A stretch of DNA of 64,000 nucleotides, taken from NCBI GenBank assembly GCA_019897865.1, contig GCA_019897865.1_4532.1; one strand, 5' to 3'. The position numbers and the translations under genes were made by a program. The DNA comes from a phage. Position 1 is the stretch's first letter. Each line of letters begins with the position of its first letter. The notes under the pieces are model-generated. The model worked only from the letters and a program-made list of their open reading frames with translations. It ran no database searches and was not told the DNA's origin. This document shows positions 1 through 64,000 of this stretch, one piece after another.

Positions 1-296
1 AAAAAAACTTTAAATACTGTGGGCGCGCAAAATTTTTAAAATTTTCCTTGATTTTTGAGTTTTGTTTTGTATCTAACATTTTAAGATAATTTTCCTAAAC
101 TTTAAATTTTGGTTTTCAACTTTCACTTTTGTAAATTCTTAAAAAGTTTAAATAATTTGAGGGATTTTTGAGATAATGGATAGTGGGAATTTGATATAAC
201 CTTTAATCTTATTAGTAGACCTTCAGGAACCCACCTAGATCGAATCCTAGGGATGCAAACTGAAAAAGACAAGGGTTTGTATAGGACAAAATAATA

Positions 297-328
297 GGCT
301 CTCTACGGTGCTGTAGGAGCCTTATTTC
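297..328. terminator. Intrinsic terminator-like hairpin downstream of the leftward NADAR gene, T/A-rich on both sides
   Basis: ggctctctac/gtaggagcc stem with one bulge, followed by ttatttctg on + and tattatttt on the minus strand. Confidence 0.5.
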
Positions 329-377
329 TGTGCTACAAAGTGACACCTTTGTTCTAAAAATGAAAAAAGTTAAAATA

Positions 378-920
378 TCACAAATATCGTCTTTGCGGTA
401 TTTTGTCTGGGAAAAGTATTTCGATCAGTTTATTATGATATTTTCCTAAAAGATTCTGCCCTTTCCAGGTAGCAGGGTTTAGCACCCCTGGTTCATACAT
501 TCCCATTCCAATACCGTAAACCTTATCGTAAGGACTTGCTTCAACAAACGTTTTGTATTGGTAAAGGTGTAAGTCTGCATACAAATCTGGATTCTGTACA
601 TATTTCAAGCATAAGCCTCGCATAACAATACGCTCACGGTTCTCTTCCCACATATCATTATTAAAACCAGATACCGCTCGACCCATACGTTTGTAGTATG
701 CTTGTTTCCTCTCGTTGTCACGTATAGTTGAGTGATCAAGGATAGCTGCTGCAATCGCATGATCCTTGAACAGCAAAGCCTTACGCCACATCATATATTG
801 CTCAACACAACAGAAAGTCTCATTGTAACCTGGTTCAGTTTCTGTAAAGGGTGCAATATACCAATTACTAAACACATCTTTATGTGAAAAGAAGAATACA
901 TATTCATCAGTTATTCTCAT
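378..920 (-). CDS. NADAR-domain protein (YbiA-like ADP-ribose processing enzyme)
   Basis: 180 aa; FSNW, CVEQYMMWRKALLF, MGR and GIG..N.LG motifs resemble E. coli YbiA/NADAR. Confidence 0.7.
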   Translation of the reverse strand: MRITDEYVFFFSHKDVFSNWYIAPFTETEPGYNETFCCVEQYMMWRKALLFKDHAIAAAILDHSTIRDNERKQAYYKRMGRAVSGFNNDMWEENRERIVMRGLCLKYVQNPDLYADLHLYQYKTFVEASPYDKVYGIGMGMYEPGVLNPATWKGQNLLGKYHNKLIEILFPDKIPQRRYL

Positions 921-1096
921 TTTTTCATGCCTTCTAAAACTTTAGCTTGCCCGTCTTGAAAAGCTTTCATCAGAACTATCTTAAGATTGACTTCCAAACG
1001 TTCTTCATCCTCTCTATAACAATCCAACACTGCTTTAAGTTCATCATAGTGGTTCAGAATAGGTTTAAAGATTTCATGATCTGCTAAACGTGCCAT
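917..1096 (-). CDS. hypothetical small protein
   Basis: ORF in track (917..1132); second ATG at 1096 is preceded by AAGGAGA, first ATG has no RBS. Confidence 0.45.
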   Translation of the reverse strand: MARLADHEIFKPILNHYDELKAVLDCYREDEERLEVNLKIVLMKAFQDGQAKVLEGMKK

Positions 1097-1109
1097 AGTT
1101 TCTCCTTTG

Positions 1110-1475
1110 TTAGTCCATCCACCAGTAGCCATAAACTGCGTCTGCGTCGATGAGTTTGTGTTTGTTGTTCCGCATGTAGTCTAAGATAAGTAGACGTTTA
1201 TTGTATCTGGAGAGATTATGACCCTCTTTTCCGCCATAGTCAAAATATTTTGCAAGATCTTTACACTCAAACAAAATCAGTTCGGGAGTTTCTTCACACT
1301 GGTCTGTCTGGTACACTTGACGAATGATCATGTATACATCGTCGTCTTCCGCTAAATGCTCTACTGGTCCACATCCAGCAGGAACAAATTCATAGTCCCA
1401 TCTGATCAGATGTTTCTCTACTGCTTCAAAGAAGTCCATTCTTTCGTTGCGCATAATTTGAACGTCAACTAACAT
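1110..1475 (-). CDS. hypothetical protein
   Basis: 121-aa ORF, GGAGG-containing RBS upstream (rc of ctcctctctc at 1481-1490). Confidence 0.5.
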   Translation of the reverse strand: MLVDVQIMRNERMDFFEAVEKHLIRWDYEFVPAGCGPVEHLAEDDDVYMIIRQVYQTDQCEETPELILFECKDLAKYFDYGGKEGHNLSRYNKRLLILDYMRNNKHKLIDADAVYGYWWMD

Positions 1476-2929
1476 GTTTCCTCCTCTCTCATTATTCCAC
1501 CTGCTTGGTTGATAGCACTTAAGACGATAGCCAAATCCTCGCGCAGGAAGGTTTCACTATGACCATCTTTCATGTGCAAGCGTTCTACACAGCCAATAGA
1601 CGGTAGAATCTGATCAGTCTTAGACTTTAGCTTACTCTCTAACGCCCTGCAAGCTTGGTAGGACGGCAGATCGAACAATGCTATACGGCGCATAGAGTAA
1701 TTGTTGTTTGCATTCTGCCCTTTGATCCTGATATCACTGTCCTTTGCAATCCCCAACTTGTAAGCTCCCGTGTCTTCTCCGTACTCATCAAGAATAATAT
1801 TGATGTAAAATTCTTGCATATTTCTGTTCTTACAGCCTGGACAACCTTTCCCATTGAGATAATCGGTAGGTGTGATCGTTTGCTCTCCATGCTCCCTACA
1901 TAGATATTTAAACTTGCTGTTATTGCTTACCTTATCAATGAATCCTATAAATTGATCCCCTCGTTCCTGGCAAGCTTTGGTCATACGGTAGGCCCATTGT
2001 TCAGGAGTGTAATGATAATATTTAGAACAACGGCAAGGAAGGCCACCCCTTTTCAAATGACTCATCTTCATCTCAAATTTATTATCGCATAAGCCTTCTT
2101 TACAATAATCATCCTCTGCACATATAGGACATTCTACAATCCAGTAAACCTGACGACCTAATCTATCTACTCTATCGCTACGATAATATTTACGCTCTAC
2201 ATTATCAGGACAAGCTTTTATAAAATCTTCAACATGTTGTTTATCCTCCATTGTATTCCTTTGTTTCGTCATTTCTCTTTGACAACTGTAGCATCCAGTC
2301 CCTTGTTTAGCACTGTTTACAGTGGTAGTGCACCATTGACCATGAACCTTACACTCACAAATCAACTTAGTGCGGGAACCGTTCCACGGTTCCACATAGC
2401 CTCTAACAATCCAGGGTTTTTCTTTATAAGCTTCTTCTACTTCTTCTTTATGTTTCTCCCATGCAATCGATGTTCTTTCTCTGTTTGCTTCTCCCATACA
2501 CTTCCTGCATCCACTCCCGTTTTTCGCAGAAGATATAGAAGTAGACCTCCACTCCCCATGTAAAGCACAACAACAAACCAGTTTAGTATTCCATCCTTTC
2601 CATTCTCCGTGCCATCCTGTAACAGTCCAAAACTTACCTGCCTGATTGTAAGTGGTTTGCACTTCTTCTTTATATTGCTCCCAGGTTTTTGATTTGTTTA
2701 TAGATACTGCTTTACTTATAATCTCCCTACCGCATTCTGGACAACCCCTCCCTAGTTTAGCGGTATTTATGCTTGTTGTTTTCCATTCTCCATGCAGAGC
2801 ACAGATGCATCTAAGTTTAGTTTTATTGCCGTTCCACGGCTCAATATAATCTACAACAGTCCAAGACTTACCTTGATAAGCTTGTTTTATATCTGTTTTA
2901 TATTGTTCCCAAGTGACTATTTTTGGCAC
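1469..2929 (-). CDS. Homing-endonuclease-like protein: three tandem ~66-aa Zn-ribbon repeats plus GIY-YIG/T5orf172-like C-terminal domain
   Basis: 486 aa; repeated W..YK...W.G..TKL.C.CALHGEW...S.AK.G.GC..C units; C-terminus FYINI...YKLGIAKD...R...E; GTG start with GGAGG RBS. Confidence 0.5.
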   Translation of the reverse strand: MPKIVTWEQYKTDIKQAYQGKSWTVVDYIEPWNGNKTKLRCICALHGEWKTTSINTAKLGRGCPECGREIISKAVSINKSKTWEQYKEEVQTTYNQAGKFWTVTGWHGEWKGWNTKLVCCCALHGEWRSTSISSAKNGSGCRKCMGEANRERTSIAWEKHKEEVEEAYKEKPWIVRGYVEPWNGSRTKLICECKVHGQWCTTTVNSAKQGTGCYSCQREMTKQRNTMEDKQHVEDFIKACPDNVERKYYRSDRVDRLGRQVYWIVECPICAEDDYCKEGLCDNKFEMKMSHLKRGGLPCRCSKYYHYTPEQWAYRMTKACQERGDQFIGFIDKVSNNSKFKYLCREHGEQTITPTDYLNGKGCPGCKNRNMQEFYINIILDEYGEDTGAYKLGIAKDSDIRIKGQNANNNYSMRRIALFDLPSYQACRALESKLKSKTDQILPSIGCVERLHMKDGHSETFLREDLAIVLSAINQAGGIMREEETC

Positions 2930-3017
2930 ACCTCCCCCTTTAGCTATTAGTGCGAGCCTACAACAAAAGAATAACTAAAATCCCTCCATAACAAATGCCC
3001 CTTGCGGGGCATCTTTA

Positions 3018-4157
3018 TTAGAACACGCTACCAAGTGTAGTGGAACGTTGTGTTACAGGCTCCAGCACCACTCGCAAAGTGTTTCCTGGTGTAGTGCTCA
3101 TAACCAGAATCTTACCACCTTCAATCAGATCACAAGTTAGACCATCAGCCGTTGCACATAGATCAATATGTGGATCACCATCTTCATCCAGGATAACATA
3201 ACTGTTGGTTTCCATTGCTTCCACTTCATCATCTTTCAAACTTTGTAGATAGATGTTCAGGGAACAAGCACCCGACAAAAACTTAGTAGGGGTGAAGTCG
3301 TGCCAGTTATTGATCCAATTCACCTTCAAGGTTTTGCCATTAGCTACGATAGAAGCCACATTCCATTTAGCATCGTTCCCTAAAGAAATACCCATCATTT
3401 CAAGACATTCTTTAAAAGTCATTTTTGGATAGAAATTCAATTCTTCTACAATGCCTTGAATAACATCGAAAGACAACTCTGTGCTAACATCCCATAAACG
3501 TTGGAAGTTATCTACGTGCTTTTTATTTACCAAGTTCTTATCCAAGTAATCTAACATAGTTTCACTAGACAGTTTATCGTAATTGAAACTGTAGTAGATA
3601 CGACTAGGACGGTTTACAAAATATTCCGAGATATAACCACTATTTTTAGTGAGGATGTAAAGTTTATTCCCACTTCCTGTTCCATCCAACAAGGTCAACA
3701 GTGCTTCCTGATCTTCTTTCTTAGCGTACACTTTATCAAATTCGTCAAATAAAACAACAGCACGATCTGTAATTTTACTCATAAATTCTAAGAAGCCAGC
3801 ATCTGTGTAAGGCTGTGTAACCAAAATGGTTGGAATACCTAAACCTTCTGTGGACATTAGAGACATGCTAATTAGTTTAGCTAACATCGTCTTACCACTG
3901 CCTTTTGTCCCTGTCAGTAACACCCCAGTATTTTTACCTTCTTTACTACGACGAGCAAATGTTTTAATAACATGTGCGGCGCGATCTTTAGTTTCCCCAT
4001 AAAGAGTGTTCGGAAGAGAGAAACTTTCACCACGCACTAAAGAGTAGTTACCGTGCGGATCGCAGTTGACAACCCAAACTCCAGCAGGAAGTTTATTAGC
4101 TTCAACGCCATATTCCTTATTTACAACAGCTACATCTCCAAAAATAGTGTATTTCAT
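3018..4157 (-). CDS. AAA-type ATPase
   Basis: 379 aa; Walker A GTKGSGKT and Walker B VVLFDEFDK. Confidence 0.65.
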   Translation of the reverse strand: MKYTIFGDVAVVNKEYGVEANKLPAGVWVVNCDPHGNYSLVRGESFSLPNTLYGETKDRAAHVIKTFARRSKEGKNTGVLLTGTKGSGKTMLAKLISMSLMSTEGLGIPTILVTQPYTDAGFLEFMSKITDRAVVLFDEFDKVYAKKEDQEALLTLLDGTGSGNKLYILTKNSGYISEYFVNRPSRIYYSFNYDKLSSETMLDYLDKNLVNKKHVDNFQRLWDVSTELSFDVIQGIVEELNFYPKMTFKECLEMMGISLGNDAKWNVASIVANGKTLKVNWINNWHDFTPTKFLSGACSLNIYLQSLKDDEVEAMETNSYVILDEDGDPHIDLCATADGLTCDLIEGGKILVMSTTPGNTLRVVLEPVTQRSTTLGSVF

Positions 4158-4513
4158 TAGAACGTTTCTCCTTTTAAAATAATTACTGTAAACTTTGCAG
4201 TTTTTTCACTCTTAATATTCTTGACTAATAAGTATTCTCCTCCAGGGGCATCTTTGTATTGTTTAATAGCTACTATTTCATTTTTGCAAGTAGCTATAAT
4301 CGAATAAAAAGGACGTTCCGTGTTATCTTCTTTTCCCGTATATGCCTCAACATCTTTACACTCTTCTAGAACACCATTCCCAGGTGTATAGTAAAACTTA
4401 TTGCCTGTGATCACAACATCTTTACCAATATCTGTTTTAACTGCTACAAATTTTTGAGCGTAAGTGGTGAAGCTTACGGTAGCCAGCAATGTGGCTAAGA
4501 TTAGTTTTTTCAT
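4157..4513 (-). CDS. secreted/periplasmic protein with N-terminal signal peptide
   Basis: Track ORF 4157..4543; internal ATG at 4513 preceded by AGGAGGG; MKKLILATLLATVSFTTYAQ signal peptide. Confidence 0.55.
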   Translation of the reverse strand: MKKLILATLLATVSFTTYAQKFVAVKTDIGKDVVITGNKFYYTPGNGVLEECKDVEAYTGKEDNTERPFYSIIATCKNEIVAIKQYKDAPGGEYLLVKNIKSEKTAKFTVIILKGETF

Positions 4514-4524
4514 AAACTTCCCTC

Positions 4525-4689
4525 CTATTCCCACAACATACAAATCGCAGCGACAAACATATTAGCAATAGCCGCACCAAGAACTATAAACATCGCCAGT
4601 TCAGAACAATATTCACCAACCAAAGGGGATACTATTGCACAGAGTAACCCCAATGTCAAACACAAGTTGATGATGAAGTTTAAAATCAT
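4525..4689 (-). CDS. small hydrophobic membrane protein (54 aa), not in ORF track
   Basis: Hand-translated MILNFIINLCLTLGLLCAIVSPLVGEYCSELAMFIVLGAAIANMFVAAICMLWE; AAGGAGAG RBS upstream; fills an otherwise empty gap. Confidence 0.45.
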   Translation of the reverse strand: MILNFIINLCLTLGLLCAIVSPLVGEYCSELAMFIVLGAAIANMFVAAICMLWE

Positions 4690-4698
4690 ATTCTCTCC

Positions 4699-4890
4699 TT
4701 ACAACCAACCTTTTGCCTGATAGCCTTTAGAAAATCCATCTTCCCATTCTTCGAATTCCTTTTTGTGTGTCATTGGACAATATGGATTTACTTTATTAAA
4801 CATACCAAACTTGAACCCTGCGGTATACCCCTTCTTAAAAGCTATTGATTCTAAAGAGATCATATTCTTTCTCCTCTTAGAACTCGACAA
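4699..4890 (-). CDS. hypothetical small protein
   Basis: 63-aa ORF tiled in leftward operon. Confidence 0.4.
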   Translation of the reverse strand: MSSSKRRKNMISLESIAFKKGYTAGFKFGMFNKVNPYCPMTHKKEFEEWEDGFSKGYQAKGWL

Positions 4891-5128
4891 TGATTTTGTC
4901 TAAGTGTTCTGCTTCAACTTGGGATAATGTTAACACCTGCACCAAACCTCTGTCAATACCAATTTTAATGACTTGCAAATAATCACCAAAAAGATCTGAT
5001 AAAGAAATAGCATGTTCCGTAACTACAATAACTTCATTACCTTTAGTGTATTCTTTCCACACCCGACCACATTTATAAATGTAATCTTTTTGATCTTCAG
5101 TAATCATTTTAGGTTTGATACTTAACAT
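4877..5128 (-). CDS. hypothetical protein
   Basis: 83-aa ORF tiled in leftward operon. Confidence 0.45.
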   Translation of the reverse strand: MLSIKPKMITEDQKDYIYKCGRVWKEYTKGNEVIVVTEHAISLSDLFGDYLQVIKIGIDRGLVQVLTLSQVEAEHLDKIIVEF

Positions 5129-5493
5129 TACATACTCCCGTATTCTGGTTCAATATTATGTTTACGACAAATGGTATCCCAACGTTCATTACCAAAACTT
5201 CTTCCATGTAGAGCGTTAAATGCGAAATGCTCTGCCAACCACAATACTACATCATCAGGATCTGTGTCAAGAGGAATTCTAAACTCTCGATCATAACGCA
5301 TACGCAGAATAAAATCCTTATCATCTTCAAGGAGATACATGTGACTTTTAGCCCGTGATGCCAAATCAAAGAAAGGAGGCTCATCTTTCCAAACGTGACG
5401 CTCAACTTCAACACCATGATCTACTACCAGAGTAGCGATCACCTCTCTCATTTCTTTACTAAACATATTACCTCCATTAACCAATGAGTTCAA
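5128..5493 (-). CDS. hypothetical protein
   Basis: 121-aa ORF, abuts neighbours. Confidence 0.5.
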   Translation of the reverse strand: MNSLVNGGNMFSKEMREVIATLVVDHGVEVERHVWKDEPPFFDLASRAKSHMYLLEDDKDFILRMRYDREFRIPLDTDPDDVVLWLAEHFAFNALHGRSFGNERWDTICRKHNIEPEYGSM

Positions 5494-5665
5494 CTGCTTT
5501 GCAGATGTAGATCCAAACCGGAGTGAGCATAAGAGCTATACCGAATGCACAATTCCACTTAATTCCCATTTCCTCTATTAGAGACATGATTAAGCCAACA
5601 GCACTAATAATCAGATAGATCCCTAAGAAAGCCATTGTGAAGAATTCAGACATATTTAGCTCCAA
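5477..5665 (-). CDS. small membrane protein
   Basis: 62 aa with two hydrophobic helices. Confidence 0.4.
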   Translation of the reverse strand: MELNMSEFFTMAFLGIYLIISAVGLIMSLIEEMGIKWNCAFGIALMLTPVWIYICKAVELIG

Positions 5666-6012
5666 AGATTATCAAAATAACTAGCGAATAAAAGACGGCC
5701 CTCTAACCGTGCCTTCCTTTGATCTTCAGCATACACGATTTCTGGATTACCACTATCAATAAAAGCATTCTCCATCTTTTCTAAAATATTTAACCACTCT
5801 CTTCTACCTGTCTCCTCTTCTTCATCTGTATACGGCGCACTTCTATTTGGATACAAAACACGCATCAGTTTAGTGGGGATCATGACAAACGTGCTATTGT
5901 TTGCCTTCTCGCGGAAGGCTTTAATTCCTGCATAGATTACCTTCCCCAAAGCTGCATCCAAATCCATCAGGTCACTTTCTTCTATTTGAATTTCATCGTG
6001 TACAATTTTCAT
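5656..6012 (-). CDS. hypothetical protein
   Basis: 118-aa ORF. Confidence 0.5.
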   Translation of the reverse strand: MKIVHDEIQIEESDLMDLDAALGKVIYAGIKAFREKANNSTFVMIPTKLMRVLYPNRSAPYTDEEEETGRREWLNILEKMENAFIDSGNPEIVYAEDQRKARLEGRLLFASYFDNLWS

Positions 6013-6296
6013 CGTGCCTTCTCCCGATCTGCGTCCAATTTCAACAAGAAGGTTGCATACTCTTCTGAGCCTTGATGCAAGAACATACGATAAGAACTTA
6101 CCAGTTTCTTGGTCGTTGTATAACGTTCCATTTCCCCAACAACACCTCCACCCAGGGTGTAGAGCACAACACCCTCAAACCCAACATGAGTTACTACTTC
6201 AACCAAGTCTGTGTTATCCCAATGGTAGTTAGGTGACACAATAAGATCGCCAACTGCCAGTTTAATGTTTGCTACTTCATTTTGTGAATAATACAT
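6009..6296 (-). CDS. hypothetical protein
   Basis: 95-aa ORF overlapping neighbour by 4 nt. Confidence 0.5.
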   Translation of the reverse strand: MYYSQNEVANIKLAVGDLIVSPNYHWDNTDLVEVVTHVGFEGVVLYTLGGGVVGEMERYTTTKKLVSSYRMFLHQGSEEYATFLLKLDADREKAR

Positions 6297-6308
6297 TTGG
6301 TTCTCCTC

Positions 6309-6602
6309 TCACATTAAGACACGTTTTGTATCGATGGGTGCATTATCAAACATGTTAAGAACATTGTCAAGCAGTTTTACTAATTCATTTGTAATTTGTT
6401 CTTTTGAACGGGAGGAAGTGAGCACTTTGCTTTCACCAACGATATGCATAACTTTTATAGGAGCATCTAAAATAATGTTGTGCTGACGATCCTCTTCAAA
6501 AGAAGCCAACCATTTCTCGTTGTTACCGTGTAAGGCTACAATGACACCAAAACCGTTAATTGTCTCAGAAATATTCTTAGTTGCTAAAGTAATGTTCATC
6601 AT
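6309..6602 (-). CDS. hypothetical protein (first gene of leftward operon)
   Basis: 97-aa ORF; tandem ATG ATG preceded by GAGGT. Confidence 0.5.
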   Translation of the reverse strand: MMNITLATKNISETINGFGVIVALHGNNEKWLASFEEDRQHNIILDAPIKVMHIVGESKVLTSSRSKEQITNELVKLLDNVLNMFDNAPIDTKRVLM

Positions 6603-6627
6603 CTACCTCTCTTGTTAATGTTCATAT

Positions 6628-6686
6628 ATGATACCTGAAAATAATTTCAGATCAAGTATTGACATGCTTTTTAGTCCTGTTAAGAT
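6628..6686. promoter_or_regulatory. Divergent sigma70-like promoters: rightward TTGACA-N16-TGnTAAGAT, leftward TTGATC-N16-TATCAT
   Basis: Rightward -35 at 6659-6664, -10 at 6681-6686 with TG at 6678-6679; leftward -35 is rc of 6650-6655, -10 is rc of 6628-6633. Confidence 0.5.
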
Positions 6687-6716
6687 CAACTCATACAAAA
6701 CAAGAGGAGAAAACAA

Positions 6717-7151
6717 ATGCAAAACATCAAACTAACTTGGACCGAAGCTAAAGAAGCAATGAAGGAAGGTAGACGTGTTGAGCACAGTTATTTTTGCGGT
6801 GGTGAATGGTTTGAGATGCGAGATGGTGTTATTCTCGACGAACAAGGTTATAACATGGAAACTTGGTTCAGAGGGGAAGCTTGGCAGGAAGAGGGTTGGT
6901 CTGTAATTGAAAAAGAAGACAGTAAGGAAGAAGGCGTGTTGTCTAATGTAGAACGCAAGATGAGGGAAACAAAGATACCTGCTTTGGATTTTGTATACCT
7001 GGAAGAACTTGTGGCAGCATCTTTTGTAGCAGGAAATCTTTGGAATACACCTGTTAGCCGACTGGAGAACCAAAATAACCCATCTGCTCGTAATCACAAG
7101 CTTTATAAGGGTAAAGGTCACAACAAATTAAAGAAAGGAAAGAAGAAATGA
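6717..7151 (+). CDS. hypothetical protein; N-terminal region weakly DUF2829/Tad2-like
   Basis: 144 aa; EAKEAMKEGRRV...GEAWQEEGWSV pattern; lysine-rich tail. Confidence 0.5.
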   Translation: MQNIKLTWTEAKEAMKEGRRVEHSYFCGGEWFEMRDGVILDEQGYNMETWFRGEAWQEEGWSVIEKEDSKEEGVLSNVERKMRETKIPALDFVYLEELVAASFVAGNLWNTPVSRLENQNNPSARNHKLYKGKGHNKLKKGKKK

Positions 7152-7294
7152 TCTACAAAAACAAGTTCACTGGTTGTCTCCGTAAATTTATCGATAAGAA
7201 AGGGTATGTTTCTCTTGACAACGGGGTTACATGGACAGAGAATGGCACTTCAGAACAGCTGATCAAAGCTTTGCCTTACTACGAGGAGGTTTAA
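7148..7294 (+). CDS. hypothetical small protein (48 aa), not in ORF track
   Basis: ATG overlaps upstream stop; ends at TAA immediately before next ATG. Confidence 0.35.
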   Translation: MIYKNKFTGCLRKFIDKKGYVSLDNGVTWTENGTSEQLIKALPYYEEV

Positions 7295-7618
7295 ATGTCA
7301 AACAGTTTGTTTAGCGTGTCAATTGCACCACGTGTCAACATCCGTTGTCAGTTTGTTACTTTACCTGGTGTAACGCATATCACATTAGAATACGATCCTC
7401 GCTCACGAGACAACCCAATCACAGGGAAAATTGATTGTGCTTATGGAGACTTTGTTATGGATCACCAAACCCTCTTATGCTGTGTGCAACGCTTACAGGC
7501 AGGATCTTTATACATCTTTAAGAAAACAGTGTTCCAAGAGATTGCTCAAGCAGTTGAAAGCGGTATGGAGACTCTTAACGTTATGATTGAAGCAGCCAAC
7601 CAGAAGGAGGTTTTATGA
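7295..7618 (+). CDS. hypothetical protein
   Basis: 107-aa ORF with GAGGAGG RBS. Confidence 0.5.
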   Translation: MSNSLFSVSIAPRVNIRCQFVTLPGVTHITLEYDPRSRDNPITGKIDCAYGDFVMDHQTLLCCVQRLQAGSLYIFKKTVFQEIAQAVESGMETLNVMIEAANQKEVL

Positions 7619-7872
7619 CACTTTATCACGTAACCACTGAAGGCGATACCGAAGGTCGTACTACGAAAGATTTAGGGTATGTTGAAGCAGATTCCCCTGA
7701 ACACGCAATTAAGTATTTGCATTCCATCGGTAAATATGCGACTTATGAATATACTATCTACAAGGTTGAAGTTAGCCCTATACAAGTGGCAACTCCTATG
7801 GTAGAGTTGAAACATCTTAAGGCAAAAGTAAGACCTGGTATAGTGTCCGATTACAAAGGGGAAGTAAAGTGA
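7615..7872 (+). CDS. hypothetical protein
   Basis: 85-aa ORF, 4-nt overlap with upstream gene, AGGAGG RBS. Confidence 0.5.
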   Translation: MTLYHVTTEGDTEGRTTKDLGYVEADSPEHAIKYLHSIGKYATYEYTIYKVEVSPIQVATPMVELKHLKAKVRPGIVSDYKGEVK

Positions 7873-8081
7873 GTGGATGGATTAAAGTATCTGGTACCGA
7901 GGATGTTCCTATCGGAGAGTGGCTTGTAATCATGGCAAACGGCAAGAAGGGATTCTGTGAAGTTAACAAAACACGCAATGGCACGATAGCTGTTATCAAT
8001 GGTCATTTTTATTTTGACTTGGCACCTGTGATCGCATACCATGCACTACCAACATATGAAGAGGAGATTAACAATGGCTAA
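7869..8081 (+). CDS. hypothetical protein
   Basis: 70-aa ORF, GTG start overlapping upstream stop. Confidence 0.45.
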   Translation: MSGWIKVSGTEDVPIGEWLVIMANGKKGFCEVNKTRNGTIAVINGHFYFDLAPVIAYHALPTYEEEINNG

Positions 8082-8397
8082 CAAAGAACCACATGTATAC
8101 ACTGCACTGGTAAAGCACTTGAACAAAGAACGTAACAAGATCATTGCAGATTATCGTAAATTTAAACGTAGTAGTCTAAATCGTAAATACATGCCACATG
8201 CAGCTTTTGACGCTACACGTGCAGTGTTTCGTGCAAAGATTGCAGAAATGGATAATCTGCTTAAGCTTGCACGATTATCTATTCAGGCATCCAAAGTAAC
8301 AGGAGTCACTCACTTCTTTGACTTCGATACTAAAGCACTATATGCACCAGAAGCAGGTGAACAATTGATTTATCTACTTACCAAAAATAAGTGTTGA
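8074..8397 (+). CDS. hypothetical protein
   Basis: Track ORF 8041..8397; ATG at 8074 preceded by GAGGAG. Confidence 0.5.
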   Translation: MANKEPHVYTALVKHLNKERNKIIADYRKFKRSSLNRKYMPHAAFDATRAVFRAKIAEMDNLLKLARLSIQASKVTGVTHFFDFDTKALYAPEAGEQLIYLLTKNKC

Positions 8398-8439
8398 CTT
8401 TTTTCAAAAAATATGCTACCCTAACCCCGAAGGGTCGAG

Positions 8440-8548
8440 CGATAGCGAGTATAGATTATGTAATAGATTAATCTCTATCGTTAGATGTTCGAAGAACAGA
8501 GATTTAAGTACTTGTTCTTATCGGTAGATGATCGTAAGATCAAGAACA
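8440..8548 (+). promoter_or_regulatory. Repeat-rich intergenic control region (direct and inverted repeats, candidate weak promoter TTGTTC-N17-TAAGAT)
   Basis: cgatag/ctatcg inverted repeat; tagatta x2; tcgttagatgttcg vs tcggtagatgatcg direct repeat; aagaaca at 8492-8498 and 8542-8548 with inverted copy at 8513-8519. Confidence 0.4.
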
Positions 8549-8566
8549 ATAATAGGAGAGTGTGTT

Positions 8567-8764
8567 ATGTTAGTCAGTGAAATACTACCTGACTCTAATG
8601 GTAATCAGATCACTATTGATTGGTTTCCTGGTACTGGTACACTAGATCTAACTGCTGAATGGTCTGGTGATATTTATGGAGAAGGTGTATTATCCTTGTC
8701 TACAGAACAAATGATCATCCTTCGTGACTTCTTAATTAGTTTAGATCTAGGAGAAAACAAATGA
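8567..8764 (+). CDS. hypothetical protein
   Basis: Track ORF 8528..8764; ATG at 8567 preceded by AGGAGAG. Confidence 0.45.
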   Translation: MLVSEILPDSNGNQITIDWFPGTGTLDLTAEWSGDIYGEGVLSLSTEQMIILRDFLISLDLGENK

Positions 8765-9030
8765 GTAAAACTTCTGTTGAGTTTATCGAGAAATCCCCTG
8801 TTCCAAAGTTATACCGTTTATCTGAAATTGAACCTATGTCTGTTTTCTATTACTACAACTCAGAAGTAAATGAACAAGAACGGGACTACTACTTAGCTAC
8901 AGATACAGGTGCAGTTTGCTTAACAGGTTCTCGTGCAGGAGAATACATTGCAAATAGTCGTTTTAATGAAGCAGATTCCTGTTGGGCTAAGGTTGAAACT
9001 AAGATCGTCATCAACATCATCAATCATTAA
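8761..9030 (+). CDS. hypothetical protein
   Basis: 89-aa ORF overlapping upstream stop. Confidence 0.5.
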   Translation: MSKTSVEFIEKSPVPKLYRLSEIEPMSVFYYYNSEVNEQERDYYLATDTGAVCLTGSRAGEYIANSRFNEADSCWAKVETKIVINIINH

Positions 9031-9052
9031 GATTAATCTCACAAAGAGTTAC

Positions 9053-9082
9053 TTGACATGTGCAAAGCTCTTTGTGTAGAAT
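9053..9082 (+). promoter_or_regulatory. sigma70-like promoter TTGACA-N18-TAGAAT overlapped by an 8-bp inverted repeat
   Basis: -35 at 9053-9058, -10 at 9077-9082; acaaagag (9041-9048) and ctctttgt (9068-9075) are reverse complements. Confidence 0.5.
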
Positions 9083-9112
9083 AAAGATTCACTTACTAAG
9101 GAGACTTTATAA

Positions 9113-9310
9113 ATGGCTACAAAGAAACAGAAAATGAAATGTCTTACTCTTACTGAACTGGGTCAAGCTTCCAACTGCGTTACTGTTGGTAAGATTTATT
9201 CTACAGTTCTTGATAAAGACAACAACAGTTTTACTTTCAAAGATGATAACGGAAACCCTCAAGTTGGAATCTACCCTTCCTGTGCTTTTGGTACTTGGGA
9301 AAAAGTGTAA
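9113..9310 (+). CDS. hypothetical small protein
   Basis: 65-aa ORF with AAGGAG RBS. Confidence 0.5.
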   Translation: MATKKQKMKCLTLTELGQASNCVTVGKIYSTVLDKDNNSFTFKDDNGNPQVGIYPSCAFGTWEKV

Positions 9311-9353
9311 CTAATTAGAGGGTATACTTGTAAACAAGATTAAGGAGGCATTT

Positions 9354-9527
9354 ATGGGAGATAAACAAAGTAACATCCGTTACGCGCTTTATGGAAGAAT
9401 GGGTGCAGATTGTGAATGGATGCTTCTGTCGCAACGTATACCCTCTTACAAAGAGGCTCTTGAAAAAAGAGACTATTATAAACAAACATGGCGTTTTGTC
9501 ATTTGTAAACACTATTTGGAGGCGTGA
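9354..9527 (+). CDS. hypothetical small protein (57 aa), not in ORF track
   Basis: Perfect TAAGGAGG RBS 6 nt before ATG; preferred over antisense track ORF 9315..9542. Confidence 0.45.
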   Translation: MGDKQSNIRYALYGRMGADCEWMLLSQRIPSYKEALEKRDYYKQTWRFVICKHYLEA

Positions 9528-9835
9528 TGAGTACATTATCATTAGCAGTTATGGTACATCAACAGTATGAAGAAGCTGTGAAAGATTCAGAAAACCCTTC
9601 TACATTGGTGTTTGAAGATCGGACTGGTCTTAAATGGGTAGAATCTTGTGGTGAACTTTACTTTTGGTATCCACAAGGTTGCACAAGTAATTCTAATCTG
9701 TATAGTTATGAATTGGAGTATCGTGCGCCTGTAGACGAAGATGATAATTACATCATGTATTATGTTAATAATGGTTGCGGTGAAATGTTTAATGTAGTAT
9801 TCTCTAAAGCCTTGAAGTCCGACGAGGAGATGTGA
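9527..9835 (+). CDS. hypothetical protein
   Basis: Track ORF 9524..9835; ATG at 9527 overlaps upstream TGA. Confidence 0.5.
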   Translation: MSTLSLAVMVHQQYEEAVKDSENPSTLVFEDRTGLKWVESCGELYFWYPQGCTSNSNLYSYELEYRAPVDEDDNYIMYYVNNGCGEMFNVVFSKALKSDEEM

Positions 9836-10194
9836 TGAGAAAAGTGCTGTTTGCCTTGCTGTTATTAGCCTCTACTGGTGTTTTTGCTCGTGACGGCTTT
9901 AAGGTTGGGGCAGATCGCACTAAATTCTTCACATGGTTCGGAGGTGAAGCACTTTACCAAGACGGTAAAGATAAAATAAAATGTAAGTATGTAGAAACAT
10001 TAAAAGGTGTGGATGATTGGGGCGATGCTTATCAAGCAACAGGCTTCTCTTGTAAGAAACACCTTTACATTGTAGTAAAAGAGTTTCAAGATATAAATAA
10101 ACAACTTTTTATTTTAGTAGATCCTAGTAAATTTAATGAACGGGCAGCTTATGAAGTTGACATGTTCTTAGAATACAAGAAGGAGGAAAAATGA
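9835..10194 (+). CDS. secreted protein with signal peptide
   Basis: MRKVLFALLLLASTGVFA signal peptide; GAGGAG RBS. Confidence 0.5.
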   Translation: MRKVLFALLLLASTGVFARDGFKVGADRTKFFTWFGGEALYQDGKDKIKCKYVETLKGVDDWGDAYQATGFSCKKHLYIVVKEFQDINKQLFILVDPSKFNERAAYEVDMFLEYKKEEK

Positions 10195-10553
10195 GAGAAA
10201 CGATTGTAGATGTTGTTATTAATGGTCAACGTTATGTGCCTGTTGTAGATAAAGCTGAACCAGATGCTTTAGATGTTGTTTTTGAAGACGATGATCTTGG
10301 CACTGTTACTGTGCGTGAATATTTCAGACGACTGCTCTCTACACTTTGGGAAGAAGAAGACAGTTTCAGTGGAAAACGTCCTTTCGGTAATTCTTGTTGG
10401 CAGTTCGATTTGATTATTGGTTTGATCGATGCTGGGTACTTGGAAGGTAAAGTTTATCGTGACGAAGATGGTGGTATAGAAGATACCGACTATGATCGAG
10501 AAGAAGCAGATAAACTAATTCAAGGTCTGATCGCACGTATGTGTTTAGGTTAA
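10191..10553 (+). CDS. hypothetical acidic protein
   Basis: 120-aa ORF overlapping upstream stop. Confidence 0.5.
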   Translation: MRETIVDVVINGQRYVPVVDKAEPDALDVVFEDDDLGTVTVREYFRRLLSTLWEEEDSFSGKRPFGNSCWQFDLIIGLIDAGYLEGKVYRDEDGGIEDTDYDREEADKLIQGLIARMCLG

Positions 10554-10554
10554 T

Positions 10555-10923
10555 ATGAAGGTATTAAACTTTTACCATTTAGGCAAAACAATCCCAGAAG
10601 GTGCTGTTTATATTGGTAGAGCAATGCCACACATGGGACTAAAAGCCTCCAAGTTTGCAAACCCTTTTAAGTTAAAAGATGATGAACCACGAGGATCAAC
10701 TATACAAAGGTATAAAGAGTGGTTGTGGGAGCAAATTCGTTGTGGTAAGATCACTCTTGAAGATTTATTAGAGCTAGAAGGGAAAGATTTAGTTTGCTTC
10801 TGCTCCCCTCAACCTTGTCATGGAGATGTATTGATAGCAGCCGTGGCTTGGGCTAGAAAAGAGTGGGACAAAAGGCATTCTACTTATGTAGACAATTATT
10901 GGATTTGGGAGGAGAATTTTTGA
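10555..10923 (+). CDS. DUF4326-like protein
   Basis: 122 aa; VYIGRAMPHMGLKASKFANPF motif typical of DUF4326. Confidence 0.45.
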   Translation: MKVLNFYHLGKTIPEGAVYIGRAMPHMGLKASKFANPFKLKDDEPRGSTIQRYKEWLWEQIRCGKITLEDLLELEGKDLVCFCSPQPCHGDVLIAAVAWARKEWDKRHSTYVDNYWIWEENF

Positions 10924-11273
10924 AAAATATTATTGATGTAGATGTGTTTGGTATCACAACACTACAAGACAAACAAGCAACACTGTATTATCATAAAAAA
11001 GAGGACCAAGCTTACATCTACATCGGGGCAGAAAAGTTTGGTGTTGGAGATATGGTTTTAAATGTTGAAGGAGATCTTCCTTTAGAACAAAAGTTGAAAG
11101 TTTTTCGTTTCACAGGAGATGTTAAACTAGACGGCGTTATCGCAATCCTACAAGAAGACCATTATTATATGGTAACTTTCGTTACTCCTGCTTTCTCTGG
11201 CCTTAATGGAGAAGAAGCCCTTAACGATGTTATTATCTTAAAGATTGGTAATGCTCTAAACGATGTAAACTAA
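10920..11273 (+). CDS. hypothetical protein
   Basis: Track ORF 10863..11273; TTG at 10920 is 5 nt after GGGAGGAG. Confidence 0.4.
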   Translation: MKNIIDVDVFGITTLQDKQATLYYHKKEDQAYIYIGAEKFGVGDMVLNVEGDLPLEQKLKVFRFTGDVKLDGVIAILQEDHYYMVTFVTPAFSGLNGEEALNDVIILKIGNALNDVN

Positions 11274-11283
11274 AGGAGGGAGT

Positions 11284-11793
11284 ATGTTCTTTGATGCAAA
11301 TTCTCTTTTTGTATCTACAGCAGGGCAATCTGCTGTTAATGCAGAATTTGAGGAAAGAGAAGAATGGATTGATAATCACAACTATGATCCAAGTAATTTA
11401 AACTGGTGCAGTTTGGATGTTGGTAATCTTAGTAGAGATAATGCACTTAGAGCATACTACTCTGTATATACTGTTGACAATCTTTATCAATACTATGTGT
11501 TTCGTAGTCTTATTGTTAATCTTAATTTAGCTGGACGTTTAAAGAACAATAAGGCATTCACATTGGGACATTATATTCCCTTCCGTAAAGGTGGTGTGCA
11601 TTTTCCATGTAATTGGATTATTCAAACACGAAAAGAAAACAGTTTAGCAGGAGATACCATGCCAAGATTTAAAGATAAGTGGACATGGGAAAAACAAATG
11701 GGATACATTAATGCACATTTGCCACCTAATCTAAAAGAACCTTATGCCAGCAGAGCTAAGGAAATGATGAGGATTGTCAAGAGTTTTTATTAA
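11284..11793 (+). CDS. hypothetical protein, possibly HNH-like nuclease
   Basis: 169 aa; GHYIPFRKGGVHFPCNWIIQTRKEN loosely fits an HNH H..P..GG...N pattern. Confidence 0.35.
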   Translation: MFFDANSLFVSTAGQSAVNAEFEEREEWIDNHNYDPSNLNWCSLDVGNLSRDNALRAYYSVYTVDNLYQYYVFRSLIVNLNLAGRLKNNKAFTLGHYIPFRKGGVHFPCNWIIQTRKENSLAGDTMPRFKDKWTWEKQMGYINAHLPPNLKEPYASRAKEMMRIVKSFY

Positions 11794-11807
11794 GAGAGGA
11801 GAAATAC

Positions 11808-13400
11808 GTGTCTACACAATTGAGTTTTACACCTACCGACGAACAATACGCTATTGAAAGTGGGTATCAAGAAAATCGTTTCGTTACAATTCAAGCTAAA
11901 TCTGGATCAGGTAAAACGTCAACGCTGTATATGTTGGCTAATGGCACAAATGATAGTATTCTATACTTGGCGTTTAACAAAAGTATGGCAGAGGAAGCTC
12001 GACGTAAAATGCCGCCTAATGTTATGTGCCGAACGCTACATTCAATCTGTTACCAGCGTCTTCCACAAAACCTTCGACACAAATTGTCTCGTCCAGAAGG
12101 TCAATATGTTAACGTAGCTGGAACTGGTAGTGAGATTGCCAAAAAATTCAAGATTCAGAACTTGATTGATAAGAATGGTAAAGTGCTACTGACTCGTGCA
12201 ATGATCGGGTTAATGGTAAAACAAACTTTAGCTAAATATGAGTTTTCTGACGATGAACATATTGGACATAAACATTTTCCTAAAGTACATATGTCAGATC
12301 TTAAACGTAAGAACATCAACGAACAAAAACTTATTAACGAAGTTGTTAAATATGCGAAGCAACTTTGGCGTGAGCGTATTGATCCTAAATCAGAAACCAT
12401 TATGACTCATGACACCTATGTGAAACTCTTCGAATTGAGTAAAGAAGATTTAGGATACGATATTATTTTTGGAGATGAATTCCAGGATGTTAACCCTGCA
12501 TTCCTGTCTATCCTTCGTAATGCTAAATCGGCTAAACGTATTGTTGTTGTGGGTGATGAATTTCAGAGTATTTATCAGTTCCGTGGAAGCCAGAACATGA
12601 TGAAGCAAACGGCTACATATGGGGTTGAGTTGCCTCTGACAGCTTGTTTTCGCTTTGGTCCTAAAGTTGCGGACATTGCTAATGCGATCCTTTCTGATCG
12701 TTCACCTCTGAAGCATCCGCTGGTAGGCAAAGGTTATGATACTGTCACTGGAAGTTTTCATTCTGATGTGGTAGATTATAGTAAACCTTACACCATTATT
12801 TTCCGTAAGAATTTGACCCTGTTGCTCGAAGCTATGGATCGAATCGCTAACGGAGAAGAGATTATTATTAACGTAGATACCAAAGATTTCATTTCTATGG
12901 TTGATAGTGTTAATGCTTTACGTAGAGGTGATTTGGACAAAGTTAAGCATGAGACAGTTCTACCTTACACTTCTTGGGAAGAATTTGTAGAGTGTGCAGA
13001 ATCAGATCCTGATGCAAAACGACTTTTAAACATTGTTGTTTCTGGTAAAGCTAATAATATTGCATACACTTTACGTATGCACCGTAACTCTCCAACGGCT
13101 AAAGTTACTTTAACTACAGCCCACAAATCAAAAGGTTTGGAATGGGATCAGGTTATTGTTGCAAATGACTTCCCTTCTAATTATGATAAGAAGGGTGAGT
13201 GGGTAGGTCTTGAAGAATCAGAACGAAATCTCCTGTATGTTGCACATACACGTTGTATTAAATGTCTGCAATGGAACCGGACTGTTCAAGAGATTTTAGA
13301 CATGCATCGTTTAGGTAAGAGCACGGCTCCTGTATCTGAAGAAGATAAGCTTATAGCTGCCCTTGCTCGTAAGATTAATCAAATCAGAGAGGATCGTTAA
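11808..13400 (+). CDS. UvrD/PcrA-like superfamily 1 DNA helicase
   Basis: 530 aa; motif I AKSGSGKTSTL, motif II IIFGDEFQD, motif III VVVGDEFQSIYQFRGS. Confidence 0.75.
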   Translation: MSTQLSFTPTDEQYAIESGYQENRFVTIQAKSGSGKTSTLYMLANGTNDSILYLAFNKSMAEEARRKMPPNVMCRTLHSICYQRLPQNLRHKLSRPEGQYVNVAGTGSEIAKKFKIQNLIDKNGKVLLTRAMIGLMVKQTLAKYEFSDDEHIGHKHFPKVHMSDLKRKNINEQKLINEVVKYAKQLWRERIDPKSETIMTHDTYVKLFELSKEDLGYDIIFGDEFQDVNPAFLSILRNAKSAKRIVVVGDEFQSIYQFRGSQNMMKQTATYGVELPLTACFRFGPKVADIANAILSDRSPLKHPLVGKGYDTVTGSFHSDVVDYSKPYTIIFRKNLTLLLEAMDRIANGEEIIINVDTKDFISMVDSVNALRRGDLDKVKHETVLPYTSWEEFVECAESDPDAKRLLNIVVSGKANNIAYTLRMHRNSPTAKVTLTTAHKSKGLEWDQVIVANDFPSNYDKKGEWVGLEESERNLLYVAHTRCIKCLQWNRTVQEILDMHRLGKSTAPVSEEDKLIAALARKINQIREDR

Positions 13401-13652
13401 ATGGCGGGGTATCACATAACAGACATTAAGAAACAACCTTATGGCAGCATAGAAAAGATTAAAGAGGAAGTAGAAGAACTTTTTGATGCTGTTGAACAGG
13501 ATTGCAAAATAATGCAACTTGTTGAATTATCAGATATTATAGGTGCTGTGGAGGGAGTTTTAGAACAACAGTTTCCAGATATGACTTTACAAGATTTAAT
13601 CATTATGTCCAGCATTACTAAACGCGCTTTCCGCACAGGAGGAAGATCATGA
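13401..13652 (+). CDS. small helical protein, possibly MazG-like
   Basis: 83 aa; EEVEELFDAVE and ELSDIIGAVE acidic helix motifs. Confidence 0.3.
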   Translation: MAGYHITDIKKQPYGSIEKIKEEVEELFDAVEQDCKIMQLVELSDIIGAVEGVLEQQFPDMTLQDLIIMSSITKRAFRTGGRS

Positions 13653-14203
13653 ACGTAGCTGTTATTGCTCAAGCTATTGATTACTACGGGCGATTTGCGG
13701 AGATGTTGGAAGTCCCTTATCTTGTAGATGCGGATATCCTTGCATATACATTACCAGAAGGTAAAGAGGATCGCCCCTTGGGGCATCCTAATGGTAAGTT
13801 CTACGTAGCCAGTGCAGAGCAGTCTTTCCTCCAGATGGAGAAAGACGGGTTTGAATTTTCAACAGATCATCCTTATATGGCTCTAACACCTTGCTACCGA
13901 ACAGAAGAAGAGTTAGATGATGTTCATTTTAACATTTTCTTGAAGTTGGAAATTATTGAGTTTTATCCAGGAGCATCCATCAAAGAATATGCCGAAACTA
14001 TGCGCTATTTCTTTTGGACGTATTACAAAGTTCAAACTCAAATCATAGAGACAGATATTGGTCTTGACGTGGAAGATATGTATGGGTTAGAATTAGGTTC
14101 GTTTGGGATGAGAACTTCTCCACAAGGTCATCCGTATTTATACGCCACTGGTATCGCAGAGCCTAGGGCATCTATTGCAATAAAACGAGGAGGGTTATTA
14201 TGA
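13649..14203 (+). CDS. hypothetical protein
   Basis: 184-aa ORF overlapping neighbours. Confidence 0.5.
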   Translation: MNVAVIAQAIDYYGRFAEMLEVPYLVDADILAYTLPEGKEDRPLGHPNGKFYVASAEQSFLQMEKDGFEFSTDHPYMALTPCYRTEEELDDVHFNIFLKLEIIEFYPGASIKEYAETMRYFFWTYYKVQTQIIETDIGLDVEDMYGLELGSFGMRTSPQGHPYLYATGIAEPRASIAIKRGGLL

Positions 14204-15549
14204 ATGTATATACACATAAGCAAGATTTGGTAACAGCGGCAAACAATCGGGGCTTGTTCGATAGGCTTTGCAAAGCTATTGAAATTGCATATGGTTGGAC
14301 TAAAGAGACAGATCCTAAACTTACAGGACAATATGCTCTTTTACACGGTTGCACAAATTTTCCATACGTCTGTCACACAGTCGGGACCAATGAATTTTCT
14401 GGAGAGCCGACAGTAGGAGATAATGAGCTACGTTTTACAGGAGATGCAATGCTAGATTTAATTCTTAAGAAAACTAAAATGTTAAAAATTGAAGATGTTT
14501 ACACAGACACTAGTAACCTTTCTGAAGAAGAAATTGGAGAAATGATTACTACTTTCAATAATACAACAGGGAAGAGTTTTTGGACTAAAAGCGATGCTTC
14601 CCGTCTTAAACGAGTAGACCCTGCTATTCCAGAAGACGGTAAGAAGTATCGAAAAGTTATCTTTTACGATAAAATGGCAGGTCTGGATGCGCTGCATCTT
14701 GAGTGTGGAAGCCTTGTGCCTCCGGCTGTCAGAGAACATGAATTTGCAGTTGAGGTTGAAGCACAGGAGTTTAAAGATATGTTTTATACTAAGCATGTAA
14801 GGAAAGTGGAAGATATGGAACAACAAAAAGAGACTTTTGAACCAGAAGACACAGAGCCTACCTATATTCCTAATACAGGTATTCAACCTTGTGAAGACTT
14901 TGTTCAAGTCCGTTACAAAAATGGTGTTTTAGAAGTATGCAAAGCCAACCACTTTGAATGGGAGAAATACGATAGTGAATGGCAGATTGAAGAATATTTT
15001 GTTCTCCCAAGAACAGCAAAATACCAAGCCCACATTGGAGGTAAACGCCCTTGTGATGGTCCTGTTGATGTTCTTTTTCGAAATGGGGACCAAGGAAAAG
15101 GTTTGTCGGCAGAGACGCTTTATTGGAGCCACTCTGGAGATGGATCAGACATTGTAGGTTATATTAAACTTAACCCGTCTCCACGTTACCGCAAGCGTCG
15201 TCAGAAGCCGCCAGTAGGTAAGAAGAGTGTCGTTCGTGTCCTCTACACTACACAACAGACCTACACATTTAAAAATGTGGTAGACGTGCAAGTGACTGAG
15301 GAGCGAGTTTATATCCAATATGATCGTGAAGTTACAGAGGGTATCAAAGAATCGGTTACTACCGAAATTGAAAATAAGCTTGTTATGGCGATCATTGTGG
15401 AAGAAAGTAAAGTAGAGAACGGTAAAGCCTACACTGTTCGTGATAGCTTCTTGCGTAATATCGATGGAACTTGGGATTATAATGGACATGATGGGACCGC
15501 TGTAAAGAACGGTAAGATTATGGGAAGACAATTCCTCTCCAAACAATAA
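14200..15549 (+). CDS. hypothetical protein
   Basis: 449-aa ORF, followed by terminator. Confidence 0.55.
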   Translation: MNVYTHKQDLVTAANNRGLFDRLCKAIEIAYGWTKETDPKLTGQYALLHGCTNFPYVCHTVGTNEFSGEPTVGDNELRFTGDAMLDLILKKTKMLKIEDVYTDTSNLSEEEIGEMITTFNNTTGKSFWTKSDASRLKRVDPAIPEDGKKYRKVIFYDKMAGLDALHLECGSLVPPAVREHEFAVEVEAQEFKDMFYTKHVRKVEDMEQQKETFEPEDTEPTYIPNTGIQPCEDFVQVRYKNGVLEVCKANHFEWEKYDSEWQIEEYFVLPRTAKYQAHIGGKRPCDGPVDVLFRNGDQGKGLSAETLYWSHSGDGSDIVGYIKLNPSPRYRKRRQKPPVGKKSVVRVLYTTQQTYTFKNVVDVQVTEERVYIQYDREVTEGIKESVTTEIENKLVMAIIVEESKVENGKAYTVRDSFLRNIDGTWDYNGHDGTAVKNGKIMGRQFLSKQ

Positions 15550-15555
15550 AACTTA

Positions 15556-15578
15556 AAGGCGCACTTTGCGCCTTTTTT
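15556..15578 (+). terminator. Rho-independent terminator
   Basis: aaggcgca ctt tgcgcctt hairpin followed by TTTTTT. Confidence 0.75.
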
Positions 15579-15649
15579 GATTTTCCTCAAAGCTTTTTTC
15601 GGTTGGAAGAGGTAGAATAATAGTTCTACTCACAAAATAAGGATTAATA

Positions 15650-17464
15650 ATGAAAGATTTGTACCAAGATGTTTTTTCTTTTTTAGATCGCACTTCAGAA
15701 ACATACACTAGAGAGAATGCAAACAAACCTTCCCACCTCGTTAACACGCATAGGGATCTCTTGGCGGGGATTTTAAGCAAACATATGGCAATGACACAGA
15801 TACTGCCAAAAAACTTGTCAGAATGGCATACAGAAGGTTTTGGACATATTCACGATTTGGATTATCTACTCTCTCCTCTTACAAACTGTTGTCTTGTTAA
15901 TTATCAAGATATGTTAGAGAATGGTTTTAAGATCGGAGCCGCACAAATAGAAAAACCAAAATCTATTGGGGTAGCTACTACAGTGCTAACTCAAATCATT
16001 CAAGCTGTTGCCTCCAGTCAGTATGGAGGTCAGACGTGTGCGCACATTGATAAAGGTCTTAGTCCTTATGTTGAAGCTAGTTTCCTTAAAAACATGGAGA
16101 TAACTAAACGTCGCTACGGTTGTTATGCAAGGAAAGAAGCCCTAGAAATGACCGAACAAGATGTATATGATGCTATGCAAACTCTCTTGTATCAGGTTAA
16201 TACTTTAATGAGTGTAAATGGACAATCTCCTTTTATTACAATTAGTATGGGTCTGGATACCTCTGTTTTTGGCAGAATGATCACAGCTAACTATCTTAAA
16301 GTGCATAGTAATGGTCTAGGCAAAGATCATGTAACACCTGTATTTCCTAAAGTTATTTTCTTTTTACAAGAAGGTGTTAACATGAAACCTAGTGATCCTA
16401 ATTATGACCTTAAGCAACAAGCTTTGGCATGTTGTGCTGATCGCATTTATCCAGATTTTATTTCTGTTCCTTTGAACAAAGAAGTTACGGGATCAGCAGA
16501 TGGTACTGTTACGAGTATGGGTTGTCGTTCCTTTTTGTCGTACTATGCCACCGAACAAGGAGAAAAATATGATGGACGATTCAACCTTGGAGTAGTTTCT
16601 ATCAACTTGCCTCTGATTGCTGCGGAAGCGAGAAGTAAAGGAGAATCTTTCACCGACCTCCTTAATAAACATATGGAGATAGCCTACGATGCTCACATGT
16701 TACGTGTAAACCGTATTAAACATACCAAAGCATCTGAAAACCCTATTCTTTTCATGGAAGGGGCTTTAGCGCGTTTAAATGCCAACGATGAAATTGGTGT
16801 TTTGTTTGAAGATGGTTATGCTTCTATTAGTATTGGTTATGTAGGTCTTGCTGAAGCTTTGGAAATCCTTTATCCAGAAGAAAAAGATAAAAAGGAGCTA
16901 GGTAAAAACATTCTGCAACATATGAAAGATGTGTGTGCTGTGTTTAAAGAGCGATCTAAGCTGGCATTTAGTCTCTATGGAACTCCAGCAGAATCTTTGT
17001 GCTATAAGTTTGCAACAGCTTTAAATGAAAAATATCCAGGTCTGGTAGAAAGAGATTATCTTACTAACTCTTTTCATCAACCTGTATGGTTGGTAACAAA
17101 TCCTTTTGAAAAATGGGATTATGAAGCAGGTTTTGCACAGATTAGTAATGGTGGTAACATAAGTTATGTCGAAACACCAAACTTAAAGAATAACTTAGAA
17201 GCTTTGGAGACTTTAGTAGACTACGCTTATGAACATATTCACTATTTTGGTATTAATCAGCCCGTGGATCAATGCTTTAAGTGTGGTTTTCATGGAGAAT
17301 TTAAGGCAACGGCTAAAGGGTTTGAGTGCCCTGATTGTGGCAACCATGAAGAAGAAACTATTTCTGTAGTTAGACGTGTATCAGGGTATCTTTCTGCTCC
17401 TAATTCACGGCCTTATAACAAAGGTAAAATGCAGGAAGTTTTGCAAAGGGAGAAACATCTTTGA
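15650..17464 (+). CDS. nrdD: anaerobic ribonucleoside-triphosphate reductase (class III)
   Basis: 604 aa; C-terminal Zn ribbon CFKCGFHGEF...CPDCG and glycyl-radical motif RRVSGYL. Confidence 0.85.
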   Translation: MKDLYQDVFSFLDRTSETYTRENANKPSHLVNTHRDLLAGILSKHMAMTQILPKNLSEWHTEGFGHIHDLDYLLSPLTNCCLVNYQDMLENGFKIGAAQIEKPKSIGVATTVLTQIIQAVASSQYGGQTCAHIDKGLSPYVEASFLKNMEITKRRYGCYARKEALEMTEQDVYDAMQTLLYQVNTLMSVNGQSPFITISMGLDTSVFGRMITANYLKVHSNGLGKDHVTPVFPKVIFFLQEGVNMKPSDPNYDLKQQALACCADRIYPDFISVPLNKEVTGSADGTVTSMGCRSFLSYYATEQGEKYDGRFNLGVVSINLPLIAAEARSKGESFTDLLNKHMEIAYDAHMLRVNRIKHTKASENPILFMEGALARLNANDEIGVLFEDGYASISIGYVGLAEALEILYPEEKDKKELGKNILQHMKDVCAVFKERSKLAFSLYGTPAESLCYKFATALNEKYPGLVERDYLTNSFHQPVWLVTNPFEKWDYEAGFAQISNGGNISYVETPNLKNNLEALETLVDYAYEHIHYFGINQPVDQCFKCGFHGEFKATAKGFECPDCGNHEEETISVVRRVSGYLSAPNSRPYNKGKMQEVLQREKHL

Positions 17465-17931
17465 ATTTTGCAGGATATGAACCTGTAGATCTTATTAATG
17501 GTGAGGGAGTTAGGTGCTCCCTCTGGGTTAGTGGTTGTAGCCACGGTTGTCGTGGCTGTTTTAACCAAAAAGCCTGGTCTTATTCTTATGGGAAACCGTT
17601 TACTGACGAAAATGTAGAGCAAGTTTTAAAAGATTTGTCAAGACCATTTGTAAAAGGTTTAACAGTTTTAGGAGGAGAACCATTAGATCCGCAGAATATT
17701 CACAATGTTAAAAGCCTTATAGAAAAGGTTAGAGACGTTTATGGGTCAAGCAAAGATATAATGGTGTATACAGGATATACTTTTGAGGAAGTGCCTTTGT
17801 ATATTAAAAATCTTGTTGACATTATTGTAGACGGAAAGTACGAAATAAACAATCCAACTACAAAACCTTTCAGAGGGTCAGATAATCAAAGATTATGGAC
17901 CAAAACGGCAAGTGGTTGGCAATCAGATTAA
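17461..17931 (+). CDS. nrdG: anaerobic ribonucleotide reductase activating protein (radical SAM)
   Basis: 156 aa; CSHGCRGC radical-SAM cluster motif; TTG start overlapping nrdD stop. Confidence 0.8.
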   Translation: MNFAGYEPVDLINGEGVRCSLWVSGCSHGCRGCFNQKAWSYSYGKPFTDENVEQVLKDLSRPFVKGLTVLGGEPLDPQNIHNVKSLIEKVRDVYGSSKDIMVYTGYTFEEVPLYIKNLVDIIVDGKYEINNPTTKPFRGSDNQRLWTKTASGWQSD

Positions 17932-17944
17932 CTTAGGAGGTTTC

Positions 17945-18136
17945 ATGGTTACATATTTTGCTGTAGGAGATAGAGTAGGGACGGCAGGAGAACTGTTGAA
18001 GAACAGTGATCGGGACGTTAAGGAGATTCTTGCAACCCTTGTGGATATTTTACAAAGAAAAGAGTTGCTTTCTGATCGAGATGTTGCTAAATTACTTGAT
18101 ATCGGAGGAGATGAACTTCAAAGACTTCCATTTTAA
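17945..18136 (+). CDS. hypothetical small protein
   Basis: Track ORF 17912..18136; ATG at 17945 preceded by AGGAGG. Confidence 0.45.
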   Translation: MVTYFAVGDRVGTAGELLKNSDRDVKEILATLVDILQRKELLSDRDVAKLLDIGGDELQRLPF

Positions 18137-18151
18137 GTGAGGAGATAAGTA

Positions 18152-18757
18152 ATGCAACATAGTGTAGTAGTCAACATGCCGAACAGCGGAGATAAATCTT
18201 TTGGTGTCCCTGCTAAAAAAGTGTGGAAAGCCCATTTTCATCTTACTTTATCTAACGTTAGTTCTGAAGAGTTGATGAAAGCAGCTAAGATTATTGGTGC
18301 CAAATGCACAACAATTGATTTACATCGGGATACAAAGTCTCAACGTGATCGTATGTTAACAAAGTATCAAAGCGATCTCGACACTACTTTAATGTTGCAA
18401 TGTGTAGAAAAACTTGAGAATGCAGGTTTCAATGTTGTTCGTTACAAACTGGAACGAATGTTTAAACATGTTGCCTGTGTTCTTTTCATGGATCTAAGTA
18501 AAGAAAATTATGGAGAAGTTCACATTAAGACTTCAGCAAGTGATCCCGAAGTAGAAACAAACTTCTTCCGTATTTCTTCTAATGCTGAAGAAATTGATTA
18601 CCGATTTTATAATGCTCGCTTATATTCCGCAGAAGATAAGTTGCGTTTCAATGAAGCGTATGATATGCTCTTGAACAGTGGGATACAGATAAAAGGCTAC
18701 CACATAGAACAAGTTGTGGTAGACAGTAACTTAAATCTTGATGCGTGGTGGGCCTAA
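18152..18757 (+). CDS. hypothetical protein (first gene of Ter-like cluster)
   Basis: 201-aa ORF, GAGGAG RBS. Confidence 0.5.
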   Translation: MQHSVVVNMPNSGDKSFGVPAKKVWKAHFHLTLSNVSSEELMKAAKIIGAKCTTIDLHRDTKSQRDRMLTKYQSDLDTTLMLQCVEKLENAGFNVVRYKLERMFKHVACVLFMDLSKENYGEVHIKTSASDPEVETNFFRISSNAEEIDYRFYNARLYSAEDKLRFNEAYDMLLNSGIQIKGYHIEQVVVDSNLNLDAWWA

Positions 18758-18758
18758 T

Positions 18759-19415
18759 ATGACAATAAAACATATCTCTTTTGATGTATGGAACACTCTT
18801 ATTTCTGCCAATCAAAACTATGCAGATGCACGTACGCACACTATTGCGACATATGGTAGAATGTCTGAACGTGCCGCAAAAGAAGCATATAAAGATGCCA
18901 AAGAAATTATGGATAATGCTGCACTAAATGGGTGTGCAGAAGGTGTAGCATATGCATGGAATATGTTGGGAAGAAAAATAGGTTTAACCCCTGTAGAATC
19001 TGCACAAATGCGTTTTGAGTGTGAACAATGGTTTCTTAAATTTCCTCCACATATTGCTTTAGATTTGCCAGTTTGTTTGCTATACTTGTCTGGTAAATAT
19101 GATCTTAGTATTAAAAGCAATACTAATTTTATATCTGGGGATATTTTGCGTCGTGCTTGTATGTTCGATAGTTGGAATTGTTTTGAATTTATGCATTTTT
19201 CAGACGAACATCTGTTGTGTAAACCAGATCCTAGATTCTTTGTTAGGACCGCCACATATTCAAGCATTCCTTTGAAGGCTGAAGAGATTTTACATGTTGG
19301 GGACAGCGAAGAATTTGATGGTAAATGTGTTGACATAGGGATTAACTTCTGTCATATTAAGAACCCTAACGACTTACTAGAGAAACTTAAAAGAGGAGAA
19401 ATTGTAAATGCGTAA
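18759..19415 (+). CDS. HAD-superfamily hydrolase
   Basis: Motif I ISFDVWNTL, motif III CKPDPRFF, motif IV HVGDSEEFD. Confidence 0.6.
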   Translation: MTIKHISFDVWNTLISANQNYADARTHTIATYGRMSERAAKEAYKDAKEIMDNAALNGCAEGVAYAWNMLGRKIGLTPVESAQMRFECEQWFLKFPPHIALDLPVCLLYLSGKYDLSIKSNTNFISGDILRRACMFDSWNCFEFMHFSDEHLLCKPDPRFFVRTATYSSIPLKAEEILHVGDSEEFDGKCVDIGINFCHIKNPNDLLEKLKRGEIVNA

Positions 19416-20235
19416 TCAAATTCAAATTTTTGCAAATAAATTTGATGACCTGGAAACTGCTACTTTTGATATTAAAGATTATTCAAAATTGAAATTTGGT
19501 AGTAACCAGGCTGCGCGTCGTATGGGTAAAGAATTGGCACTTCAGTTTTTTGCTCAAGTGGCAATGAAACATATTGGGGAACAATTTGTTATCATCCCTT
19601 CTCCTTATAACCATGTGCATAATGCTGCAACAATGATGACAGATCATTTTATTAATTACTTTAATATGTTGCAAGCACAATATGATCAAGGTCGTTCAGC
19701 AGAACTGGATATTATTCATCGTAAAGTTAGCTATATCAACGATTATGGTTTCTTGGATAAAGCTAGTCGTAAGAAACTTATTGATGGGGATACATTCTAC
19801 TGCAACAAAGAATTCTGGGGTGATAAGAAGCTTGTGTTCATTGATGATGTAAATATCACCGGAACTCATGAAGACAAACTGATTGAGATCCTTGATGAAA
19901 ATCAAGTTAAAAATGATGTTTACTTCTTGTATTTTGCAAAATATGAAGGTAATCAAGCAGATACCGAAGCTAAACTGAATTTTAATTATATTAATACACC
20001 AGAAGCGTTTGTTAAAATGATTAATGAAGAACGTGATGCACAGTGCCTTGTTCGTCCTATTAAGTATCTTATGGGCCAAAATCACGAAGACTTCAAAATC
20101 ATTCTTAGCCAATTGCCACACTACTATGTAGAGCAACTTTTCTTTGGATGTTTGGGAGAAGGTTACAACCGAATTTCAAAGTATGCTGAAAACTTTGAAT
20201 TCTTGGATCGTTACACAAAACAACATGTTCTGTAA
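19408..20235 (+). CDS. type I phosphoribosyltransferase (PRTase)-like protein
   Basis: 275 aa; PRPP-binding-like motif KLVFIDDVNITGTH. Confidence 0.6.
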   Translation: MRNQIQIFANKFDDLETATFDIKDYSKLKFGSNQAARRMGKELALQFFAQVAMKHIGEQFVIIPSPYNHVHNAATMMTDHFINYFNMLQAQYDQGRSAELDIIHRKVSYINDYGFLDKASRKKLIDGDTFYCNKEFWGDKKLVFIDDVNITGTHEDKLIEILDENQVKNDVYFLYFAKYEGNQADTEAKLNFNYINTPEAFVKMINEERDAQCLVRPIKYLMGQNHEDFKIILSQLPHYYVEQLFFGCLGEGYNRISKYAENFEFLDRYTKQHVL

Positions 20236-20248
20236 TAAGGAGCTAAAA

Positions 20249-20722
20249 ATGCTTAAAATGAAAACAGGTAATCTTATTGATGCCGCTAAAGCAGGCGAAG
20301 TAACTGTTATTGCTCATTGTTGCAATTGTATGTGTAATATGGGAGCAGGAATTGCTCCGCAAATTAAACGAGCATTCCCTTATGCATATGCGGCAGATTT
20401 AGACACAATGGCTGGTGATCAAAGTAAGTTAGGTTCTTTTAGTTTAGGGGTGCCAGACGAACAATCGGACCCTTTGGTATATAATCTATACGGACAATAC
20501 CGTTACGGATACAATGCTAAAGGTCGTCAGTTGGACTATGATGCACTTTACGATGCACTAATAGCTATGGCTAATGATTTGCTTCTCCGTGACCAAAAAT
20601 GTAAGATCGGCTTACCTATGATTGGCGCTGGATATGCTGGAGGTAATTGGGCTATCATCCAAGTGATGATTGAAGAAACTTTAGTAAAAACAGGTCACGA
20701 TGTGACTATTTATAAACTTTAA
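20249..20722 (+). CDS. macro-domain protein (ADP-ribose binding/hydrolysing)
   Basis: Track ORF 20144..20722; ATG at 20249 preceded by AAGGAG; VTVIAHCCNCMCNMGAGIAPQI macro signature. Confidence 0.6.
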   Translation: MLKMKTGNLIDAAKAGEVTVIAHCCNCMCNMGAGIAPQIKRAFPYAYAADLDTMAGDQSKLGSFSLGVPDEQSDPLVYNLYGQYRYGYNAKGRQLDYDALYDALIAMANDLLLRDQKCKIGLPMIGAGYAGGNWAIIQVMIEETLVKTGHDVTIYKL

Positions 20723-20734
20723 GAGGAGATTAGT

Positions 20735-20956
20735 ATGGGTGTTTTTGCAGGTATTGTTGCAGTGGTAAGCTTTTTTGTTATTGCTTTTATGCTTAGTTTG
20801 ATTCCAGCTTGGTTACTGTTGCTGGCTTACAACTATGTTGCTGAAGTTATGGGTCATGCAGATATCACTGTCCCAGTAACCTTCTGGACCGTGGTTTGTG
20901 TTTCGTTTATTCTGGCGGTATTACGAGGAATCTTTTCCTCTCATTCAACAAAATAA
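20735..20956 (+). CDS. small integral membrane protein
   Basis: 73 aa, two hydrophobic helices, AGAGGAG RBS. Confidence 0.5.
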   Translation: MGVFAGIVAVVSFFVIAFMLSLIPAWLLLLAYNYVAEVMGHADITVPVTFWTVVCVSFILAVLRGIFSSHSTK

Positions 20957-20959
20957 GTG

Positions 20960-20987
20960 TTGACATAGTTCTTAAAAAGAGTAAGAT
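20960..20987 (+). promoter_or_regulatory. sigma70-like promoter TTGACA-N16-TAAGAT upstream of TerC
   Basis: -35 at 20960-20965, -10 at 20982-20987; followed by 8-bp stem-loop gcggggaa/ttccccgc at 21000-21018 in the 5' UTR. Confidence 0.5.
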
Positions 20988-21035
20988 ATATCACATGAAG
21001 CGGGGAATAGTTCCCCGCAAAGAGAGGAGAAAAGA

Positions 21036-22010
21036 ATGCAACTCGGTTTCCCAATTATTGATGTAGTTGTTTTAGTTGGTATTTTGGCATTGTCTATTGG
21101 TATCGATTTCTTTGGTCATAAAGAGAATAAAGAAATTGGAATTAAATCTGCTTTGCTTTGGTCTGTTTTTTGGATTGCTTTAGCTTTAGGATATTACGCA
21201 TTCATTTGGGTAGAGCATGGTAAAGAGTTTGCCGCACTTTTCCTAAGTGGATATGTGTTGGAAAAGAGTCTTTCTGTTGATAACCTAATGGTGTTCATGG
21301 CAATTTTTGCAAGCTTTGGAATTAAGAGCACACATCTCCAACATAAGATTTTACTTTGGGGGATTGCAGGAGCCATTGTCTTCCGAGGTATTTTTGTTGC
21401 AGCAGGGACCGCTTTGTTTAACCTTCATTGGTCGGTCCAAGTGTTGTTCGGTTTGATTGTAGCTTGGTCTGCCGTGGCTATCATCAAAGGTGGTGACGAA
21501 GAAGAGGATATTGATTACTCTAAGCATTGGGCTGTTCGTTTAGTAGGTAAAGTTCTGCCTGTGCACAATGCACTGGATGGTGAAAAGTTCATCACCATTA
21601 AGAATGGTATTAAATATGCAACTCCTGCTCTTCTTTGTGTGTTTGTTATTGAGCTTACAGATATTGTCTTCTCTTTTGATTCAGTTCCGGCTGTGATCGG
21701 TGTGACACAAGAACCTCTGCTAGTTTATTCTGCAATGCTGATGGCTGTTCTTGGTTTACGTGCACTTTTCTTTGTGTTAAGTGTAGCTGTGAAATATCTG
21801 GTTCACTTAGAGAAAGCTGTTGCTGTGGTTCTGGTGTTTGTTGGTGCTAAACTTATGTATCACCCGTTCGGTGAAACACTTCATGCCAAGTGGTCATTCC
21901 TCCCGCATGATATTTCCCCTAACGTAAGTCTGATGATTGTTCTAGGCACATTAGCTCTTGGTGTTATTGCAAGCTTTATCTTCCCTGAAAAAGAAGAAGC
22001 TGCTGTTTAA
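21036..22010 (+). CDS. TerC-family integral membrane protein
   Basis: 324 aa, multi-pass hydrophobic; TerC-type motifs including LEKSLSVDNL. Confidence 0.7.
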   Translation: MQLGFPIIDVVVLVGILALSIGIDFFGHKENKEIGIKSALLWSVFWIALALGYYAFIWVEHGKEFAALFLSGYVLEKSLSVDNLMVFMAIFASFGIKSTHLQHKILLWGIAGAIVFRGIFVAAGTALFNLHWSVQVLFGLIVAWSAVAIIKGGDEEEDIDYSKHWAVRLVGKVLPVHNALDGEKFITIKNGIKYATPALLCVFVIELTDIVFSFDSVPAVIGVTQEPLLVYSAMLMAVLGLRALFFVLSVAVKYLVHLEKAVAVVLVFVGAKLMYHPFGETLHAKWSFLPHDISPNVSLMIVLGTLALGVIASFIFPEKEEAAV

Positions 22011-22016
22011 TAGATG

Positions 22017-22041
22017 AGCCTCCTTCGGGAGGCTATTTTAT
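22017..22041 (+). terminator. Rho-independent terminator
   Basis: agcctcc ttcg ggaggct hairpin (UUCG tetraloop) followed by ATTTTAT. Confidence 0.7.
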
Positions 22042-22052
22042 AGGAGAGACTT

Positions 22053-22403
22053 ATGAATAATTTTGATGAAATTCAAGAACTTGTTTGGGATTTATCTGGT
22101 GATGTGGATTACGTTTTAGATTATCTTTCAAAAGTTTACCCTGGGGTAAGCGTTATGATCGTGACCAAAGATCCAATTAATTTGCCTCCTAATGTGGTAG
22201 CTTGTTGTGGGAGTGGTTCAGGGGCAGTGGAGCCTGTATCCCGTTGGGAATTAACTAAAGCTGTTTCAAAACGAAACGGTGAAGTTTTGAATATTGATAT
22301 CGAGCAAATATGGACTTCTCCAGCAGCTAAATGGAATGATCCGAATGGTTGGGACTTGTTCTTCTGGGATAATGAAACTGATGATGAGGTATTTTTAAAA
22401 TGA
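22053..22403 (+). CDS. hypothetical protein
   Basis: 116-aa ORF with AGGAGAG RBS. Confidence 0.5.
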   Translation: MNNFDEIQELVWDLSGDVDYVLDYLSKVYPGVSVMIVTKDPINLPPNVVACCGSGSGAVEPVSRWELTKAVSKRNGEVLNIDIEQIWTSPAAKWNDPNGWDLFFWDNETDDEVFLK

Positions 22404-22645
22404 AATACTTGTTGGTTGTGTTTGAAAATATTTGTTTTGCAATAGGGTTGTTTGTTGTAATTTTTGTATTGACAAGCGTAATCAACGGCAGTAAAGTGAG
22501 TTTATACCGAGATGGAGAGCAACTTTATTGCTTCTCTGGAGATTTCAAACACAGATGTATTAATAGCCAAAACGAGGAAAGCAAATATGAAAAAACTAGC
22601 CCTGATTTTAATTGGTTGTATCTTTTTAACAGCTTGCGAGGATGA
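22400..22645 (+). CDS. putative small membrane protein (overlaps lipoprotein gene; extent uncertain)
   Basis: 81-aa ORF with hydrophobic N-terminus; 3' end overlaps 22587..23024 by 59 nt. Confidence 0.3.
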   Translation: MKYLLVVFENICFAIGLFVVIFVLTSVINGSKVSLYRDGEQLYCFSGDFKHRCINSQNEESKYEKTSPDFNWLYLFNSLRG

Positions 22646-23024
22646 AACAAATCCTGCACAATACCAACAACCTCCTCAACAATACGCTCAACAAGGATCT
22701 GAAGGAGATACAACTATTATCAACAATGGTGGCGGTTCTAGTAGTAGCGGTGTTGGTGAGTTTGCTACAGGTATGTTGTTAGGGCATATGATGAGTGGCG
22801 GTAGTAATCGTAGCAGTGGGGATTATAACGATAACAGAACGATTATTAATAAGCATTATAATACACCTAAACCGAAAACTAATTTTTATGGTAAGCCTAA
22901 ACAAGAGATAAAAACTTATGAAAAGCCGAGACAAACTTTTAAAACAAATAGTAGCTATACAACTCGTAAATCTTACAATAGCCCTTTAAGTAAAAAGAGT
23001 TCATCTCGTAGCAAGCGACGTTAA
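22587..23024 (+). CDS. lipoprotein (signal peptidase II lipobox), Gly/Ser/Asn-rich
   Basis: MKKLALILIGCIFLTAC with L-T-A-C lipobox; track ORF 22512..23024 has internal ATG at 22587. Confidence 0.6.
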   Translation: MKKLALILIGCIFLTACEDETNPAQYQQPPQQYAQQGSEGDTTIINNGGGSSSSGVGEFATGMLLGHMMSGGSNRSSGDYNDNRTIINKHYNTPKPKTNFYGKPKQEIKTYEKPRQTFKTNSSYTTRKSYNSPLSKKSSSRSKRR

Positions 23025-23038
23025 TAAGGAGAAAAACA

Positions 23039-23632
23039 ATGACAATTTCTATTCGTACTTCCATTGTAGGTGTTAAAAGGTTGCCTAATGCTTTGCAAAT
23101 CACACGCGCTTTGAGGGATACATTCTCTGCTGTGGACGAGCATAAGATGCTTGATAATCTTTCAAATTGGCCCTATTTCCATTATTTTAAAAATGAAGAT
23201 GACGAGTTTATAGACGCTGTTTCTTATGGTTATGATTTCGGTAAGGAGGTTTCTGCTGAAGAATTTGTAGCTATGGTGTTCCCAAACGGTTTGCCTACTC
23301 GCAGTAAACGTAAAAAAGGACCAAAAAACAAGAAACGTGCTACTAATAAAGCTACCATTTTCTTTACTGATGGCACACAATATACGATTAAAGATTTTGA
23401 AGAGGTATCTTATACAGCAGGTGGGAATCTTTCTTTCTACACCATCAAAAAACAAAACTCTACGTTCAGCCATGTTTCTAACATGATTGAAATGTTAGTA
23501 GAAGATATTGAAAGCGTAGCTGTGTTAGGTATGCATAAAAGCTTTTTAATTACAAATATTTCAGATTTCAGTGCACGTTTATCTGGCCCTGATTTTGAAG
23601 CCACGACCACGCATTTCACTTTTAAGGTGTAA
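23039..23632 (+). CDS. hypothetical protein
   Basis: 197-aa ORF. Confidence 0.5.
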   Translation: MTISIRTSIVGVKRLPNALQITRALRDTFSAVDEHKMLDNLSNWPYFHYFKNEDDEFIDAVSYGYDFGKEVSAEEFVAMVFPNGLPTRSKRKKGPKNKKRATNKATIFFTDGTQYTIKDFEEVSYTAGGNLSFYTIKKQNSTFSHVSNMIEMLVEDIESVAVLGMHKSFLITNISDFSARLSGPDFEATTTHFTFKV

Positions 23633-23635
23633 GTT

Positions 23636-24226
23636 ATGTATACCGAGAGAGACTTGCAACTCTTGTGGTGGGAAGTGATGCAGGAAATAAAAGAAGATTT
23701 TCCTGTTTACTACAACATGTTACGTGAAGCAGGATATAAAGCTTGCGTTAGAAACAAAGTGAATAACTCTTTCGGTTGGTGCAACTACCGAGATAAAATT
23801 GTTGTTGTAAATTGGCACTTGCATAAGAACTCTACAAGAGATATGATCGTGGATACAATGAAGCACGAAATTGCTCATGCTATTGATGGTTGTATGGGTA
23901 AGTTTAGTCGGCACGGTGCTCATTGGCAAAAACTGGCAGCAGAATTAGGGGCAAACCCTAAAGCTACTTCCAAAGAGCCGTTGAACCATGAATATAAATA
24001 TGTTCTTGTTTTGGTGGATAGGTTTGCGACAAGATGTGTTAGAGGGTATAATCGTAAACCTAATCGCATGTATCCAGGTAAGCAACCTAATATGTGGTTA
24101 AAATCAGATAAAGAAGGAACAGAAGGAAAATTATGGTTGTATAAATGGGACGATTGGGTTAAAGTAGCTAAAGAATACGGTGTTTCACCATATATAAGAG
24201 ATGCAGAAGAGGAGAATGAAGAATGA
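23636..24226 (+). CDS. SprT-like zinc metalloprotease-domain protein
   Basis: 196 aa; HExxH motif in MKHEIAHAIDG. Confidence 0.45.
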   Translation: MYTERDLQLLWWEVMQEIKEDFPVYYNMLREAGYKACVRNKVNNSFGWCNYRDKIVVVNWHLHKNSTRDMIVDTMKHEIAHAIDGCMGKFSRHGAHWQKLAAELGANPKATSKEPLNHEYKYVLVLVDRFATRCVRGYNRKPNRMYPGKQPNMWLKSDKEGTEGKLWLYKWDDWVKVAKEYGVSPYIRDAEEENEE

Positions 24227-25335
24227 CAAGTCCGTTTTTAAAAGCAGCTACTGGTGGTCAGAAGAAGTCTGAAATGAGTGTATTCACTGCAACAACAGAT
24301 GCAAGTAAATCTGTATTTGCTCCAACCGTGTTAGATGCCAGTCCTGTTTATGCACCAGCCGCACCGCAAGAAGTCCCAGTTTTGCCTTCTATGACACGAC
24401 AAGAGATCGAAGAGATCGGGGCAGAGGCAGGAACAACCTTGCGTTCCTTGAATGCCGAGGTATTAAAACATCAACGTAGTAATCAAGGCGATCAGATGAG
24501 TGAACGACTCACAGCTTTGATTAAACAGGCAAAACAACTTGATCCAAACTCTATTAAACAAAGCAAAGGTATTACTAAACTCATTAAAAAAGTTATGGGT
24601 ATGAAAGAAGACCTGTTTGGGGAGTTTGATAATGTTAATAACCGTATTGAAGAGTTGGTAAAGAACCTTCAAATGGATATTCGCAAAGAAGAAGATTCCT
24701 TGGTATATCTTGAAAAGCTACATCAAGCTATTGGACAATATGCTGCAAGTTTGAACCGAGATATGCAGCTTCTAACAGCAACCTATGAAAAAGAAGAACA
24801 AGCTTTGGCTGCTCTTCCAAAAGATGCGGTAGAACAGCGACAAGCGATCCGAGATACCTTGGATCTTCTGGAGATTCGTATTGCGGATTTAAAAGCATTG
24901 CGCCTACTGTGTGTCCAAATGGGACCACGTGTGCAAGGTATGCAAAAAGTTTCTGCAAGCTTAATGCGATCTGCGCGTAACATAGTAAATAATGTTATTC
25001 CTGCTTACTCTGCTAACTTCTCAATGTATATTGAGAGCTTACGTCAAATGAAAGCCGCAGAGACACAGAATAACGTTCTTGATGAATTTAACCTGGCAAT
25101 TAAACTGGGTAGCGATCTTGCCACACAGAATCAGATCGAAGCAGCAGCACTGGCTAACCGTCAAGTGTTGGATATTGAAACTCTGCGTCACGATCAGGAA
25201 AACTTGGTCAAAATGTTGGAAGAAACTAACCGCATCAATACGGAAGCCCGTGCTGCCCGTGTTGATTACATCAATGAAGTTCAATCTCTCGAAGATGGGA
25301 TGGTTGACGCTGTTAAGAAGGGGTTGGGTAAATGA
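24223..25335 (+). CDS. TelA-like (toxic anion resistance) helical protein
   Basis: 370 aa, Ala/Pro-rich N-terminus then long helical region; size and context fit TelA/KlaA family. Confidence 0.4.
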   Translation: MTSPFLKAATGGQKKSEMSVFTATTDASKSVFAPTVLDASPVYAPAAPQEVPVLPSMTRQEIEEIGAEAGTTLRSLNAEVLKHQRSNQGDQMSERLTALIKQAKQLDPNSIKQSKGITKLIKKVMGMKEDLFGEFDNVNNRIEELVKNLQMDIRKEEDSLVYLEKLHQAIGQYAASLNRDMQLLTATYEKEEQALAALPKDAVEQRQAIRDTLDLLEIRIADLKALRLLCVQMGPRVQGMQKVSASLMRSARNIVNNVIPAYSANFSMYIESLRQMKAAETQNNVLDEFNLAIKLGSDLATQNQIEAAALANRQVLDIETLRHDQENLVKMLEETNRINTEARAARVDYINEVQSLEDGMVDAVKKGLGK

Positions 25336-25538
25336 GAATCCGTGTATACATGCTTGACGAACAAGCTGGAGAAATAGGTGTTCGTTATGACGAAGAGAAA
25401 CGCTTTGCCCCAATGACCCAGCTACAAACTCCAGATATTTTTGCAGCTTGTCGTGATGGATATATCTATGAAGGTTGTCGTAACTTTGGTAGATTTAAAG
25501 TTATTTCTGATGTGGACTTTAATGAGGAAGAAGAATGA
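25332..25538 (+). CDS. hypothetical small protein
   Basis: 68-aa ORF. Confidence 0.45.
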   Translation: MRIRVYMLDEQAGEIGVRYDEEKRFAPMTQLQTPDIFAACRDGYIYEGCRNFGRFKVISDVDFNEEEE

Positions 25539-25708
25539 AAACTTTACGAGTGAATATTGAAACTGCTTGGTGTGGATGCAATGAGGTTGTGGATATCGAA
25601 ATTGAAGATGATATGTCTCAAGAGGATATAGAAGATCTTGCACACGAAACCTTTCAGGACTATTGTAGCTATGGGTTTCATATTTTAGAGGAGAAAGAAG
25701 ATGCATAA
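25535..25708 (+). CDS. hypothetical small acidic protein (57 aa), not in ORF track
   Basis: ATG at 25535 after GAGGAAG; MKTLRVNIETAWCGCNEVVDIEIEDD... Confidence 0.4.
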   Translation: MKTLRVNIETAWCGCNEVVDIEIEDDMSQEDIEDLAHETFQDYCSYGFHILEEKEDA

Positions 25709-25898
25709 TCCAAAACCTGATACCATTACGTTGACTCGACAGGAACTGATCACAATCATTGAAGATGCTTTTATTGATGGTTGGAATACACAAGATAATG
25801 ATTGGGGTGGACCTGAAGCTTTTCTAGAACATCATAAAGCGTATGGAGAATTTTGTGAAACCACTGTAGCTCTTGATAATCTGAAGGAGGGTTTGTAA
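25701..25898 (+). CDS. hypothetical small protein
   Basis: 65-aa ORF. Confidence 0.45.
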   Translation: MHNPKPDTITLTRQELITIIEDAFIDGWNTQDNDWGGPEAFLEHHKAYGEFCETTVALDNLKEGL

Positions 25899-26461
25899 TG
25901 GGTTGTTTTAGCTTTTTGTGTAAGGAATCGGGCAAAGCTGCCCTTTCTACTTCTTTCGACGGATCACCTTGCTATCTCTTTCTTTTGAAGGATGGTGTTG
26001 TTATTGAAGAGATGTATGGCAACTATGATAGTTATGGTTGTGTTTTCTCTGGAAAGGAGGATGAAAATGGCGTTCGTGAACGGTTCGAATGGGCTATGGA
26101 TTGGGGTAAGGTTTGTGATTTAATGCATTCCTCGAATCCAAGGGACGGTATCGCTATGGTGCTGGAAGAGTATTTTACAGGTGAAATCCCTACAGAACAA
26201 TCTGACGGAGATCCTAACCAAGGTTGGGGTGATGGCGAAGAAGATCCAGATTGTTTTTTCAGCACAGAAAAGAATAAGTTTAAACGTGTTGACAACCCTT
26301 ATCACAAAGTGCATAATACTCTCATTGAAACAGAAGATGACAAGATGGAAATTGAAGAAGATGATCCTCTTGTAACACTTCCTATAAGTGAGTTACAAAA
26401 GATCACTAAGGAAGCTTACGATTTGGGCTTCAAAATTGGTAGAGGAGGTATGCGTGTTTAG
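25898..26461 (+). CDS. hypothetical acidic protein
   Basis: 187-aa ORF. Confidence 0.5.
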   Translation: MGCFSFLCKESGKAALSTSFDGSPCYLFLLKDGVVIEEMYGNYDSYGCVFSGKEDENGVRERFEWAMDWGKVCDLMHSSNPRDGIAMVLEEYFTGEIPTEQSDGDPNQGWGDGEEDPDCFFSTEKNKFKRVDNPYHKVHNTLIETEDDKMEIEEDDPLVTLPISELQKITKEAYDLGFKIGRGGMRV

Positions 26462-26732
26462 ATTCAATATTCAAGAAGAAAAGTGTCAGGATTTACCTAT
26501 TGCTTTCGAAGATCTTGGCATAGGGGACACATTCATGTATTATGATGCCTATGAAGACGCAGGGTTGGATACCTACCGTAACTTGGTGTTCATTAAAAAT
26601 TCCACAAACAGTGCGATCTGTATTAATGGATCACTAGCACAACGAGGCTATACTCATTGCATCCCACCAGATACAAATATGGTGGAAGTAGATTTAGAAG
26701 TTACCAATATTACACTTAAGAAGGAGAAATAA
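26454..26732 (+). CDS. small protein, paralog A of duplicated module
   Basis: GTG start 6 nt after AGGAGG; about 40 percent identical to 27754..28023 product (shared DLxxGDTFxY..A.E..GLD and EV.L.VT.ITLK). Confidence 0.5.
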   Translation: MFRFNIQEEKCQDLPIAFEDLGIGDTFMYYDAYEDAGLDTYRNLVFIKNSTNSAICINGSLAQRGYTHCIPPDTNMVEVDLEVTNITLKKEK

Positions 26733-26733
26733 T

Positions 26734-27528
26734 ATGTCCGAGAAAATCAGCCTGAAAAAACGTCAAGAAAACCTTGCTTTCTCTCTGAAAAAGAATAAGA
26801 ACCTGAACGAAGGTAAGATTGTTCTTCGTGTAGCATGTGCTCTAGATATTTCTGGTAGTATGCATGGTCTATATACTCGTGGGGTAGTGAGTGATTTTGT
26901 AGGTAAACTGCTTCCTTTTGGTATGCTGTTCGACGATAATGAACAAATTGACATGTGGGCCTTCAATACGAGTTCTCAAGAGCTTACTCCAGCAACAGCA
27001 GACGTTTACGATGACTACGTTGGTAAATGTATGCGTAATGTTCGTATCGGAGGTGGAACAAATTACGCCCCTGTAATGGCAGATATCTACGATGAGTATT
27101 TTGGCACTGTTACCAAATATGTTACCACTAAACAAGTGGTACAAGAGGAGGCTCCAAAGAAAGGCTTCTTTAATCGTCTGCTTGGTAAAACTGAAACAGT
27201 GTCTGTAGAGCGTGAAAAAGTTGTAGCTGTATCTGAACCAGGTGCTGACGTTACCCCTGGTGTTGTATTCTTCCAGACGGATGGTGAGAATGGTGATCCT
27301 AGTGCTGTTCGTCGTCTTATTGAAGAGAATAAGAATAAACCTATTTATTGGTTCATGGTTGGCGTTGGTAATGAGAAGTTTGGCTTCCTGAAAGAACTGG
27401 CAAATGCTTATGATAATGTTGGTTTTATTGGCATTAAAGATTTAGACTTGACAGATTCAGAGCTTTATGACAAACTCTTATCTGAAGAGTTCGGAGAGTG
27501 GGTTGTTAAAGTAGGTGCTAAAAAATGA
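26734..27528 (+). CDS. vWA-domain protein (TerF/TerY-like) with TerD-like N-terminal KISLKK motif
   Basis: 264 aa; MIDAS-like DISGSM; N-terminus MSEKISLKK mirrors TerD N-terminus. Confidence 0.55.
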   Translation: MSEKISLKKRQENLAFSLKKNKNLNEGKIVLRVACALDISGSMHGLYTRGVVSDFVGKLLPFGMLFDDNEQIDMWAFNTSSQELTPATADVYDDYVGKCMRNVRIGGGTNYAPVMADIYDEYFGTVTKYVTTKQVVQEEAPKKGFFNRLLGKTETVSVEREKVVAVSEPGADVTPGVVFFQTDGENGDPSAVRRLIEENKNKPIYWFMVGVGNEKFGFLKELANAYDNVGFIGIKDLDLTDSELYDKLLSEEFGEWVVKVGAKK

Positions 27529-27773
27529 TCGACGAGCTTGCCTCTCAAGTCATAGAAAATTATTGGCGCGAGAGAGAAGCTTTCATTATGCGCAGTCTCA
27601 AAGAGTATTTCATTGGGACTGTGCGAATGGAAGATATTGTAAGTAGAGTAGAGATTCATGTATGGCCTGATTATGAAGAATGGGTTGACAAAGAAAATGA
27701 AAATGCTATAATTCTTCGTATATACAAACCGGAGATAACATTAGGAGGAAGAAGTGTTAAACTTCGAAATTGA
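27525..27773 (+). CDS. hypothetical small protein
   Basis: 82-aa ORF. Confidence 0.4.
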   Translation: MIDELASQVIENYWREREAFIMRSLKEYFIGTVRMEDIVSRVEIHVWPDYEEWVDKENENAIILRIYKPEITLGGRSVKLRN

Positions 27774-28023
27774 TGAGCAAAAAGTAAATAAACGATGCCT
27801 TACCATTAAAGATTTGGATGTAGGAGATACTTTCGTCTATGAAAATGCATTTGACGAAAATGGTTTAGACCTTAGTGAAATCATTGTTTATTTAAAAGTA
27901 GATGATGGGGAAAATGATTATTCTGCTGTAGAACTAAACCATCATGCACAATTAGTATCAATCCAAAACACATCTAAGCTTTTGGAAGTAGAATTGACTG
28001 TAACTGGTATTACACTTAAATAA
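27754..28023 (+). CDS. small protein, paralog B of duplicated module
   Basis: GTG start after AGGAGG; paralog of 26454..26732. Confidence 0.5.
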   Translation: MLNFEIDEQKVNKRCLTIKDLDVGDTFVYENAFDENGLDLSEIIVYLKVDDGENDYSAVELNHHAQLVSIQNTSKLLEVELTVTGITLK

Positions 28024-28038
28024 TAGAGGAGACAAAAG

Positions 28039-28641
28039 ATGACTGATAAAATTTCCCTGAAAAAAGGCTCTAGCGAAAAAATTTCCCTGAAGAAAGTTGC
28101 TCCGGCTCTGAAAGAACTGCGCCTGGAATTCTCTTGGAAATCTGATTCTAAACTAGATCTGGATGTAAGTGCACTGGTTTGTCGTCATAATGCCGCTGGC
28201 AATCCTGAAATGCTGTCCGCACGTCATCTGGTTTGCTATGCTAATAAGTTTGATCCTGAACGTTCTACCTTCGCTGGTGACGATGTTCGTGATGGAACTG
28301 GCAGCATGGAGCAGATTGATATTACTCTGGCTAAAATCTCTCCTGATGCACAAGAGATTGCCTTTGTTCTGACTATTGATGATGATACAGGTCTGAAACG
28401 TTTTGGTCATGCTTCTGAAGGTATGCTTAAAATCTTCGACTCCGAGCGTAATGTGGAAATTCTGGATTTTGACTTCCTGGCTCCTGAAGTAGCTGGCAAC
28501 ACAATCTGCCACGTGGCTTCCCTGGTTCGTGAAGATGGAGAATGGAAGCTGAAAGCATATGGTGTAGGTAAAGCTGGTCTGGATATTTGCGATGTGGTGA
28601 TGGCCTTCGGTGGTAAAAAAGAATGGTATGAATGTCCATAA
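28039..28641 (+). CDS. terD: TerD-family protein
   Basis: 200 aa; ISLKKG...ISLKK, LDLDVSAL, GDDVRDGTG, GEWKLKAYGVGKAGL match the TerD fold signature. Confidence 0.8.
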   Translation: MTDKISLKKGSSEKISLKKVAPALKELRLEFSWKSDSKLDLDVSALVCRHNAAGNPEMLSARHLVCYANKFDPERSTFAGDDVRDGTGSMEQIDITLAKISPDAQEIAFVLTIDDDTGLKRFGHASEGMLKIFDSERNVEILDFDFLAPEVAGNTICHVASLVREDGEWKLKAYGVGKAGLDICDVVMAFGGKKEWYECP

Positions 28642-28659
28642 TAATTAACAAATGATTTT

Positions 28660-28679
28660 GAGGGGGAGAAATCCCCCTC
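28660..28679 (+). terminator. GC-rich hairpin after terD (weak U-tract)
   Basis: gaggggga gaaa tccccctc perfect 8-bp stem; only TT follows. Confidence 0.45.
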
Positions 28680-28708
28680 TTGCAATAAAGCCTCTATCGT
28701 GTTATACT
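28680..28708 (+). promoter_or_regulatory. sigma70-like promoter TTGCAA-N17-TGnTATACT
   Basis: -35 at 28680-28685; extended -10 TG at 28700-28701 and TATACT at 28703-28708. Confidence 0.55.
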
Positions 28709-28740
28709 AGAAGTTCGTTAACTTAAAAAGGAGGCAAAAT

Positions 28741-29262
28741 TTGCTGATAAAAAACTTTGTAACAGTTGCGTTACTATCCTTAACTGCTTTTACATTTACA
28801 CCTGTTGTGGCGAAAGCCGAAGCTGCAAACGTAAAAACCGCTAAAGTAGTTCACAAATGTACAAAGCAATATAATGATAAAATTCTATTAGCTTGTGCAA
28901 TTTACGCAGAAGGTCGCGGTCTGGGTAAAAAAGGAATGAATGCCGTTGGGAATGTGGTAATCAACAGAAGAAATGATGCCTACTTCCCTAACACAGTCAA
29001 GGGAGTCTTGTTCCAGAAAGGGCAATTCTCATATGCGAAAACTTTTAACGTGACAGAGAAAGATAAGTGGCAGGAAGCAAAAGCAATAGCGGAGCGTTTA
29101 CTTTATTTAGAGAAACATTTTCCTGAATTGCGGTCTGTTTTAGATGTTACTAAAGGTGCTCTATACTTCAAGAAACGGAATATAAGGACACACTGGGAGC
29201 GTGATATGCGTCTTGTTTATCGAGATAAAGTGCATGGTTTCTATCTACCAAAGGGGAGTTAA
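28741..29262 (+). CDS. SleB/CwlJ-like cell-wall hydrolase with signal peptide
   Basis: TTG start 6 nt after AAAGGAGG; signal peptide MLIKNFVTVALLSLTAFTFTPVVAKA; LLACAIYAEGRG...VGNVVINRR...GQF motifs. Confidence 0.6.
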   Translation: MLIKNFVTVALLSLTAFTFTPVVAKAEAANVKTAKVVHKCTKQYNDKILLACAIYAEGRGLGKKGMNAVGNVVINRRNDAYFPNTVKGVLFQKGQFSYAKTFNVTEKDKWQEAKAIAERLLYLEKHFPELRSVLDVTKGALYFKKRNIRTHWERDMRLVYRDKVHGFYLPKGS

Positions 29263-29263
29263 A

Positions 29264-29548
29264 ATGCAAGAAGATAATACTGTTGTTGTAGCAAGTTACC
29301 TGGTTGTCGGTCTTACCGAAGAGGACGTATACTACACCCGTAAACATTTGGAAGCATACGCTACTTTGTTTATGGAAGATGAAAAAGATGTAGATAAATA
29401 TAGCATTGATATGATCAACGACAGTATTTATCCTTGTATGGTTCTTAAAGTAGATGCTGTGCTGTGGGAGCGTTTTGCAAGGACTCATGATGCTGTAGAA
29501 TGCTCCGCAGTAATGTCTCAAAACAACATTTTAGGGGAGATTCACTGA
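29264..29548 (+). CDS. hypothetical protein
   Basis: Track ORF 29201..29548; ATG at 29264 follows AAGGGGAG. Confidence 0.45.
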   Translation: MQEDNTVVVASYLVVGLTEEDVYYTRKHLEAYATLFMEDEKDVDKYSIDMINDSIYPCMVLKVDAVLWERFARTHDAVECSAVMSQNNILGEIH

Positions 29549-29778
29549 TGGGAGAAGTCATTGAAGTAAATTTTCGCACTAAACAAAAAGTGCAAAAATA
29601 TGTTGTTATTAAAAACATTTGCGTTGTCTGCTTCAATACTGTAATATATGATTCACGACGCGGAGAAAACGAAAATGAACCTTACATTGAAATTTCTAAG
29701 AACAAAGGTCAATGTATTTGTAAGAACTGTGCAGTAGCTATTAAGGAGGTTGTAAATGAAAACGCTTGGGACCAATGA
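29548..29778 (+). CDS. small Zn-ribbon protein
   Basis: Track ORF 29500..29778; ATG at 29548; CVVCFN...CKNC cysteine pairs. Confidence 0.45.
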   Translation: MGEVIEVNFRTKQKVQKYVVIKNICVVCFNTVIYDSRRGENENEPYIEISKNKGQCICKNCAVAIKEVVNENAWDQ

Positions 29779-29947
29779 AACTGGCGAGATCTCTCTTCAA
29801 GAAGTGACAAACGACAAGCTGATTAAACTACGGGATGTAGCTCGTGACCATCTCCAAGAATCTTTTAAAGAATATATGGAAGCACGAGATCGTGTCATCC
29901 AAATCCAACAAGAAATGATTAAACGTGGGATTGTAGCTGACAGTTAA
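29756..29947 (+). CDS. hypothetical small protein
   Basis: 63-aa ORF with AAGGAGG RBS. Confidence 0.5.
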   Translation: MKTLGTNETGEISLQEVTNDKLIKLRDVARDHLQESFKEYMEARDRVIQIQQEMIKRGIVADS

Positions 29948-29963
29948 TATAACGGAGGGGAGA

Positions 29964-30527
29964 ATGATTTATTATATTACTCCCTATCTGACAGGAAATA
30001 TCGGCAAGGCTATCAATGAAGCTATTGCCGTTCTTCCAGATGATAGTTGGGTGTGCTTAAGAGATACCGATACAATGTTCCTCCTACCTGATCAACCATC
30101 TATGCTTGAAGAGCTTGTTATGTCAAACCCGCCTTTTGATGTAATAGGTGCAACTTGTAACAGGTTAGGTAGTGGTTATCAGCTTTTCTCTAACCAAATT
30201 AACGATGATCCAGATATTCTAAACCATATAGAATATGCTAAGATTGCAAGAGAATATCATAAAGTGAGTGTTGAAGAAGTTCCTTTCGGAACACCTCTGG
30301 CAGGTTTCTTTTTGCTTTTTAGAAAATCATTGTGGAATGAAATTCCTTTCGAAGAAAAATCTATCCAATTCGACCTAATTTTCTCTCGCACTTTACATGA
30401 AAAAGGAAAGAGGTTAGGATTGATGCGGGGAATGTATCTGTTTCACATTTACAGATTAGGTCAAACAAATCCTCAACGGTCTATACATCATTTATTACAC
30501 TGTCACGATCACAGTAAAACTATCTAG
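29964..30527 (+). CDS. putative GT-A-fold glycosyltransferase
   Basis: 187 aa; N-terminal ITPY...N.G and acidic CLRDTDT segment. Confidence 0.35.
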   Translation: MIYYITPYLTGNIGKAINEAIAVLPDDSWVCLRDTDTMFLLPDQPSMLEELVMSNPPFDVIGATCNRLGSGYQLFSNQINDDPDILNHIEYAKIAREYHKVSVEEVPFGTPLAGFFLLFRKSLWNEIPFEEKSIQFDLIFSRTLHEKGKRLGLMRGMYLFHIYRLGQTNPQRSIHHLLHCHDHSKTI

Positions 30528-30535
30528 GAGAGAAA

Positions 30536-31219
30536 ATGGAAAATATTAAAATCGGAGTGGGTGTTATCACTGTAGGTGTCCGTCCACTTAAAGACTATCT
30601 TGTAACAGATCCACATGCAGATTTTCGAGTATTCAACGATCCAGATCGTAAAGGTGTAGCTTACGCCAGGAATGAACTTATGCACCAGTTTTATGAAGAA
30701 GGTTATGATTATTGGTTTATTTTTGACGACGATTGCTACCCAATCATGGAGGGATGGGAAACATATTTTGTAGATCAAGCTGTCTCTGGAGGATGGGATT
30801 TCTTTGGTATGCCGGAGTATTTCAAAGATAAAGTTGTTGGGAGTAAAGGAGAAGTTATTCTCTGGGAACTTGCAATGTGTCAATTTGCAATGTATTCTCG
30901 TGCCGTTGTTGAGAAGATGGGTTATTTCCGCCCTTACACTCACGGCTATGGTTTTGAAGATGCTGAATGGGTACACCGTTTGAAAGCTGCTGGTTTGAAT
31001 CAGGGTATTCAGGCAATACCTTGTCCACTTCGTATCATGGCTTATATCCACCCAGACGATGTTTTTGGAAACAATCCTATGCCTTTTGCTAATCTGACAA
31101 AAGAAGAGAAAGAAGCTGCTATTGGCATTAACTGGGAAGAATATAAAGCGTCTTTAGAAGATATTAAAAATGGGAAAATCCGAATTTCTTATGAGGAGGC
31201 ACTGGCACATGTCAAATAA
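30536..31219 (+). CDS. putative GT-A-fold glycosyltransferase
   Basis: 227 aa; FIFDDDCYP (DxD-like) and GYGFEDAEW motifs. Confidence 0.4.
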   Translation: MENIKIGVGVITVGVRPLKDYLVTDPHADFRVFNDPDRKGVAYARNELMHQFYEEGYDYWFIFDDDCYPIMEGWETYFVDQAVSGGWDFFGMPEYFKDKVVGSKGEVILWELAMCQFAMYSRAVVEKMGYFRPYTHGYGFEDAEWVHRLKAAGLNQGIQAIPCPLRIMAYIHPDDVFGNNPMPFANLTKEEKEAAIGINWEEYKASLEDIKNGKIRISYEEALAHVK

Positions 31220-32156
31220 AAAACGGACTAAACTGAAAATTGATGCAAAACCTCACAGTGGTTGTGATTATCATCGTATTGTTATACCATTTAACAACAA
31301 TAATTTTCAGCCTAAGAAAGATGTTGTCGTGTTTAACCGTATTCATTCTAAAGGGGCAGAATACGTTCTGTCCCTGAAACGTCAAGGTGTTAAGATTGTT
31401 GTAGATTTAGATGATTTCTACCAACTTAATCCAGAACATTATTTAGCAAGTTTATATGAGTCAAACACTCATGCTATTGTAGCTATGGTTAAGCTTGCCG
31501 ATGTGGTCATTGTGACTACGGAATATTTGGCATATAAGATCCGTCACTTAAATAGGAATGTTGTTGTGATCCGAAATGCACTTCCTTTTGATAGCGGACA
31601 ATTCACTTTGTCAAATGATCGTTCATCCGGTACCCCTGTTGTATGGGCTGGAGGTGCTAGTCACGAACCCGATTTACGACTAGTCTCTAACACTTTTGAT
31701 GATGAACTTCTTACTATTGCGGGGTATGAAGCTTCGCAGAGTATCACAGGGCAAGAGTGGATTAAGATCCGTAGAAATTTACCAAATGCCAAATATAAAG
31801 CTGCTGTAAAAGATTTAGATAATTACATGAGTGTTTACGAAAGTCATGCTATTGCTATAGCTCCTTTGGTAGATAATGATTTTAATAATTGTAAAAGTAA
31901 TCTCAAAATCCTTGAAGCTGGGGCAAAAGGTATTCCGATTGTTTGTTCTAAGGTATTACCTTATTTTAACCCTGTAGATGCTCGCGCTGTTGCTTATGCA
32001 GAGAATAAAGCAGAATGGCATTACGAAATTGTTAAACTTCTTCGCAATCCGAACTATCGGGAAGATCGTGGCTTGTTCTTAGCGGAACATGTTCGAACAC
32101 ATTATAATCTGGCAGATGCAAACGAATTGCGACGCCAGGTTATTGAAAGTTTGTAG
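31209..32156 (+). CDS. putative GT-B-fold glycosyltransferase (paralog 1)
   Basis: Track ORF 31170..32156; ATG at 31209 after GAGGAGG; KSNLKILEAGAKGIPIVCS motif. Confidence 0.4.
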   Translation: MSNKKRTKLKIDAKPHSGCDYHRIVIPFNNNNFQPKKDVVVFNRIHSKGAEYVLSLKRQGVKIVVDLDDFYQLNPEHYLASLYESNTHAIVAMVKLADVVIVTTEYLAYKIRHLNRNVVVIRNALPFDSGQFTLSNDRSSGTPVVWAGGASHEPDLRLVSNTFDDELLTIAGYEASQSITGQEWIKIRRNLPNAKYKAAVKDLDNYMSVYESHAIAIAPLVDNDFNNCKSNLKILEAGAKGIPIVCSKVLPYFNPVDARAVAYAENKAEWHYEIVKLLRNPNYREDRGLFLAEHVRTHYNLADANELRRQVIESL

Positions 32157-32163
32157 GTGAAGT

Positions 32164-33108
32164 ATGGGACAAATAATTCTTGACAATCGTAACGGAATCA
32201 ATTATAGTGTCTGCGATTTCCATAGGGTAGTGCTGCCTTACTCAAGGCAGTTCTCTTCACAACCTAAACACAACGTTTTCGTTTTTAACGGAGTGCCAAC
32301 AAAAGGTAAAGAGGGCTTTTTAGCCCTTAAAAACCTAGGCTTTAAAATGGTTATGGATTTGGATGACTCTTTAGTTATTCCAAAAGGACACATGTTAGAA
32401 GGTATTTTTGAATCAGGTATTCGTGAACATTTAAAATGGTTTTTAGAGCACAGTGATCTTGTTACAACTACGACACCTGCCTTGCAAGTTGAACTTTCAC
32501 AATACAATGATAATGTGCACATAATCCCTAATGGACTTCCTTACGATGAAGGTCAATTTGTGTTGACCCGTGACCGCTACTCCAAAACTCCATTAGTCTG
32601 GGCTGGAAGTGAAACACATAAACAAGATTTGGCTATCTTGCCCGATTTTGGTAAAGATCTTACAATATGTGGTTTTCGTAGGGATTCTGAAGTTTTAAGT
32701 AGTCGTGAATGGTCTGTAATTAGAGAAAATGTAGCACCAACTTGTGTTTATGAAGGTGTAAGACCATATGCCAACTACATGGAATCTTACGATGGTCATC
32801 AAATCAGTCTTGCACCATTGATCGATAACGTGTTTAATAATGCAAAAAGCAATCTTAAAATTCTTGAGGCAGGTGCTAAGGGTTTACCTTTAATCTGCTC
32901 TCCTCGTGAGAATTATCATACACAAGAGTTTAAAGATTTGTTATTCTTTGCTGAAACACCTTCCGAGTGGAAAGATATTACGGAATACTTATTAAGTGCT
33001 CCCGATGTTTGCATGGAGAAAGGATTAGCATTAGCTAAGTATGTCAGGACTCATTATCACATTGATGTGTTGAATGAGCGTCGTAGACTTTTATTTGAGG
33101 AGCTATAA
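32164..33108 (+). CDS. putative GT-B-fold glycosyltransferase (paralog 2)
   Basis: 314 aa; shares CD(F/Y)HR(V/I)V(L/I)P and NLKILEAGAKG(L/I)P motifs with 31209..32156. Confidence 0.4.
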   Translation: MGQIILDNRNGINYSVCDFHRVVLPYSRQFSSQPKHNVFVFNGVPTKGKEGFLALKNLGFKMVMDLDDSLVIPKGHMLEGIFESGIREHLKWFLEHSDLVTTTTPALQVELSQYNDNVHIIPNGLPYDEGQFVLTRDRYSKTPLVWAGSETHKQDLAILPDFGKDLTICGFRRDSEVLSSREWSVIRENVAPTCVYEGVRPYANYMESYDGHQISLAPLIDNVFNNAKSNLKILEAGAKGLPLICSPRENYHTQEFKDLLFFAETPSEWKDITEYLLSAPDVCMEKGLALAKYVRTHYHIDVLNERRRLLFEEL

Positions 33109-33386
33109 TGATTAACACTTTTGATTTTGAATACACCACTCGTAACGGGAAAGCCTTGGTCGTGGAGGTGGATTACTATTATGAAGAACCTAATCCACTT
33201 TCTCGTGAAAGCGATTGGGATTACCACGGAGGGCTTTTAATTGACGGTATTCGTTTTTATGAAGGATCTACAGAAGTTTTTGAAAAAGATTTAAATGTAA
33301 CTGTAGCAGAAATTGCTTTCCAATTTAGAAAGCACATGGAAGAACTAGAAGCAGAATATATGATGGAGACTAACGAACCATTTTAA
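33108..33386 (+). CDS. hypothetical protein
   Basis: 92-aa ORF, start overlaps upstream stop. Confidence 0.5.
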   Translation: MINTFDFEYTTRNGKALVVEVDYYYEEPNPLSRESDWDYHGGLLIDGIRFYEGSTEVFEKDLNVTVAEIAFQFRKHMEELEAEYMMETNEPF

Positions 33387-33398
33387 CAGGAGAACAAA

Positions 33399-35177
33399 GT
33401 GTCGCACATTATAACTAAATATGGATTTGATGTTGATCTTAGCAAGGAAGGGCATACAGGTTGTCCGCGCTGCATGAAAAATGGCAAGGATCGCTCTCGT
33501 AATAACCTGATGGTTTATGGATTAGATTCTAATGGAGAGCATAAAGGTGCTAAGTGCTTTGCGTGTGAATACACTATTCCTAGCGTAGAATGGTTACGAG
33601 AAAATGGTGAAGTTTTAGAAGAAGAGGAGGAGATTGTGGGTTCGGAATTTAATAAACAGATTCATCGTAAAATTGTTCAAGAAACATCAACCAACCCACG
33701 TGGTTATCGAGGCATTAAAGAAAAAGTTTCATCTTTCTATGGTGTTCGTTATGAATACCGTCAGGAAGGGGATCAGATGGTAGTAGAAAGTTGTTTATAT
33801 CCGACTACCATCGGTAAAGAATTGGTTGGTTTTAAGCGTCGTATTCATCCTAAAGATTTCAGTAAACCTATTGGTCAAGTAGGTAAAGATGTAGATCTTT
33901 TTGGACAAATTCGTTTTGCAGACCGTTCTCATACTGTTGTAATTACAGGTGGTGAACACGATGCTCTGGCAGCTTATCAAATGCTATCTGAAAACTTGGA
34001 CAGTAAATATGAGCTTCCAGCCGTAGTAAGTGGCACAACTGGTGAAACCAGTATGTATAAACAAGTTCAGGCACAATATCCTTTCTTTGAAAAATTTAAG
34101 AAGATTATTGTTTGCATGGATAACGACAAAGCAGGTAATGAGGCATTTGAAAATATTGTTAAGGTGTTACCTCGTAACAAAGTCTACCGTATGCAGATGG
34201 ATCTTAAGGATGCCAATCAGTATCTGGAAGAAGGTCGTGCAAAAGATTTCGTAAAAGCTTTTTGGAGTGCTCGTCTATACACCCCAGCAGGTGTTTATGC
34301 TTCTAATGTCTTGTATGAAGCTGCATTGGAATGCTTGGAATCCAAGATGATTACCTTGCCTCCTTTTATGCGTGTTGCTGCAAATATGTTGGGGGGTGGT
34401 TTAGTAGAGGAAGAGATTACAGTCATCCTGGCAAAGACCAGTATCGGTAAAACTTTGATGGTGAACGAGATCACCAAACATATTATTGTTGCGCACCCAG
34501 AACATACCCTAGGTATTCTGTCCTTGGAAGCAACTTATAAGAAATATTCTCGTAACCTGTTGTCCTCGTTCCTGCATATTCCTCTACACAGGAAAACACC
34601 GGAAGAGAAATTTCAAATCTTGGAAGAGAATAAAGAAAAAATCCTAGATTTTTACGAAAGAGAAGATGGATCACCACGTTTTTATGTGTGTGATGATCGT
34701 GGAGCAGATGTGGAGTCTATCAAAGAAAAAGTTTTGGAGATGATCATCTATTTTGGAGTAACAATTCTTGTTATCGACCCTTATTCTGATTTGCTTTCTG
34801 GTATGGATGTTCAAGCCCAGGAAGAGTTAGCAACATGGTTGAAGCGCATCATGAAAGAGTATGCTATAACCATTATCGTCATCTCACACGTTAAGAAGTC
34901 GGCTAATGGTGGCAATGAACACTTAACAGAGGACGATGCAATGGGTAGTAGTTTCTTGGCTAAAGGTGCTGGTATTACCTTGGCTTTGGAACGAGATAAA
35001 GCCGCTGAAGACCCTGTAGAACGCAATACGACTCATTGCTTTATCCTAAAAAACCGTGAGTTCTCGGAAACTGGTCCGGCAGGGCAGTTTTACTATGACA
35101 TTAGAACTGCAACTCTGCATGACAAAGAGCAGTATTTCAACAATCCTGCTAATTTGCCTACGGATAGCAACTATTAA
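33399..35177 (+). CDS. bifunctional DNA primase/helicase (T7 gp4-like)
   Basis: 592 aa; N-terminal Zn finger CPRC...CFAC, central primase region, C-terminal DnaB-like ATPase with AKTSIGKT. Confidence 0.75.
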   Translation: MSHIITKYGFDVDLSKEGHTGCPRCMKNGKDRSRNNLMVYGLDSNGEHKGAKCFACEYTIPSVEWLRENGEVLEEEEEIVGSEFNKQIHRKIVQETSTNPRGYRGIKEKVSSFYGVRYEYRQEGDQMVVESCLYPTTIGKELVGFKRRIHPKDFSKPIGQVGKDVDLFGQIRFADRSHTVVITGGEHDALAAYQMLSENLDSKYELPAVVSGTTGETSMYKQVQAQYPFFEKFKKIIVCMDNDKAGNEAFENIVKVLPRNKVYRMQMDLKDANQYLEEGRAKDFVKAFWSARLYTPAGVYASNVLYEAALECLESKMITLPPFMRVAANMLGGGLVEEEITVILAKTSIGKTLMVNEITKHIIVAHPEHTLGILSLEATYKKYSRNLLSSFLHIPLHRKTPEEKFQILEENKEKILDFYEREDGSPRFYVCDDRGADVESIKEKVLEMIIYFGVTILVIDPYSDLLSGMDVQAQEELATWLKRIMKEYAITIIVISHVKKSANGGNEHLTEDDAMGSSFLAKGAGITLALERDKAAEDPVERNTTHCFILKNREFSETGPAGQFYYDIRTATLHDKEQYFNNPANLPTDSNY

Positions 35178-35196
35178 GGGCTTCGGCCCTTTTATT
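35177..35196 (+). terminator. Rho-independent terminator
   Basis: agggc ttcg gccct hairpin followed by TTTTATT. Confidence 0.65.
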
Positions 35197-35207
35197 AAAA
35201 ATACCTG

Positions 35208-35236
35208 TTGACAACTTTACGGAAGGGACTTATACT
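35208..35236 (+). promoter_or_regulatory. sigma70-like promoter TTGACA-N17-TATACT
   Basis: -35 at 35208-35213 and -10 at 35231-35236. Confidence 0.6.
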
Positions 35237-35269
35237 TGTCTCATCAACCAAACAAGAGGAGAAGTAAAA

Positions 35270-35701
35270 ATGCGTATGACAATCGATCTGAATGCAAAAG
35301 TTAAAGCTGCTGGTGCTCTGGGCGCTGGTGTTATTAAACACAAACAAGCGTTGGCATTTGCCATCCCACATATGATTGTTGAGGATCATCCTGAAGAGTT
35401 TGCTGTAAAAGTTGTTGAGAACAATGTCTCTGTTATTGAACATCTTCCAACTGGACGTTCTTACCGTGTTGTTTCTTCTAGAGGTTTCCGTTTCGATGTA
35501 AGCCCTTCTTTCACAAAAGGTGCTGGTCGTAGTAAAGTGGGTATTCTTTCTTACAAATATTATATCGATAAAGTTGCAGATGGTGTCGCATTCTGTCGTG
35601 TAAGTGAAGGTAAAGTAGATATCATCTTTAAAAATACCAAAAACATGGTTATTTCTGACGATGGGAAAGTTGACCTCACTATTGAGTTCGCTAACAACTA
35701 A
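35270..35701 (+). CDS. hypothetical protein
   Basis: 143-aa ORF with AGAGGAG RBS. Confidence 0.55.
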   Translation: MRMTIDLNAKVKAAGALGAGVIKHKQALAFAIPHMIVEDHPEEFAVKVVENNVSVIEHLPTGRSYRVVSSRGFRFDVSPSFTKGAGRSKVGILSYKYYIDKVADGVAFCRVSEGKVDIIFKNTKNMVISDDGKVDLTIEFANN

Positions 35702-35710
35702 GGAGGACTA

Positions 35711-36505
35711 TTGAGCAAGTTGAATACACTTGATCAATATTACACTAACCCCGCTTATGCGGGGTTCTTATGTGATAAGATCAAAGAAATTTTTGGAGAG
35801 GAAGCTAACTACGTAGAACCATCTGCGGGAGAAGGAGCTTTCTCTTCTTGTTTTAAAAACATAACTTCTTTTGATATTGACCCTAAGTTTGAAGATTGTA
35901 TTGAGGCAGATTTTTTAGCTCAATCTGTTGAGTCTGTTGGCAGTGTAACTGCTTTTGTCGGTAATCCTCCGTTTGGAAAAAATGCTAGTCTTGCCATTAA
36001 GTTCTTTAACCATTGTGCTGAAATGTTGGATAACGAAGGTGGTATTTGTTTTATCTTGCCTCGCACATTTCAAAAAATCTTTTTTGCACACAAACTAAAT
36101 CCCCACATGCATCTTCTTTACGAAGAAGAATGTCCAAAAGGATCTTTTATTCTTCATGGAGAACCTTGGGATGTTCCTTGTGTATTCCAGATATGGATTA
36201 AACGCAACGAGAAGCGTTCTCCCGTTGTTTTAGGAGAGAATCGACTGTTCGTATTAGGTAACAGTAAAGACTACGATATAGCCGTTAGGAGAGCGGGAGC
36301 AAGTGCAGGTAAAGTGTTATCAGAAGAAGATTCTTTATCTGAAGCATCTACCTATTTTTTAAAAGCCTTGACTTCTGATCTTAAAACGCGTATCATTGAG
36401 GCTTACCCGTTACTTAAAGCTGAAGCTAGTAAAACTGCGGGAGTAAGAAGTTTAAGTTTAAAAGAACTTCAGTGGGTTCTGGAGAACATTAGAAAGGAGG
36501 AATAG
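35711..36505 (+). CDS. N6-adenine (amino) DNA methyltransferase
   Basis: 264 aa; AdoMet motif EPSAGEGAF followed by catalytic NPPF; TTG start after AGGAGG. Confidence 0.65.
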   Translation: MSKLNTLDQYYTNPAYAGFLCDKIKEIFGEEANYVEPSAGEGAFSSCFKNITSFDIDPKFEDCIEADFLAQSVESVGSVTAFVGNPPFGKNASLAIKFFNHCAEMLDNEGGICFILPRTFQKIFFAHKLNPHMHLLYEEECPKGSFILHGEPWDVPCVFQIWIKRNEKRSPVVLGENRLFVLGNSKDYDIAVRRAGASAGKVLSEEDSLSEASTYFLKALTSDLKTRIIEAYPLLKAEASKTAGVRSLSLKELQWVLENIRKEE

Positions 36506-39102
36506 TGAGTAAGTTTACATGGGATATTGAAGCAAACGGATTGTTGAATAATGACACTATTGATTATTTAGCTAGTCCTTATCGTCTCAAAGACACATTT
36601 CAAATGCACTGTATTGTCTTAGAGAACCATGAAACAGGAGAAATAGTAGCTTTCCACGATGGCCCTAAATACATCTTTGATGGGCGTCCTTATGAAGAGT
36701 CAGATGGTAAATACACATATGTTCTTAAAGAGTATGTGGCGCAAGATTACACGCATTTTCAACTAAAAGATTTCCCAGACTTTATTAATCATGAAGGTTA
36801 TTTTAAAGACAAGCCTGAATATCTGGTTGAAATGGCTGTGGCTCACAACGGTATCAACTACGACTGGTTGGCTACAAAACTGTTTTATGGATTAGATTAC
36901 AGTGTTAAATATAATACGTGGGGCAAAAATAAGGTAAAACTTATTGACTCCTTGATTTTGAGTAAAGTGTTAAACCCAGATCGAAAGATTGAGGGCAAAT
37001 CAGGACATAGCTTGGCAGCACTTTCTCGAAAAGCAGGTGGTGATGTAAAAATAGATTTCCGTAAAGAGATTCCAGAAGAAGATCGATTTAAGACTTTTGC
37101 TGCGGATATGCTTTATTACTGTATCTATGACAACAAAGCCAATACGAGCGTATATAACTACCTTATGGAAGAATGGGGCGATTATGATAAATGGGAAGGT
37201 CCATTTGAACTTGAACAACGTGTAGCAGACATTATCACACGCCAAGAACACCGTGGGTTTGCTTTTAACATGAAGCAAGCAGAAGAGAACCTTGCTTTTT
37301 TGGATGCAGAAATGGAGCGTCTTCGTTTACTCGTTGAGCCTATTTTGCCACCTAAACCAGCAACAAAAGGCTATCTTAAGGCTTTTATTCCACCTAAGTT
37401 GCAAATTAAAAAGAACTTAGAGCCAACTAACCATATGATCAATTTTGCTAAGAAACATGATGGTCATTTGGAAGAGAGGGATGGCGATTGGTGGTTAGTT
37501 ATGTTGGGGAAAGAGTGGAAACTGCCAGTTGCAGCAGATGAACCTCTATGTGATCCTAACATCCCTGCAACATTGAACGATACAACCCATATTAAAAACT
37601 GGCTTGTAGGATTAGGTTGGGTACCGTCTGAATATAAAGATAAAGACTTGACCCTTAAATCTGGAACCAAGATTAAAAAGAGCGAGGAAGAACTTCAGAA
37701 AGGTATTCGAGCTTACGTTGAGCAAACTCTATCTTCTAATTTTTGTCAGGATCGTTGTGATCATCTGGAGTGCACACCGGAAACCTTGGAAAGGAAGATT
37801 CAAGAGCGTATAGCAAAAGGTAAAGGTCGCGGTCTTAAAGTATTGACTAACCCATGTTTTACCAAAGGTCAGGAAAAAGAAATTTGTCCTAACCTGCAAG
37901 CTTTGGGTGAGAAATTTCCTTATGCTACACAGATTGTAGAATACTTAACGTATAAACACCGTAGGAACTCTATTTTAGGTGGTGGTGCCGATTGGGAAGA
38001 AGACGAAGAAGATCAAGAATACGATAAAGGTTTCTTAGCCGCAGTAAGGGCGGATGGTCGTATTCCTACCCCAGCCGCTACATGTGATGCTGCAACCTCT
38101 CGTATGAAGCATAGATCTGTAGCTAATATTCCTCGTGTCACATCTTTGTTTGGATGGGAGATGCGTAACTTGTTTGGTGTGGAGGTTCCTAAATACTTCC
38201 AGATTGGTTATGACTTCGACTCTTTGGAAGCAAAGATTGAGTCACATTATTGTTGGCGCTACGAACCGGAGCCTCATGAATACTGTAACGCTCTCTTGTT
38301 AGAGAAGCCTAACGATGTTCATACCATGATGGCAAAACGTATTACAGACACTATTGGACGTAAGTTTGAACGTAGTCCAGCGAAATCTGTTAAATACGGG
38401 ATCACTTATGGTGCACAAGCAGACAAGGTTGCTAAAACAATTGGTAGCGATAAGTTTACAGGTCAGTTAGTGTTCGATGCTTTCTGGGAAGCTGCATTCC
38501 CACTGGCACGTCTTAAAGAACGTTTAAACGATTTCTGGGTTAAGACTGGTAAACAGTATGTTTTGGGTATTGACGGTCGTAAGGTTCCTACTCGTTCTGC
38601 TCACGCGATTCTTAACTCTCTGTTCCAAAGTGGTGGGGTTATCTGTGCTAAACGTGCAATGGTTATTTATGACGATATGATCGAAGAAGAAGGACTAAGT
38701 GTTGACTTCTTTAAAGATGACTGGAAGAATAAAGACTTCGTGCAACAAATGATTGCATACCACGATGAAGCCCAGCTTGAAGTTTCTCGTAACCTTGTAG
38801 AATTCAAATGGTTTTCACCTGAATCGTTAGGTTGGAAGAAAGTAGACGATCCTGAAGAACAAAAGAAAATTGATAAAGAATGCCTTGCTAAAGTTGAAGA
38901 ATGGAAGCATAATAAGGAAAAAGAGACGGGACAAATTTGGGCTAATATTCATGAATCTCCCAAAGGTGGATGGTTTACAGCCTATAGTCGGGCAGGTGAA
39001 CTTGCTGCCTTAGCTGTTACTAAGGCTGGAGAATTTTACAATCTTAATGTTCAGCTTACTGCCGGATATGACGTGGGTAATTCCTGGGCATCCTGTCATT
39101 GA
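36505..39102 (+). CDS. family A DNA polymerase with 3'-5' exonuclease domain
   Basis: 865 aa; Exo I WDIEANGL, motif A GYDFDSLEAKI, motif B RSPAKSVKYGITYG, motif C YHDEAQ; GTG start after AAGGAGG. Confidence 0.8.
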   Translation: MSKFTWDIEANGLLNNDTIDYLASPYRLKDTFQMHCIVLENHETGEIVAFHDGPKYIFDGRPYEESDGKYTYVLKEYVAQDYTHFQLKDFPDFINHEGYFKDKPEYLVEMAVAHNGINYDWLATKLFYGLDYSVKYNTWGKNKVKLIDSLILSKVLNPDRKIEGKSGHSLAALSRKAGGDVKIDFRKEIPEEDRFKTFAADMLYYCIYDNKANTSVYNYLMEEWGDYDKWEGPFELEQRVADIITRQEHRGFAFNMKQAEENLAFLDAEMERLRLLVEPILPPKPATKGYLKAFIPPKLQIKKNLEPTNHMINFAKKHDGHLEERDGDWWLVMLGKEWKLPVAADEPLCDPNIPATLNDTTHIKNWLVGLGWVPSEYKDKDLTLKSGTKIKKSEEELQKGIRAYVEQTLSSNFCQDRCDHLECTPETLERKIQERIAKGKGRGLKVLTNPCFTKGQEKEICPNLQALGEKFPYATQIVEYLTYKHRRNSILGGGADWEEDEEDQEYDKGFLAAVRADGRIPTPAATCDAATSRMKHRSVANIPRVTSLFGWEMRNLFGVEVPKYFQIGYDFDSLEAKIESHYCWRYEPEPHEYCNALLLEKPNDVHTMMAKRITDTIGRKFERSPAKSVKYGITYGAQADKVAKTIGSDKFTGQLVFDAFWEAAFPLARLKERLNDFWVKTGKQYVLGIDGRKVPTRSAHAILNSLFQSGGVICAKRAMVIYDDMIEEEGLSVDFFKDDWKNKDFVQQMIAYHDEAQLEVSRNLVEFKWFSPESLGWKKVDDPEEQKKIDKECLAKVEEWKHNKEKETGQIWANIHESPKGGWFTAYSRAGELAALAVTKAGEFYNLNVQLTAGYDVGNSWASCH

Positions 39103-39120
39103 TCTAACATGTTGTTTTAT

Positions 39121-39140
39121 AAGGGGCTTCTGCCCCTTTA
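39121..39140 (+). terminator. terminator-like hairpin after DNA polymerase
   Basis: aaggggc ttct gcccctt hairpin followed by TATA (weak U-tract). Confidence 0.4.
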
Positions 39141-39151
39141 TAGGAGAAGAT

Positions 39152-39343
39152 ATGAGTTACGATTTAGATTATTTTGGTATGCCTTACCTACCAGATGAAT
39201 TTGAAGGTGAAGAAGAATGTGAATGGGACGATGGAGATATCCGTTGTTGGTCTTGTGGTAAAGATATGTCCTATGAACAACATATGCACAATGATGGTTT
39301 CTGCATACATTGTTATAATGAAATTGATCTGGAGGAAGATTAA
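39152..39343 (+). CDS. small acidic Zn-ribbon protein
   Basis: Track ORF 39047..39343; ATG at 39152 after AGGAG; CWSCG...CIHC. Confidence 0.45.
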   Translation: MSYDLDYFGMPYLPDEFEGEEECEWDDGDIRCWSCGKDMSYEQHMHNDGFCIHCYNEIDLEED

Positions 39344-39510
39344 TGGGAAATGGTATCATGATTTGCTATAAAATTGTGCGTATTGTCGGAGACGAAATTA
39401 CCACTCGGTATTTTATGATAGAGTCTCAAGCCGATGAGGTTTACAATGACTGGCTTGAAAAAGGTGGATACGATTTTGTATCTAAAGAAACTTTCCGTTT
39501 AGAGGTATAA
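39343..39510 (+). CDS. hypothetical small protein (55 aa), not in ORF track
   Basis: ATG at 39343 after GGAGGAAG; ends TAA at 39508. Confidence 0.4.
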   Translation: MGNGIMICYKIVRIVGDEITTRYFMIESQADEVYNDWLEKGGYDFVSKETFRLEV

Positions 39511-39520
39511 GGAGAAAACA

Positions 39521-39739
39521 ATGCGTAAACTAGTGAGCTTTAATGTTTCAATTCTTATTGATGAACAAAATGAAGATGTTATTAAAGGTCTTGCAAATAA
39601 GATTGCAGGTGGAATGACGGAAGCTGAAGTGTGGGAAGAATGTGCTCGACTTTATGAGGAAGGTGTTATTGAGGTCTTGGGGGATGAGATTAATATGGAC
39701 GATGTTGTAAAAGTAACTGTGGAGCGTATCAATGACTAA
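39521..39739 (+). CDS. hypothetical small acidic protein
   Basis: 72-aa ORF with AAGGAG RBS. Confidence 0.5.
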   Translation: MRKLVSFNVSILIDEQNEDVIKGLANKIAGGMTEAEVWEECARLYEEGVIEVLGDEINMDDVVKVTVERIND

Positions 39740-40328
39740 ATCAAAACAAATCAATATTGCCAAAGAAATTCTTACCGTATTAAAGATCGCTGATCCTAAT
39801 TCTGTCTTGGCTGGCGGTGCTGTTCGTGATTGGCGTATTCTTGATATTGCTGGACGTGATCTGGATTTTTACACGTCTCTTCCTGCACATCGATCAGAAG
39901 AGCAAATACAAGACTTGATTGCATCTGCTTTGATGGGAACTAATATTCGTAAACTAGGAAACAAAGAGGCTTCTGATAACTACGAGGGTGTTACTGGTCT
40001 TAAACACGTTTTTGAATTTGAACGTGATGGTCAGCTTTGCAACCTTATGATTATGGACCCAAATGTAATGACAACCTTTCTGAATGAGTTTGATCTGTCC
40101 ATCTGCCAGGCTGCATTTGATGGAAAGGATTGTTATTACTCTAAAGATTTTGAAACAACTTTGGAAACAGGGATCTGCTTCTTGCACAAAGATGTTAGAG
40201 AAGATGCCAAACATGTTATTAAAATCGCTACGCGTTTCCCATATCTTCGCTTTGTTAAAGAGGTTAAGGTTCCACGTCCACCTCAAGTAGATACCAAATC
40301 GGAAGAAGAAGATGATATTCCTTGGTAA
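39732..40328 (+). CDS. minimal Pol-beta-superfamily nucleotidyltransferase (CCA/poly(A) polymerase head-like) with SSB-tail-like C-terminus
   Basis: 198 aa; LAGGAVRDWRIL...DLDFY matches the GGAVRD...D.D head motif; C-terminus EEEDDIPW. Confidence 0.5.
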   Translation: MTKSKQINIAKEILTVLKIADPNSVLAGGAVRDWRILDIAGRDLDFYTSLPAHRSEEQIQDLIASALMGTNIRKLGNKEASDNYEGVTGLKHVFEFERDGQLCNLMIMDPNVMTTFLNEFDLSICQAAFDGKDCYYSKDFETTLETGICFLHKDVREDAKHVIKIATRFPYLRFVKEVKVPRPPQVDTKSEEEDDIPW

Positions 40329-40373
40329 TTAAAGCTTGACAATATTAAACATTTTATGATAGGATAGCATTCA

Positions 40374-40766
40374 ATGACTGAACGTTCTAAGATAGCTGTT
40401 GAAACTGTTTATGGAAACTATACCAGTTTGACACTAGTTGAGAAAAATGTTGTAGGTCTTGACAACTCTTTTTATTTTCAAATTTTGGTTATTCAAGGTG
40501 GAAACAAGAAGCTAACTGCTCGTGTTGAAACATCTGAAATAATTGAAACCACTGTTACAAACAAAGAATTCATTTCACTGCAAGATACAATCCGAAACGT
40601 TATAGACGAAGAAGGCAAAGCTGCCACAATTAAACTCGGAGGTTTCCCAGTGCAAATAGTTCATTTTCCTAATGGTGAAATTGGAGTTGGAATAGGTAAA
40701 GGTAAATACCTGTTAGAGCAAGATGATATGGAAAGACTCCGCTCTTTCTGTGCAAAATTAATGTAA
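40374..40766 (+). CDS. hypothetical protein
   Basis: 130-aa ORF; no obvious SD. Confidence 0.45.
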   Translation: MTERSKIAVETVYGNYTSLTLVEKNVVGLDNSFYFQILVIQGGNKKLTARVETSEIIETTVTNKEFISLQDTIRNVIDEEGKAATIKLGGFPVQIVHFPNGEIGVGIGKGKYLLEQDDMERLRSFCAKLM

Positions 40767-40782
40767 TGTAGAGGAGATAATA

Positions 40783-41670
40783 ATGTCCGTAATTAATACT
40801 GAAACTGATCGTAAAGGCAAAACCGTAACTTATGCAACTGGTATCGTAGACTACGTTAAACTGGATAAATTCGCTGAACCTAAAACTTTTCATTGGGAAG
40901 GAAAAACGATTGTTTCAACTCACCGAGCCTCTCTTGTTCTGAAAGAGAAAGGTGCTAAACCAGATGAGAAAGGTGTTTGGATTTCTCTTGGTGACATTGA
41001 ACTGAAAGAAGGTTATGAAAACCTGCAAGTCAAAGAAGGTGATAATTGGATCACTATTGAAAAAGGTGTAGAAGTAAGTATTGATATTGATCGCGTTGAT
41101 AATAAAGGCGGTAAAACTTACTACAATACTAAAAAATCTCGTATTACAGTATTGTCTACCGATGGTGTTCAGAAGTCTAACAAATCTTCTGGCAATAAAG
41201 GTTCCAACGATGCTGCTCCTAAGCAGTCCTATAAAAAACGTGATACTGTAGGTCTGGAAACTGGTCACGCAGTAAATGGTGCACTGGAACTGATTCGTAA
41301 TGGTGTTAAAGGCGATGCTTTCGATATCGCTGGGGTTGTTCAATCTGCAACTGTCACGCTGAAATCTGAAATTGCTGAATCTCGTGGCGTTGATATTAAT
41401 GATTATGATCTTGGGGCATCTGTTGGTCACGCTATTCTCAATGCTTGTAAAGACCATACCATTAAGACTGTCTCTGTAGAAGATCTGATTGAGTCTGCTC
41501 GTAAAGTTCTGGCTCTGTCTGATAAAGTTGCTGCTGCCATTCGTGGTTCCGCAGAACAGCCTAAGAAAGAAGAGAAGAAAGAAGTTAAGAAACCTGAACC
41601 ACAACCAGAACCAACTCCAAGTAATCAAGAAGAACCTCCAATGGACTTCGACGATGATATTCCATTCTGA
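40783..41670 (+). CDS. single-stranded DNA-binding protein-like protein with host-SSB-type C-terminal tail
   Basis: 295 aa; last residues PSNQEEPPMDFDDDIPF match the E. coli SSB tail; acidic Pro-rich linker; GAGGAG RBS. Confidence 0.6.
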   Translation: MSVINTETDRKGKTVTYATGIVDYVKLDKFAEPKTFHWEGKTIVSTHRASLVLKEKGAKPDEKGVWISLGDIELKEGYENLQVKEGDNWITIEKGVEVSIDIDRVDNKGGKTYYNTKKSRITVLSTDGVQKSNKSSGNKGSNDAAPKQSYKKRDTVGLETGHAVNGALELIRNGVKGDAFDIAGVVQSATVTLKSEIAESRGVDINDYDLGASVGHAILNACKDHTIKTVSVEDLIESARKVLALSDKVAAAIRGSAEQPKKEEKKEVKKPEPQPEPTPSNQEEPPMDFDDDIPF

Positions 41671-41705
41671 TCTTATTGATTTATAAAGAGTTTTTTATAA
41701 AAGAA

Positions 41706-41736
41706 AAGGGAACCTTTGCGGGTTCCCTTTTTTATT
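41706..41736. terminator. Bidirectional Rho-independent terminator between convergent SSB and fibre genes
   Basis: gggaacc tttgcg ggttccc hairpin flanked by AAAAGAAAA upstream and TTTTTTATT downstream. Confidence 0.75.
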
Positions 41737-44410
41737 AGTCGTAATATTTCAAACCTGTAATGAACTTCGATCCCCAATCCGCACTTGCGGCGGTGAACGT
41801 CAACATCCAAGTTGTAGCTGTACCAGTGAAGACCTCTCGTTGCACAGTACCATCAGTGTGGTAAATGTCCACGCCAGTATGTCCATTCTTAGGAATAGTG
41901 AAGGTAACAGCACTGGTAGTGTCTCGTGCATAAGAACAAACAAATGGTGTCCCCGCCCAAACTGGATTTGTCATATCACCCATCTCAAGCTGTGGAACCC
42001 AAGCAATAAGACCTGCCGTACCATCTCCTGCGAAAGTGTCTGATCCACTTGCATTCAAAGCTATAATCTCATAGGTTATAGATGCTTGTTTGGCAACTGT
42101 CACTTTGTGTAGAATTACACGATACCAACCATTCCCCATATCGATTATGTTTGCATCTGCACCTGTAAATGTTCCAGCTACAAGATCATAAGTCCCTTCG
42201 TTAATCTCATCTCCTGAAGTCAATTTGAGTTTCACTTTAGTGATCCCGTCTGGCTTCAAGAATACGGATGCCGCCCAGTGCTTACCTGCTGTAATATCAG
42301 AAGCTGTATTCACTGCTGATAAAATATGTTGTCCTGAAGTTGTAGAAGGTGTTAACTTGTAAGTGTTAGCCGTAGTTCCAACCGGAGAGTTGATTGTTGA
42401 TGCTGTGACTGTCAAGTTCGTCTTCAACCACGGGGAAGCTGTTGTCAAGTTATTGTTGATAAAGATATGTGTACGGTTGGCTGCTACAACACGTCTACCT
42501 TGTGGAGTTGTACCAACATATTCTAAAGGTGCTACGGGAGCAGAACTCTCTGTAGGTACAAGGATATCTCCAGAAGCCCTGGCATAACGGTTACTCCTAT
42601 TGACCTTTACATCCGTTGGAATAGTTTCTTGCGTCAAATCATAGTCCATCACAATCACCACAGCATTCACTGCGAGATAAGAACTATCTTCGGCAGTTAC
42701 CACACCTTGATAAGTTGCTCTACAACCGATACGACAATCCCCATCAGCAACCGCTGTAATAACGCCTGTAACGGGGTCAACTGTTGCTACCGTAGGGTCA
42801 TTAGAGAAATACTCAACAACCATACCAGGTAAGCTTGCTGCTCCTGTTGGTGTTATTTCTGCTACCATTGTTTGTGTTGTTCCTACATCCATCGCAGATA
42901 AGCTAGGGGTGTAAACGCTCAATGTTGAAGCATATCCTCCAGAGGTATCTGATAAAGTTGTTCCTTCAGCGTTTAAGGCTGTCATACCTGCATCAAAACC
43001 ACCTTCTGCATGGAAAGTCATTAAACCAGTAGATGATATTGTCATGTTTGCAGGGGCAGAAGAAGTGTATTTAATATTGAAAAGTTTACCTCCTTCTGGT
43101 CTAACAGAATGTGTCAACTGTTTAGTTCCACCTACAATACAAATTCCTAAAGAATCTGTAGTTAAGCCAGTTGCCAGAATATCGCCCGTAATCACGGAGC
43201 TTGCTATTGGTGTGAATTTATTATAGTTTAGACCACTATTGAACAGATACGAGGCTTTCCCATCTTTCCAAATACCGGAATAATACATATCTCCATTATA
43301 AACGAAAAAGGTTCCTTGATAACCTAATTGGTTAGTAACATCCATATTCAGCGTATGAACGCTTGTGAGCTTGTTTATATCCCAAGAACCCACTCCTTCA
43401 GGTTTAACTGGTTTTCCCACTTGGAGTGGATCTCCGCTCGCAGAATCATACCCCAAACCTAAGTTTGCAGTGTAGTTCTTACCAATAGCCCACAAGGAAT
43501 TATTGATCCCAACGAAAAAAGAGTGGCGGCTTGGTGGAAACTTCCATGTTGAGAAACCTGCTGCAAAGGTATCCAGTTTAGTGTAGGTTGTTTCTGTATT
43601 AGATCTAACATATAAGTAGTTTACTGTACCCGTGCCACCGGAGGTATCTCCTACAACTATTGTCTGGGAAACTGTATTGATGTAATCTTTGACATACACT
43701 GTTTCAGTAGCGGATATCTTGGCATTGACAAAAGCTGTTGTTGTGTTATTATTACCTGCTAAACCTTTACTAGCTCCACAAACACGCAAGGTTCCCACAT
43801 TGTTGACATAAGAACATTGGTTGTAACCTGCATCAAAAGCAACTGCTGCACTTGTTATCTGACGAGGAGTAGAAACTTCGTTAGTAGTACTTGCACCTAA
43901 ACTACCTACTGTGTTTTGACCTGATCCATAAAGAACACCACTATTCATTAACCAGAGAGTATTGTTATATCCTCCCTTAACCTCTTTAAGATTAGCTAAA
44001 GAGATAGTCCCTGTTATTACAGATGGAAAGCTGGTCCAAGTAGTTACACATGCGTCCGTACCACCTGCTGCTATAGATCCTACCAATCCTGCTGTCAATC
44101 CTGAATATTGCCATCCTCCACTGTTAGTTTTAATAACAAAACAACGATCTGCGGTAAACACATCCGCTACTACAGTAGAAGCTAAGTGGAAATTATTGAA
44201 TCGTGCACTACGAGTTCCATCTGCAATCTCACCAAAAAGGTTTGCGCCTTGAGTAAACAATCTACCATCATTAAGCAAAATTGCTAAACTGCTATTAGAA
44301 TTACCAGCATTATCTGGGTAATCTAAAGTGATTACTTTTTTAACAATACCTGCTGGCAGAGGAACGACACCAGTGCTGGTCATAATAGTAAATATTGGAA
44401 TTGGAAACAT
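41735..44410 (-). CDS. tail fibre/adhesin-like structural protein with RCC1-like repeats and Ig-like (BIG2) domain
   Basis: 891 aa; N-terminal RCC1-like repeats; mid BIG2-like VTAVADGDCRIGCRATYQGV; Thr/Ser/Gly-rich. Confidence 0.5.
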   Translation of the reverse strand: MFPIPIFTIMTSTGVVPLPAGIVKKVITLDYPDNAGNSNSSLAILLNDGRLFTQGANLFGEIADGTRSARFNNFHLASTVVADVFTADRCFVIKTNSGGWQYSGLTAGLVGSIAAGGTDACVTTWTSFPSVITGTISLANLKEVKGGYNNTLWLMNSGVLYGSGQNTVGSLGASTTNEVSTPRQITSAAVAFDAGYNQCSYVNNVGTLRVCGASKGLAGNNNTTTAFVNAKISATETVYVKDYINTVSQTIVVGDTSGGTGTVNYLYVRSNTETTYTKLDTFAAGFSTWKFPPSRHSFFVGINNSLWAIGKNYTANLGLGYDSASGDPLQVGKPVKPEGVGSWDINKLTSVHTLNMDVTNQLGYQGTFFVYNGDMYYSGIWKDGKASYLFNSGLNYNKFTPIASSVITGDILATGLTTDSLGICIVGGTKQLTHSVRPEGGKLFNIKYTSSAPANMTISSTGLMTFHAEGGFDAGMTALNAEGTTLSDTSGGYASTLSVYTPSLSAMDVGTTQTMVAEITPTGAASLPGMVVEYFSNDPTVATVDPVTGVITAVADGDCRIGCRATYQGVVTAEDSSYLAVNAVVIVMDYDLTQETIPTDVKVNRSNRYARASGDILVPTESSAPVAPLEYVGTTPQGRRVVAANRTHIFINNNLTTASPWLKTNLTVTASTINSPVGTTANTYKLTPSTTSGQHILSAVNTASDITAGKHWAASVFLKPDGITKVKLKLTSGDEINEGTYDLVAGTFTGADANIIDMGNGWYRVILHKVTVAKQASITYEIIALNASGSDTFAGDGTAGLIAWVPQLEMGDMTNPVWAGTPFVCSYARDTTSAVTFTIPKNGHTGVDIYHTDGTVQREVFTGTATTWMLTFTAASADWGSKFITGLKYYD

Positions 44411-44423
44411 TTAAACCCTCCAT

Positions 44424-44448
44424 AAAAAGAAAGCCCCTTTCGGGGCTT
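44424..44448 (-). terminator. Rho-independent terminator (minus strand) after collagen-like fibre gene
   Basis: aagcccc tttc ggggctt hairpin; minus-strand downstream UCUUUUUAU. Confidence 0.6.
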
Positions 44449-44451
44449 CTG

Positions 44452-46476
44452 TTATCGTGTTACAACAACCATGTCCACGATATCACCCACACCAGGATAC
44501 GTTAATTGCAAAATTGTTACTGCGTTAGCAGTAGTTGCTATTTCTGTATCATTTAGTGCTCCATAAGACGCATCTAGTGTAACCGTGTGTCCCGTTGTAT
44601 CTTGAATCAAATAAATCATTGCTGAAAACGCTTTAGGTTTTGTAGAGCCAGTGACACCAGGCCATGCTCCAACTGTCAGAGCGTCAGTTACTGTAACAAC
44701 ATACATATTGGAAGTTCCAGAAGGAGTCCAAGATGCTCCAGAGTTGGCAGTAGTTGTTTCAAGTTCCATGAAACCTGCTGTAACTCTAGTTGGTGTTATA
44801 GCTTCCGTAGGATCTGATCCGGATATTTCGATCCAATTTCCATCAGACCTACCATACGTCAAGCCGTCTTGAGGGGCTTCTGGTATACTAGGAAGAGTGC
44901 CTATAAGCGTCCACGTAGAAGAATCTGTTTTCTTAAACACTGCTCCAGTGGTAGTATTGAAGGCGTAATCATTGATAACACCGTCTCCTGCGACTGGATT
45001 AGTTGTTGCTACAAACCACTGTGCGCCGTCCTTACCGTTGGTCCCATCAGTACCGTTGGTTCCGTTTGTTCCAGGATCACCCTTATCTCCTTTATCCCCT
45101 TTTTCACCTTTGTCGCCTTTAATACTTCCCATGTCAACAAAAGATGCGGAATTGGTGTCTTGATCGTAGGTATAGATGTAAAGATTACTAGTGTCTTCAG
45201 TTAAATAGGCATCACCGTAGTTATTATAAACAGGGAGAGCTTCACTGTTCGGAACATGACCTTTAGCTGTAATTGATGTTCCTCCAAGACTGCCAACATT
45301 CATCCATTCCGTAGCATCTTGAACCCAAACATACAAATCATTATTAATTTTATATGCATCACCTACTTCTCCAGTAGGAGGAAGTTCAGCTTCGCTGTTC
45401 AGAACCCCGATAATCTCTAAACCTGATCCTGTTGCACCCACTGGTCCTTGTGGACCTAGTTCACCTTGTGGACCTCGCTCTCCTTGATCACCCTTGTCTC
45501 CTTTTGGACCTTTAAGTGAGGCAATAAAATCTACTTCTGTCCCTTCATTACCAGCATCCAGCCAACTTTGATATGCAGATTTCCCTTCATCTCCATCTGT
45601 TCCATCTAGACCGTCTTTTCCTGCCTCGCCTTGTGGACCTTGAGGACCAACAATATTACCCATGTTGACCCAAGCTGTCCCATTAGAGACATAAAGATTA
45701 CCATTGATAGAATAAGCTTGGCTTACGTTTTCAGAGTTAGGTTGTGGTAAGTTACTTGTAGAAGGCAAATCTCCACGATAATCAAAACCGTTGGCGTTAA
45801 CACCAGGTGCTCCCTGTGGCCCTGTAGGACCAACATCGCCTTTATCACCTTTTATAGAGGTAAGGAAATCATAAACAGATCCTGTATTACCATCTGCCAA
45901 CCATACCTCGTAAGCTGATTTACCTTCTGGCCCAAGAGAAGAAATAAGTTTCCAAACAGAACCATCCCAAGCGTAGATTACATCACCTACGATATAACCA
46001 TCCCCTGCAACGTTACCTGTGGATGGTAGTTCACTAGTGCTTGCTAATGATCCTTTAATATTAAGTTGAGCACCAGTATCCCCTTTCAAAGAGGCAAGCC
46101 ACTGTGCTTCTGTTCCAACAAAACCATTATCAAGTGCGATCTGATAAGCCGATTTACCAGCTTCAGGTATTGTTTCCGACAGATCATCAATCTGTTGCTG
46201 CATTGCCGTAAACTTGGCATTGATAATTGCTATATCATCAGCGGTCCCAACACTTTGCCATGCAAGGGAAGAAATACCACCTGTGGTGGCTGGCGTAGAG
46301 TTTGCTGGAACCACTTTAGGAAAAGTTCCTTTCCATTGGTAATAATTCCCTTCTGCTGCTAACAGCAAAACTTCACGGGAATTACGTAATGTAAAACCTG
46401 CCTCAAAGCTGCGACGTTTTCGATAAGTAGCTTCTACCAGATCGGCTATCGCACTATTAGGTCTTGTTAAATTCAT
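44452..46476 (-). CDS. side tail fibre protein with collagen-like Gly-X-Y stretches and phage tail fibre repeats
   Basis: 674 aa; GDKGEKGDKGDKGDPGTNGTNGTDGTNGKDG and KGPKGDKGDQGERGPQGELGPQGPVG; three GKSAY..WL..G..G....F..S.KG repeats. Confidence 0.7.
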   Translation of the reverse strand: MNLTRPNSAIADLVEATYRKRRSFEAGFTLRNSREVLLLAAEGNYYQWKGTFPKVVPANSTPATTGGISSLAWQSVGTADDIAIINAKFTAMQQQIDDLSETIPEAGKSAYQIALDNGFVGTEAQWLASLKGDTGAQLNIKGSLASTSELPSTGNVAGDGYIVGDVIYAWDGSVWKLISSLGPEGKSAYEVWLADGNTGSVYDFLTSIKGDKGDVGPTGPQGAPGVNANGFDYRGDLPSTSNLPQPNSENVSQAYSINGNLYVSNGTAWVNMGNIVGPQGPQGEAGKDGLDGTDGDEGKSAYQSWLDAGNEGTEVDFIASLKGPKGDKGDQGERGPQGELGPQGPVGATGSGLEIIGVLNSEAELPPTGEVGDAYKINNDLYVWVQDATEWMNVGSLGGTSITAKGHVPNSEALPVYNNYGDAYLTEDTSNLYIYTYDQDTNSASFVDMGSIKGDKGEKGDKGDKGDPGTNGTNGTDGTNGKDGAQWFVATTNPVAGDGVINDYAFNTTTGAVFKKTDSSTWTLIGTLPSIPEAPQDGLTYGRSDGNWIEISGSDPTEAITPTRVTAGFMELETTTANSGASWTPSGTSNMYVVTVTDALTVGAWPGVTGSTKPKAFSAMIYLIQDTTGHTVTLDASYGALNDTEIATTANAVTILQLTYPGVGDIVDMVVVTR
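45030..45125 (-). repeat. collagen-like Gly-X-Y triplet repeat within tail fibre gene (second block about 45425-45520)
   Basis: Plus strand shows periodic acc/tcc/ttt...cc triplets encoding Gly-X-Y on minus strand. Confidence 0.7.
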
Positions 46477-46512
46477 TTATCTCTCCTATCATTAGACCAT
46501 TCTATTGGAAGA

Positions 46513-46532
46513 AGAGGGGGAATCCCCCCTCT
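46513..46532 (-). terminator. GC-rich hairpin after tailspike gene
   Basis: agaggggg aatc ccccctct perfect stem; modest U content downstream on minus strand. Confidence 0.45.
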
Positions 46533-46538
46533 ATTCCA

Positions 46539-49500
46539 TTAGGTTGTTGGCACATCTACTACTGGCGTTGGGCGAATAACCGCAGTATTACCTACAGAAA
46601 CATTACTGGAATCATTAGGTATGGTTTTAATTCTAACTCCAGCACTTGTAGGCGTTACAATTGGATCTGCAATGTCTATTTTAACTGGGTTAGTCCACGT
46701 ATCATTATCTTGATAAGGTGCACGAGTAATAACTGTGTCCAAATCTGCTCCACCTACGCCAGCACCAGGAATACGGATACGTGTCCCTGCTGACAGAGGG
46801 TAATGATACAACCAAGAAGCATTTGTTGCTGTCCCGTTAGGAGTCAAGTTCTGTGTCAGGAAGGTATCTCCTGCCTGTGTAGCTCGAATACCGAAAGCTG
46901 GGATATCTGGAATATATGCCCCACTTGTTGTTACAAGGAAGAACGTATTATCCGCTTTGACTATCATATCACCTTTGTCAAACTCTTTCCCTGTTGGGAA
47001 ATGCATTCCATCAATGTTTCGACTAGGATTAGGCTCTAAGTAATAAACTTTGCCCGTTGTCCCTACAATAGCTCCAATACCACCTGCGATATTGGTATAC
47101 ATATTAGCTTCAACATTACAGTTGACACGATGAATATCCGAGTAACGGCAACGGCTCCACTGTGGACGACCAGTAACCATCGTCTTGCCATCTGGGTAAC
47201 AGTTTACGTTAACCATTTCAAGAACAGATTTTTCTCTACGGAAGAATCCATCATAAAATGTTCCTGGACCAGATTCAGGTTGACCAACACAATCGAAGAT
47301 ATTACAGGTGATGTTAGACATTGAAAGCCAAGAAGCTATACCGAACAACTGCAATGCAGCGCAACGAATATTTTCAAAGCTAACTCTGTTTTCATAACCT
47401 GGCCCAGCGGAAACTCCCGCAAAAACACGCCCAGTTTTGGTGTGAATGTTACGAACAGAATAGTTAAAACATGGGTTTGAAGGTCTACCCTGTGCCGGAA
47501 CTACCGGATTACCCTCTTCGTCCAGAACTGCGTTAGTTCCCCACTCCAAATAAATCATACGGATATTACTTGCAAGTGTGCTACCGTCTGTTTTAGGCTC
47601 TCCATAAACACCGTCAATCGTAAAATCTTTACTTCCATACATTACAACTGCGCCAGTTGCCAAACCTGTCCCAACAGATACGGTTTGATCTGGATCGCCA
47701 TGAATGTTTTCGATAGAAATATTACGACCAACTTCTACGTGGACAATCTGACGGCAACGTTTTGCAAAAACGTTACGAATTGTAATATTCTTGCAATATT
47801 GATCATCAGGGATTCCGTAACCATATGGTCCTTTACCAGCTACACCGATACCGATACCCCAGTTGGACAGAGGAATAGGAGCGTTAGTCCCATCGATATT
47901 AGACAGGTAAATATTCTCAATCACACAACCATCATCATAATGTTTATTGATGACATTCAGTTCTATCGCATCACCTTGCATGTCCATGAAGGTAAGGTTA
48001 CGGAAGACACCGCGTGTTACTGGTTCTCCTGTCCCTTGTTGAAGGATGCCATATAACCCGTTTTTAAAAGTACAATTATCAATTTCAAAAGTACCTGATA
48101 TTGGGTTGCCTTGGAATACCAAGCTACCAACTTGACCTGCGCGAGGAGCACCGTCCCACAAACAATCGAACATGCGCACAGCACCACCCCAATACATAAC
48201 ACGAGAGTTACGGAAAGTTGTGCCTTCTACTGTAGCATTCTGCACACGATAGTCGCGTTGACCACGGAACACACCACCACGCAAAGTGATACCTTGAATA
48301 TCAAAAGAGCTTGTCGTGAAAGTCATATCGCAACCGTAAGCATCGAGAATCTTACTTTTCGAAGCTTTTGCTGCTAACAGTGCCGCCTGGAAAGCTGCTT
48401 CTGGTGTGGTATAGGTAGTTGTATTGTTAGCAAATTCTGACAAGTAGACAACATCGAATAAATCGTTGTATGTTCCACCACGAGGGGTTAACAGTCCTTC
48501 CGTATTAGTTAGAACCCATGCGTTTGGACCTAATCCACCGCTTGTCTCTAACGTGTCAGAGGCCAAAATACTTTTTGGTAAACTTCCAGCCCAACGATAA
48601 CGACCAGCACCACGTCCAATCGTCTGATTTTTAGCTGTCAGAGTTACATTATTACCAAAGCTTGTAGGCAAATGAACAAACTGTCCACGTTCAACAGCTA
48701 ATGCAGAAAGATCTACAGATCCGCCAGAATAAGTCATTACTCCAGAAACAGACAAAGATGTTAAAGTCCCTGTGATGTTAGGAGGCAATGTGTAGGAAGA
48801 TTGTGCTACTGGATCATACAGAGCTTTAATCCCTGTTAATGATTGACCCGCTGTTGCGTAAGCTACTTCATCATCCAACAAACCGTATTTACGAGCAATA
48901 GTTTGTAAAGGTACTTTATCCATGCTTTCTGTCAGTTCTTCAGTTTTTGTTTCTAAACTGACAAGACGGTTCTCTAGATTAGGATCTGTATCTGCTGAAG
49001 CTACGATTTTACCAATATAAGCGAAAAGCTTGTTTGGCAGTCCTGTTGCAGGATCGTGTCCCAAAGGTTCAGATAAGATGATCTTACTATCTTCTATACG
49101 GAAAGCTTCCCCCAGAACCTGAATAACACCATTGATCGTAACAATAGCACTATCAAAGATGTAAGGAGGACTGATTACTGTTTCATAACCAGTTGCACCA
49201 GAATATACCCAAGGTGTGACTTCTGTTGCCAATTGTTCTGTCTTCAATCCCCACAATACCCAGTTGTTATCTCCTACTGGAGTACCTTGCATAGGGATTG
49301 GGTTTACCAATGTAGCATTAGGAGCATAATAATAACCGCTCAATACCCCATTCTGAAAATAACGTAGTTGGTTAAAAACTGTTTCGTTTGTGCCTTGCGC
49401 CCAATCCAATGGGCTTTTAAAGAAAAAGTTGTCAACAAGGGCTTTTCTCAGGGTTGGTATCAACCCTGATTCTGTTTCAATACTCTCTGTAGCACTTCCA

Positions 49501-49592
49501 TTAATAACATCATGGAGTTGGTTAGATGAGAAAATAACCAGGTCTACGCCCTGTTCGAGAGACGTTGCTGGATATGTTGGGAATGTTGCCAT
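46539..49592 (-). CDS. tailspike protein with right-handed parallel beta-helix (pectate-lyase-like, putative depolymerase)
   Basis: 1017 aa; repeated NxxIxNxxG-type beta-helix rungs (IENIYLSNIDG, ITIRNVFAKRC, ISIENIHGD); N-terminal anchor region. Confidence 0.65.
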   Translation of the reverse strand: MATFPTYPATSLEQGVDLVIFSSNQLHDVINGSATESIETESGLIPTLRKALVDNFFFKSPLDWAQGTNETVFNQLRYFQNGVLSGYYYAPNATLVNPIPMQGTPVGDNNWVLWGLKTEQLATEVTPWVYSGATGYETVISPPYIFDSAIVTINGVIQVLGEAFRIEDSKIILSEPLGHDPATGLPNKLFAYIGKIVASADTDPNLENRLVSLETKTEELTESMDKVPLQTIARKYGLLDDEVAYATAGQSLTGIKALYDPVAQSSYTLPPNITGTLTSLSVSGVMTYSGGSVDLSALAVERGQFVHLPTSFGNNVTLTAKNQTIGRGAGRYRWAGSLPKSILASDTLETSGGLGPNAWVLTNTEGLLTPRGGTYNDLFDVVYLSEFANNTTTYTTPEAAFQAALLAAKASKSKILDAYGCDMTFTTSSFDIQGITLRGGVFRGQRDYRVQNATVEGTTFRNSRVMYWGGAVRMFDCLWDGAPRAGQVGSLVFQGNPISGTFEIDNCTFKNGLYGILQQGTGEPVTRGVFRNLTFMDMQGDAIELNVINKHYDDGCVIENIYLSNIDGTNAPIPLSNWGIGIGVAGKGPYGYGIPDDQYCKNITIRNVFAKRCRQIVHVEVGRNISIENIHGDPDQTVSVGTGLATGAVVMYGSKDFTIDGVYGEPKTDGSTLASNIRMIYLEWGTNAVLDEEGNPVVPAQGRPSNPCFNYSVRNIHTKTGRVFAGVSAGPGYENRVSFENIRCAALQLFGIASWLSMSNITCNIFDCVGQPESGPGTFYDGFFRREKSVLEMVNVNCYPDGKTMVTGRPQWSRCRYSDIHRVNCNVEANMYTNIAGGIGAIVGTTGKVYYLEPNPSRNIDGMHFPTGKEFDKGDMIVKADNTFFLVTTSGAYIPDIPAFGIRATQAGDTFLTQNLTPNGTATNASWLYHYPLSAGTRIRIPGAGVGGADLDTVITRAPYQDNDTWTNPVKIDIADPIVTPTSAGVRIKTIPNDSSNVSVGNTAVIRPTPVVDVPTT

Positions 49593-49595
49593 TAA

Positions 49596-49931
49596 TTACC
49601 CCTTATTCTGTGTACGTTTAACTATGTCATCTAGCATCATTTGGATAGTCGCATTCTTGAGGTCCATAATCTTTTCAATTTTTTGCTCAAGGGTGTTATT
49701 ATTTGCCATTAATGTAGAGTTAATTTGATTTAGCATCTGGGTAAGTTCGGCTTTAGTTGCATAAGTTGATTCAACAAAGACCAACTTCTTCTCTAGCTCT
49801 CGACTTTTCTCCTCCATTTCCTCAAGATCAGAGCCGAATTTATCCATTTTTTGTTTGAAAAAGAACCAGATGACTCCGATTAAAGGGATTATTGCATCCT
49901 TTGCAAGTCCCCATGCTTCTTGAAATTCCAT
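49596..49931 (-). CDS. membrane-anchored coiled-coil protein
   Basis: 111 aa; N-terminal TM helix IIPLIGVIWFFF then heptad-like helical region. Confidence 0.45.
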   Translation of the reverse strand: MEFQEAWGLAKDAIIPLIGVIWFFFKQKMDKFGSDLEEMEEKSRELEKKLVFVESTYATKAELTQMLNQINSTLMANNNTLEQKIEKIMDLKNATIQMMLDDIVKRTQNKG

Positions 49932-49940
49932 AGTGATCCC

Positions 49941-50486
49941 TTATTCTGTCGGTAATGTAGGCCAATCTATAGCGTAAGGATAGTCTTTTTGAAGCGGAAC
50001 ACGATTTAGTTTAACTACATAAACTTGAAGATTTTTAAGATAAGCTAATTCGTCTTCAGTAGCCATTTCTAAATCTTTAGCATACTGTAAAGGTGTTATA
50101 AGTGCTACCGCTGTTTCTTGTAAAGAGCGAATTTTTGCACTAGCTTGTGTCATCAACTCTTCACGGGAATACTCTTTATTCTTAAGAGTTAAGGTTTCTA
50201 AATCCAGAACCTTGTTCCTAATATCCTCAAAAGTATCTATGTTAAAGTCTACTTGTGCTATAGAAAGATCTTCAGGGCAAAGTAGTGTAGGATCAGTATT
50301 CCAAAACACAATACGATTTTGATCATCAAAAACGACTTTCATTTTATCGTTATTGAATTCTGTGCTACGTAAATCATACCAATCGTAACCTTGATCGCAA
50401 CGAAGAAAAAGAATGTTCTCTGCTTCTACCAATTCTTTTAGTTCAGGGTCTTCAGGAATATATTTTTTAAAGTTTGTAAATATCAT
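49941..50486 (-). CDS. tail fibre assembly protein (Tfa/gpG-like chaperone)
   Basis: 181 aa; C-terminal ATEDELAYLKNLQVYVVKLNRV...IDWPTLP typical of tail fibre assembly proteins; directly downstream of fibre gene. Confidence 0.7.
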   Translation of the reverse strand: MIFTNFKKYIPEDPELKELVEAENILFLRCDQGYDWYDLRSTEFNNDKMKVVFDDQNRIVFWNTDPTLLCPEDLSIAQVDFNIDTFEDIRNKVLDLETLTLKNKEYSREELMTQASAKIRSLQETAVALITPLQYAKDLEMATEDELAYLKNLQVYVVKLNRVPLQKDYPYAIDWPTLPTE

Positions 50487-51548
50487 TTAGCCTCCAATAT
50501 CGTACCAGTTTCCGTTAACGTTGCGCTGGAGGCGTTTGAAGTAAACCCCACCGATGTTATCCGCAGAGCTACGTCCTGTTTCCTGTACGATAATACCAGA
50601 AAGAACATAACCAGAAGAACAGATATAAGTCCAAGAAACCTCGTTCCCTGGTGGATAATACACACCTTGGCTAGTATAACGAATATCTCTTACAAAGGTT
50701 CCGTTAGCATAGTTGTAGTTATTTGTAATCTGACTTTGATGATTACTTTCTACATTGTTTATACGAGAAGAGAGGTTGTTGTTAACATTATTCAAGTTGT
50801 TTTGAACAGTGTTAATATTCGTCTGCAATGTGTTCTGAAGGGAAGTCAAACGAGAGTTCAGATAATCTAAACGAACTAAAGCATTTCCGTTAGAAGTGTC
50901 TTGTCCACTGTTTGATCTTGGATTATCTATTAGAACATAACCTGCATCATATAAACGAACACCTGCCGATACACTACCTGTGCTAGGATTTCTACGATAG
51001 ATGTAAAGCTGACCTCCGCTTTGATACTCGGCAGAAATCTCACCATTCGTTTGTCCTGCAAAGTTTTTGAAGAACAGTGTTGCAGGATCTGTTGTGGAAG
51101 TACCGTTAACATAAACATCACCACCATAAATAGCACCACCCGCATCACGTTTTACCAACACGTTTGGTGTTACTGTTGAACTAGTGGCATCCGTAATGTT
51201 TGCCGACAAGTGATTATGACTGTTATCTTGAACCTGGATAGATAAAGTAACTTCTTTGTTACCGTTCCAAGTAGCCTCACCAGTAGCATCACCTGCCATT
51301 GTAATCTTAGTTCCCACTAAAGGCAAGTAGGTATTAGGTAAAGTTGGAAGAAAGTCATCCACCAAATAGCGAATCCATAAACCGATATTATTAAGAATCC
51401 AGTTCATTTCTTCGCAAGTCATGATTTGACCATAATCCATACCAACTGTGCGGATGGTTTCTTTAGGTCTAATTTTGTTTGTGTTTAAAGTTCCTGGGAG
51501 CGTTACAGTTTGTGTAGCCCAGTCAGGATAATATATTGGCTTCGCCAT
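50487..51548 (-). CDS. tail fibre protein
   Basis: 353 aa; Asn/Thr-rich with coiled-coil LQNTLQTNINTVQNNLNNVNNNL; followed by Tfa. Confidence 0.65.
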   Translation of the reverse strand: MAKPIYYPDWATQTVTLPGTLNTNKIRPKETIRTVGMDYGQIMTCEEMNWILNNIGLWIRYLVDDFLPTLPNTYLPLVGTKITMAGDATGEATWNGNKEVTLSIQVQDNSHNHLSANITDATSSTVTPNVLVKRDAGGAIYGGDVYVNGTSTTDPATLFFKNFAGQTNGEISAEYQSGGQLYIYRRNPSTGSVSAGVRLYDAGYVLIDNPRSNSGQDTSNGNALVRLDYLNSRLTSLQNTLQTNINTVQNNLNNVNNNLSSRINNVESNHQSQITNNYNYANGTFVRDIRYTSQGVYYPPGNEVSWTYICSSGYVLSGIIVQETGRSSADNIGGVYFKRLQRNVNGNWYDIGG

Positions 51549-51557
51549 TTAAACTCC

Positions 51558-52187
51558 TTAATCTATTTGCTTGAGAAGCGTACACATGCGTCCTGTTTCA
51601 TCCCCAGTAGATTCCATGTACAGGGAACCTAAACCACCAATACCATGAGGCGGTTTGGTAGCATAATAAGAACTAAAACCAAAAGCTGATCCTGCTTTTG
51701 CTCCAAGACGGTAGCTACTAATAATAGGGAAAACACTTAGCAACTGCTCTAAAGCTTGATCAGATTGAAGACACAGGTTGTAGAAAAACACATCAAAGGT
51801 TTTATTCAAACCTACGTAAGTATTAAGCGTTTCACGCTCTGTTCCTGTGAAACGGGCGAAGATATCAATTATGTCACCACGAGTCCCCGATGAGGCTACG
51901 CGGTAAGCCCTGATTTTTAATATTGTTCTATACTCTTCATCATCAGAGCCATTACGTTCGATCCCCATTTCTTCTCCTAAGATATCTAGGTATTTGCCTG
52001 TGGCTGTGGAGATCAAGCGGTGTTTAGCAAGATAGATCATTGCCTGATCTATCTTTTGCTTTTCACTGGATACGATGTAGAGGAGCTTGACAATGTTAGG
52101 AGAAGATTTAAAATCTTCAATCAGAAGGTTTTTAACGTCTTCATTGATACTGGCCCAAGTTGTTACATGGTCAACACTCACTGCCAT
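51558..52187 (-). CDS. baseplate/tail formation protein (P2 gpI-like)
   Basis: 209 aa; position immediately downstream of baseplate J homologue. Confidence 0.4.
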   Translation of the reverse strand: MAVSVDHVTTWASINEDVKNLLIEDFKSSPNIVKLLYIVSSEKQKIDQAMIYLAKHRLISTATGKYLDILGEEMGIERNGSDDEEYRTILKIRAYRVASSGTRGDIIDIFARFTGTERETLNTYVGLNKTFDVFFYNLCLQSDQALEQLLSVFPIISSYRLGAKAGSAFGFSSYYATKPPHGIGGLGSLYMESTGDETGRMCTLLKQID

Positions 52188-52189
52188 TT

Positions 52190-53677
52190 TTACACTCCAT
52201 ACTCGTAAGAAATGTTATCAAGGTCAAAAGAAGGGACAACATTATAAGCAGGAACTATATTATTCTCTGTATATTTACTGTCATCCTCAGTATTAAGTTT
52301 AACATAAACACGAAGAGAAGTCAAGCGTCCAAAAGCAAGTGCTGCATAAATAACACCTTTGATTTGATCGTTCGTTACTGAAGAACCTAACTCAAAGTAA
52401 GCTTGCAGGTTTTGTAAAGCTTCTACGATGTTTTGTTTTTCTGTTCCACTTAAAGTTGTTCCGTTGACAGTTTGATAAACAAGTTTTACGGAATACATAG
52501 CAGAAGCACCAGGAGAGAAGCGAATAATTTCTTGTCCTCCATCTTCTGTTGTAACTGTTATGTTTGTTGTTCCGTGTGTCAAAGTGTTGATTGGTTTGGT
52601 TTTATAGATAACATTTGCAATTTCTTCTGCACTGCCACCATAAACTATAGTCTGGAAAGTCATAGCTGGAGCATGTTCTTGATCATGTAATGTAGGGTTA
52701 TCATAAATCTTCACCTTAGTAACACCATCTGTAAGTAGCAGAGCTTTCACAATAGCTGCTCGTGTCCCTGCGTTAGCTTCGTCAACGTTGTCATTGAAAC
52801 GAGAGCGGAATTCTGCGTCTGTCTCAACATCTCGACCAGGGGAAAATGAATAGAAGTTACCACTATCAAGATAACCTGTAAAGGTAGAAGATATCCCTGT
52901 AATAGACTCCACACCCACCGGATTGTATCCTTTCTCTGCTGCAACTACCGGAATTTCACTCCATTTGGTTCCAACTGGAACACTAGCATAAAATTTGATA
53001 GGAGTTACTAGTCCCACTGGAGTATCACTGGTTAAAGAAGTAAAACCAATTGACAAGTTACCAGAATCAGAAAATACAAGACTACGATCAGCCTCTGTTA
53101 AGTTTGCCTTGATAAAAGTTTCAAGATCGGCTATAAATGTAGAAGAACCAGGTGCAAGTGTTTTACTGTTTAGTCCTCCATCTATCGCACTTTGTGCATA
53201 AAAAGTAATATTTGGAACACCTGTAGCAGTTGCATTAGCACGAGAAATTTGATAAGCTGCAATCTTAGCATTCAACATAGTTGGTGTGCTAACATAGTAG
53301 TTCATATCGCTATCAGAGTTGAAATAAATATCTGTGCCTAACTCGTAAGTCCAAGCTGCTTTGTTATTACTTTTAACATATGCATATCCTGTACTTGCTG
53401 CCGCCCCTGCTCGATAGAAACCACGTTTAGAAAAGATTTCATCAAGATAAATACCTTCTGCACCATCCAGTGTTTGAGTATTATAAACCCCTTGCATACC
53501 TTCCCACAATGTGTAATCTGTGTATGCAATTATTCTAAACAGTTGTCCGATCACAGTATCTTCCGAAGTGGCTGCATCTGCACCAAATGTGTTTTTTACT
53601 GCTGTCATGTAGTTGTTTAAAACATCGTCAAAAGTCGGGATTACAAATCCCGCATCTGTCAAACCATATTCGTCCAT
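52190..53677 (-). CDS. baseplate J-like protein (T4 gp6 / P2 gpJ family)
   Basis: 495 aa; N-terminus MDEYGLTDAGFVIPTFDDVL...GQLFRIIAY...AEGIYLDEI...GFYRAGAAASTG fits Baseplate_J pattern. Confidence 0.6.
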   Translation of the reverse strand: MDEYGLTDAGFVIPTFDDVLNNYMTAVKNTFGADAATSEDTVIGQLFRIIAYTDYTLWEGMQGVYNTQTLDGAEGIYLDEIFSKRGFYRAGAAASTGYAYVKSNNKAAWTYELGTDIYFNSDSDMNYYVSTPTMLNAKIAAYQISRANATATGVPNITFYAQSAIDGGLNSKTLAPGSSTFIADLETFIKANLTEADRSLVFSDSGNLSIGFTSLTSDTPVGLVTPIKFYASVPVGTKWSEIPVVAAEKGYNPVGVESITGISSTFTGYLDSGNFYSFSPGRDVETDAEFRSRFNDNVDEANAGTRAAIVKALLLTDGVTKVKIYDNPTLHDQEHAPAMTFQTIVYGGSAEEIANVIYKTKPINTLTHGTTNITVTTEDGGQEIIRFSPGASAMYSVKLVYQTVNGTTLSGTEKQNIVEALQNLQAYFELGSSVTNDQIKGVIYAALAFGRLTSLRVYVKLNTEDDSKYTENNIVPAYNVVPSFDLDNISYEYGV

Positions 53678-53919
53678 TAGTCATCCTCTTTGGTAGATTG
53701 TGATCTGCCCCAGCGTAAATCAATAAGATTTTTCATGAGGCGAGAAGGAGTTATCATGAAAACAAAAGCCCAACCCATCCATTCAGGAATTTCTTTTTCT
53801 ATTCCTAAAAAGATAAACATGCCTGTCATGGTTAGCATTCCCAGTGCGTTCCACACTTTAGTAGAACTGATTTTGTTGTTTGGATAAGTACAAAACATTC
53901 CGATTAAAAACTTTCTCAT
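53677..53919 (-). CDS. small membrane protein
   Basis: 80 aa with two hydrophobic helices. Confidence 0.4.
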   Translation of the reverse strand: MRKFLIGMFCTYPNNKISSTKVWNALGMLTMTGMFIFLGIEKEIPEWMGWAFVFMITPSRLMKNLIDLRWGRSQSTKEDD

Positions 53920-54227
53920 GGTGCGTTCTCATTACTTTTTAAATCACGATATACAGCTAATTCCCCAAGGTCTACAGAACCCGCTGAATGCACAAGTACA
54001 GCAGCAGTACTAAGGCTTATAGCAGTAACCCCAGAACCAAGGTTAGCTGGTAAGGAGTAAGCACGCTGTGACACTTTGTCATAAATGACTTTGTAACCAC
54101 CTAAGTCTACACCTACAGCAAAGTAGACTACTTCATTCTGTTTAACACCAAACTTACGAGCAATGGCTTGTTTATTGGTAAGAATACCAGTGGAGCCTTT
54201 ACCACCTTGACTAAACATTTCGTTCAT
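53916..54227 (-). CDS. small protein homologous to an N-terminal segment of the 1017-aa tailspike
   Basis: 103 aa; YDKVSQRAYSLPANLGSG...AGSVDLGELAV aligns with YDPVAQSSYTLPPNITG...GGSVDLSALAV in 46539..49592. Confidence 0.5.
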   Translation of the reverse strand: MNEMFSQGGKGSTGILTNKQAIARKFGVKQNEVVYFAVGVDLGGYKVIYDKVSQRAYSLPANLGSGVTAISLSTAAVLVHSAGSVDLGELAVYRDLKSNENAP

Positions 54228-54247
54228 ATGTACCTCAAATTATTTTA

Positions 54248-54270
54248 CCCCCCTCCTTCGGGGGGTTTTT
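54248..54270. terminator. GC hairpin with U-tract on the plus strand, inside leftward late operon
   Basis: cccccc tccttc gggggg followed by TTTTT on +; on minus strand followed by UAAAAUAAU and an RBS. Confidence 0.45.
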
Positions 54271-54272
54271 CA

Positions 54273-56543
54273 TTATCTGACTACGAATTTACCAAGGCTA
54301 ATATCGTTTATCAGAGTTGCAACGATGTTTGCCAGTTGGGTGGTTGTTAACGTGTTCACATCACCACCACGCAACTGTCCAGCGTTGGTGAACGGGAATT
54401 GTTGCGGGGTTGCGCTATTGGCAAACTGGTTGTTAGCCTCATAACGTTTTGTTGGTACAGGGTTGTACCCAATACTGCCTGTGGTTGTGTCAGGAGCCAC
54501 GCAGTTCGTAATATTCACTATAGCGGCAGAACCACTACCATTTGTATATATTGGCCTGTTAACCGTTCCGAATGGTTGCACAGCTACCAGTCTGTTAACA
54601 ATAACACTCTGTGAGGCTAGCGCCTGTAAATAAGATTCTGCGCTCCCGTTGCACCCCCTCAAGTTCACATTATCAACATCTATGTGGCGGCAGTTAATGA
54701 TGACGATATAATGCCCATTTTCTGTGTTAGGGTAAGCGCCTACTATGCGAACATTTTTTAATGTTAAATCCGTGGTTGGAACCGCAGCAGGCCCACCGTT
54801 GAAAACAAACCCTTTTGCACCATTTGCAAGTGCGTGTATCGTAATGCCGTCAAACTCGATGTCGGCAAGATTAGTCGTGGTATTGGCTGAGTTTGCCAAA
54901 AAATAAACAGCCTCAGCAGAGCAACCTGATATCAAGAAGTTAGAAAAACGCATCCTTGTGTTTTCTACCGGATAGAAGCGGCATAACAAACCCTGCGAGC
55001 AGTTACGAATAACAACGTTATCGTAGGATACGTCACTAGCTCCTTCAATTGCGACACCTGCGTTCGAACTTTCTACATATAGTCCAGTAACTACTCCATT
55101 ACGGAAATTCCCTCGAAGACCGTGGCTTTCACAGTTTTTGATTGTAACGGCGTTTATGTTAACTCTTGTGATAGCAGTGCCATCACCATAACCGTTCACA
55201 AGGTCGTCTGACTGAATACGCAAACCGTTACCACCAGAGGTATTAATGCTCACATCGTTAATCATAAGATTAAGCGTACGGTTTGGGCGACGTGATGAGA
55301 AGAACAAGGATGAGGCCCAAGTGTTTCTGCAACGGATATGATGGACGTGCGCCTCTGTGGGGTCGTTAACAATAATTGCCATGCCTTGACGATTGCTGCC
55401 GTCCGGCTGTTGGATTTTCCCACGTCCACAATCGTGTGAATACAGACTGTCAGCCAACGCCCAGCGACCATAATCCATTGTTACGTTACTGTTCCACGCA
55501 CCTTGTAATTCACACCCTGAAAGCTCAAGCGTGCCAGTGGATTGCATAGCTAGCCCAACCCCAGGGTCAAATGACGCATCCTGTCGGTAGAAATCGAACA
55601 GGAAGTTGCCAACAATGCGGATGTCATATGGCGTATAGTCATATTCCTGGTTTGTTTCGTTCCAGGTTCGTGGTGATCTCAACCAGAACTGACGTGAATC
55701 AACGGTTACTTTTGGCAGCAATGGCTTGAGTCGGATGTCTCCCTGAATAATGAAGATTCCTTCAACATTCACAGGAGAATAACCAATGTAGATATTACCA
55801 GCCTTTGGCAACAAACGAGTAAGCTGTGCATCATTCTGGGCAATCTTCCATCCAGTAACTACTTCGTTAAAAAATGATGCCGGGAATAGCTCGTATGTCT
55901 CATTAATTACAGTTTGATCAAAACTGGTCACAGTCACCGATGAAGTAAGTGCAGAATCTAGCATCATCAGTTTGCCATTCACCCTAATAAACATTACTCC
56001 GGACGGGATAACATCACCGACAGACAACGAACGATTGTTCTCTGTTGGGAAGCAGGAACCACCGTAAAAACCTGATGATACGTTGGTAGAAAAATCACTG
56101 TATTTCACCCAGGCATTTGACGATACTCCGCCAGTACTATCCGGAGTAGAATTATCAGAAATAGTTTTTGGGAAAGAGCCTGCCCAGGTGTAACACTGAC
56201 CCGCTGCGATATGCCAAACCGCATCCTCTTTACTGTTTACTGTAGCGCCTTCTTCAAAGCTACCATTGACAAGGGTTAACCCTGCCTCAGCAAGACTACG
56301 ACGCCACTGTTCACGATCATTAAGAAGATTGTTATTCAACTCTTCCTGAACAGTATTACCATTTGAGGATTGTATTAAATCTGCTCCATCTGTATCTTTC
56401 AACTGGGTGGCTAAAACCACCCCAATGTCAGTAAGAAAGTTGGAAACTGTGCTTTTAACAGTTTTATCAGGTTGATCTAAAACCAGGTAATCTGAACCAT
56501 TAACTTTTGATGTTTCGGGTAAATTAGTAATTGTAGTTGACAT
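54273..56543 (-). CDS. tailspike protein with parallel beta-helix (putative depolymerase)
   Basis: 756 aa; distinct N-terminal domain; beta-helix rungs (VTIKNCESHG, VVIRNCSQG, FLISGCSAE). Confidence 0.6.
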   Translation of the reverse strand: MSTTITNLPETSKVNGSDYLVLDQPDKTVKSTVSNFLTDIGVVLATQLKDTDGADLIQSSNGNTVQEELNNNLLNDREQWRRSLAEAGLTLVNGSFEEGATVNSKEDAVWHIAAGQCYTWAGSFPKTISDNSTPDSTGGVSSNAWVKYSDFSTNVSSGFYGGSCFPTENNRSLSVGDVIPSGVMFIRVNGKLMMLDSALTSSVTVTSFDQTVINETYELFPASFFNEVVTGWKIAQNDAQLTRLLPKAGNIYIGYSPVNVEGIFIIQGDIRLKPLLPKVTVDSRQFWLRSPRTWNETNQEYDYTPYDIRIVGNFLFDFYRQDASFDPGVGLAMQSTGTLELSGCELQGAWNSNVTMDYGRWALADSLYSHDCGRGKIQQPDGSNRQGMAIIVNDPTEAHVHHIRCRNTWASSLFFSSRRPNRTLNLMINDVSINTSGGNGLRIQSDDLVNGYGDGTAITRVNINAVTIKNCESHGLRGNFRNGVVTGLYVESSNAGVAIEGASDVSYDNVVIRNCSQGLLCRFYPVENTRMRFSNFLISGCSAEAVYFLANSANTTTNLADIEFDGITIHALANGAKGFVFNGGPAAVPTTDLTLKNVRIVGAYPNTENGHYIVIINCRHIDVDNVNLRGCNGSAESYLQALASQSVIVNRLVAVQPFGTVNRPIYTNGSGSAAIVNITNCVAPDTTTGSIGYNPVPTKRYEANNQFANSATPQQFPFTNAGQLRGGDVNTLTTTQLANIVATLINDISLGKFVVR

Positions 56544-56551
56544 TTTTACTC

Positions 56552-58705
56552 CTATATATAAAATTTTTGTGTTGTTACTAAATCTTCTCCAGATTTAGTG
56601 GCTAATGTAATTCCACTTATGGTGGCAATCTCAACATTTACCTGTTTAAGAGTGATATCCTGTAAATAAACGTTCAAAGGCACGTTACCCATATAGAAAA
56701 CTTGGGATTGAGAATTAACTACCGTGATAGAATCGTGCATTATTTGAGGATAGGCCCATATATATTGTGTAAGTCCGTCAAACTTATTGGCGTTCAACAC
56801 TATGTTACCTATAATCATTTTCCAAAGATACGTGCGGTAGTTTGATTCAGGATCAAAGCCATACAAAGGTGCAAGAGTAGCATCTGGAACAAAACCTGCA
56901 AGATAATGTATCTTATCATAACTAAAACCTAATTGTTCATTAGGTATTGTGATAGCGTCAAAAGATTTTTCCATCTTACCTTCCAACAACCAGTCATAAC
57001 ATTCTGAACAATAAAAGTCGAAGTTTTCTGGGATATAATAATCTTTAGGGAAGTTAACAAACTCCATCATACCGTTACCTAAAATGGATGGCACAAATGG
57101 TAATAATGTAACTTTAGCTCCAGGATAGGCTAATCTAGTATCTGTTGCAAACTTTGCAACTCTTAATCCTAGTTTACGAGACAAAAATGCATAGTATTCG
57201 TCAAACGGTGTTCCTGTTTTATAATTATCTATTGTTCCTACATCTTGTGCAAATAAACCTGTTTCTGTGTTGAATGCTAGTTTAGTAGTGTAATCGTATA
57301 TACAAGGCATTTTACTCGCTGTATTATACCACCACCAAGGCTCACCAATTTGAATGACAACTGGAATATTATTAGCTTGCGAAATAGATGCTATTTTATT
57401 AATAACATTTTGCAAATATTTCATACCTTCGTCAATAGTTGGAGACAACACGTAACTAGGAGGCTTATACCCTGTTGCTGCAAGAGCATCGTTCCAATCA
57501 TGCTGGACCCATTCAACAGGACAAACTGTGCTCATCAACTCAAAACTTAAAGAGTTCATTATTGTGTAACCCTTCTCGTTCGCTATAGAATGGAAACTAT
57601 TTAGCCAAGCTTCTGTAGCTGGATTCAGGAAGACAGATCTATTTAAAGCCCAAGATGTTCCGTTCCATGAGAACTCATAATAGTGAGACATTCCATTGTA
57701 ATGGTTAATCATTCCACGATAACCTAGCGCATATGTATTATAAATAACTCTCTCTGGAGTCAGATTATACATATCGTCATAAGATGTGCACATGCGAATA
57801 TCATGTTCAGGCTGGACAAGGTTACTGACTTTCATCATACTATAACCAGAAGTAGGTTCAAGAAGAGTGAAAGTAAACCAAGCCTCTTGACTATCAATAG
57901 GCACAATCTCTTCTATTTCTTCATACCTTGCTGTAATCAAAGAGAAGAAAATATTATCTACAGCACTCATGTCCAAAGGAATATCATTATTAGGACCAGA
58001 GAAGATATTACCAAAATCTAATTTGATTGTAGCTGTTTTACCATCTTCTGAAATATCTGAAGCATAAAATCCTAAACTAACATAGTGGACACTTTTATCC
58101 AAGAGAGTTACAGTCAAAGTTGGCACCAAAGGTTCTTCTTTAAAACCTGGCATGTTTTGACTAATTTCCATTTTAAACCAAAGTTTCTCTGAACTTAAAT
58201 CTGTGTGGGGTAAATACCCAACACCTTTATGGTCATATTTGTCAACTGTGCTCCAGATAACCCCTGCCAAACCTGCTGTTGTTCTGTTTACAAATCTTGC
58301 AGTAAAAGAGTCTCCATGAGATACAATAGAACAACTTTCCGTTGCTTGAGAATCTATTGTCCAATACATAGGAGAGAACATTTTAACGTCTTTTGTAGTC
58401 CAAGTTATTGGAGTAGTATTTTCTTGGATCGTAGTTATAATACAGTTGATGGTCGTTTCAACCATCATGTTATTTTGACTAATCCCTGAAACTTGGAGGG
58501 AGAAGTTAAGATCTATTGAGTTCTTTGGTCGTTCAAATACTTCAACCACAATGGTAGCAGAATCAGCATCATCAGGGAACACAAGTGTTCCCGATTTTGC
58601 AATATAATCTCTACCAGCGACTGCTGTTCCGTCAACAGTCGTGTAGTTAAATGAACTCGCATTTACTCTTTTGTCTCGCGTGACAGTAAATATAGCTTGT
58701 TTCAT
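56552..58705 (-). CDS. baseplate/tail-associated protein with N-terminal Calx-beta-like domain
   Basis: 717 aa; FNYTTVDGTAVAGRDYIAKSGTLVFPDDADSATIVVEVF resembles Calx-beta. Confidence 0.45.
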   Translation of the reverse strand: MKQAIFTVTRDKRVNASSFNYTTVDGTAVAGRDYIAKSGTLVFPDDADSATIVVEVFERPKNSIDLNFSLQVSGISQNNMMVETTINCIITTIQENTTPITWTTKDVKMFSPMYWTIDSQATESCSIVSHGDSFTARFVNRTTAGLAGVIWSTVDKYDHKGVGYLPHTDLSSEKLWFKMEISQNMPGFKEEPLVPTLTVTLLDKSVHYVSLGFYASDISEDGKTATIKLDFGNIFSGPNNDIPLDMSAVDNIFFSLITARYEEIEEIVPIDSQEAWFTFTLLEPTSGYSMMKVSNLVQPEHDIRMCTSYDDMYNLTPERVIYNTYALGYRGMINHYNGMSHYYEFSWNGTSWALNRSVFLNPATEAWLNSFHSIANEKGYTIMNSLSFELMSTVCPVEWVQHDWNDALAATGYKPPSYVLSPTIDEGMKYLQNVINKIASISQANNIPVVIQIGEPWWWYNTASKMPCIYDYTTKLAFNTETGLFAQDVGTIDNYKTGTPFDEYYAFLSRKLGLRVAKFATDTRLAYPGAKVTLLPFVPSILGNGMMEFVNFPKDYYIPENFDFYCSECYDWLLEGKMEKSFDAITIPNEQLGFSYDKIHYLAGFVPDATLAPLYGFDPESNYRTYLWKMIIGNIVLNANKFDGLTQYIWAYPQIMHDSITVVNSQSQVFYMGNVPLNVYLQDITLKQVNVEIATISGITLATKSGEDLVTTQKFYI

Positions 58706-58713
58706 TTTACCCC

Positions 58714-61590
58714 TTACTCGGTAACGTCCACACTAATGTTTGCCATTGTCAAAACAGTAAGTGCAGGAATATTGCTCGAATCCAAAACAGGTAATGCATT
58801 TTGGGGATTAAGTTTTTTGTATAAAGCATACAACCCAAAACCACGTAACAACTCTCCAGCGTGGAAGCCAAAGAAGACTCCGTTATCACTATCTGGTCTA
58901 GGAGCGGCACTCCAACAACCATTCATGACGTGATTAGGACCAAGAACAATATAGTTTTCCTGAATAAGTTCAAAACAGCGGTCTGCTACTATTTTAATGT
59001 TAGGAATTTCTGAATCATATCCAGCCATCCCCATTATAGCACATCCCGCCATAAAGAGCGCAGACATGTGACTTGTAAAGTCATCTACAGGCGCAGCCAC
59101 TTCTCCATTGGGATAAAATATTGTTGGTGTTCTTCCTTCGTTGTTATCTTGGAACCATTTCAGATAGTTGATCCAGTTTTTACAAACTGTTAAAAGTTTT
59201 TCAGGAACTTCTGCTCCTCGTTGTTTCAGTTCGTATACTGTATGACACGCACAGAAGAATGCTCGTGCTTCATAACCATCCCAAGCTTTATCGTTCCAAT
59301 GATACATTGTGAACTCATTCTTGTTTCCGTATTTATGAGCATCCCAACGATCCCAAACATAAGCTTGTGCCATTGGTCCAGGCATCACAGGGGCAAACTT
59401 ATTATAAAACCACATTTGTGAATCATATAAAAAGTCTATACTGTTGTTCATACGAACCCAATCAATATCTCTCCCTTTAAAACAATATAAGGATGGGTAT
59501 TGATAACCTGGGTAAGGAATACCACGCCAACCGTCATATAAGGCTGTGTTAGGATCACTGATATTGGAAAATGGAATGATTCCTGGAGTATAATTCAAAC
59601 TGTTAAGTTTGTAGTCCAGTATTGTACAATCTCCAAGTTTTGCTGTATAAGGATTTTCAGATGAAACTGTAACCCTGAAATACATTGTGTAATCATCACC
59701 AGTGGCTGAAGAATACAAAGATGGGATATCGTTAACGCAATAAAAATCGATTGCCCCTGTCAAGCCATTTGCAGGTTCAGAATCCAATGCAATATTGATC
59801 TGATCAACAGCAGTCAGGTTTATTGACGAAGGTTTTGCCTCTGTGTCTTCGTGATTAGGTTGCCAAGTACTTAATTTGAAATCGGCAGGACTTAAAGCTT
59901 TAGTAACCCATGCAGAATTTGTTTTTTCTAACATGGCCCACCATCTCCAACCTGCAGAATCCGTAATAGTGATGTTAAAATCATCTGCGTATGAACGATA
60001 CGTAATAGATTTTAAATTGGCTGTTTTAGTTGGTGTTAACCAAAACCCAACAGTAAAACCACCATCTGAATCCATATTAGCAGAAACTATCTGATCACTA
60101 TTTGTCCCAGCAATACCAGTTGCATATTTATATTGTATCACAGTATTGCTTCCCCAGTCAACAATGATTCTAGGTTCAGCAATAATATATACACCACCTC
60201 CAGGAGGTTCGGTGCGCATAAAACTGGATAAAGGTATATCCATCTTAGTCATATTAGCTGCACCAAGAGGTAAGCCACAACGATATGTCACTGTGTCTGT
60301 TTCACTCTTAGTCTTGCTTAATTCTAACTCTGGACGGAAAAGAACACCTTCCCCTGCATCATCTACACCTTGAAACTCAATACGCAGTTTTGAATTCTGA
60401 TCCACTCTGAACCAAACTGCCTGTTGTTCTAGAGTTGTTTGTGCTGCAACATCTTGGCGAATTACTGTGTATCCTAATTCATCACGAGAATATTTAGGTA
60501 TTGCTGTAGATGGGTATGAGTAATCATACGAGATACCATCTGTAAAAGGAATTATTGCTGTCGTAGATCTACGGAAGAATTTATCAAACATATCGATGTT
60601 TGAGTAGTCTTGACACAACAATAAAGAAGATTGCCAGCAAAGCCAGTATTTTCTCTCTCCTGTGATCTGATACATCAAGTAGTTTGCATCACACCACCAC
60701 GTTTCAGCATCGGAAGCATTATCTTGATAACCTAACTCTACCGGAACGTTTACAGGACGGTTATGCCACATCTCATTACGCTTAAGCAGATATCCACCGT
60801 GTTCTACAGGGTTGCATGTAGCGTAGTTGAATTTATAATCACCGTTCACAGAAGCATTTTTAAGTTGCACTGTTCCATATTCTGCGAAGCTGTGACCTGT
60901 AGATAAAATGTTACCATCCCAATCAACTTTACGTCCTAGACGGTCTATAATCCATTCAACGTCCCACTGATCTCCATATTCTTTCCAGTTGGTTGAACCA
61001 TCTGGGTTAGTTGCATACACTGTTGCGTTAACAGAGTTCCAACCAAGATTACCATTGAAAGCAAACCAAGCTTTATCTAAGTATTCTCCCCAGTGTGGCG
61101 CACCTTTAGGAATAACAGTCCTTCCGTTAATCCAAGTCATCATGCTACCTTTGAACCCGCCGTGCGTAGGATATCCATCATCTGTGAGAGGGTAGTGTGC
61201 TAAACGTGGTTCTTTACCATTGATGATCCAGTTGGGACGATATTTAGCCGGAGGATCAGGAATAGGTTGGCCCCCGAAGAAGTGATCTATATAGGCTTGC
61301 CAATACTTCTCGGCAGATTCAAGATATTTTTTATCCCCTGTAGCCAAATATGCATAAGCAAAACCAGTGATAAGCACAGATTGACCTTCGGTAGTAGCGT
61401 CACCGTTTGGTTGCCCTTCCTGCGCTGTCCAGTTAATAAAGTGTCTGTTGTTCGCCAATACGTTTTGTGGGTTGATAATGTAGTGCTGAACCGTAGGATC
61501 TATAGTAAGCCCAGTATTTCTTTCCAGAAACTGAACCAACCCTTCAATCAACTGAAACGTGTTGTCAATATTGTGCTTAACTCTTGACAT
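58714..61590 (-). CDS. large baseplate/tail-associated protein, possible glycan-degrading enzyme
   Basis: 958 aa, Trp/Tyr-rich; no secure motif. Confidence 0.4.
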   Translation of the reverse strand: MSRVKHNIDNTFQLIEGLVQFLERNTGLTIDPTVQHYIINPQNVLANNRHFINWTAQEGQPNGDATTEGQSVLITGFAYAYLATGDKKYLESAEKYWQAYIDHFFGGQPIPDPPAKYRPNWIINGKEPRLAHYPLTDDGYPTHGGFKGSMMTWINGRTVIPKGAPHWGEYLDKAWFAFNGNLGWNSVNATVYATNPDGSTNWKEYGDQWDVEWIIDRLGRKVDWDGNILSTGHSFAEYGTVQLKNASVNGDYKFNYATCNPVEHGGYLLKRNEMWHNRPVNVPVELGYQDNASDAETWWCDANYLMYQITGERKYWLCWQSSLLLCQDYSNIDMFDKFFRRSTTAIIPFTDGISYDYSYPSTAIPKYSRDELGYTVIRQDVAAQTTLEQQAVWFRVDQNSKLRIEFQGVDDAGEGVLFRPELELSKTKSETDTVTYRCGLPLGAANMTKMDIPLSSFMRTEPPGGGVYIIAEPRIIVDWGSNTVIQYKYATGIAGTNSDQIVSANMDSDGGFTVGFWLTPTKTANLKSITYRSYADDFNITITDSAGWRWWAMLEKTNSAWVTKALSPADFKLSTWQPNHEDTEAKPSSINLTAVDQINIALDSEPANGLTGAIDFYCVNDIPSLYSSATGDDYTMYFRVTVSSENPYTAKLGDCTILDYKLNSLNYTPGIIPFSNISDPNTALYDGWRGIPYPGYQYPSLYCFKGRDIDWVRMNNSIDFLYDSQMWFYNKFAPVMPGPMAQAYVWDRWDAHKYGNKNEFTMYHWNDKAWDGYEARAFFCACHTVYELKQRGAEVPEKLLTVCKNWINYLKWFQDNNEGRTPTIFYPNGEVAAPVDDFTSHMSALFMAGCAIMGMAGYDSEIPNIKIVADRCFELIQENYIVLGPNHVMNGCWSAAPRPDSDNGVFFGFHAGELLRGFGLYALYKKLNPQNALPVLDSSNIPALTVLTMANISVDVTE

Positions 61591-62063
61591 TAAATAACTC
61601 CTGCTAAAACTAAGCTACCTGTCCAAGTTGCTCCATTATCATAACTGATAAACTCAAAAGTGTCTGTTGCACCTTGACGATAACTCAAAACTGGGGAACG
61701 ACCAAAACTCCATTTTACAGAAGAAGGCCATACGACTTTATTTGCACCACTTCCTTGACGCAAAGCTAAAGTAAAGTTTAAAACTGCATTTGTTGCTACT
61801 GGAATATTAGTAAAACTAATTGTGCACGTTGCAGAAGATAAAGTTGCTGAAAAATATTCTGCCGAACTAATATCTAATGCCAAGGTGCTAGTTACTGTTC
61901 CCCGTGCATTCAGACGGTTTCTAGTTACCCCTGCACCACTCAACAGCACTTTCAAAGAAGTTTTCTTTGTTATTCCAGCCTGATCTGTTACAAAGAAATC
62001 TGTATCAGACACAGAGGTTGTTTGTGTAAGATCAGAAATTTTGATCGTAGTTAAATCTGCCAT
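61590..62063 (-). CDS. tail/baseplate structural protein
   Basis: 157 aa Ser/Thr-rich; overlapping start/stop with neighbours. Confidence 0.45.
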   Translation of the reverse strand: MADLTTIKISDLTQTTSVSDTDFFVTDQAGITKKTSLKVLLSGAGVTRNRLNARGTVTSTLALDISSAEYFSATLSSATCTISFTNIPVATNAVLNFTLALRQGSGANKVVWPSSVKWSFGRSPVLSYRQGATDTFEFISYDNGATWTGSLVLAGVI

Positions 62064-62689
62064 TACTCTTCTACTCCTGTCATAGCTGTTATACCGAAGT
62101 CATTGTTTGTAGCTAATGCATCACCTTTTTCGTTAACCATGATTCTTTCCACTGCTGACTCTGTAGACCATTCATTCCACCAAGTAGAGTAGGTATCACG
62201 TGGCAAACCAACAAAGTTGATAAAGCGATAAAGTCTATTCGAATTCTCAACAATACTGTAAGCTTCACAAATGATCGCTGCATTGTCTTCACCAGCTTCA
62301 GGGTAAATAAACTCTTCAGAAGGTTGAGTATTGAATATAGATGTTACTGTATCTGCTCCAACTGTGACCATAACTGTCATTGAGTAATAACGTTGATCCA
62401 TATCATAAGCAGATTTATAACTGTTTATTGTATCTATGTAAACGTTTTTGGCAATCTCTGCTAAAAATATTCTGTCTACAATATCTTTCTTTCTAGCAAC
62501 ACCAATAATCTCTTGTAAGTAAGGAACACCGAAGTTAGTATTTAAAAACCACTCCCCACGATACGTGTTCAGAGTTATCCCAAGAGTTTGTGCTGCAATT
62601 TCTGTTCTGGTTGTAGTGAGGACCAAATCCCCATCATCCATGATGAGGTCGTTGTTTGGCCCAAGTTTTAAGTCAAAAGGGATTCCCAT
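62063..62689 (-). CDS. baseplate wedge protein, gp25/gpW-like
   Basis: 208 aa; YRGEWFLNTNFGVPYL at residues 43-58 matches the GPW_gp25 G....FG...L motif. Confidence 0.55.
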   Translation of the reverse strand: MGIPFDLKLGPNNDLIMDDGDLVLTTTRTEIAAQTLGITLNTYRGEWFLNTNFGVPYLQEIIGVARKKDIVDRIFLAEIAKNVYIDTINSYKSAYDMDQRYYSMTVMVTVGADTVTSIFNTQPSEEFIYPEAGEDNAAIICEAYSIVENSNRLYRFINFVGLPRDTYSTWWNEWSTESAVERIMVNEKGDALATNNDFGITAMTGVEE

Positions 62690-62690
62690 G

Positions 62691-63425
62691 TTAGGCTCCT
62701 GTTGGTTTTAAGGACTCGGCACTTGAGTTACCGCTCTGAATGTTACGAACCGTGTGCGTGTGAGTATGGAATCCGATGCCATTACCATCTGTCATCAAAC
62801 CGTTCTGGTCTATTTTAAGACCATTGATATCTGCCACGCCGCCTTTGAAAGTTAAATTACCACCTTTTAGATCCAAAGTCCCTGTGCCATCTGTAATAGT
62901 AATACCGGAGGTAGTAATATCTATTTTCATCCCTTGACTATTCCATATTGAAATATTACCTGTAGGGTCGAAAGAAGCGTACGTGTTTTTGTTATTAGAA
63001 ATAACTACCTTTTCAGAATCTACAGCTTCTGTTGAATCTGTTCCTGTAGCTATTTTGGGAATAAAACAAATAGGGTATAATCCACAAGGCTGCATAAAAG
63101 TGGATGATGAAGAGGTTTCTCCACTAGTTTGCAGTGCATTAGAAGGATCTCTTTCAGAAAATATAACAGTTCCTAAATCGCCAGCTTTAATAGGAAATGA
63201 GATTCTTCCTGTCCCACCCCCATTAACCATAAAAGGAACATCTTCAAAAGTAGGATAATCTATTTCATCTTCACTAGATCGTGTGTTTTTAACAATAGAT
63301 TCTAAAGTGACAGTTTTAGCACCATAATTAACGCCAGTCACACGGACTGGCAAGGCTGTATGGACTTCTGCTAATTGTTCTGTCATTAAGCCACGCATTG
63401 CTGTGACAAAATTCAATGCATCCAT
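62691..63425 (-). CDS. central baseplate spike protein (gpV/gp5-like) with HxH apex
   Basis: 244 aa; N-terminal OB-like region; C-terminal Gly-rich beta-helix ending GIGFHTHTHTV. Confidence 0.6.
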   Translation of the reverse strand: MDALNFVTAMRGLMTEQLAEVHTALPVRVTGVNYGAKTVTLESIVKNTRSSEDEIDYPTFEDVPFMVNGGGTGRISFPIKAGDLGTVIFSERDPSNALQTSGETSSSSTFMQPCGLYPICFIPKIATGTDSTEAVDSEKVVISNNKNTYASFDPTGNISIWNSQGMKIDITTSGITITDGTGTLDLKGGNLTFKGGVADINGLKIDQNGLMTDGNGIGFHTHTHTVRNIQSGNSSAESLKPTGA

Positions 63426-63922
63426 TATTTCTCCTTAGTCATTATTTCAGACACGGATACACACTCCACCTCAGTAACCCACTCTTTACCCTCTTTATCA
63501 CCATTGTGAGAAACAGAAACAACCTTAAATGGACCATCATAATCTCGGCTTTTTAACCAGATTGTTTTTTCTGGTAATATTGCACCATTCATTTGGCATT
63601 TGAATTTAACACCGTCTGTAGGTTTCTTTGCCTTCTTAGAGGACTTGGTAACTTTTTTAGTAGGTTTTATATCGTTGTGGAATGGTTCTGGACTTCCTAT
63701 CAAACCAGTTTCAGGACTAATATAGGCGCTACGTGCACTAGACATTTGTGAACGAGGAGTGACATAAACAGATCCATCTTGTATTGACACATTGTGATCA
63801 ATACTTTTACAAATATGTTCTAGGTAATGTGAAGTGTTTCCACACATAGCTGTTGCTGAAGATAAGGTTTGATCATTATCTACGTGTATATTACCTTCTG
63901 TAGTTCCTAAATCCTTTACCAA
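63425..63922 (-). CDS. structural protein, Lys-rich; 5' end uncertain
   Basis: 165-aa ORF whose TTG start lacks an RBS; may extend upstream. Confidence 0.35.
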   Translation of the reverse strand: MVKDLGTTEGNIHVDNDQTLSSATAMCGNTSHYLEHICKSIDHNVSIQDGSVYVTPRSQMSSARSAYISPETGLIGSPEPFHNDIKPTKKVTKSSKKAKKPTDGVKFKCQMNGAILPEKTIWLKSRDYDGPFKVVSVSHNGDKEGKEWVTEVECVSVSEIMTKEK

Positions 63923-64000
63923 ATCTGTAACAACACGTTTGATTTTAGTTCCTTTTGGATAACTGCGGCTTGTTCTTGCTTCTGCAATGTTAATACCGCC

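Follow-up and report, generated by a model that had tools for sequence, protein, structure and literature searches.

What a lytic phage gains from a NADAR-domain enzyme, and on which ADP-ribose-derived substrate that enzyme would act, is the question raised by the gene that closes a leftward block near one end of the phage DNA analyzed here (a single stretch of 64,000 nucleotides, referred to as the window). A sequence-only reading of the window had called the NADAR domain and offered three roles for the protein, namely counter-defence against ADP-ribosylating host immunity, counter-defence against NAD-based immunity, and nucleotide salvage. The features on which our evaluation of these roles draws are collected in Table 1.

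The gene is one unbroken ORF with its ATG at 920-918 and its TGA at 380-378, and the ORF together with the profile matches described below bears out the coordinates, strand and domain call that it had been given. A Shine-Dalgarno-like motif lies 9 nt 5′ of the ATG, and at the matching place the record of Escherichia phage ESCO13 carries an annotated ribosome-binding site (locus 6930-6936). The first 4.2 kb of the window are 99.7% identical to the Escherichia phages ESCO25, ESCO37, REC, Ro121lw and ESCO13. The source of the window is a Phapecoctavirus of the subfamily Stephanstirmvirinae, a phAPEC8-like E. coli phage belonging to lytic myoviruses of ~150 kb, so that the earlier description as a lytic phage was right.

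Table 1 Features of the window discussed in the text, listed from the NADAR gene and its signals outward.
Feature	Coordinates	Strand	Basis or remark
NADAR-domain protein, 180 aa, proposed AdfN-type ADP-ribosylglycohydrolase	378..920	minus	ORF, profiles, model, orthology
Shine-Dalgarno-like AGAAGG, 9 nt 5′ of the NADAR ATG	930..935	minus	sequence reading
ATGA start/stop overlap of the NADAR ORF and the upstream small ORF (917..1096/1132)	917..920	minus	ORF coordinates, sequence
Candidate intrinsic terminator closing the leftward operon	286..322	minus	RNA fold
Small ORF between endonuclease and NADAR	917..1132	minus	PHROG 22330
Small ORF between endonuclease and NADAR	1110..1475	minus	PHROG 24465
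'Endonuclease', 486 aa	1469..2929	minus	PHROG 681; CapR homology domain
AAA ATPase	3018..4157	minus	PHROG 2376; precedes endonuclease
'Hydrolase'	18738..19415	plus	Ter-type cluster
ComF-like PRTase	19408..20235	plus	PF15610 at 144 bits
Macrodomain protein	~20249..20722 (ORF as listed 20144..20722)	plus	Pfam PF01661 22.7 bits, just above cut-off; PHROG 335 'phosphatase'
TerC-like membrane protein	21036..22010	plus	Ter-type cluster
TelA	24223..25335	plus	Ter-type cluster
vWA-TerF-like protein	26734..27528	plus	Ter-type cluster

In the ESCO13 annotation, the leftward block begins at a divergent intergenic region (window ~6600-6716), runs from ~6599 to 378 through what are mostly small genes, and has the NADAR gene (gp168) as its final member. 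The start codon of this gene overlaps the stop of the small ORF upstream in an ATGA, an arrangement also contained in the ESCO13 gene models (gp169/gp168 coordinates), which suggests translational coupling inside the operon. About 55 nt beyond the NADAR stop, the minus strand carries a hairpin (AGGCUCCUAC-AGCACC-GUAGAGAGCCU, 322..296) followed by the U-tract AUUAUUUUG, and the predicted RNA fold of 280-380 on this strand reaches -26.4 kcal/mol (z = -4.3 vs shuffles). This hairpin, which a simple terminator scan did not flag, is plausibly the terminator of the leftward operon and, because its reverse complement likewise precedes a T-rich run, it may act in both directions. With the block annotated as ending at the NADAR gene in ESCO13 and the hairpin and U-tract lying beyond it, the placement of the gene at the distal end of the leftward block was correct. 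The scan for sigma-70 promoters returned 11 sites, a number not above chance (8.8 ± 2.7 in shuffles); on the minus strand, TTGACA-type sites occur several times within 4631-6370. As the promoter total does not exceed the shuffled expectation, early expression of the NADAR operon is an assumption.

Downstream of the NADAR gene lies an unannotated gap of ~800 nt with AT-rich direct repeats of 29-72 nt. The copies inside the window fall at 40-68 and 88-159 of the plus strand, and the repeat stretch (window 40..159) continues to the left of the window (L001 5828..6159). Just outside the window, three tandem palindromes TAAATGAGAATGATTATCATTTA occur with a 29-nt spacing; we take these to resemble Fur boxes. 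A repeat_region is annotated in the equivalent gap of the tuntematon record. A search of positions 1-377 for known non-coding RNAs yielded one chance-level Rfam match (FtrA, 24.6 bits vs 134), and ARAGORN detected no tRNA in the whole window.

That the gene encodes a real and intact NADAR-family protein is clear from profiles, fold and active site alike. The profile search against NADAR (DUF1768), which had been proposed as a check on the domain call, gave a strong match to Pfam PF08719 (E = 3.4e-35; 122.1 bits vs a gathering score of 35.1), and that call stands. The match spans residues 11-161, corresponding to profile positions 3-154 of 163 and thus to nearly the whole domain. The protein also matched NCBIfam TIGR02464 (114.9 bits vs a cut-off of 73.7) and PHROG 1017 (E = 3.8e-51), and scored 15.4 bits, vs a threshold of 240, on NF053876, the model of the DS-32 NADAR anti-phage protein. 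An AlphaFold2 model built with 64 homologues (mean pLDDT 95.2) has the NADAR alpha+beta fold, and a search of the PDB with this model returned two significant matches, both of them NADAR structures, 8BAU (TM 0.79) and 2B3W (TM 0.66), and no others at E<1.

The first of these structures is the NADAR protein of Phytophthora nicotianae (PnNADAR) in complex with ADP-ribose, in which K50, R79, W89, R93, W133 and D130 contact ADP-ribose, while E43 and E125 hold the distal ribose (Schuller et al. 2023, Mol Cell, PMC11543638). Mapped through HMMER alignments, with the chain numbering equal to the numbering of the paper +2, PnNADAR E43/K50/R79/W89/R93/E125/D130/W133 correspond to E40/K47/R81/W91/R95/E127/D132/Y135 of the phage protein. 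The conserved catalytic Glu and Lys (PnNADAR E43 and K50) and the ADPr-contact residues are therefore present, with Y135 in place of W133, and E40, K47, W91, E127 and D132 are invariant across the 64 homologues. The NADAR motifs had been called clear from the letters alone, a judgment that both the profile score and the full set of mapped residues support; none of the listed catalytic residues is missing.

We then asked which NADAR of established activity is the closest counterpart. This is AdfN^Bas60 (bas60_0111, QXV83846.1) of Escherichia phage PaulScherrer (Bas60), one of the phi92-like BASEL phages Bas60-62, which all carry such a protein and are now classified as Justusliebigvirus, within the same subfamily as the phage of the window. 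Both proteins are stand-alone NADARs of ~180 aa from lytic Stephanstirmvirinae myoviruses, and they share 57% identity over 172 aa and all of the active-site residues listed above. They differ in genus, at 43% of residues, and by a 7-residue insertion that AdfN^Bas60 has after residue 27 relative to the window protein. Gene order is common to both phages: an AAA ATPase (64% identity), a CapR-domain endonuclease (35% identity), the NADAR gene and the end of the block, with the difference that the window has two extra small ORFs between endonuclease and NADAR, both absent from that position in Bas60. In a neighbor-joining tree, the Phapecoctavirus NADARs and the Bas60 group form sister clades with 78.5% bootstrap support (93.5% with one more metagenomic sequence). 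Bacterial NADARs fall outside, and a long branch of its own leads to E. coli YbiA. From the identity, the gene order, the shared site residues and the sister clades, it follows that the window NADAR is the syntenic orthologue of the tested anti-DarTG1 factor AdfN^Bas60. The gene is an orphan, with no DarT-like toxin gene adjacent to it and the AAA ATPase, the CapR-domain endonuclease and small ORFs as its neighbors.

The experimental record of this counterpart is direct. When produced in uninfected E. coli, AdfN^Bas60 neutralized DarT1 (Johannesman et al., Nat Commun 2025, PMC11825919). It also restored plaquing of RB69, T5 and Bas25 on hosts carrying DarTG1, but not on those carrying DarTG2 (PMC11825919). 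[quoted passage not shown] T4 gp30.3 (AdfN) is likewise a NADAR and frees phage DNA of the ADP-ribose that DarT1 attaches (PMC11825919), and Johannesman et al. inferred that phages acquired NADARs independently several times (PMC11825919). The sufficiency of AdfN^Bas60 was shown by ectopic expression (PMC11825919); we found no deletion in the native phage in the literature.

The pair of AAA ATPase and endonuclease lies upstream of the NADAR gene in Phapecoctavirus and Justusliebigvirus, and is not seen at this place in more distant phages; the endonuclease itself contains five stretches matching the CapR homology domain (repeated Cys-rich units of ~70 aa) and a C-terminal region. We considered whether NADAR, ATPase and CapR-domain endonuclease form a conserved functional module, and rejected this notion. 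As the arrangement is absent in the PVP-SE1-like, Klebsiella and Staphylococcus Kayvirus contexts of more distant homologues, we treat it as inherited synteny and not as an operon-level system. Homologues of 35-45% identity occur in Vequintavirinae (PVP-SE1), Klebsiella myoviruses, Herelleviridae (Staphylococcus Kayvirus, Listeria A511, Enterococcus and Bacillus phages) and jumbo phages. The neighborhoods in the PVP-SE1-like, Klebsiella and Staphylococcus Kayvirus contexts are unrelated to that in the window and, since this holds for homologues beyond the subfamily, the NADAR gene behaves as a stand-alone gene.

Within its closer relatives, the gene appears to be both widespread and constrained. 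A tblastn match covers at least 80% of the NADAR query in 711 of 719 matching phage records, which points to full-length copies in essentially all related phage records. Pairwise dN/dS values of 0.04-0.15 among four Phapecoctavirus alleles indicate purifying selection, and the catalytic sites are unchanged among the four. Nearly all differences between these alleles fall in residues 34-90, a pattern that resembles either mosaic recombination or a rapidly evolving loop at the protein surface. Most of them affect a helix and loop (52-72) that also form an insertion compared with PnNADAR, and the C-terminal half hardly varies.

To place the protein among the known NADAR types, we compared it with representatives of each. 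Because Glu (E127) occupies the third catalytic position, the protein belongs by sequence to the NADAR-proper and YbiA types, and not to the DarG1 (Asp) or T4 (His) types. PnNADAR (8BAU), a NADAR-proper protein and the best solved-structure match (profile E = 5.9e-35), has the same Glu/Lys/Glu catalytic set and ADPr pocket, but is eukaryotic and 28% identical, with W133 where the phage protein has Y135; the phage protein also has an extra loop at ~62-72, the region in which the Phapecoctavirus alleles vary most. E. coli YbiA (2B3W) has the same fold, also passes TIGR02464 and conserves the Glu at the E127 position, but is 29% identical over 96 aa, has no A-S-P motif following this Glu and lacks the W152 region. 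For DarG1 antitoxins, for example those of E. coli C7 and Geobacter lovleyi, the same chemistry is expected, that is, hydrolysis of guanine-N2-ADP-ribose in DNA. DarG1 proteins, however, are ~230 aa long and N-terminally extended, use Asp (D171) as the third catalytic residue and have darT1 as a neighboring gene (PMC11543638; PMC12945103), whereas the phage protein has 180 aa, a domain that starts from ~residue 5, Glu instead of Asp and no ART next door; we therefore rejected an assignment as a DarG1 antitoxin. AdfN^T4 (gp30.3) shares the superfamily fold and the same proposed role, the reversal of DarT1 guanine ADP-ribosylation; it is reported to be fully active only in the context of a T-even infection. 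A closer relationship to gp30.3 was also rejected: BLASTP gave E = 4.1 with no real alignment, and E127 is present where T4-type NADARs carry His (PMC11543638; PMC12945103).

Together, these comparisons frame the choice between possible functions. We regard it as probable that the protein is a stand-alone NADAR ADP-ribosylglycohydrolase, the Phapecoctavirus orthologue of AdfN^Bas60, which would erase guanine ADP-ribose and so protect the phage against DarTG1. Removal of guanine-ADPr from DNA has been shown for T4 gp30.3 and other NADARs (PMC11125620; PMC11825919), and of the roles offered by the sequence-only reading, counter-defence against ADP-ribosylating immunity is the sole one with direct experimental precedent, through AdfN^Bas60 (PMC11825919). 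Whereas NADARs in general hydrolyze guanine-ADPr in vitro, not all of them protect in vivo: in one study, neither E. coli YbiA nor T4 gp30.3 relieved DarT1 toxicity (PMC11125620). The tested NADARs do not reverse the thymidine modification made by DarT2 (PMC11825919; PMC11125620). Guanine-ADPr removal and DarTG1 counter-defence are the most likely activity and role of the window allele, and we infer that it matches AdfN^Bas60 in both, across a difference at 43% of residues.

The same active site also allows for a wider substrate range. The protein might be a broader de-ADP-ribosylase, acting on guanine and cytosine in DNA and RNA and directed at other or several toxins (pierisin/ScARP-like, YarT-like or undiscovered) and not specifically at DarT1. 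It retains E127, the glutamate characteristic of the NADAR-proper and YbiA families. Members of these families cleaved both C-ADPr and G-ADPr from DNA and RNA, a breadth not shown by the Asp-type DarG1 or the His-type T4 NADAR (PMC12945103). The profile of its own family, moreover, matches the NADAR-proper protein PnNADAR best (E = 5.9e-35 vs 1.8e-16 for YbiA). Against such a role, no cytosine-ADP-ribosylating phage-defence system is reported in the cited literature, and the sole known in vivo phenotype of the orthologue is anti-DarTG1 (PMC11825919). We consider this reading unlikely, and it would in any case extend the anti-DarT1 explanation without replacing it. A metabolic or salvage function, as a YbiA-like housekeeping N-glycosidase that hydrolyzes reactive intermediates of the riboflavin pathway, in damage control or directed overflow, or else a related small-molecule N-riboside, is very improbable. 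It would accord with the score on TIGR02464, a family named for riboflavin biosynthesis intermediates N-glycosidase, and with the labels 'N-glycosidase' or 'GTP cyclohydrolase II' that some records give the gene. Yet the proven AdfN^Bas60 passes TIGR02464 as well (109.4 bits, above 73.7), so that the family name does not discriminate between roles; YbiA aligns at only 29% identity over 96 aa and sits on its long separate branch; and no riboflavin genes are annotated nearby. Pfam found no cyclohydrolase domain in the protein, and we rejected the 'GTP cyclohydrolase II' label, which is a carry-over from RibA-NADAR fusion proteins, just as 'N-glycosidase' stems from family-name transfer.

The distance from housekeeping YbiA also means that nucleotide salvage, one of the roles originally offered, gains no support; the same is true of a role in NAD-based immunity, and for both, NAD-salvage neighbors are lacking and the neighborhood is not conserved outside the subfamily. 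In ~67 kb around the gene, no NAD-salvage genes (NadV/NadM) of the kind found near some phage NADARs are annotated. One form of the NAD-based proposal would have the protein break down soluble immune signals or by-products derived from ADP-ribose (cyclic ADPr isomers of TIR systems, for example, or products of RNA repair) and thereby counter NAD-based signalling immunity. Such a role was suggested from genomic context for the NADAR and Macro domains of phages in general, at a time when no phage NADAR had yet been assayed (Iyer et al. 2022, PMC9503650), but no such NADAR activity appears in the cited literature, in which all tested members act on base-linked ADP-ribose (PMC11125620; PMC11543638; PMC12945103), and neither NAD-salvage nor SLOG/Nudix neighbors were seen at the locus; there is very little chance that it applies here. 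It is still harder to credit that the protein regulates ADP-ribosylation by the phage itself, undoing the marks of a phage-encoded ADP-ribosyltransferase as in the NADAR/Alt-type pairing of T4-like genomes. Iyer et al. (PMC9503650) noted that T4-like phages co-express NADARs with ARTs, and T4 gene 30.3 lies ~3 kb from alt, but no ADP-ribosyltransferase is annotated within ~67 kb around the gene.

Under the preferred explanation, an AdfN-type eraser of guanine ADP-ribose, the NADAR protein would be made from the last cistron of the leftward operon and would bind ADP-ribose on guanine N2 in (single-stranded) phage DNA. The ADP-ribose would sit in a pocket formed by K47, R81, W91, R95, D132 and Y135, where E40 and E127 would hold the distal ribose in place while the N-glycosidic bond is hydrolyzed. 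Replication-blocking marks of the DarT1 type would thereby be erased, and the phage would replicate in DarTG1 hosts. Because it would act on the modification and not on the toxin, the enzyme should work against any guanine-directed DNA ADP-ribosyltransferase.

About 19 kb from the NADAR gene, the window encodes a macrodomain protein that is 37% identical to T4 Tk.4. A 2025 preprint gave Tk.4 the name AdfM and reported that it counters DarTG2 (bioRxiv 10.1101/2025.11.20.689424). The nearest solved relatives of the macrodomain protein are SCO6735 (5E3B), TARG1 and the Thermus DarG macrodomain (5M31), and SCO6735, TARG1 and DarG2 are listed as reversing thymidine ADP-ribosylation by DarT2 (PMC12945103). 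The protein is therefore a candidate for a second counter-defence enzyme, one that may act on thymidine ADP-ribose. A combined scheme can be drawn from these elements, in which a Glu-type NADAR with broad erasing activity (guanine and cytosine, DNA and RNA) and the Tk.4/AdfM-like macrodomain would give Stephanstirmvirinae general immunity to DarTG1, DarTG2 and undescribed systems; we put this forward tentatively, as a doubtful but conceivable extension.

The macrodomain gene lies directly 3′ of the ComF-like PRTase gene and by the TerC, TelA and vWA-TerF-like genes, within a Ter-type cluster at 18152..27528 on the plus strand. This cluster resembles bacterial gene sets for Ter stress response and nucleoside metabolites. 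Elsewhere in the window, two plus-strand ORFs (13649..14203 and 14200..15549) are called 'histidyl tRNA synthetase' in one GenBank record; they have no Pfam match at E<=0.001, and the annotation looks unreliable.

The NADAR gene is a sound and largely expected find, because its counterpart in another phage had already been shown in 2025 to undo DarTG1 DNA damage. With it, the tested clade of Bas60-type AdfN proteins reaches a second genus, and no new question arises. In dozens of Phapecoctavirus genomes, this gene is listed as 'hypothetical protein', 'GTP cyclohydrolase II' or 'N-glycosidase', and the analysis corrects that annotation; many of these phages are candidates for phage therapy of APEC, STEC and ESBL E. 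coli. The resulting prediction is that Phapecoctavirus phages would resist DarTG1 hosts and, by way of the macrodomain gene, possibly DarTG2 hosts too, a prediction that would be useful for matching phages to strains.

Follow-up and report, generated by a model that had tools for sequence, protein, structure and literature searches.

A putative free-standing homing endonuclease of the T5orf172 class with five CapR-type zinc fingers in a Phapecoctavirus coliphage

Our analysis points to a free-standing homing endonuclease gene of the T5orf172 class, within the GIY-YIG superfamily, whose product carries five CapR-type zinc fingers in its N-terminal portion, a reading to which we assign a probability of roughly 0.7. 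It builds on the protein's architecture and fold, residue conservation, a discrete cassette with empty and occupied sites, several alleles, and a mosaic boundary, all of which are shown here. The gene occupies positions 1469..2929 (minus strand) of the window, by which we mean the whole 64,000-nt stretch analyzed here (assembly GCA_019897865.1, contig GCA_019897865.1_4532.1), which belongs to a Phapecoctavirus genome, an ESCO13/phAPEC8-like coliphage. In the ORF list it runs from a GTG start (2929-2927) to a TAG stop (1471-1469) and encodes 486 aa; deposited phage records give identical boundaries, the protein is 100% identical to UniProt A0A1D7XFK1 (phage ESCO13), and RefSeq Schickermooser gp173 is annotated “endonuclease”. 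The protein also matches PHROG 681, “endonuclease”, over aa 5-483 (8.8e-84); an NCBIfam search returned no match, and a PDB sequence search with the whole protein returned only noise. We found 28 homologues, 25 of which were aligned and showed coherent conservation of Cys/His and catalytic residues, and the N-terminus MPKIVTWE is common to homologues P0002 and P0008. Within the 64-kb window, tblastn revealed no second copy of the family; a weak match at 17210-17341 was rejected as a paralogue, being the C-terminal zinc motif of NrdD.

An array of five finger modules

Five finger modules span the N-terminal three quarters of the protein, specifically, three clear tandem repeats (R1-R3) and two divergent modules (R4 and R5). 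The tandem repeats are 74-76 aa each, with a period of 222-234 nt, and share 42-52% pairwise protein identity, with Smith-Waterman scores 27-39 sd above those of shuffles. Their DNA units (2720-2917, 2486-2689, and 2270-2467) are 58-62% identical (z about 10 versus shuffles), a tblastn search of the gene with its own product gave an off-diagonal match of aa 66-239 to a shifted copy (E=3.6e-36), and a repeat search of the DNA recovered three 38-nt copies at intervals of 222 and 228 nt. The array escaped Tandem Repeats Finder, its units being too diverged (about 60% identical), and the DNA repeat was assessed by direct alignment with shuffles in its place. Each of the three repeats contains the motif C-x-C-x2-H-G-(E/Q)-W...G-C-x2-C, as C41xC43xxH46GEW...GC63xxC66 in R1, C119xC121xxH124GEW...GC141xxC144 in R2, and C191xC193xxH196GQW...GC213xxC216 in R3.

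All five modules lie on the minus strand. The whole protein matches Pfam CapR (PF21817) at 99.3 bits (E=1.4e-28) over five stretches, and, against a gathering score of 24.2 bits, R1, R4, and R5 pass singly, with R2 and R3 just below. R1 (2720..2917; aa 5-70), with candidate ligands C43, H46, C63, and C66, plus C41, scores 26.4 bits alone (8.1e-6). R2 (2486..2689; aa 81-148; candidate ligands C121, H124, C141, and C144) scores 22.2 bits alone (1.6e-4), is 50% identical to R1 (z=27), and is nearest (62-69%) to the single N-type finger of shorter alleles. R3 (2270..2467; aa 155-220; candidate ligands C193, H196, C213, and C216) scores 22.8 bits (1e-4) and compares with R1 at z=39; its C193, C213, and C216 are invariant in the 25 homologues. 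R4 (2009..2239; aa 231-307) is a divergent module that scores 41.3 bits alone (1.7e-10) and shows no similarity to R1-R3 in pairwise comparison. Its spacing, C267xxC270, 28 residues, and C299xC301, is of the published CapR type, in which CxxC and CxC pairs lie 24-26 residues apart, and all four Cys are invariant. Finally, R5 (1832..2008; aa 308-366; C344xxH347...C363xxC366) scores 38.5 bits (1.4e-9) and compares with R1 at z=10, and its ligands are invariant. The variant ligand set C-x2-H...C-x2-C, found in R1, R2, R3, and R5, is invariant or nearly so across the 25 homologues. Judged by conservation, the modules carry the two ligand pairs, predicted to be able to hold zinc, that are expected of CapR fingers.

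AF2 places the second ligand pair (e.g., C63 and C66) where a helix, H64-77, begins, and the first pair on a strand and turn; further, relatives match DUF4379, which Pfam labels “probable treble clef”. This modeled arrangement is typical of treble-clef fingers. Foldseek found no significant PDB match for the full-length model; its top matches, tandem dsRBD proteins (E=4e-3, probability 0.38), were not taken as homology, what they have in common being the alpha-beta-beta-beta-alpha order of each finger module. The 3+2 fingers form the largest array among the 28 close homologues.

These results bear on a sequence-only reading of the same DNA, which had described three tandem Zn-ribbon repeats of about 66 aa (about 200 bp), each with a C.C...HGEW...GC..C ligand set, in this 486-aa ORF. 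The ORF and its three repeats are confirmed, and the motif was found in every unit, with HGQW in R3. The diverged repeat at the DNA level also stands, with a period of 74-76 aa (222-234 nt); the figure of about 66 aa matches the conserved core in length. Of the ligand set, C-x2-H...C-x2-C is conserved across the 25 homologues, but the first Cys of the “CxC” is not. R4 and R5, each passing the CapR profile alone, bring the count of modules to five, and the fingers, whose named family is CapR, are probably not ribbons.

The C-terminal nuclease domain

The C-terminal domain (1481..1816, minus strand; aa 372-483) is T5orf172-like and is modeled with a GIY-YIG fold. Specifically, its AF2 model (pLDDT 90.4) has a beta-beta-alpha-beta-alpha core, and this core, with its three-stranded sheet, would place the domain in the GIY-YIG superfamily. 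Structural neighbours in BFVD carry the names homing endonuclease, GIY-YIG, T5 Orf172, and MUG113. The conserved residues are Y375, K391, G393, R401, E431, D455, G456, and E459. Strands 1 and 2 bear Y375 and G393, respectively, helices 1 and 2 bear R401 and E431, respectively, and a Lys (K391) takes the place of the canonical second Tyr of GIY-YIG. Over 105 representatives homologous to the C-terminus, K391, G393, R401, E431, G456, and E459 show no variation, and Y375 almost none. The stretch from G393 to R401 aligns with G19 to R27 of I-TevI at equal spacing, in an hhalign comparison of the C-terminal profile with I-TevI that was not significant overall, and a search of PDB sequences with the C-terminus profile found none.

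The family assignment is less direct. The 486-aa protein scores only 13.6 bits (E=0.099) against Pfam T5orf172 (PF10544), below the gathering score of 20 bits; T5orf172 is its sole Pfam match in the C-terminal region and the top match in 13 of 16 homologues. Among the 105 C-terminus representatives, T5orf172 is matched by 23 (best 1.4e-6), MUG113 by 19, and CapR by 90. Homology to T5orf172 is supported by way of intermediates, since P0029, P0030, P0032, and P0050 match the C-terminus at E=3e-15 to 2e-8 and score 21.5-23.1 bits against T5orf172 in the homologous region. Membership of the protein in T5orf172 rests on its homologues and fold, its own score being sub-threshold.

An intergenic cassette with empty and occupied sites

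Alignments of empty and occupied sites delimit the whole mobile cassette to 1485..2992 (minus strand), about 1508 nt, where the empty intergenic site has 9 nt (CTCATATAC). Its left edge lies at 2992, and compared with other Phapecoctavirus genomes, flank identity breaks at 1484/1485 and at about 2993-3015. The cassette is free-standing, between the stop codon and terminator of an ATPase gene and the ribosome-binding site of the next ORF. The empty site is seen in phiWec188 and phiWec190, and the ATPase gene and the downstream ORF are both intact in the empty-site phage. The near-isogenic phiWec179, with flanks 97-98% identical, carries a 1007-nt cassette of the same lineage that replaces 9 nt at the same junction, and its left junction is that of the window cassette. 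Phage EP57 was rejected as a further empty site: a deletion of the sequence corresponding to window 1488-3027 fuses the ATPase to the downstream ORF, and, as this is a deletion in a genome with other deletions, EP57 was not used for defining the insertion site.

The boundaries can be followed at the nucleotide level. On the upstream side, a terminator-like hairpin of the ATPase gene (2995..3012, minus strand; GCCCCGCAAGGGGC followed by a T-run), found in a hairpin scan and annotated as an ARNold terminator in NC_048196, is identical in the empty-site phage phiWec188; by this comparison, it is native flank outside the cassette and marks the insertion point. The 5' leader of the cassette (2930..2992, minus strand), delimited by comparing the junctions of empty phiWec188 and occupied phiWec179, carries a purine-rich Shine-Dalgarno, AAGGGGGAGG, at 2940-2931. 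A scan from the upstream terminator to the start codon found no sigma-70-like promoter, and folding of the leader RNA revealed nothing unusual beyond the terminator (z=-1.1), thus giving no sign of occlusion of the ribosome-binding site. On the downstream side, a comparison of 3' junctions among four alleles and the empty site, together with the sequence and ORF list, defines an overlap with the next gene (1469..1484, minus strand). It is formed by the last five codons and stop, GAG GAG GAA ACA TGT TAG, which cross the native ribosome-binding site of ORF 1110..1475, GGAGGAAA, and its ATG (1475-1473).

The locus is also diverse. Relatives carry same-lineage alleles with one or two N-type fingers, against three here, and other relatives carry much more divergent alleles; in this one intergenic slot, nuclease domains can be only 34-37% identical between alleles whose flanks are 93-99% identical. 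In phAPEC8 and vB_Ec-G1, and at the syntenic position in the Justusliebigvirus VEcB, the upstream terminator accompanying the allele is a different one, implying that these alleles arrived separately. Further, a mosaic boundary falls at the gene, with identity to phiWec179 rising from about 74% in the ATPase to 98-99% in gp012, an indirect pointer to copying of the gene together with its flanks by co-conversion. A discrete intergenic cassette with presence/absence polymorphism in close relatives is what would be expected of a free-standing homing endonuclease gene. The sequence-only reading had noted a resemblance of the C-terminus to GIY-YIG/T5orf172 nuclease cores, which the fold search and transitive homology bear out, and had suggested a homing-endonuclease-like protein, a suggestion strengthened by this clean polymorphism in near-identical flanks. 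It had also proposed a comparison with intron- or intein-free alleles; the gene is intergenic and lies in neither, and the comparison holds once recast as one with empty intergenic sites.

Homing, known systems, and alternative roles

In the mechanism we propose, the five CapR modules would bind DNA and zinc and jointly read a long DNA site as “beads on a string”, thereby positioning the C-terminal GIY-YIG-fold domain, which would cut DNA via Y375, R401, and E431. During coinfection with a cassette-less relative, cleavage might fall near the ATPase/gp012 intergenic site, and repair of the break from the cassette-bearing genome would carry over the 1.5-kb cassette together with adjacent markers. 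Several results speak against this reading, namely, the protein's sub-threshold T5orf172 score, the search of PDB sequences with the C-terminus profile that found none, the Lys at position 391, and the scan that found no promoter-like site ahead of the start codon. Canonical GIY-YIG enzymes (I-TevI and the T4 Seg proteins), as well as SLX1/HIGLE, have the same catalytic core fold; canonical GIY-YIG homing endonucleases share the modular layout, in which DNA is bound by a distinct region containing a small Zn finger, and the T4 seg genes are likewise free-standing and intergenic.

The closest known systems are arrays of CapR fingers joined to T5orf172, which have been published as putative homing endonucleases (Netter 2021, PMC8096241; Barth, Dunham & Seed 2023, PMC10448857). 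Published members include ICP1 Gp174, Gp165, Gp121, Gp53, and Gp130, the HEGs of Vibrio phage Helene, and relatives of T5 Orf141/Orf172. As here, these proteins begin with CapR/DUF723/DUF4379 fingers, often as repeats, and end with a T5orf172 domain; their genes have repeats at the nucleotide level that vary in number between alleles and are free-standing, adjoining conserved genes at a boundary of genetic exchange. It is at such exchange boundaries that T5orf172 homing endonuclease genes whose CapR/DUF723/DUF4379 fingers are repeated have been described (PMC10448857). Our case differs from the published set in its similarity to canonical T5orf172, which is weak (13.6 bits), in its 3+2 fingers, and in its lineage, Phapecoctavirus (Stephanstirmvirinae), which is not discussed in the main text of PMC8096241 or PMC10448857; a literature search for the gene in Phapecoctavirus returned nothing specific.

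One alternative is that the nuclease has been domesticated and serves the phage without active homing, for example as a sequence-specific weapon directed at satellites, rival phages, or the DNA of the host, with the fingers setting the target. Occupancy is consistent with such a role: among 77 locus-matching records, 2 are empty, 1 has a deletion, and about 74 are occupied, and the slot is also filled in the sister genus Justusliebigvirus. This near-fixation, however, is equally compatible with a successful selfish gene. The invariance of catalytic-site residues over the 105 representatives indicates lasting selection for activity, and T5orf172 nucleases repurposed against satellites provide a precedent (PMC8263062; PMC10448857). 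Specifically, Odn (Gp88), the origin-directed nuclease of ICP1, likewise has a C-terminal T5orf172 domain with conserved Arg and Glu; it cleaves DNA, E180A abolishes cleavage (PMC8263062), and it is the sole T5orf172 protein with demonstrated cleavage in the T5orf172 literature covered. Odn is targeted by a RepA_N domain captured from the satellite and acts in anti-satellite defence rather than homing, whereas the N-terminal domains here are generic CapR fingers and not a captured replication-initiator domain. The clean indel polymorphism, the occupation of one site by several unrelated alleles, and the mosaic boundary are instead the signature of a mobile homing endonuclease gene, and we regard domestication as unlikely.

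A second alternative, which we consider quite improbable, is that the protein is a catalytically dead derivative acting now as a DNA-binding regulator only, perhaps of early or middle genes nearby. Precedents exist in the autorepression of I-TevI and in CapR, the capsid-operon repressor of PLE, a Vibrio cholerae phage satellite, which derives from the same family (PMC8096241). PLE CapR shares the Zn-finger family PF21817 and, with R4, the CxxC...CxC arrangement, and it binds DNA sequence-specifically via its Cys motif, by EMSA (PMC8096241). The sub-threshold T5orf172 score, the Lys in place of the second Tyr, and translational coupling of the gene to the downstream ORF would also suit such a regulator. 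Yet K-x-G rather than Y-x-G is usual in the sub-family, with K391 in 105 of 105 representatives, including the 23 that match T5orf172. Further, dead derivatives such as CapR, a 15.5-kDa single-domain repressor, lack the nuclease altogether, whereas the protein here has five modules plus a full nuclease domain in which R401, E431, and E459 do not vary, and Y375 scarcely varies, across a divergent family. That the repeats and nuclease resemblance are a chance or compositional artefact of a spurious ORF, for which only the missing Tandem Repeats Finder report speaks, has a negligible probability, given repeat z scores of 27-39 (protein) and about 10 (DNA), the CapR match at 1.4e-28, confident structure models, and the coherent Cys/His and catalytic conservation among homologues.

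Returning to the homing endonuclease reading, its design has already been described in other phages, and the gene is an ordinary further example. The recently recognized T5orf172/CapR-array class gains a well-delimited case from a coliphage genus with many sequenced genomes, and what is known of the class is unchanged. Less probably, the one-, two-, and three-finger alleles and the unrelated alleles in the same slot could represent a natural retargeting series, in which gain or loss of CapR fingers shifts the cleavage site and so lets successive variants re-invade a locus immunized by its previous occupant; or else the near-fixation, at about 74 of 77 genomes, might reflect recruitment of the nuclease to a phage function, for example the exclusion of coinfecting relatives or satellites. 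Regardless, the empty site, the near-isogenic occupied site, and the alleles of differing finger number offer a convenient system for relating finger number to target specificity and for asking whether homing is real. For annotation, “hypothetical protein” or “endonuclease” could become [quoted passage not shown].

Domain architecture of the putative endonuclease

The 486-aa protein is most likely a free-standing homing endonuclease of the T5orf172/GIY-YIG type (probability about 0.7). Its gene lies on the minus strand at 1469-2929 and starts at GTG, boundaries put forward in an earlier sequence-only reading and confirmed by the ORF list and by identical public annotation. Over its first 6 kb, the window shows 99.8% identity to Phapecoctavirus coliphages (e.g., ESCO25, ESCO13, and Schickermooser), a group of phAPEC8-like myophages of ~150 kb. 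GenBank submissions call the gene product a “hypothetical protein” and RefSeq an “endonuclease”, while the identical ESCO13 protein (UniProt A0A1D7XFK1) is titled “CapR homology domain-containing protein”.

The sequence-only reading also proposed three zinc-ribbon repeats of ~66 aa. In a tblastn comparison of the protein with its own DNA, an off-diagonal match covered aa 66-239 (E=3.6e-36), and the three N-terminal units, R1, R2, and R3, were 42-52% identical pairwise, with local alignment scores exceeding those of shuffled controls by 27-39 standard deviations. As DNA, the units (2720-2917, 2486-2689, and 2270-2467, minus strand) were 58-62% identical (z about 10), with direct 38-nt matches spaced 222 and 228 nt apart within the array. 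The proposed repeat coordinates were therefore correct, as was the motif, C-x-C-x2-H-G-(E/Q)-W...G-C-x2-C in every unit, but the period was 74-76 aa. Tandem Repeats Finder did not detect the array because its units are too diverged; at about 50% identity to each other, the copies are old. When 25 homologues were aligned, C-x2-H...C-x2-C emerged as the conserved putative ligand set, the first Cys of the “CxC” being variable.

The number of fingers required revision to five, as the Pfam CapR homology domain (PF21817) matched the whole protein in five stretches (1.4e-28). When modules were scanned singly, the best CapR scores came from two divergent modules, R4 (aa 231-307, 1.7e-10) and R5 (aa 308-366, 1.4e-9), compared with 8e-6 to 1.6e-4 for the three obvious repeats. 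R4 carries C267, C270, C299, and C301 in the published CapR spacing, CxxC...CxC, and R5 carries C344-x2-H347...C363-x2-C366, with all of these putative ligands invariant in the 25-homologue alignment. In the full-length AlphaFold model (pLDDT 84.3), each module consists of one helix, then three strands and another, short helix, with the second ligand pair positioned where the next helix begins. This arrangement, together with the matches of relatives to DUF4379, labeled “probable treble clef”, suggests that the predicted finger fold is probably treble-clef-like rather than a zinc ribbon.

The proposed GIY-YIG/T5orf172 likeness of the C-terminus was upheld by several lines of evidence. Scanned alone, aa 362-486 had T5orf172 (PF10544) as the sole match, below threshold (13.6 bits vs 20), while four close homologues (P0029, P0030, P0032, and P0050) passed its gathering score in the homologous region. 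An exhaustive phmmer search with this domain against 1.84 billion representatives (E<=1e-3) yielded 105 proteins, all with the domain C-terminal; 90 contained CapR, 23 matched T5orf172 (best 1.4e-6), and 19 matched MUG113, its sister family. A separate AlphaFold model (pLDDT 90.4, pTM 0.83) has a beta-beta-alpha-beta-alpha core, and its viral structural neighbors are named homing endonuclease, GIY-YIG, T5 Orf172, or MUG113. Across the 105 sequences, no variation occurs at K391, G393, R401, E431, G456, or E459, and Y375 is almost fully conserved. The only segment aligned by hhalign pairs G393...R401 with G19...R27 of I-TevI (sequence checked against 1mk0 and 1ln0), namely, the YIG glycine and the catalytic arginine. 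By its position in helix 2, E431 would be the counterpart of I-TevI E75, judging from secondary structure rather than superposition. Beside a homing endonuclease, we considered a nuclease that has been domesticated, which seems unlikely, and a regulator whose nuclease is dead, which seems very improbable.

The preferred homing-endonuclease reading has precedents. CapR, which represses the capsid operon of the V. cholerae satellite PLE, binds DNA via its Cys motif, and its relatives include the N-terminal domains of ICP1 proteins that end in T5orf172 domains, proteins themselves proposed to be homing endonucleases (Netter et al., PMC8096241). Odn, a T5orf172 protein, cleaves DNA, and E180A abolishes cleavage (Barth et al., PMC8263062). 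Further, CapR, DUF723, or DUF4379 fingers occur in 200 of 229 T5orf172 homing endonuclease genes, often repeated as “beads on a string” (Barth, Dunham and Seed, PMC10448857). Every feature of the gene studied here fits that description. The main text of that study does not discuss Phapecoctavirus, and our literature search turned up no publication about this gene specifically.

Variation in finger number

Among 28 homologues, R1-R3-type fingers number one (330-342 aa), two (396-409 aa), or three (the window protein only), and all of these proteins continue with R4, R5, and the nuclease domain. Of the three copies in the window protein, R2 most resembles the lone finger of the shorter alleles (62-69% identity). 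Together with an empty site, these alleles offer a convenient natural series on finger number versus specificity.

Other arrangements were also observed. P0002, a 669-aa homologue from a 22-kb metagenomic contig, comprises two complete family endonucleases joined head to tail, both of them having a finger, R4, R5, and a nuclease domain, and represents either a read-through tandem pair of homing endonuclease genes or a real fusion. P0027 and P0028 (665 aa) carry about eight DUF723/DUF4379-type finger repeats and a different C-terminal domain, so this finger array appears to pair with nucleases of other kinds as well. That domain contains an ...EYDGEQH... motif, which is typical of Vsr/PD-(D/E)XK-like nucleases. 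PHROG 559 (“HNH endonuclease”) matches only the finger region of the window protein (aa 8-248).

Empty and occupied sites

The gene is free-standing, a correction to the sequence-only reading, whose homing-endonuclease-like assignment is otherwise supported. Upstream lies an AAA ATPase gene (3018-4157), separated from it by the ATPase terminator hairpin (2995-3012); downstream, its last codons overlap the RBS and ATG of a small ORF, gp012 (1110-1475). The site is empty in only two of 77 locus-matching records, phiWec188 and phiWec190, where it reads ...GGGGCATTT-CTCATATAC-GGAGGAAAATTATG... In phiWec179, a near-isogenic phage whose flanks are 97-98% identical, the 9 nt CTCATATAC are replaced by a same-lineage cassette of 1007 nt, and the window cassette (1485-2992) has the same left junction.

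A third cassette-less record, EP57 (vB_EcoM_EP57, OR544956.1; 1501-2574, matching window 1488-3027), has lost the entire cassette along with the final 10 nt of the ATPase gene; this deletion joins the genes on either side into a 501-aa ATPase-gp012 ORF. Its 130-kb genome carries more deletions close by, at window 176-298 and 613-984, so EP57 seems to represent an isolate or assembly rich in deletions and not a naturally empty site.

The 486-aa allele is present in about 23 of the 77 records, and other alleles occupy the slot elsewhere, e.g., phAPEC8 gp013 (394 aa) and that of vB_Ec-G1 (330 aa). Relative to the window, their nuclease domains are only 34-37% identical, with flanks at 93-99%. The alleles of phAPEC8 and vB_Ec-G1, and the syntenic allele of Justusliebigvirus VEcB, accompany a different upstream terminator, so the slot was filled on more than one occasion. 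Downstream of the ATPase gene, different phages have one of two unrelated hairpins: GCCCCGCAAGGGGC occurs in the window and the empty-site phage, and AAACCCGCTTCGGCGGGTTT occurs in phAPEC8, vB_Ec-G1, and VEcB, hairpin type covarying with endonuclease allele (window 2993-3017 compared with loci L002 2760-2810, L003 2570-2620, and L006 2770-2800). Identity between the window and phiWec179 is about 70-79% in the ATPase gene; within the endonuclease gene it climbs from 62% (DNA-binding part) to 86-90% (nuclease part), and in the downstream ORF it is 98-99%, so the endonuclease gene sits on a recombination boundary.

Elsewhere in the window, a 180-aa ORF (378-920, minus strand), which records of relatives label DUF1768/COG3236 or “GTP cyclohydrolase II”, presumably has a YbiA/NADAR-type fold, one associated in phages with the reversal of DNA ADP-ribosylation. 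The stretch 15650-17931 (plus strand) contains nrdD (604 aa) and nrdG (156 aa), the anaerobic ribonucleotide reductase genes, and the only other finger-repeat match in the window (tblastn, E=0.023) was a chance-level one to the C-terminal zinc motif of NrdD. GC skew changes sign at about 6600 and about 42000, consistent with switches in transcription direction between gene blocks.

Follow-up and report, generated by a model that had tools for sequence, protein, structure and literature searches.

Phage T4 encodes two exclusion and immunity proteins, Imm and Sp, that are among the closest described counterparts of a pair of small proteins, p54 and p118, in the phage DNA analyzed here. Imm (83 aa) is a small inner-membrane protein with two transmembrane (TM) segments, as predicted for p54, and Sp (97 aa) is a small protein of the periplasm whose signal peptide is cleavable and whose mature part contains cysteines, as predicted for p118. 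Both pairs are made by large virulent E. coli myophages from blocks of small genes, although the T4 imm and sp genes are ~6 kb apart, whereas those for p54 and p118 are adjacent. T4 Sp is helical in published structures, which sets it apart from p118, as the AF2 models of p118 and its relative p120 are all-beta. Two other groups of small envelope-targeted or exported proteins invite comparison. These are the exclusion lipoproteins, such as T5 Llp, the Cor proteins of phi80 and N15 and plasmid Eex, and the MliC/PliC periplasmic lysozyme inhibitors (PF09864) of ~100 aa, for which an eight-stranded beta-barrel is predicted, as it is for the p118 family.

The window, that is, the whole 64-kb stretch of DNA that was analyzed, belongs to a Phapecoctavirus (phAPEC8-like) E. 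coli myophage and has 99.9% identity to Phapecoctavirus genomes. An initial annotation had singled out four small exported or membrane proteins in it as candidates for superinfection exclusion or envelope remodelling, and all four sets of coordinates proved to be correct ORFs (Table 1).

Table 1. Positions and properties of the features discussed, in the coordinates of the window.
Feature	Coordinates	Strand	Properties
Hairpin GATGCCCCGCAAGGGGCAT then TTTGTTAT	2990..3015	-	3' of the ATPase gene, closing the leftward block
AAA+ ATPase gene	3018..4157	-	Directly downstream of p118; Pfam AAA, PHROG 2376
p118, 118-aa precursor (predicted)	4157..4513	-	ORF with RBS; PHROG 5474
p54, 54-aa two-TM hairpin protein (predicted)	4525..4689	-	RBS AAGGAG; PHROG 27459
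p58, small two-TM membrane protein (predicted)	5477..5653	-	In the leftward block; PHROG 22639
Divergent intergenic region	6603..6716	.	Separates the leftward block (6602 to 3018) from the rightward block, which starts at 6717
p120, second secreted PHROG 5474 member (predicted)	9835..10194	+	Paralog of p118
Predicted lipoprotein	22587..23024	+	Lipobox LTAC; mature part low-complexity and Q/G/S/K-rich
Endolysin	28741..29262		CwlJ/Hydrolase_2-type

Results

The p118 gene starts with an ATG at position 4513, 8 nt downstream of a GGAGG, and the N-terminus of its product, MKKLILATLLATVSFTTYA|QKF, has the n-h-c layout of a signal peptide, residues -3 and -1 being T and A, respectively. Residues 1–19 are predicted to be a cleavable Sec signal peptide that is cut between A19 and Q20, and p118 is strongly predicted to be a precursor that is released into the periplasm. 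Its description in the initial annotation as a signal-peptide protein was upheld by that layout, by the good RBS and by conservation of the signal segment in its family. The suggested placement of p118 in the class that includes exclusion lipoproteins was not borne out, as it has no lipobox and no cysteine at or near the cleavage site. The mature domain of ~99 aa is all-beta in the AF2 model, with eight strands of only 4–9 residues each (pLDDT 68 overall, 77–85 in the core), and contains the invariant residues Cys52 and Cys76. By strong inference, these two cysteines, which flank the beta4-beta5 hairpin, would pair as a disulfide in the oxidising periplasm.

The second protein, p54, has hydrophobic segments at residues ~1–24 and 31–53 on either side of the loop GEYCSE (maximum KD19 2.45), contains no K, R or H, and ends in CMLWE. 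It matches the PHROG 27459 HMM over its full length (residues 1–54 of 54, E 1.4e-38) and had no Pfam match at E <= 0.1. Its sequence strongly indicates a two-helix hairpin that would be inserted in the inner membrane. The two TM segments and the RBS agree with the earlier description of a 54-aa hydrophobic protein beside p118 in the leftward block. The ORF had been called unannotated, which was incorrect, as it is already in public records as a hypothetical protein (e.g., Schickermooser gp176, VUF54573.1). In those records, p118 is likewise annotated as a hypothetical protein. Overall, the periplasmic and membrane locations of p118 and p54, respectively, are well supported, in keeping with that part of the initial proposal which concerned exported and membrane proteins of a phage infecting a Gram-negative host.

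Homologs to p118 were found in 65 phage records at 97–100% identity and in six further records at 39%, and p54 was found in 71 phage records. The two genes are adjacent in all 71 of the GenBank phages that carry either of them and are contiguous in 65 records at a DNA identity of at least 95%. Their homologs in phiWec179, at 47% (p54) and 39% (p118) identity, are still adjacent; in the lineage of 39–47% identity, which lacks the gene located between p54 and an upstream gene of 83 aa, p54 and p118 remain neighbours. Two metagenomic relatives (60–66% identity) carry p118 without p54 at that position, and therefore the two proteins need not act jointly. Phages of the phi92 type have neither protein, and different membrane proteins fill that slot. 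p118 and p54 are real genes that belong to the accessory content of this phAPEC8-like E. coli myophage, as shown by their RBSs and by ORFs whose conservation reaches down to 39–47% identity without loss of length, signal peptide, Cys pair or TM pattern.

Both genes are part of a leftward block (6602 to 3018) made up of small genes. The hairpin that closes this block is a likely intrinsic terminator, and a terminator at this hairpin is also annotated (ARNOLD) in Schickermooser. The divergent intergenic region is presumed from its position to be a promoter region and holds a TTGACA-16-TAAGAT on the + strand, with the reservation that promoter-like matches in the wider region were not above chance (25 versus 24.0 +/- 5.2 in shuffles). 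Neither promoter nor terminator scans rose above chance or fixed the timing of expression, and early expression of the leftward block is inferred from its position only. No Rfam family or tRNA was detected when the complete 64-kb window was scanned. Elsewhere in the block, p58 has a likeness to phi92 gp219 (by eye) and to phiWec179 BDU12214.

The ATG of the AAA+ ATPase gene overlaps the stop codon of p118 (TAATG). This overlap, and the presence in phi92 of a membrane-protein gene just upstream of its ATPase gene, prompted the idea of a three-part module of p54, p118 and the ATPase. The module was rejected on two grounds: 395 phage records, some of them from phages of Gram-positive hosts, contain homologs of the ATPase, and in phiWec179 a 69-nt gap separates the ATPase gene from the p118 homolog. 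The linkage between p118 and the ATPase looks incidental and positional only, because the latter is a widespread core phage gene.

The p118 and p120 proteins are distant paralogs in one small and apparently phage-only family, PHROG 5474. Each matches the PHROG 5474 HMM over its full length (p118, E 5.1e-40, residues 1–116 on profile positions 1–120/121; p120, E 1.7e-48). Their paralogy is visible only via this profile and the multiple alignment, in which the two proteins are 25% identical and have the Cys pair in common, as a direct BLASTP comparison found nothing. In addition, their independent AF2 models show the same strand order. A set of 1.84 billion proteins contains 26 representatives of this family, and the word-indexed homolog searches gave only 5–13 matches each. 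One distant member (P0020) searched against 185,579 species-representative genomes, and the family sub-alignment A4 searched against IMG/VR, found nothing. In the 27-member family alignment, both mature-part cysteines are invariant and an N-terminal signal-like segment is kept in 23 members, with identities to p118 of 11–27% outside its closest relatives. The most conserved features are the disulfide-stapled hairpin loop, G-x-D-x3-(P/A)-(Y/F) on the beta4-beta5 hairpin, and a lysine. All the family contexts examined are phage-type blocks of small genes, near a T7-type kinase, a UvrD helicase or DUF4326. Export is better supported by conservation in this family than by the crude signal-peptide pattern alone, which is not specific, having matched five real ORFs versus 2.2 +/- 1.3 in shuffled DNA. 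A two-TM pattern was more specific (three matches versus 0.03 expected).

The initial annotation had listed p120 as another secreted protein. Its N-terminus, MRKVLFALLLLASTGVFA|RDG, supports secretion, and the depositor's SignalP 3.0 annotation of its phi92 ortholog gp204 gives P = 0.998, but as a paralog of p118 it is not an independent example. There is no cysteine at or near its cleavage site and hence no lipobox. The AF2 model of p120 has a pLDDT of 85 overall and of 93–95 over most of the mature domain. Among Stephanstirmvirinae, 126 records contain a homolog, and the identity is about 50–54% in many of them. Compared with phage anhysbys, p120 lies in a sharply bounded divergent cassette, with a DNA identity of 58–70% across 9704–10170 and of 93–100% in most flanking windows. 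The variability of p120 is concentrated at residues 45–57, 62–63, 88–91 and 99–106, while its scaffold is conserved.

The fourth protein of the initial annotation, a predicted lipoprotein with a textbook lipobox, was confirmed to carry this motif in its N-terminus, MKKLALILIGCIFLTA-C. Its gene lies in a Ter-like cluster, immediately 3' of TerC and apart from p118 and p54, to which the protein is unrelated. It belongs to PHROG 21570 / 32479, both of unknown function, and had no significant match to the Llp, Cor or Eex families; the best NCBIfam match, to EexN, was confined to the signal peptide (E 0.11, 12.5 bits versus a cutoff of 33).

Searches of PHROGs, Pfam, NCBIfam and PADLOC, and comparisons with T4 Sp and Imm, gave no sequence or profile match of p118, p120 or p54 to a known exclusion, immunity or inhibitor family. 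Neither p118 nor p120 had a Pfam match, and their family had no match in Pfam, NCBIfam, PADLOC or PDB sequences. PHROGs matches for p118, p54 and p120 were to unknown-function families only, so that membership in PHROG 5474 or PHROG 27459 names the three proteins and carries no function. A literature search on these genes found nothing. With hhalign, the 27-sequence family profile aligned to T4 Sp only within the signal peptide, over 25 columns (probability 31%), and BLASTP of p54 against T4 Imm gave no alignment at E <= 100. The likeness of p118 and p54 to Imm and Sp is one of architecture only, and the proteins are not homologous.

The predicted fold of the family is a generic small beta-barrel with 4–13% sequence identity to all structural matches. 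A Foldseek neighbour is annotated as 'putative lysozyme inhibitor' in Serratia phage Moabite (E 9.6e-4, TM 0.58). The Pfam and PDB results speak against membership of the MliC/PliC family, which was rejected: none of the 27 family members matched PF09864 at E <= 1. An outer-membrane eight-stranded barrel of the OmpX/OmpA/PagP type, which would call for membrane-spanning strands and a conserved aromatic beta-signal at the C-terminus, was also rejected, given the ~99-aa mature domain, the short strands and a C-terminus that is not conserved. The C-terminal Phe of p118 is replaced by I, K, Y or E in relatives, and charged residues are abundant in its mature part. For p54, a class II holin or pinholin was considered based on its two TM segments and was rejected, as it has no K/R and no charged tail, the endolysin gene is 24 kb off and there is no lysis PHROG match.

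Discussion

Our best explanation of the locus as a whole, which we hold tentatively and at less than even confidence, is that p118 and p54 alter the envelope in a role of the exclusion or immunity type. The strongly supported steps in this account are that p118 is exported and folds in the periplasm as a compact all-beta domain, whose hairpin displays the conserved loop, and that p54 enters the inner membrane as a two-helix hairpin. The beta domain would most likely act stoichiometrically, by binding or blocking some component of the periplasm or envelope, because the PHROG 5474 family showed neither a catalytic motif nor a match to an enzyme family. By analogy with T4 Imm and Sp, the most likely purpose would be to alter or protect the envelope of an already infected cell. 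Potentially, p120, whose scaffold is conserved but which is exchanged as a cassette between phages that are otherwise nearly identical, is the specificity-variable version. On that analogy, superinfection exclusion by p118 and p54 is plausible, and the Imm/Sp-like architecture and the hypervariability of p120 are compatible with exclusion but not proof of it. Counting against exclusion is the 97–100% conservation of p118 across Phapecoctavirus, unlike the usual arms-race interface. Also on the negative side are the two metagenomic relatives in which p54 is missing next to p118, the lack of both genes in phi92-type phages and the lack of homology to any known exclusion, immunity or inhibitor family. 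A more specific proposal, which we consider unlikely, is that Stephanstirmvirinae have built an Imm/Sp-like exclusion system from unrelated parts, in which the disulfide-stapled PHROG 5474 barrel would bind a tail-tip or DNA-delivery component of an incoming phage or a host factor on which delivery depends, p54 would assist in Phapecoctavirus, and the alleles of the p120 cassette would set which co-circulating relatives are excluded.

Several other explanations were weighed. Possibly, p118 acts, alone or together with p54, as an anti-endolysin or antiholin that holds back the exported endolysin of this phage or a holin until lysis is due, as T4 RI acts on holin T. The endolysin has an N-terminal signal- or SAR-like segment that would place it in the periplasm before lysis, no holin gene adjoins it, p118 (small and periplasmic) and p54 (two-TM) fall in the pinholin/antiholin size class, and one structural neighbour is labelled a lysozyme inhibitor. 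Control of lysis timing is nonetheless improbable, as p118 and p54 are encoded 24 kb from the endolysin in a small-gene block beside a widespread AAA ATPase gene, p54 has no basic residue and no holin-typical charged C-terminal tail, and there was no match to a PHROG lysis family or, in all 27 members, to MliC/PliC in Pfam. It is similarly doubtful that p54 alone acts, as a membrane-perturbing protein (in host shut-off, depolarisation or transporter inhibition, as is the case for many small toxic membrane proteins of phages), with p118 an unrelated neighbour. The very hydrophobic nature of p54 without a basic residue, a further two-TM miniprotein (p58) in the block, the other membrane proteins in the same slot in phi92 and the two relatives that retain p118 without p54 are all consistent with this, but the adjacency of the two genes in 71 of 71 GenBank phages, including the lineage of 39–47% identity, argues against it.

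The secreted barrels might instead neutralise a host or competitor factor in the periplasm, such as an envelope-acting defence effector, a colicin or T6SS toxin, a protease or a lysozyme, rather than act on other phages. We give such a counter-defence or protective role about as little weight as the two preceding explanations, as the similarity in fold is generic at 4–13% identity to all matches, there is no PADLOC or Pfam link and no target can be named. Less likely again is a calycin- or avidin-like barrel that binds a small molecule in the periplasm (a lipid, cofactor or signalling molecule) and not a protein: there is no family-level match or recognisable ligand-pocket motif, and, with ~99 aa, the mature domain would be rather small for a barrel that encloses a ligand. 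Finally, the ORFs could be chance or degenerate frames, the signal peptide being an artefact of AT-rich sequence, as the crude signal-peptide pattern fires on ~2 ORFs per shuffled window. That reading has next to no credibility and is already refuted by conservation, given the strong RBSs, the orthologs that range from 100% to 39% identity with length and features preserved, the PHROG families of p118 and p54, the confident fold of p120 and the Cys pair invariant in 27 sequences.

Conclusions

p118 and p54 are ordinary uncharacterised phage accessory content, and the practical gain at present is better annotation, by which p54 moves from 'hypothetical protein' to "two-TM inner-membrane miniprotein" and p118 is also re-described. 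In addition, the supposed link of p118 and p54 to the ATPase can be dismissed. If the exclusion- or immunity-type role that we tentatively favor is true, p118 would be the second example of an exclusion factor that virulent E. coli myophages place in the periplasm, and one of unrelated structure. phAPEC8, ESCO5/13 and similar phages are used in therapy cocktails, where mutual exclusion among the members affects efficacy, and the hypervariable p120 would in that case mark the exclusion groups.

Source phage and features of interest

Along its entire length the region at 3000–6500 shares 99.9% identity with several genomes of Phapecoctavirus (phAPEC8_ev052, ESCO37, REC and Ro121lw), a genus of the subfamily Stephanstirmvirinae comprising large virulent E. 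coli myophages of ~150 kb. Records with 96–100% identity to this region are labelled Campylobacter phage B15, Acinetobacter phage ABPW7 and Klebsiella phage ZCKP1, and a more diverged copy (39–47% at the protein level) is labelled Pseudomonas phage PsgM04F; such host labels look doubtful for a tight genus of E. coli phages. The initial annotation had delimited four ORFs correctly, those of p118, p54, p120 and a lipoprotein. Its description of the 54-aa p54 as unannotated did not hold, since public records annotate all genes of the leftward block, giving "hypothetical protein" for each one other than the AAA ATPase.

Features of the window considered in this analysis
Feature	Coordinates	Strand	Characteristics
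486-aa protein	1469-2929	-	several ~90-aa repeats, each with a Cys-rich C...C...GxGCxxC zinc-ribbon-like motif
AAA ATPase	3018-4157	-	
p118	4157-4513	-	ATG 8 nt after GGAGG; N-terminus MKKLILATLLATVSFTTYA followed by QKF
p54	4525-4689	-	preceded by AAGGAG; two hydrophobic stretches, linker GEYCSE
p58	5477-5653	-	58-aa two-TM miniprotein; PHROG 22639
Gene upstream of p120	9524-9835		
p120	9835-10194	+	N-terminus MRKVLFALLLLASTGVFA followed by RDG
73-aa protein	20735-20956		two TM
TerC	21036-22010		
81-aa protein	22400-22645		N-terminal TM
Predicted lipoprotein	22587-23024		lipobox LTA-C; low-complexity mature part; just after TerC
TerD	28039-28641		
Endolysin	28741-29262		CwlJ/Hydrolase_2 type; PHROG endolysin matches; signal-peptide or SAR-like start MLIKNFVTVALLSLTAFTFTPVVAKA followed by EA

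Two diverged copies of a secreted protein family

The initial annotation treated p118 and p120 as separate secreted proteins; both are of the secreted type, but they are not unrelated. Each matched PHROG 5474 over its full length (E = 5e-40 and 1.7e-48, respectively), and alignment with homologs revealed a common Cys pair, the lysine of a K-[EQ]-[YF] motif and equal length. p118 and p120 are thus diverged copies from a single family, between which pairwise BLASTP gave no match. When 1.84 billion representative proteins were searched exhaustively with HMMER and the family profile, only 26 were recovered at E <= 1e-3, all but one of 100–130 aa. No family member had a meaningful Pfam match, the profile matched no PDB sequence, and NCBIfam and PADLOC returned nothing significant for p118, p54 or p120. 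All readable contexts were blocks of small phage genes beside a T7-type kinase, UvrD helicase or DUF4326, and the distant member P0020, as a single-sequence query, had no close relative in a species-representative bacterial genome collection. On these searches the family appears to be small and phage-specific.

The p118 N-terminus opens with a basic n-region, continues into a hydrophobic core free of charged residues, and has T at -3 and A at -1. A crude home-made signal-peptide pattern is unspecific in this AT-rich DNA (5 matches in real ORFs versus 2.2 +/- 1.3 in shuffles), whereas a two-TM pattern is specific (3 versus 0.03). The real evidence suggesting export is comparative: a signal-like segment kept by all but four members of the 27-member alignment (most 11–27% identical to p118), exactly two invariant cysteines in the mature part, and a SignalP 3.0 score of 0.998 annotated by the depositor for the phi92 ortholog of p120. 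Such a Cys pair, conserved in a protein with a signal peptide, is in keeping with residence in the oxidising periplasm.

AlphaFold2 modelled p118 as an eight-strand all-beta domain (mean pLDDT 68, core 77–85) with a disordered signal peptide. The p120 model, from 18 sequences, is confident (mean pLDDT 85, 93–95 over most of the mature domain, pTM 0.75) and has the identical strand order plus one short helix. In both models strand registers place the cysteines at the base of the beta4-beta5 hairpin, which the predicted disulfide would staple; the hairpin tip, G-x-D-x3-(P/A)-(Y/F), is the most conserved loop. Foldseek searches used the p118 model, the lower-confidence of the two. Against the PDB nothing fell below E 0.039; among predicted viral structures the matches were an ortholog in phage nieznany, a protein of Klebsiella phage Menlow that is uncharacterised, and one from Serratia phage Moabite (E 9.6e-4, TM 0.58) that carries the name "putative lysozyme inhibitor". 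The p118 model thus points to a generic small soluble beta-barrel, of a kind often serving as binder or inhibitor, to which no family can be assigned. Membership in the MliC/PliC lysozyme inhibitors was rejected on Pfam, and these were absent among the structural matches listed.

Taken together, it is very probable that p118 and p120 are soluble beta-barrels with a structural disulfide, exported to the periplasm by the Sec route, and that p54, devoid of Lys, Arg and His, is a two-helix miniprotein of the inner membrane.

The variable p120 cassette

The p120 cassette is divergent and sharply bounded. DNA identity to phage anhysbys is 58–70% across 9704–10170, 96.8% upstream and 93–100% in most windows over the 2.5 kb downstream. 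Across 126 Stephanstirmvirinae records, p120 alleles form classes of at least 95%, ~88%, 60%, ~54% and ~50% identity, with variable positions clustered at residues 45–57, 62–63, 88–91 and 99–106 and strands 1–3 and 5–6 nearly invariant. Such a pattern would be expected of a conserved scaffold whose putative binding surface changes. By contrast, p118 is 97–100% conserved across Phapecoctavirus. In anhysbys the gene upstream of p120 occurs as two tandem, adjacent CDS of ~101–102 aa each (locus L011 1887-2500), and the end of the window gene aligns to both.

Neighbors of p118

Both p118 and p54 occur in 71 GenBank phage records with identical taxon breakdown, and in 65 records the pair forms one unbroken stretch at >=95% DNA identity. 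In the divergent phiWec179 lineage a 53-aa p54 homolog (47% identity) lies immediately upstream of a p118 homolog (39%), an adjacency kept although that lineage lacks the small gene found ahead of p54 in the window. In two metagenomic relatives (p118 60–66% identity) the order is an 83-aa gene, p118 and ATPase, with only 13–14 nt at the p54 position. Phi92-type phages have neither gene, and their slot holds membrane proteins gp220 (145 aa) and gp219 (57 aa), the latter similar by eye to p58, the third small envelope protein of the leftward block. A p54-p118 partnership is plausible, though not an obligate one; p58, with a close homolog in phiWec179, seems more widely retained than either.

The ATPase start codon overlaps the p118 stop codon (TAATG), also in the two metagenomic relatives. 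A functional link was nevertheless rejected based on the 69-nt gap between the two genes in phiWec179 and on ATPase homologs in 395 phage records from Gram-negative and Gram-positive hosts, including phages of Enterococcus, Bacillus, Staphylococcus and Lactococcus, some of which bear the annotation putative clamp loader or replication protein. We read the ATPase as a probable bystander, with accessory genes parked upstream of what appears to be a core gene. The 486-aa protein is annotated 'endonuclease' in Schickermooser; at the same position a metagenomic contig has a shorter 333-aa counterpart with a CapR (PF21817) match.

Other envelope and lysis genes

The lipobox ascribed to the lipoprotein is present, and NCBIfam and PHROGs gave no significant match to exclusion families. 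This gene and those of the 73-aa and 81-aa proteins are interspersed in a Ter-like (tellurite-resistance-type) cluster of this virulent phage (~20700–28650), for which the Schickermooser record lists TelA and vWA-TerF-like genes as well. Genes immediately downstream of the endolysin do not encode membrane proteins, so the holin lies elsewhere; p54 was rejected for that role, as its C-terminus carries no charged tail and its gene lies 24 kb away from the endolysin gene.

Possible functions

The nearest analogy to p54 and p118 would be T4 Imm (83 aa, two TM) and Sp (97 aa, signal peptide, periplasmic). However, with the retrieved sequences, Sp aligned to the family profile only in its signal peptide and Imm did not align to p54. 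p118 and p120 lack the lipobox that an exclusion lipoprotein (Llp, Cor or Eex) must have. The exclusion role proposed initially is a reasonable analogy, unsupported as it stands.

Rather tentatively, we propose that the barrels may be non-enzymatic binders that alter or protect the infected-cell envelope, superinfection exclusion or immunity being the single likeliest named role and p54 possibly a membrane partner in Phapecoctavirus. Competing readings are that the proteins regulate lysis timing or the exported endolysin of the phage itself, that they neutralise a periplasmic factor of the host or a competitor, or that the barrel binds a small ligand; for p54, the alternative is a membrane-perturbing role independent of p118, favoured by the metagenomic relatives with p118 alone and disfavoured by the conserved adjacency.

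p118 and p54 are unsurprising, being uncharacterised accessory genes of the sort that large virulent phages typically carry. The observation that drew attention to them is correct, and it is sharpened by paralogy, an apparently phage-only family, a confidently predicted beta fold, a variable cassette and an ATPase linkage that is incidental.

Follow-up and report, generated by a model that had tools for sequence, protein, structure and literature searches.

The DNA under study, a stretch of 64,000 nucleotides called the window throughout, matches Escherichia phage ESCO13 as well as several other phages with 100% identity in its region 6000-8500, and by sequence the window is assigned to a phAPEC8/ESCO13-like myovirus (Phapecoctavirus, Stephanstirmvirinae). 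A block of minus-strand genes stops at position 6602 and is followed by a first plus-strand gene, and the open reading frame (ORF) was found exactly where the preliminary description had placed the first rightward gene (Table 1). The consensus scan predicted a promoter upstream of it with 10 of 12 consensus matches and a TG upstream of TAAGAT. On a metagenomic contig with a distant homolog (L010) the -35 element, the extended -10 element and the leader match the window almost base for base. Comparing window positions 6659-6719 with this contig, TTGACA, N16/17, TG-n-TAAGAT and the leader follow each other in nearly identical form, and the leader CAAACAAGAGGAGA-AAACA-ATG is shared upstream of L010:3677. 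Despite the conserved promoter and leader, the coding regions have strongly diverged and the middle region of the L010 protein is different. Promoter and leader may constitute a conserved early-promoter cassette. At its end the gene overlaps the next one (7148..7294) in an ATGA, an arrangement of stop and start codons that indicates translational coupling of the two genes; the overlap was also found in L010 and in a further homologous locus (L011), although the downstream genes there differ. The neighbouring genes encode small proteins matching recent Pfam families, namely Phage_tudor (PF24144; 6009..6296, minus strand), DUF7325 (6309..6602, minus strand) and DUF7247 (7295..7618, plus strand), and none of the neighbours in the window was recognised as an anti-defence gene. 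DUF7325 also adjoins the L011 homolog, which indicates local synteny across distant relatives.

Table 1. Features of the first rightward gene and its upstream region in the window.
Feature	Position	Strand	Basis
Sigma70-like promoter, predicted	6659..6686	+	consensus scan; kept upstream of the L010 homolog
Promoter -35, TTGACA	6659-6664	+	consensus scan
Extended -10, TG-n-TAAGAT	6678-6686	+	16-nt spacer from -35
Ribosome-binding site AAGAGGAG (Shine-Dalgarno)	6702..6709	+	7 nt 5' of ATG, read from sequence
Early ORF, 144 aa	6717..7151	+	program ORF list
N-terminal domain, aa 1-66, minimal Tad2-like fold	6717..6914	+	homolog alignment and structure model
Variable acidic linker, aa 67-90	6915..6986	+	alignment indels, low conservation; low pLDDT
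Conserved C-terminal module, aa 91-144	6987..7148	+	alignment of close homologs
Basic tail proper, aa 126-144	7092-7148	+	within the C-terminal module
ATGA stop/start overlap with the next gene	7148..7151	+	ORF list

The encoded protein was aligned with 21 close homologs (52-99% identity), nearly all of them from phage contigs of about 140-155 kb. This alignment and the structure model revealed an N-terminal domain of about 66 residues (about 65 in the preliminary description) and the lysine-rich tail which had been described from the sequence before. Of 37 invariant columns, most fall into the C-terminal module, including LE-x-LVAAS...W-x-TPVSR...PS-x-RN-x-KL-x-KGKGHNKLKKGKKK; the module starts with a DF-x2-LE helix (about residues 92-106), followed by PVSR...N-x-KL-x-KGKGHNKLKKGKKK. 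The linker between both parts varies in length and sequence among close relatives. A full-length AlphaFold2 model was confident for residues 1-66 only, with a pLDDT below 50 for residues 67-92. Counting charges gives about -8 net for the N-terminal domain, against about +10 for the 30 residues at the C-terminal end. Among the PHROGs, the whole protein was assigned to phrog_22208 and the N-terminal domain to phrog_3474, with a match at E 2.1e-30 covering positions 2-63 of the 64-residue profile. A second copy of either module was not found in the 64-kb window.

Using a profile of the N-terminal domain in an exhaustive HMMER search over 1.84 billion representative proteins (E<=0.001), a total of 320 relatives were found, most of them stand-alone proteins of 60-70 residues. 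This mini family is characterised by a near-invariant set of residues, H23 (86%), F26 (96%), E30 (98%), E42 (94%), G44 (92%), Y45 (67%), W50 (76%), R52 (74%) and W61 (95%). The window protein carries the full signature and scored 99.6 bits with our own HMM of the mini family. The preliminary description had suggested a DUF2829/Tad2-like anti-defence domain and had called the motif match weak. Weak it was: the Pfam scan of the 144-residue protein at E<=10 matched no family, PF11195 ('Tad2-like', formerly DUF2829; gathering score 25 bits) included, and PF11195 was likewise not matched by 12 close homologs. Our own HMM from eight DUF2829 sequences hit the ORF with E=0.16, the top match among 980 ORF segments of the window. 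As positive controls served eight DUF2829 proteins from annotated phage genomes, which scored 69-95 bits on PF11195; they include the SP8 ortholog of SPO1 Tad2, with which the published residue numbering was reproduced. When the relatives were scanned individually, 37 of 95 matched PF11195 and at most 6 any other family. All these matches were below threshold (best 20.8 bits), some of them running end to end (positions 1-72/73). Reciprocal HMM scoring separates the mini family cleanly from the DUF2829 controls, with 35-101 bits within the former, 96 bits or more within the latter and 3.5-18 bits, all positive, across the two. A profile-profile alignment with hhalign gave 75% probability over 21 columns (alpha1 and beta1), and 68-92% in global or greedy settings. 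Searched against the PDB sequences, phmmer and a narrow family profile returned noise only; with the broad N-domain profile SptTad2 and ModTad2 became the top two matches (E 0.24-0.85), both co-linear with the N-terminal helix and the C-terminal DW-I/V-E strand. A word-indexed profile search with the broad alignment returned none of the PF11195-annotated proteins.

Structure prediction was clearer. A domain-only AlphaFold2 model, built on a 95-sequence alignment, reached a pLDDT of 88.3 and a pTM of 0.73. It consists of the helices alpha1 (8-16) and alpha3 (55-58) and the strands beta1 (20-23), beta2 (32-35), beta3 (38-41), a short beta4 or bridge around residue 46, and beta5 (61-64), with a tight turn, D36-G37, joining beta2 to beta3. 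Compared by Foldseek with 350,542 PDB chains, this model placed Tad2 chains on all ranks from 1 to 8, these being chains of SPO1 Tad2 (8WJE/8SME/8SMG/8SMF) and ModTad2 (9EIB), with query-normalised TM-scores of 0.57-0.67, probabilities up to 0.97 and E-values of 0.3-1.4. Beyond rank 8 the scores fell to about 0.2, and the assignment of the Tad2 fold is therefore regarded as solid. With the low-confidence full-length model (pLDDT 61) Tad2 came only third (E=2), and this result did not count as a test. Because 37 of 95 relatives match PF11195, with at most 6 matches to any other family, and because structure comparison singles out Tad2, the DUF2829 similarity is not considered a matter of chance. 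The best-supported statement of this analysis, made with high confidence, is that an early-type promoter drives a protein in which a minimal domain with the Tad2 fold, from a family that is separate and unclassified, precedes a conserved helix and a polybasic tail. The preliminary observation is hereby confirmed. Its interpretation is supported in part: fold and distant homology agree with a DUF2829/Tad2-like domain, while the Pfam test at the sequence level and the canonical polar contacts do not.

Tad2 is a homotetramer in the published structures, with alpha2 and beta2 building V-shaped dimers, two of which lock into each other along alpha1. The pockets for gcADPR lie between protomers; beta4 and alpha3 contribute to them, together with the beta1-beta2, beta3-beta4 and beta4-alpha3 loops. 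In SPO1 Tad2 the ligand is contacted by W25, N26, I63, T65, D67, H71, W73, S76, T78 and D79. About 99% of Tad2 proteins are reported to have kept the gcADPR site intact. A variable insertion between beta2 and beta3 (residues 36-59 in SPO1) bears alpha2 and provides the V-dimer interface, and in Hgm and Spt Tad2 the cyclic-dinucleotide site. Known structures comprise SPO1 Tad2 (8SME, 8SMF, 8SMG, 8WJE), HgmTad2, which is AcrIIA7 (8KBI), ModTad2 (9EIB) and SptTad2 (8WJD). Tad2 and the window protein, both short phage proteins of early or accessory regions, have in common the N-terminal helix with a similar motif, EA-x2-A(L/M)-x2-G-x-K/R-V, the antiparallel sheet, the short alpha3 and a last strand with (D/G)W-I/V. 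The helix alpha1, along which the Tad2 tetramer interlocks, is the segment most alike between the two families. In contrast, the window domain is about 25 residues shorter, with the insertion and its alpha2 replaced by the two-residue D36-G37 turn (a gap of about 24 residues in the global hhalign alignment). The C-terminal helix and polybasic tail were seen on none of the canonical Tad2 proteins examined.

Residues were compared by a provisional map, which combines low-confidence hhalign anchors, HMMER alignments and the secondary-structure register and is not a coordinate superposition. According to this map the aromatic positions are kept, SPO1 W25 corresponding to F26 (F in 96% of the mini family), W73 to W50 (76%) and W85 to W61 (95%). 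N26 corresponds to C27 (T/S/C/A in the mini family) and D84 to G60, D67 is not conserved in the mini family, and S76, T78 and D79 are variable or replaced (R52, G53, E54, A55). The W-N-G motif of Tad2 (W21/N22/G23 in Hgm) thus reads F26-C27-G28, with the aromatic residue kept and the Asn lost, and of the W...S-x-T-D ligand cluster only W50 and W61 are retained. The window protein lacks these polar contacts and has H23, E30, E42, G44, Y45 and R52 of its own instead. The conserved residues of the mini family appear to fall into the loops that build the Tad2 pocket, which speaks more for a pocket retained with a different chemistry than for a domain in decay.

The lysine-rich tail was analysed separately. 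All close homologs share G[KR]GHN[KR]L followed by K/Q-K-G/R-K-K-K at the extreme C-terminus. Counted over the N-domain proteins, G[KR]GHN[KR]L stands at the very end of 20 close and 4 distant ones, the latter (P0028, P0029, P0040 and P0050) with middle regions unrelated to the window protein. The window gene and L011 agree in 11 of their last 15 residues, 5 of which are encoded by different codons; selection therefore acts on the peptide and not only on a ribosome-binding site of the downstream gene. For the GKGHNKL core, conservation as a by-product of such an embedded site was rejected on the same grounds; for the last Lys codons, an embedded ribosome-binding site of the overlapping downstream gene is a possible cause. 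A profile search with the tail for other architectures returned only shortened gene calls of the same module, and DNA pattern scans of IMG/VR added a single family member besides a chance match at an internal position; the motif was found in this architecture only. The C-terminal module had no match in PDB, Pfam or NCBIfam. Among 41 long N-domain proteins, 10 end in some basic tail, 2 of these being SEC-C-like zinc knuckles. In two metagenomic relatives (P0094, P0124) a C-terminal SEC-C-like zinc knuckle, CxCGSGxKFKxCC, replaces the lysine tail. Four other N-domain proteins carry different K/R-rich C-terminal tails, and a basic appendage thus recurs on this domain.

By tblastn the N-terminal domain was found in 471 phage records, mostly from Klebsiella, Escherichia and Salmonella phages, including phi92/rV5-like, phAPEC8-like, T4-like Klebsiella, FelixO1-like and T5-like phages. 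In the loci compared, the gene keeps its position relative to a divergent switch or an early region. In phi92 (Justusliebigvirus, same subfamily) the gene of gp217 is the first rightward gene at the same divergent switch; two-module proteins are encoded by the first gene after the switch in L010 and by the second in L011, and a stand-alone domain by the second gene after the switch of a podovirus (L012). The T5-like phage saus176N encodes a stand-alone protein of 65 residues in the pre-early region of its left terminal repeat, downstream of A2 (L014:4001-4198, corresponding to MF431741.1 7432-7629); pre-early denotes the first-step-transfer region. This protein (P176N_0012) and gp11 of Aeromonas phage Tola belong to the stand-alone phrog_3474 proteins of 60-70 residues, which share the domain family and signature; they consist of the bare domain, to which the linker and the KGKGHNKL tail module are added in the window protein. 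The mini-Tad2 domain of phi92 gp217 (L015:2501-3052) comprises residues 1-66. Its N-terminal domain is 59% identical to residues 1-69 of the window protein, and unlike there the C-terminal half is a different domain without a basic tail. A further window gene (5128..5493, minus strand, 121 residues) is 61% identical to residues 73-183 of gp217 (E 6e-51); its domain had no Pfam match. The fusion of the two domains in phi92 and their separate genes in the window suggest a functional link between them. Overall, 31 of 46 matches of the domain in long proteins are N-terminal, with many unrelated C-terminal regions attached, and no Pfam domains were found among the fusion partners. Tad2-type domains which share a single small early protein with a linker and a second short module are likewise known from sponge-sponge fusions (Acb4-Tad2, Tad2-Sequestin); the partner in the window protein differs, as it is a short helix with a disordered polybasic peptide and not a recognised sponge domain. 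One of the DUF2829 controls, gp05 of Alcaligenes phage QDWS595 (L007:68-655), is an Acb4 (PF13876)-Tad2 fusion of the kind known from the literature.

Our main reading, to which we assign a probability of roughly 40%, is that of a sponge-like binder of a nucleotide-derived molecule, with the tail as polyanion tether or second function. The analysis shows the ORF with its promoter and ribosome-binding site, the two modules, the Tad2 fold, the status as a separate family, the differing residues and the conserved position of the gene; oligomerisation, ligand binding, the anti-defence role and the function of the tail are what we infer for the window protein. Module 1 (residues 1-66) is the Tad2 core minus the beta2-beta3 insertion; it would oligomerise through the conserved alpha1 helix and would form an inter-protomer pocket where Tad2 binds gcADPR, lined by the family-specific residues Y25, F26, E30, E42, Y45, W50 and R52. 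The molecule sequestered there would be small and nucleotide-derived, and it is probably not the 3'cADPR/gcADPR of type I Thoeris but another immune signal. The invariant polybasic end of module 2 (residues 91-144) might anchor the acidic sponge domain on a polyanion, be it nucleic acid, ribosome or membrane; alternatively, the polybasic peptide could contribute a second activity. Sponge-like binding is favoured because every characterised member of the closest fold family, Tad2, is a signal sponge, because the conserved residues lie in pocket-forming loops, because Tad2 sponges are known to have switched ligands (to His-ADPR, N7-cADPR, cCMP/cUMP and cyclic dinucleotides), and because sponges are typically short homo-oligomers. 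We are aware of observations which count against it. Known sponge pockets are positively charged, while the N-terminal domain is strongly acidic; the equivalents of N26, D67, S76, T78 and D79 are not conserved on the provisional map; no recognised anti-defence gene is found among the neighbours; and the many unrelated C-terminal fusions would also suit a generic protein-binding adaptor. Moreover, a Tad2-like tetramer may not form, because the insertion with alpha2, which builds the V-dimer in SPO1, is absent. A farther-reaching version of the sponge-like reading appears quite unlikely. It would regard the phrog_3474 mini-Tad2 proteins as a widespread, distinct sponge clade of enterobacterial phages (the 471 phage records, which include rV5/phi92/phAPEC8-like, FelixO1-like, Klebsiella T4-like and, with the domain in the pre-early region, T5-like phages). 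With a pocket remodelled by H23, F26, E30, E42, Y45, W50 and R52, they would sequester an immune or regulatory small molecule not known as a phage target. In the invariant KGKGHNKL-KKK peptide one would then see a new kind of module, for targeting or for a second function, which brings the sponge to nucleic acid, ribosome or membrane.

A non-sponge adaptor role is a serious competitor, although we consider it somewhat unlikely. The small Tad2-like beta-barrel would bind proteins or nucleic acids and the tail DNA, RNA or ribosomes, and the protein would act as an early host-takeover factor, directed for example against part of the nucleoid or of the transcription or translation machinery. Such a role agrees with the promiscuous fusions, with the acidic core and with the basic tails. 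However, most relatives are bare domains of 60-70 residues without a tail, conservation seems to concentrate in the loops of the Tad2 ligand pocket and not on an exposed face, and the characterised proteins of the closest fold family are all sponges. A canonical Tad2, i.e. a homotetrameric sponge of 1''-3'/1''-2' gcADPR which blocks type I Thoeris, is a very unlikely identity. In its favour are the fold, the same as in SPO1, Hgm and Mod Tad2, the three aromatic positions kept as F26, W50 and W61, and the early gene position, but the protein has no PF11195 match and its family stays at or below 20.8 bits, compared to 69-95 bits for true members. N26 has become C/T/S, and D67, S76, T78 and D79 are not conserved; HgmTad2 mutants at equivalent residues (W21A/N22A and S90A/T92A/D93A) bind markedly less gcADPR. 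As these polar contacts and the alpha2-carrying insertion are missing, canonical gcADPR sponging is unlikely. It is highly improbable that the Tad2 resemblance of an unrelated small alpha+beta domain arose by convergence or chance: direct sequence searches fail, the Foldseek E-values are only 0.3-1.4 and hhalign is confident over 21 columns only, yet two independent structure-comparison methods put Tad2 far above all else, the PF11195 matches among the relatives (37 of 95) far outnumber those to any other family (at most 6), the N- and C-terminal motifs match co-linearly, and the cross-family HMM scores are all positive.

Tad2 sponges are a main route by which phages shut down immunity based on nucleotide signals (Thoeris, CBASS, Pycsar), and the list of their ligands keeps growing. 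Profiles of the PF11195 type, on which, as far as checked, present detection is based, miss the mini family entirely, and no description of a minimal Tad2-fold family was found in the searchable literature. Nevertheless, many virulent phages that infect E. coli, Klebsiella or Salmonella carry the mini family, among them groups used in therapy (phAPEC8-like, rV5/phi92-like and T5-like phages). If the minimal fold sequesters a signal, it would be a 60-residue scaffold of changed specificity and might lead to a host signal not yet known; if it does not, the Tad2 fold would have been recruited for another early function. Either outcome refines anti-defence annotation. The conserved polybasic tail poses a puzzle separate from that of the N-terminal domain.

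Two other identities were rejected. Atd1, the anti-TIR gene reported for Phapecoctavirus and Justusliebigvirus, is a MazG-like nucleotide pyrophosphatase, and the ORF has neither a MazG nor any other Pfam match. In one GenBank record (LR597654.1, phAPEC8_ev052; L001:4718-5152) the ortholog is labelled 'tRNA methyltransferase', probably a mis-annotation; the label had no support from Pfam, NCBIfam or PDB sequences, and the predicted fold is Tad2-like. Profile positions 10-48 of the N-terminal domain also matched two giant proteins of about 2,500 residues with many Tudor/Agenet domains (P0022, P0051; 6-16 repeats, summed E down to 1e-22), and Flg_new repeat proteins (P0120, P0134) were matched by the profile as well. 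Behind these matches there is either a remote resemblance of small beta-barrels or hairpins, or noise summed over the repeats. In Staphylococcus phage SpaA1 (L003) two DUF2829 genes, P60 and P61, are adjacent. The contig L010 with the 221-residue homolog P0040 has further genes at 81-1205, 4339-4914 and 5779-6111, which code for a STAND/AAA NTPase-like protein, for a Trypsin_2 protease directly downstream of P0040 and, further on, for a Rap1a-like protein.
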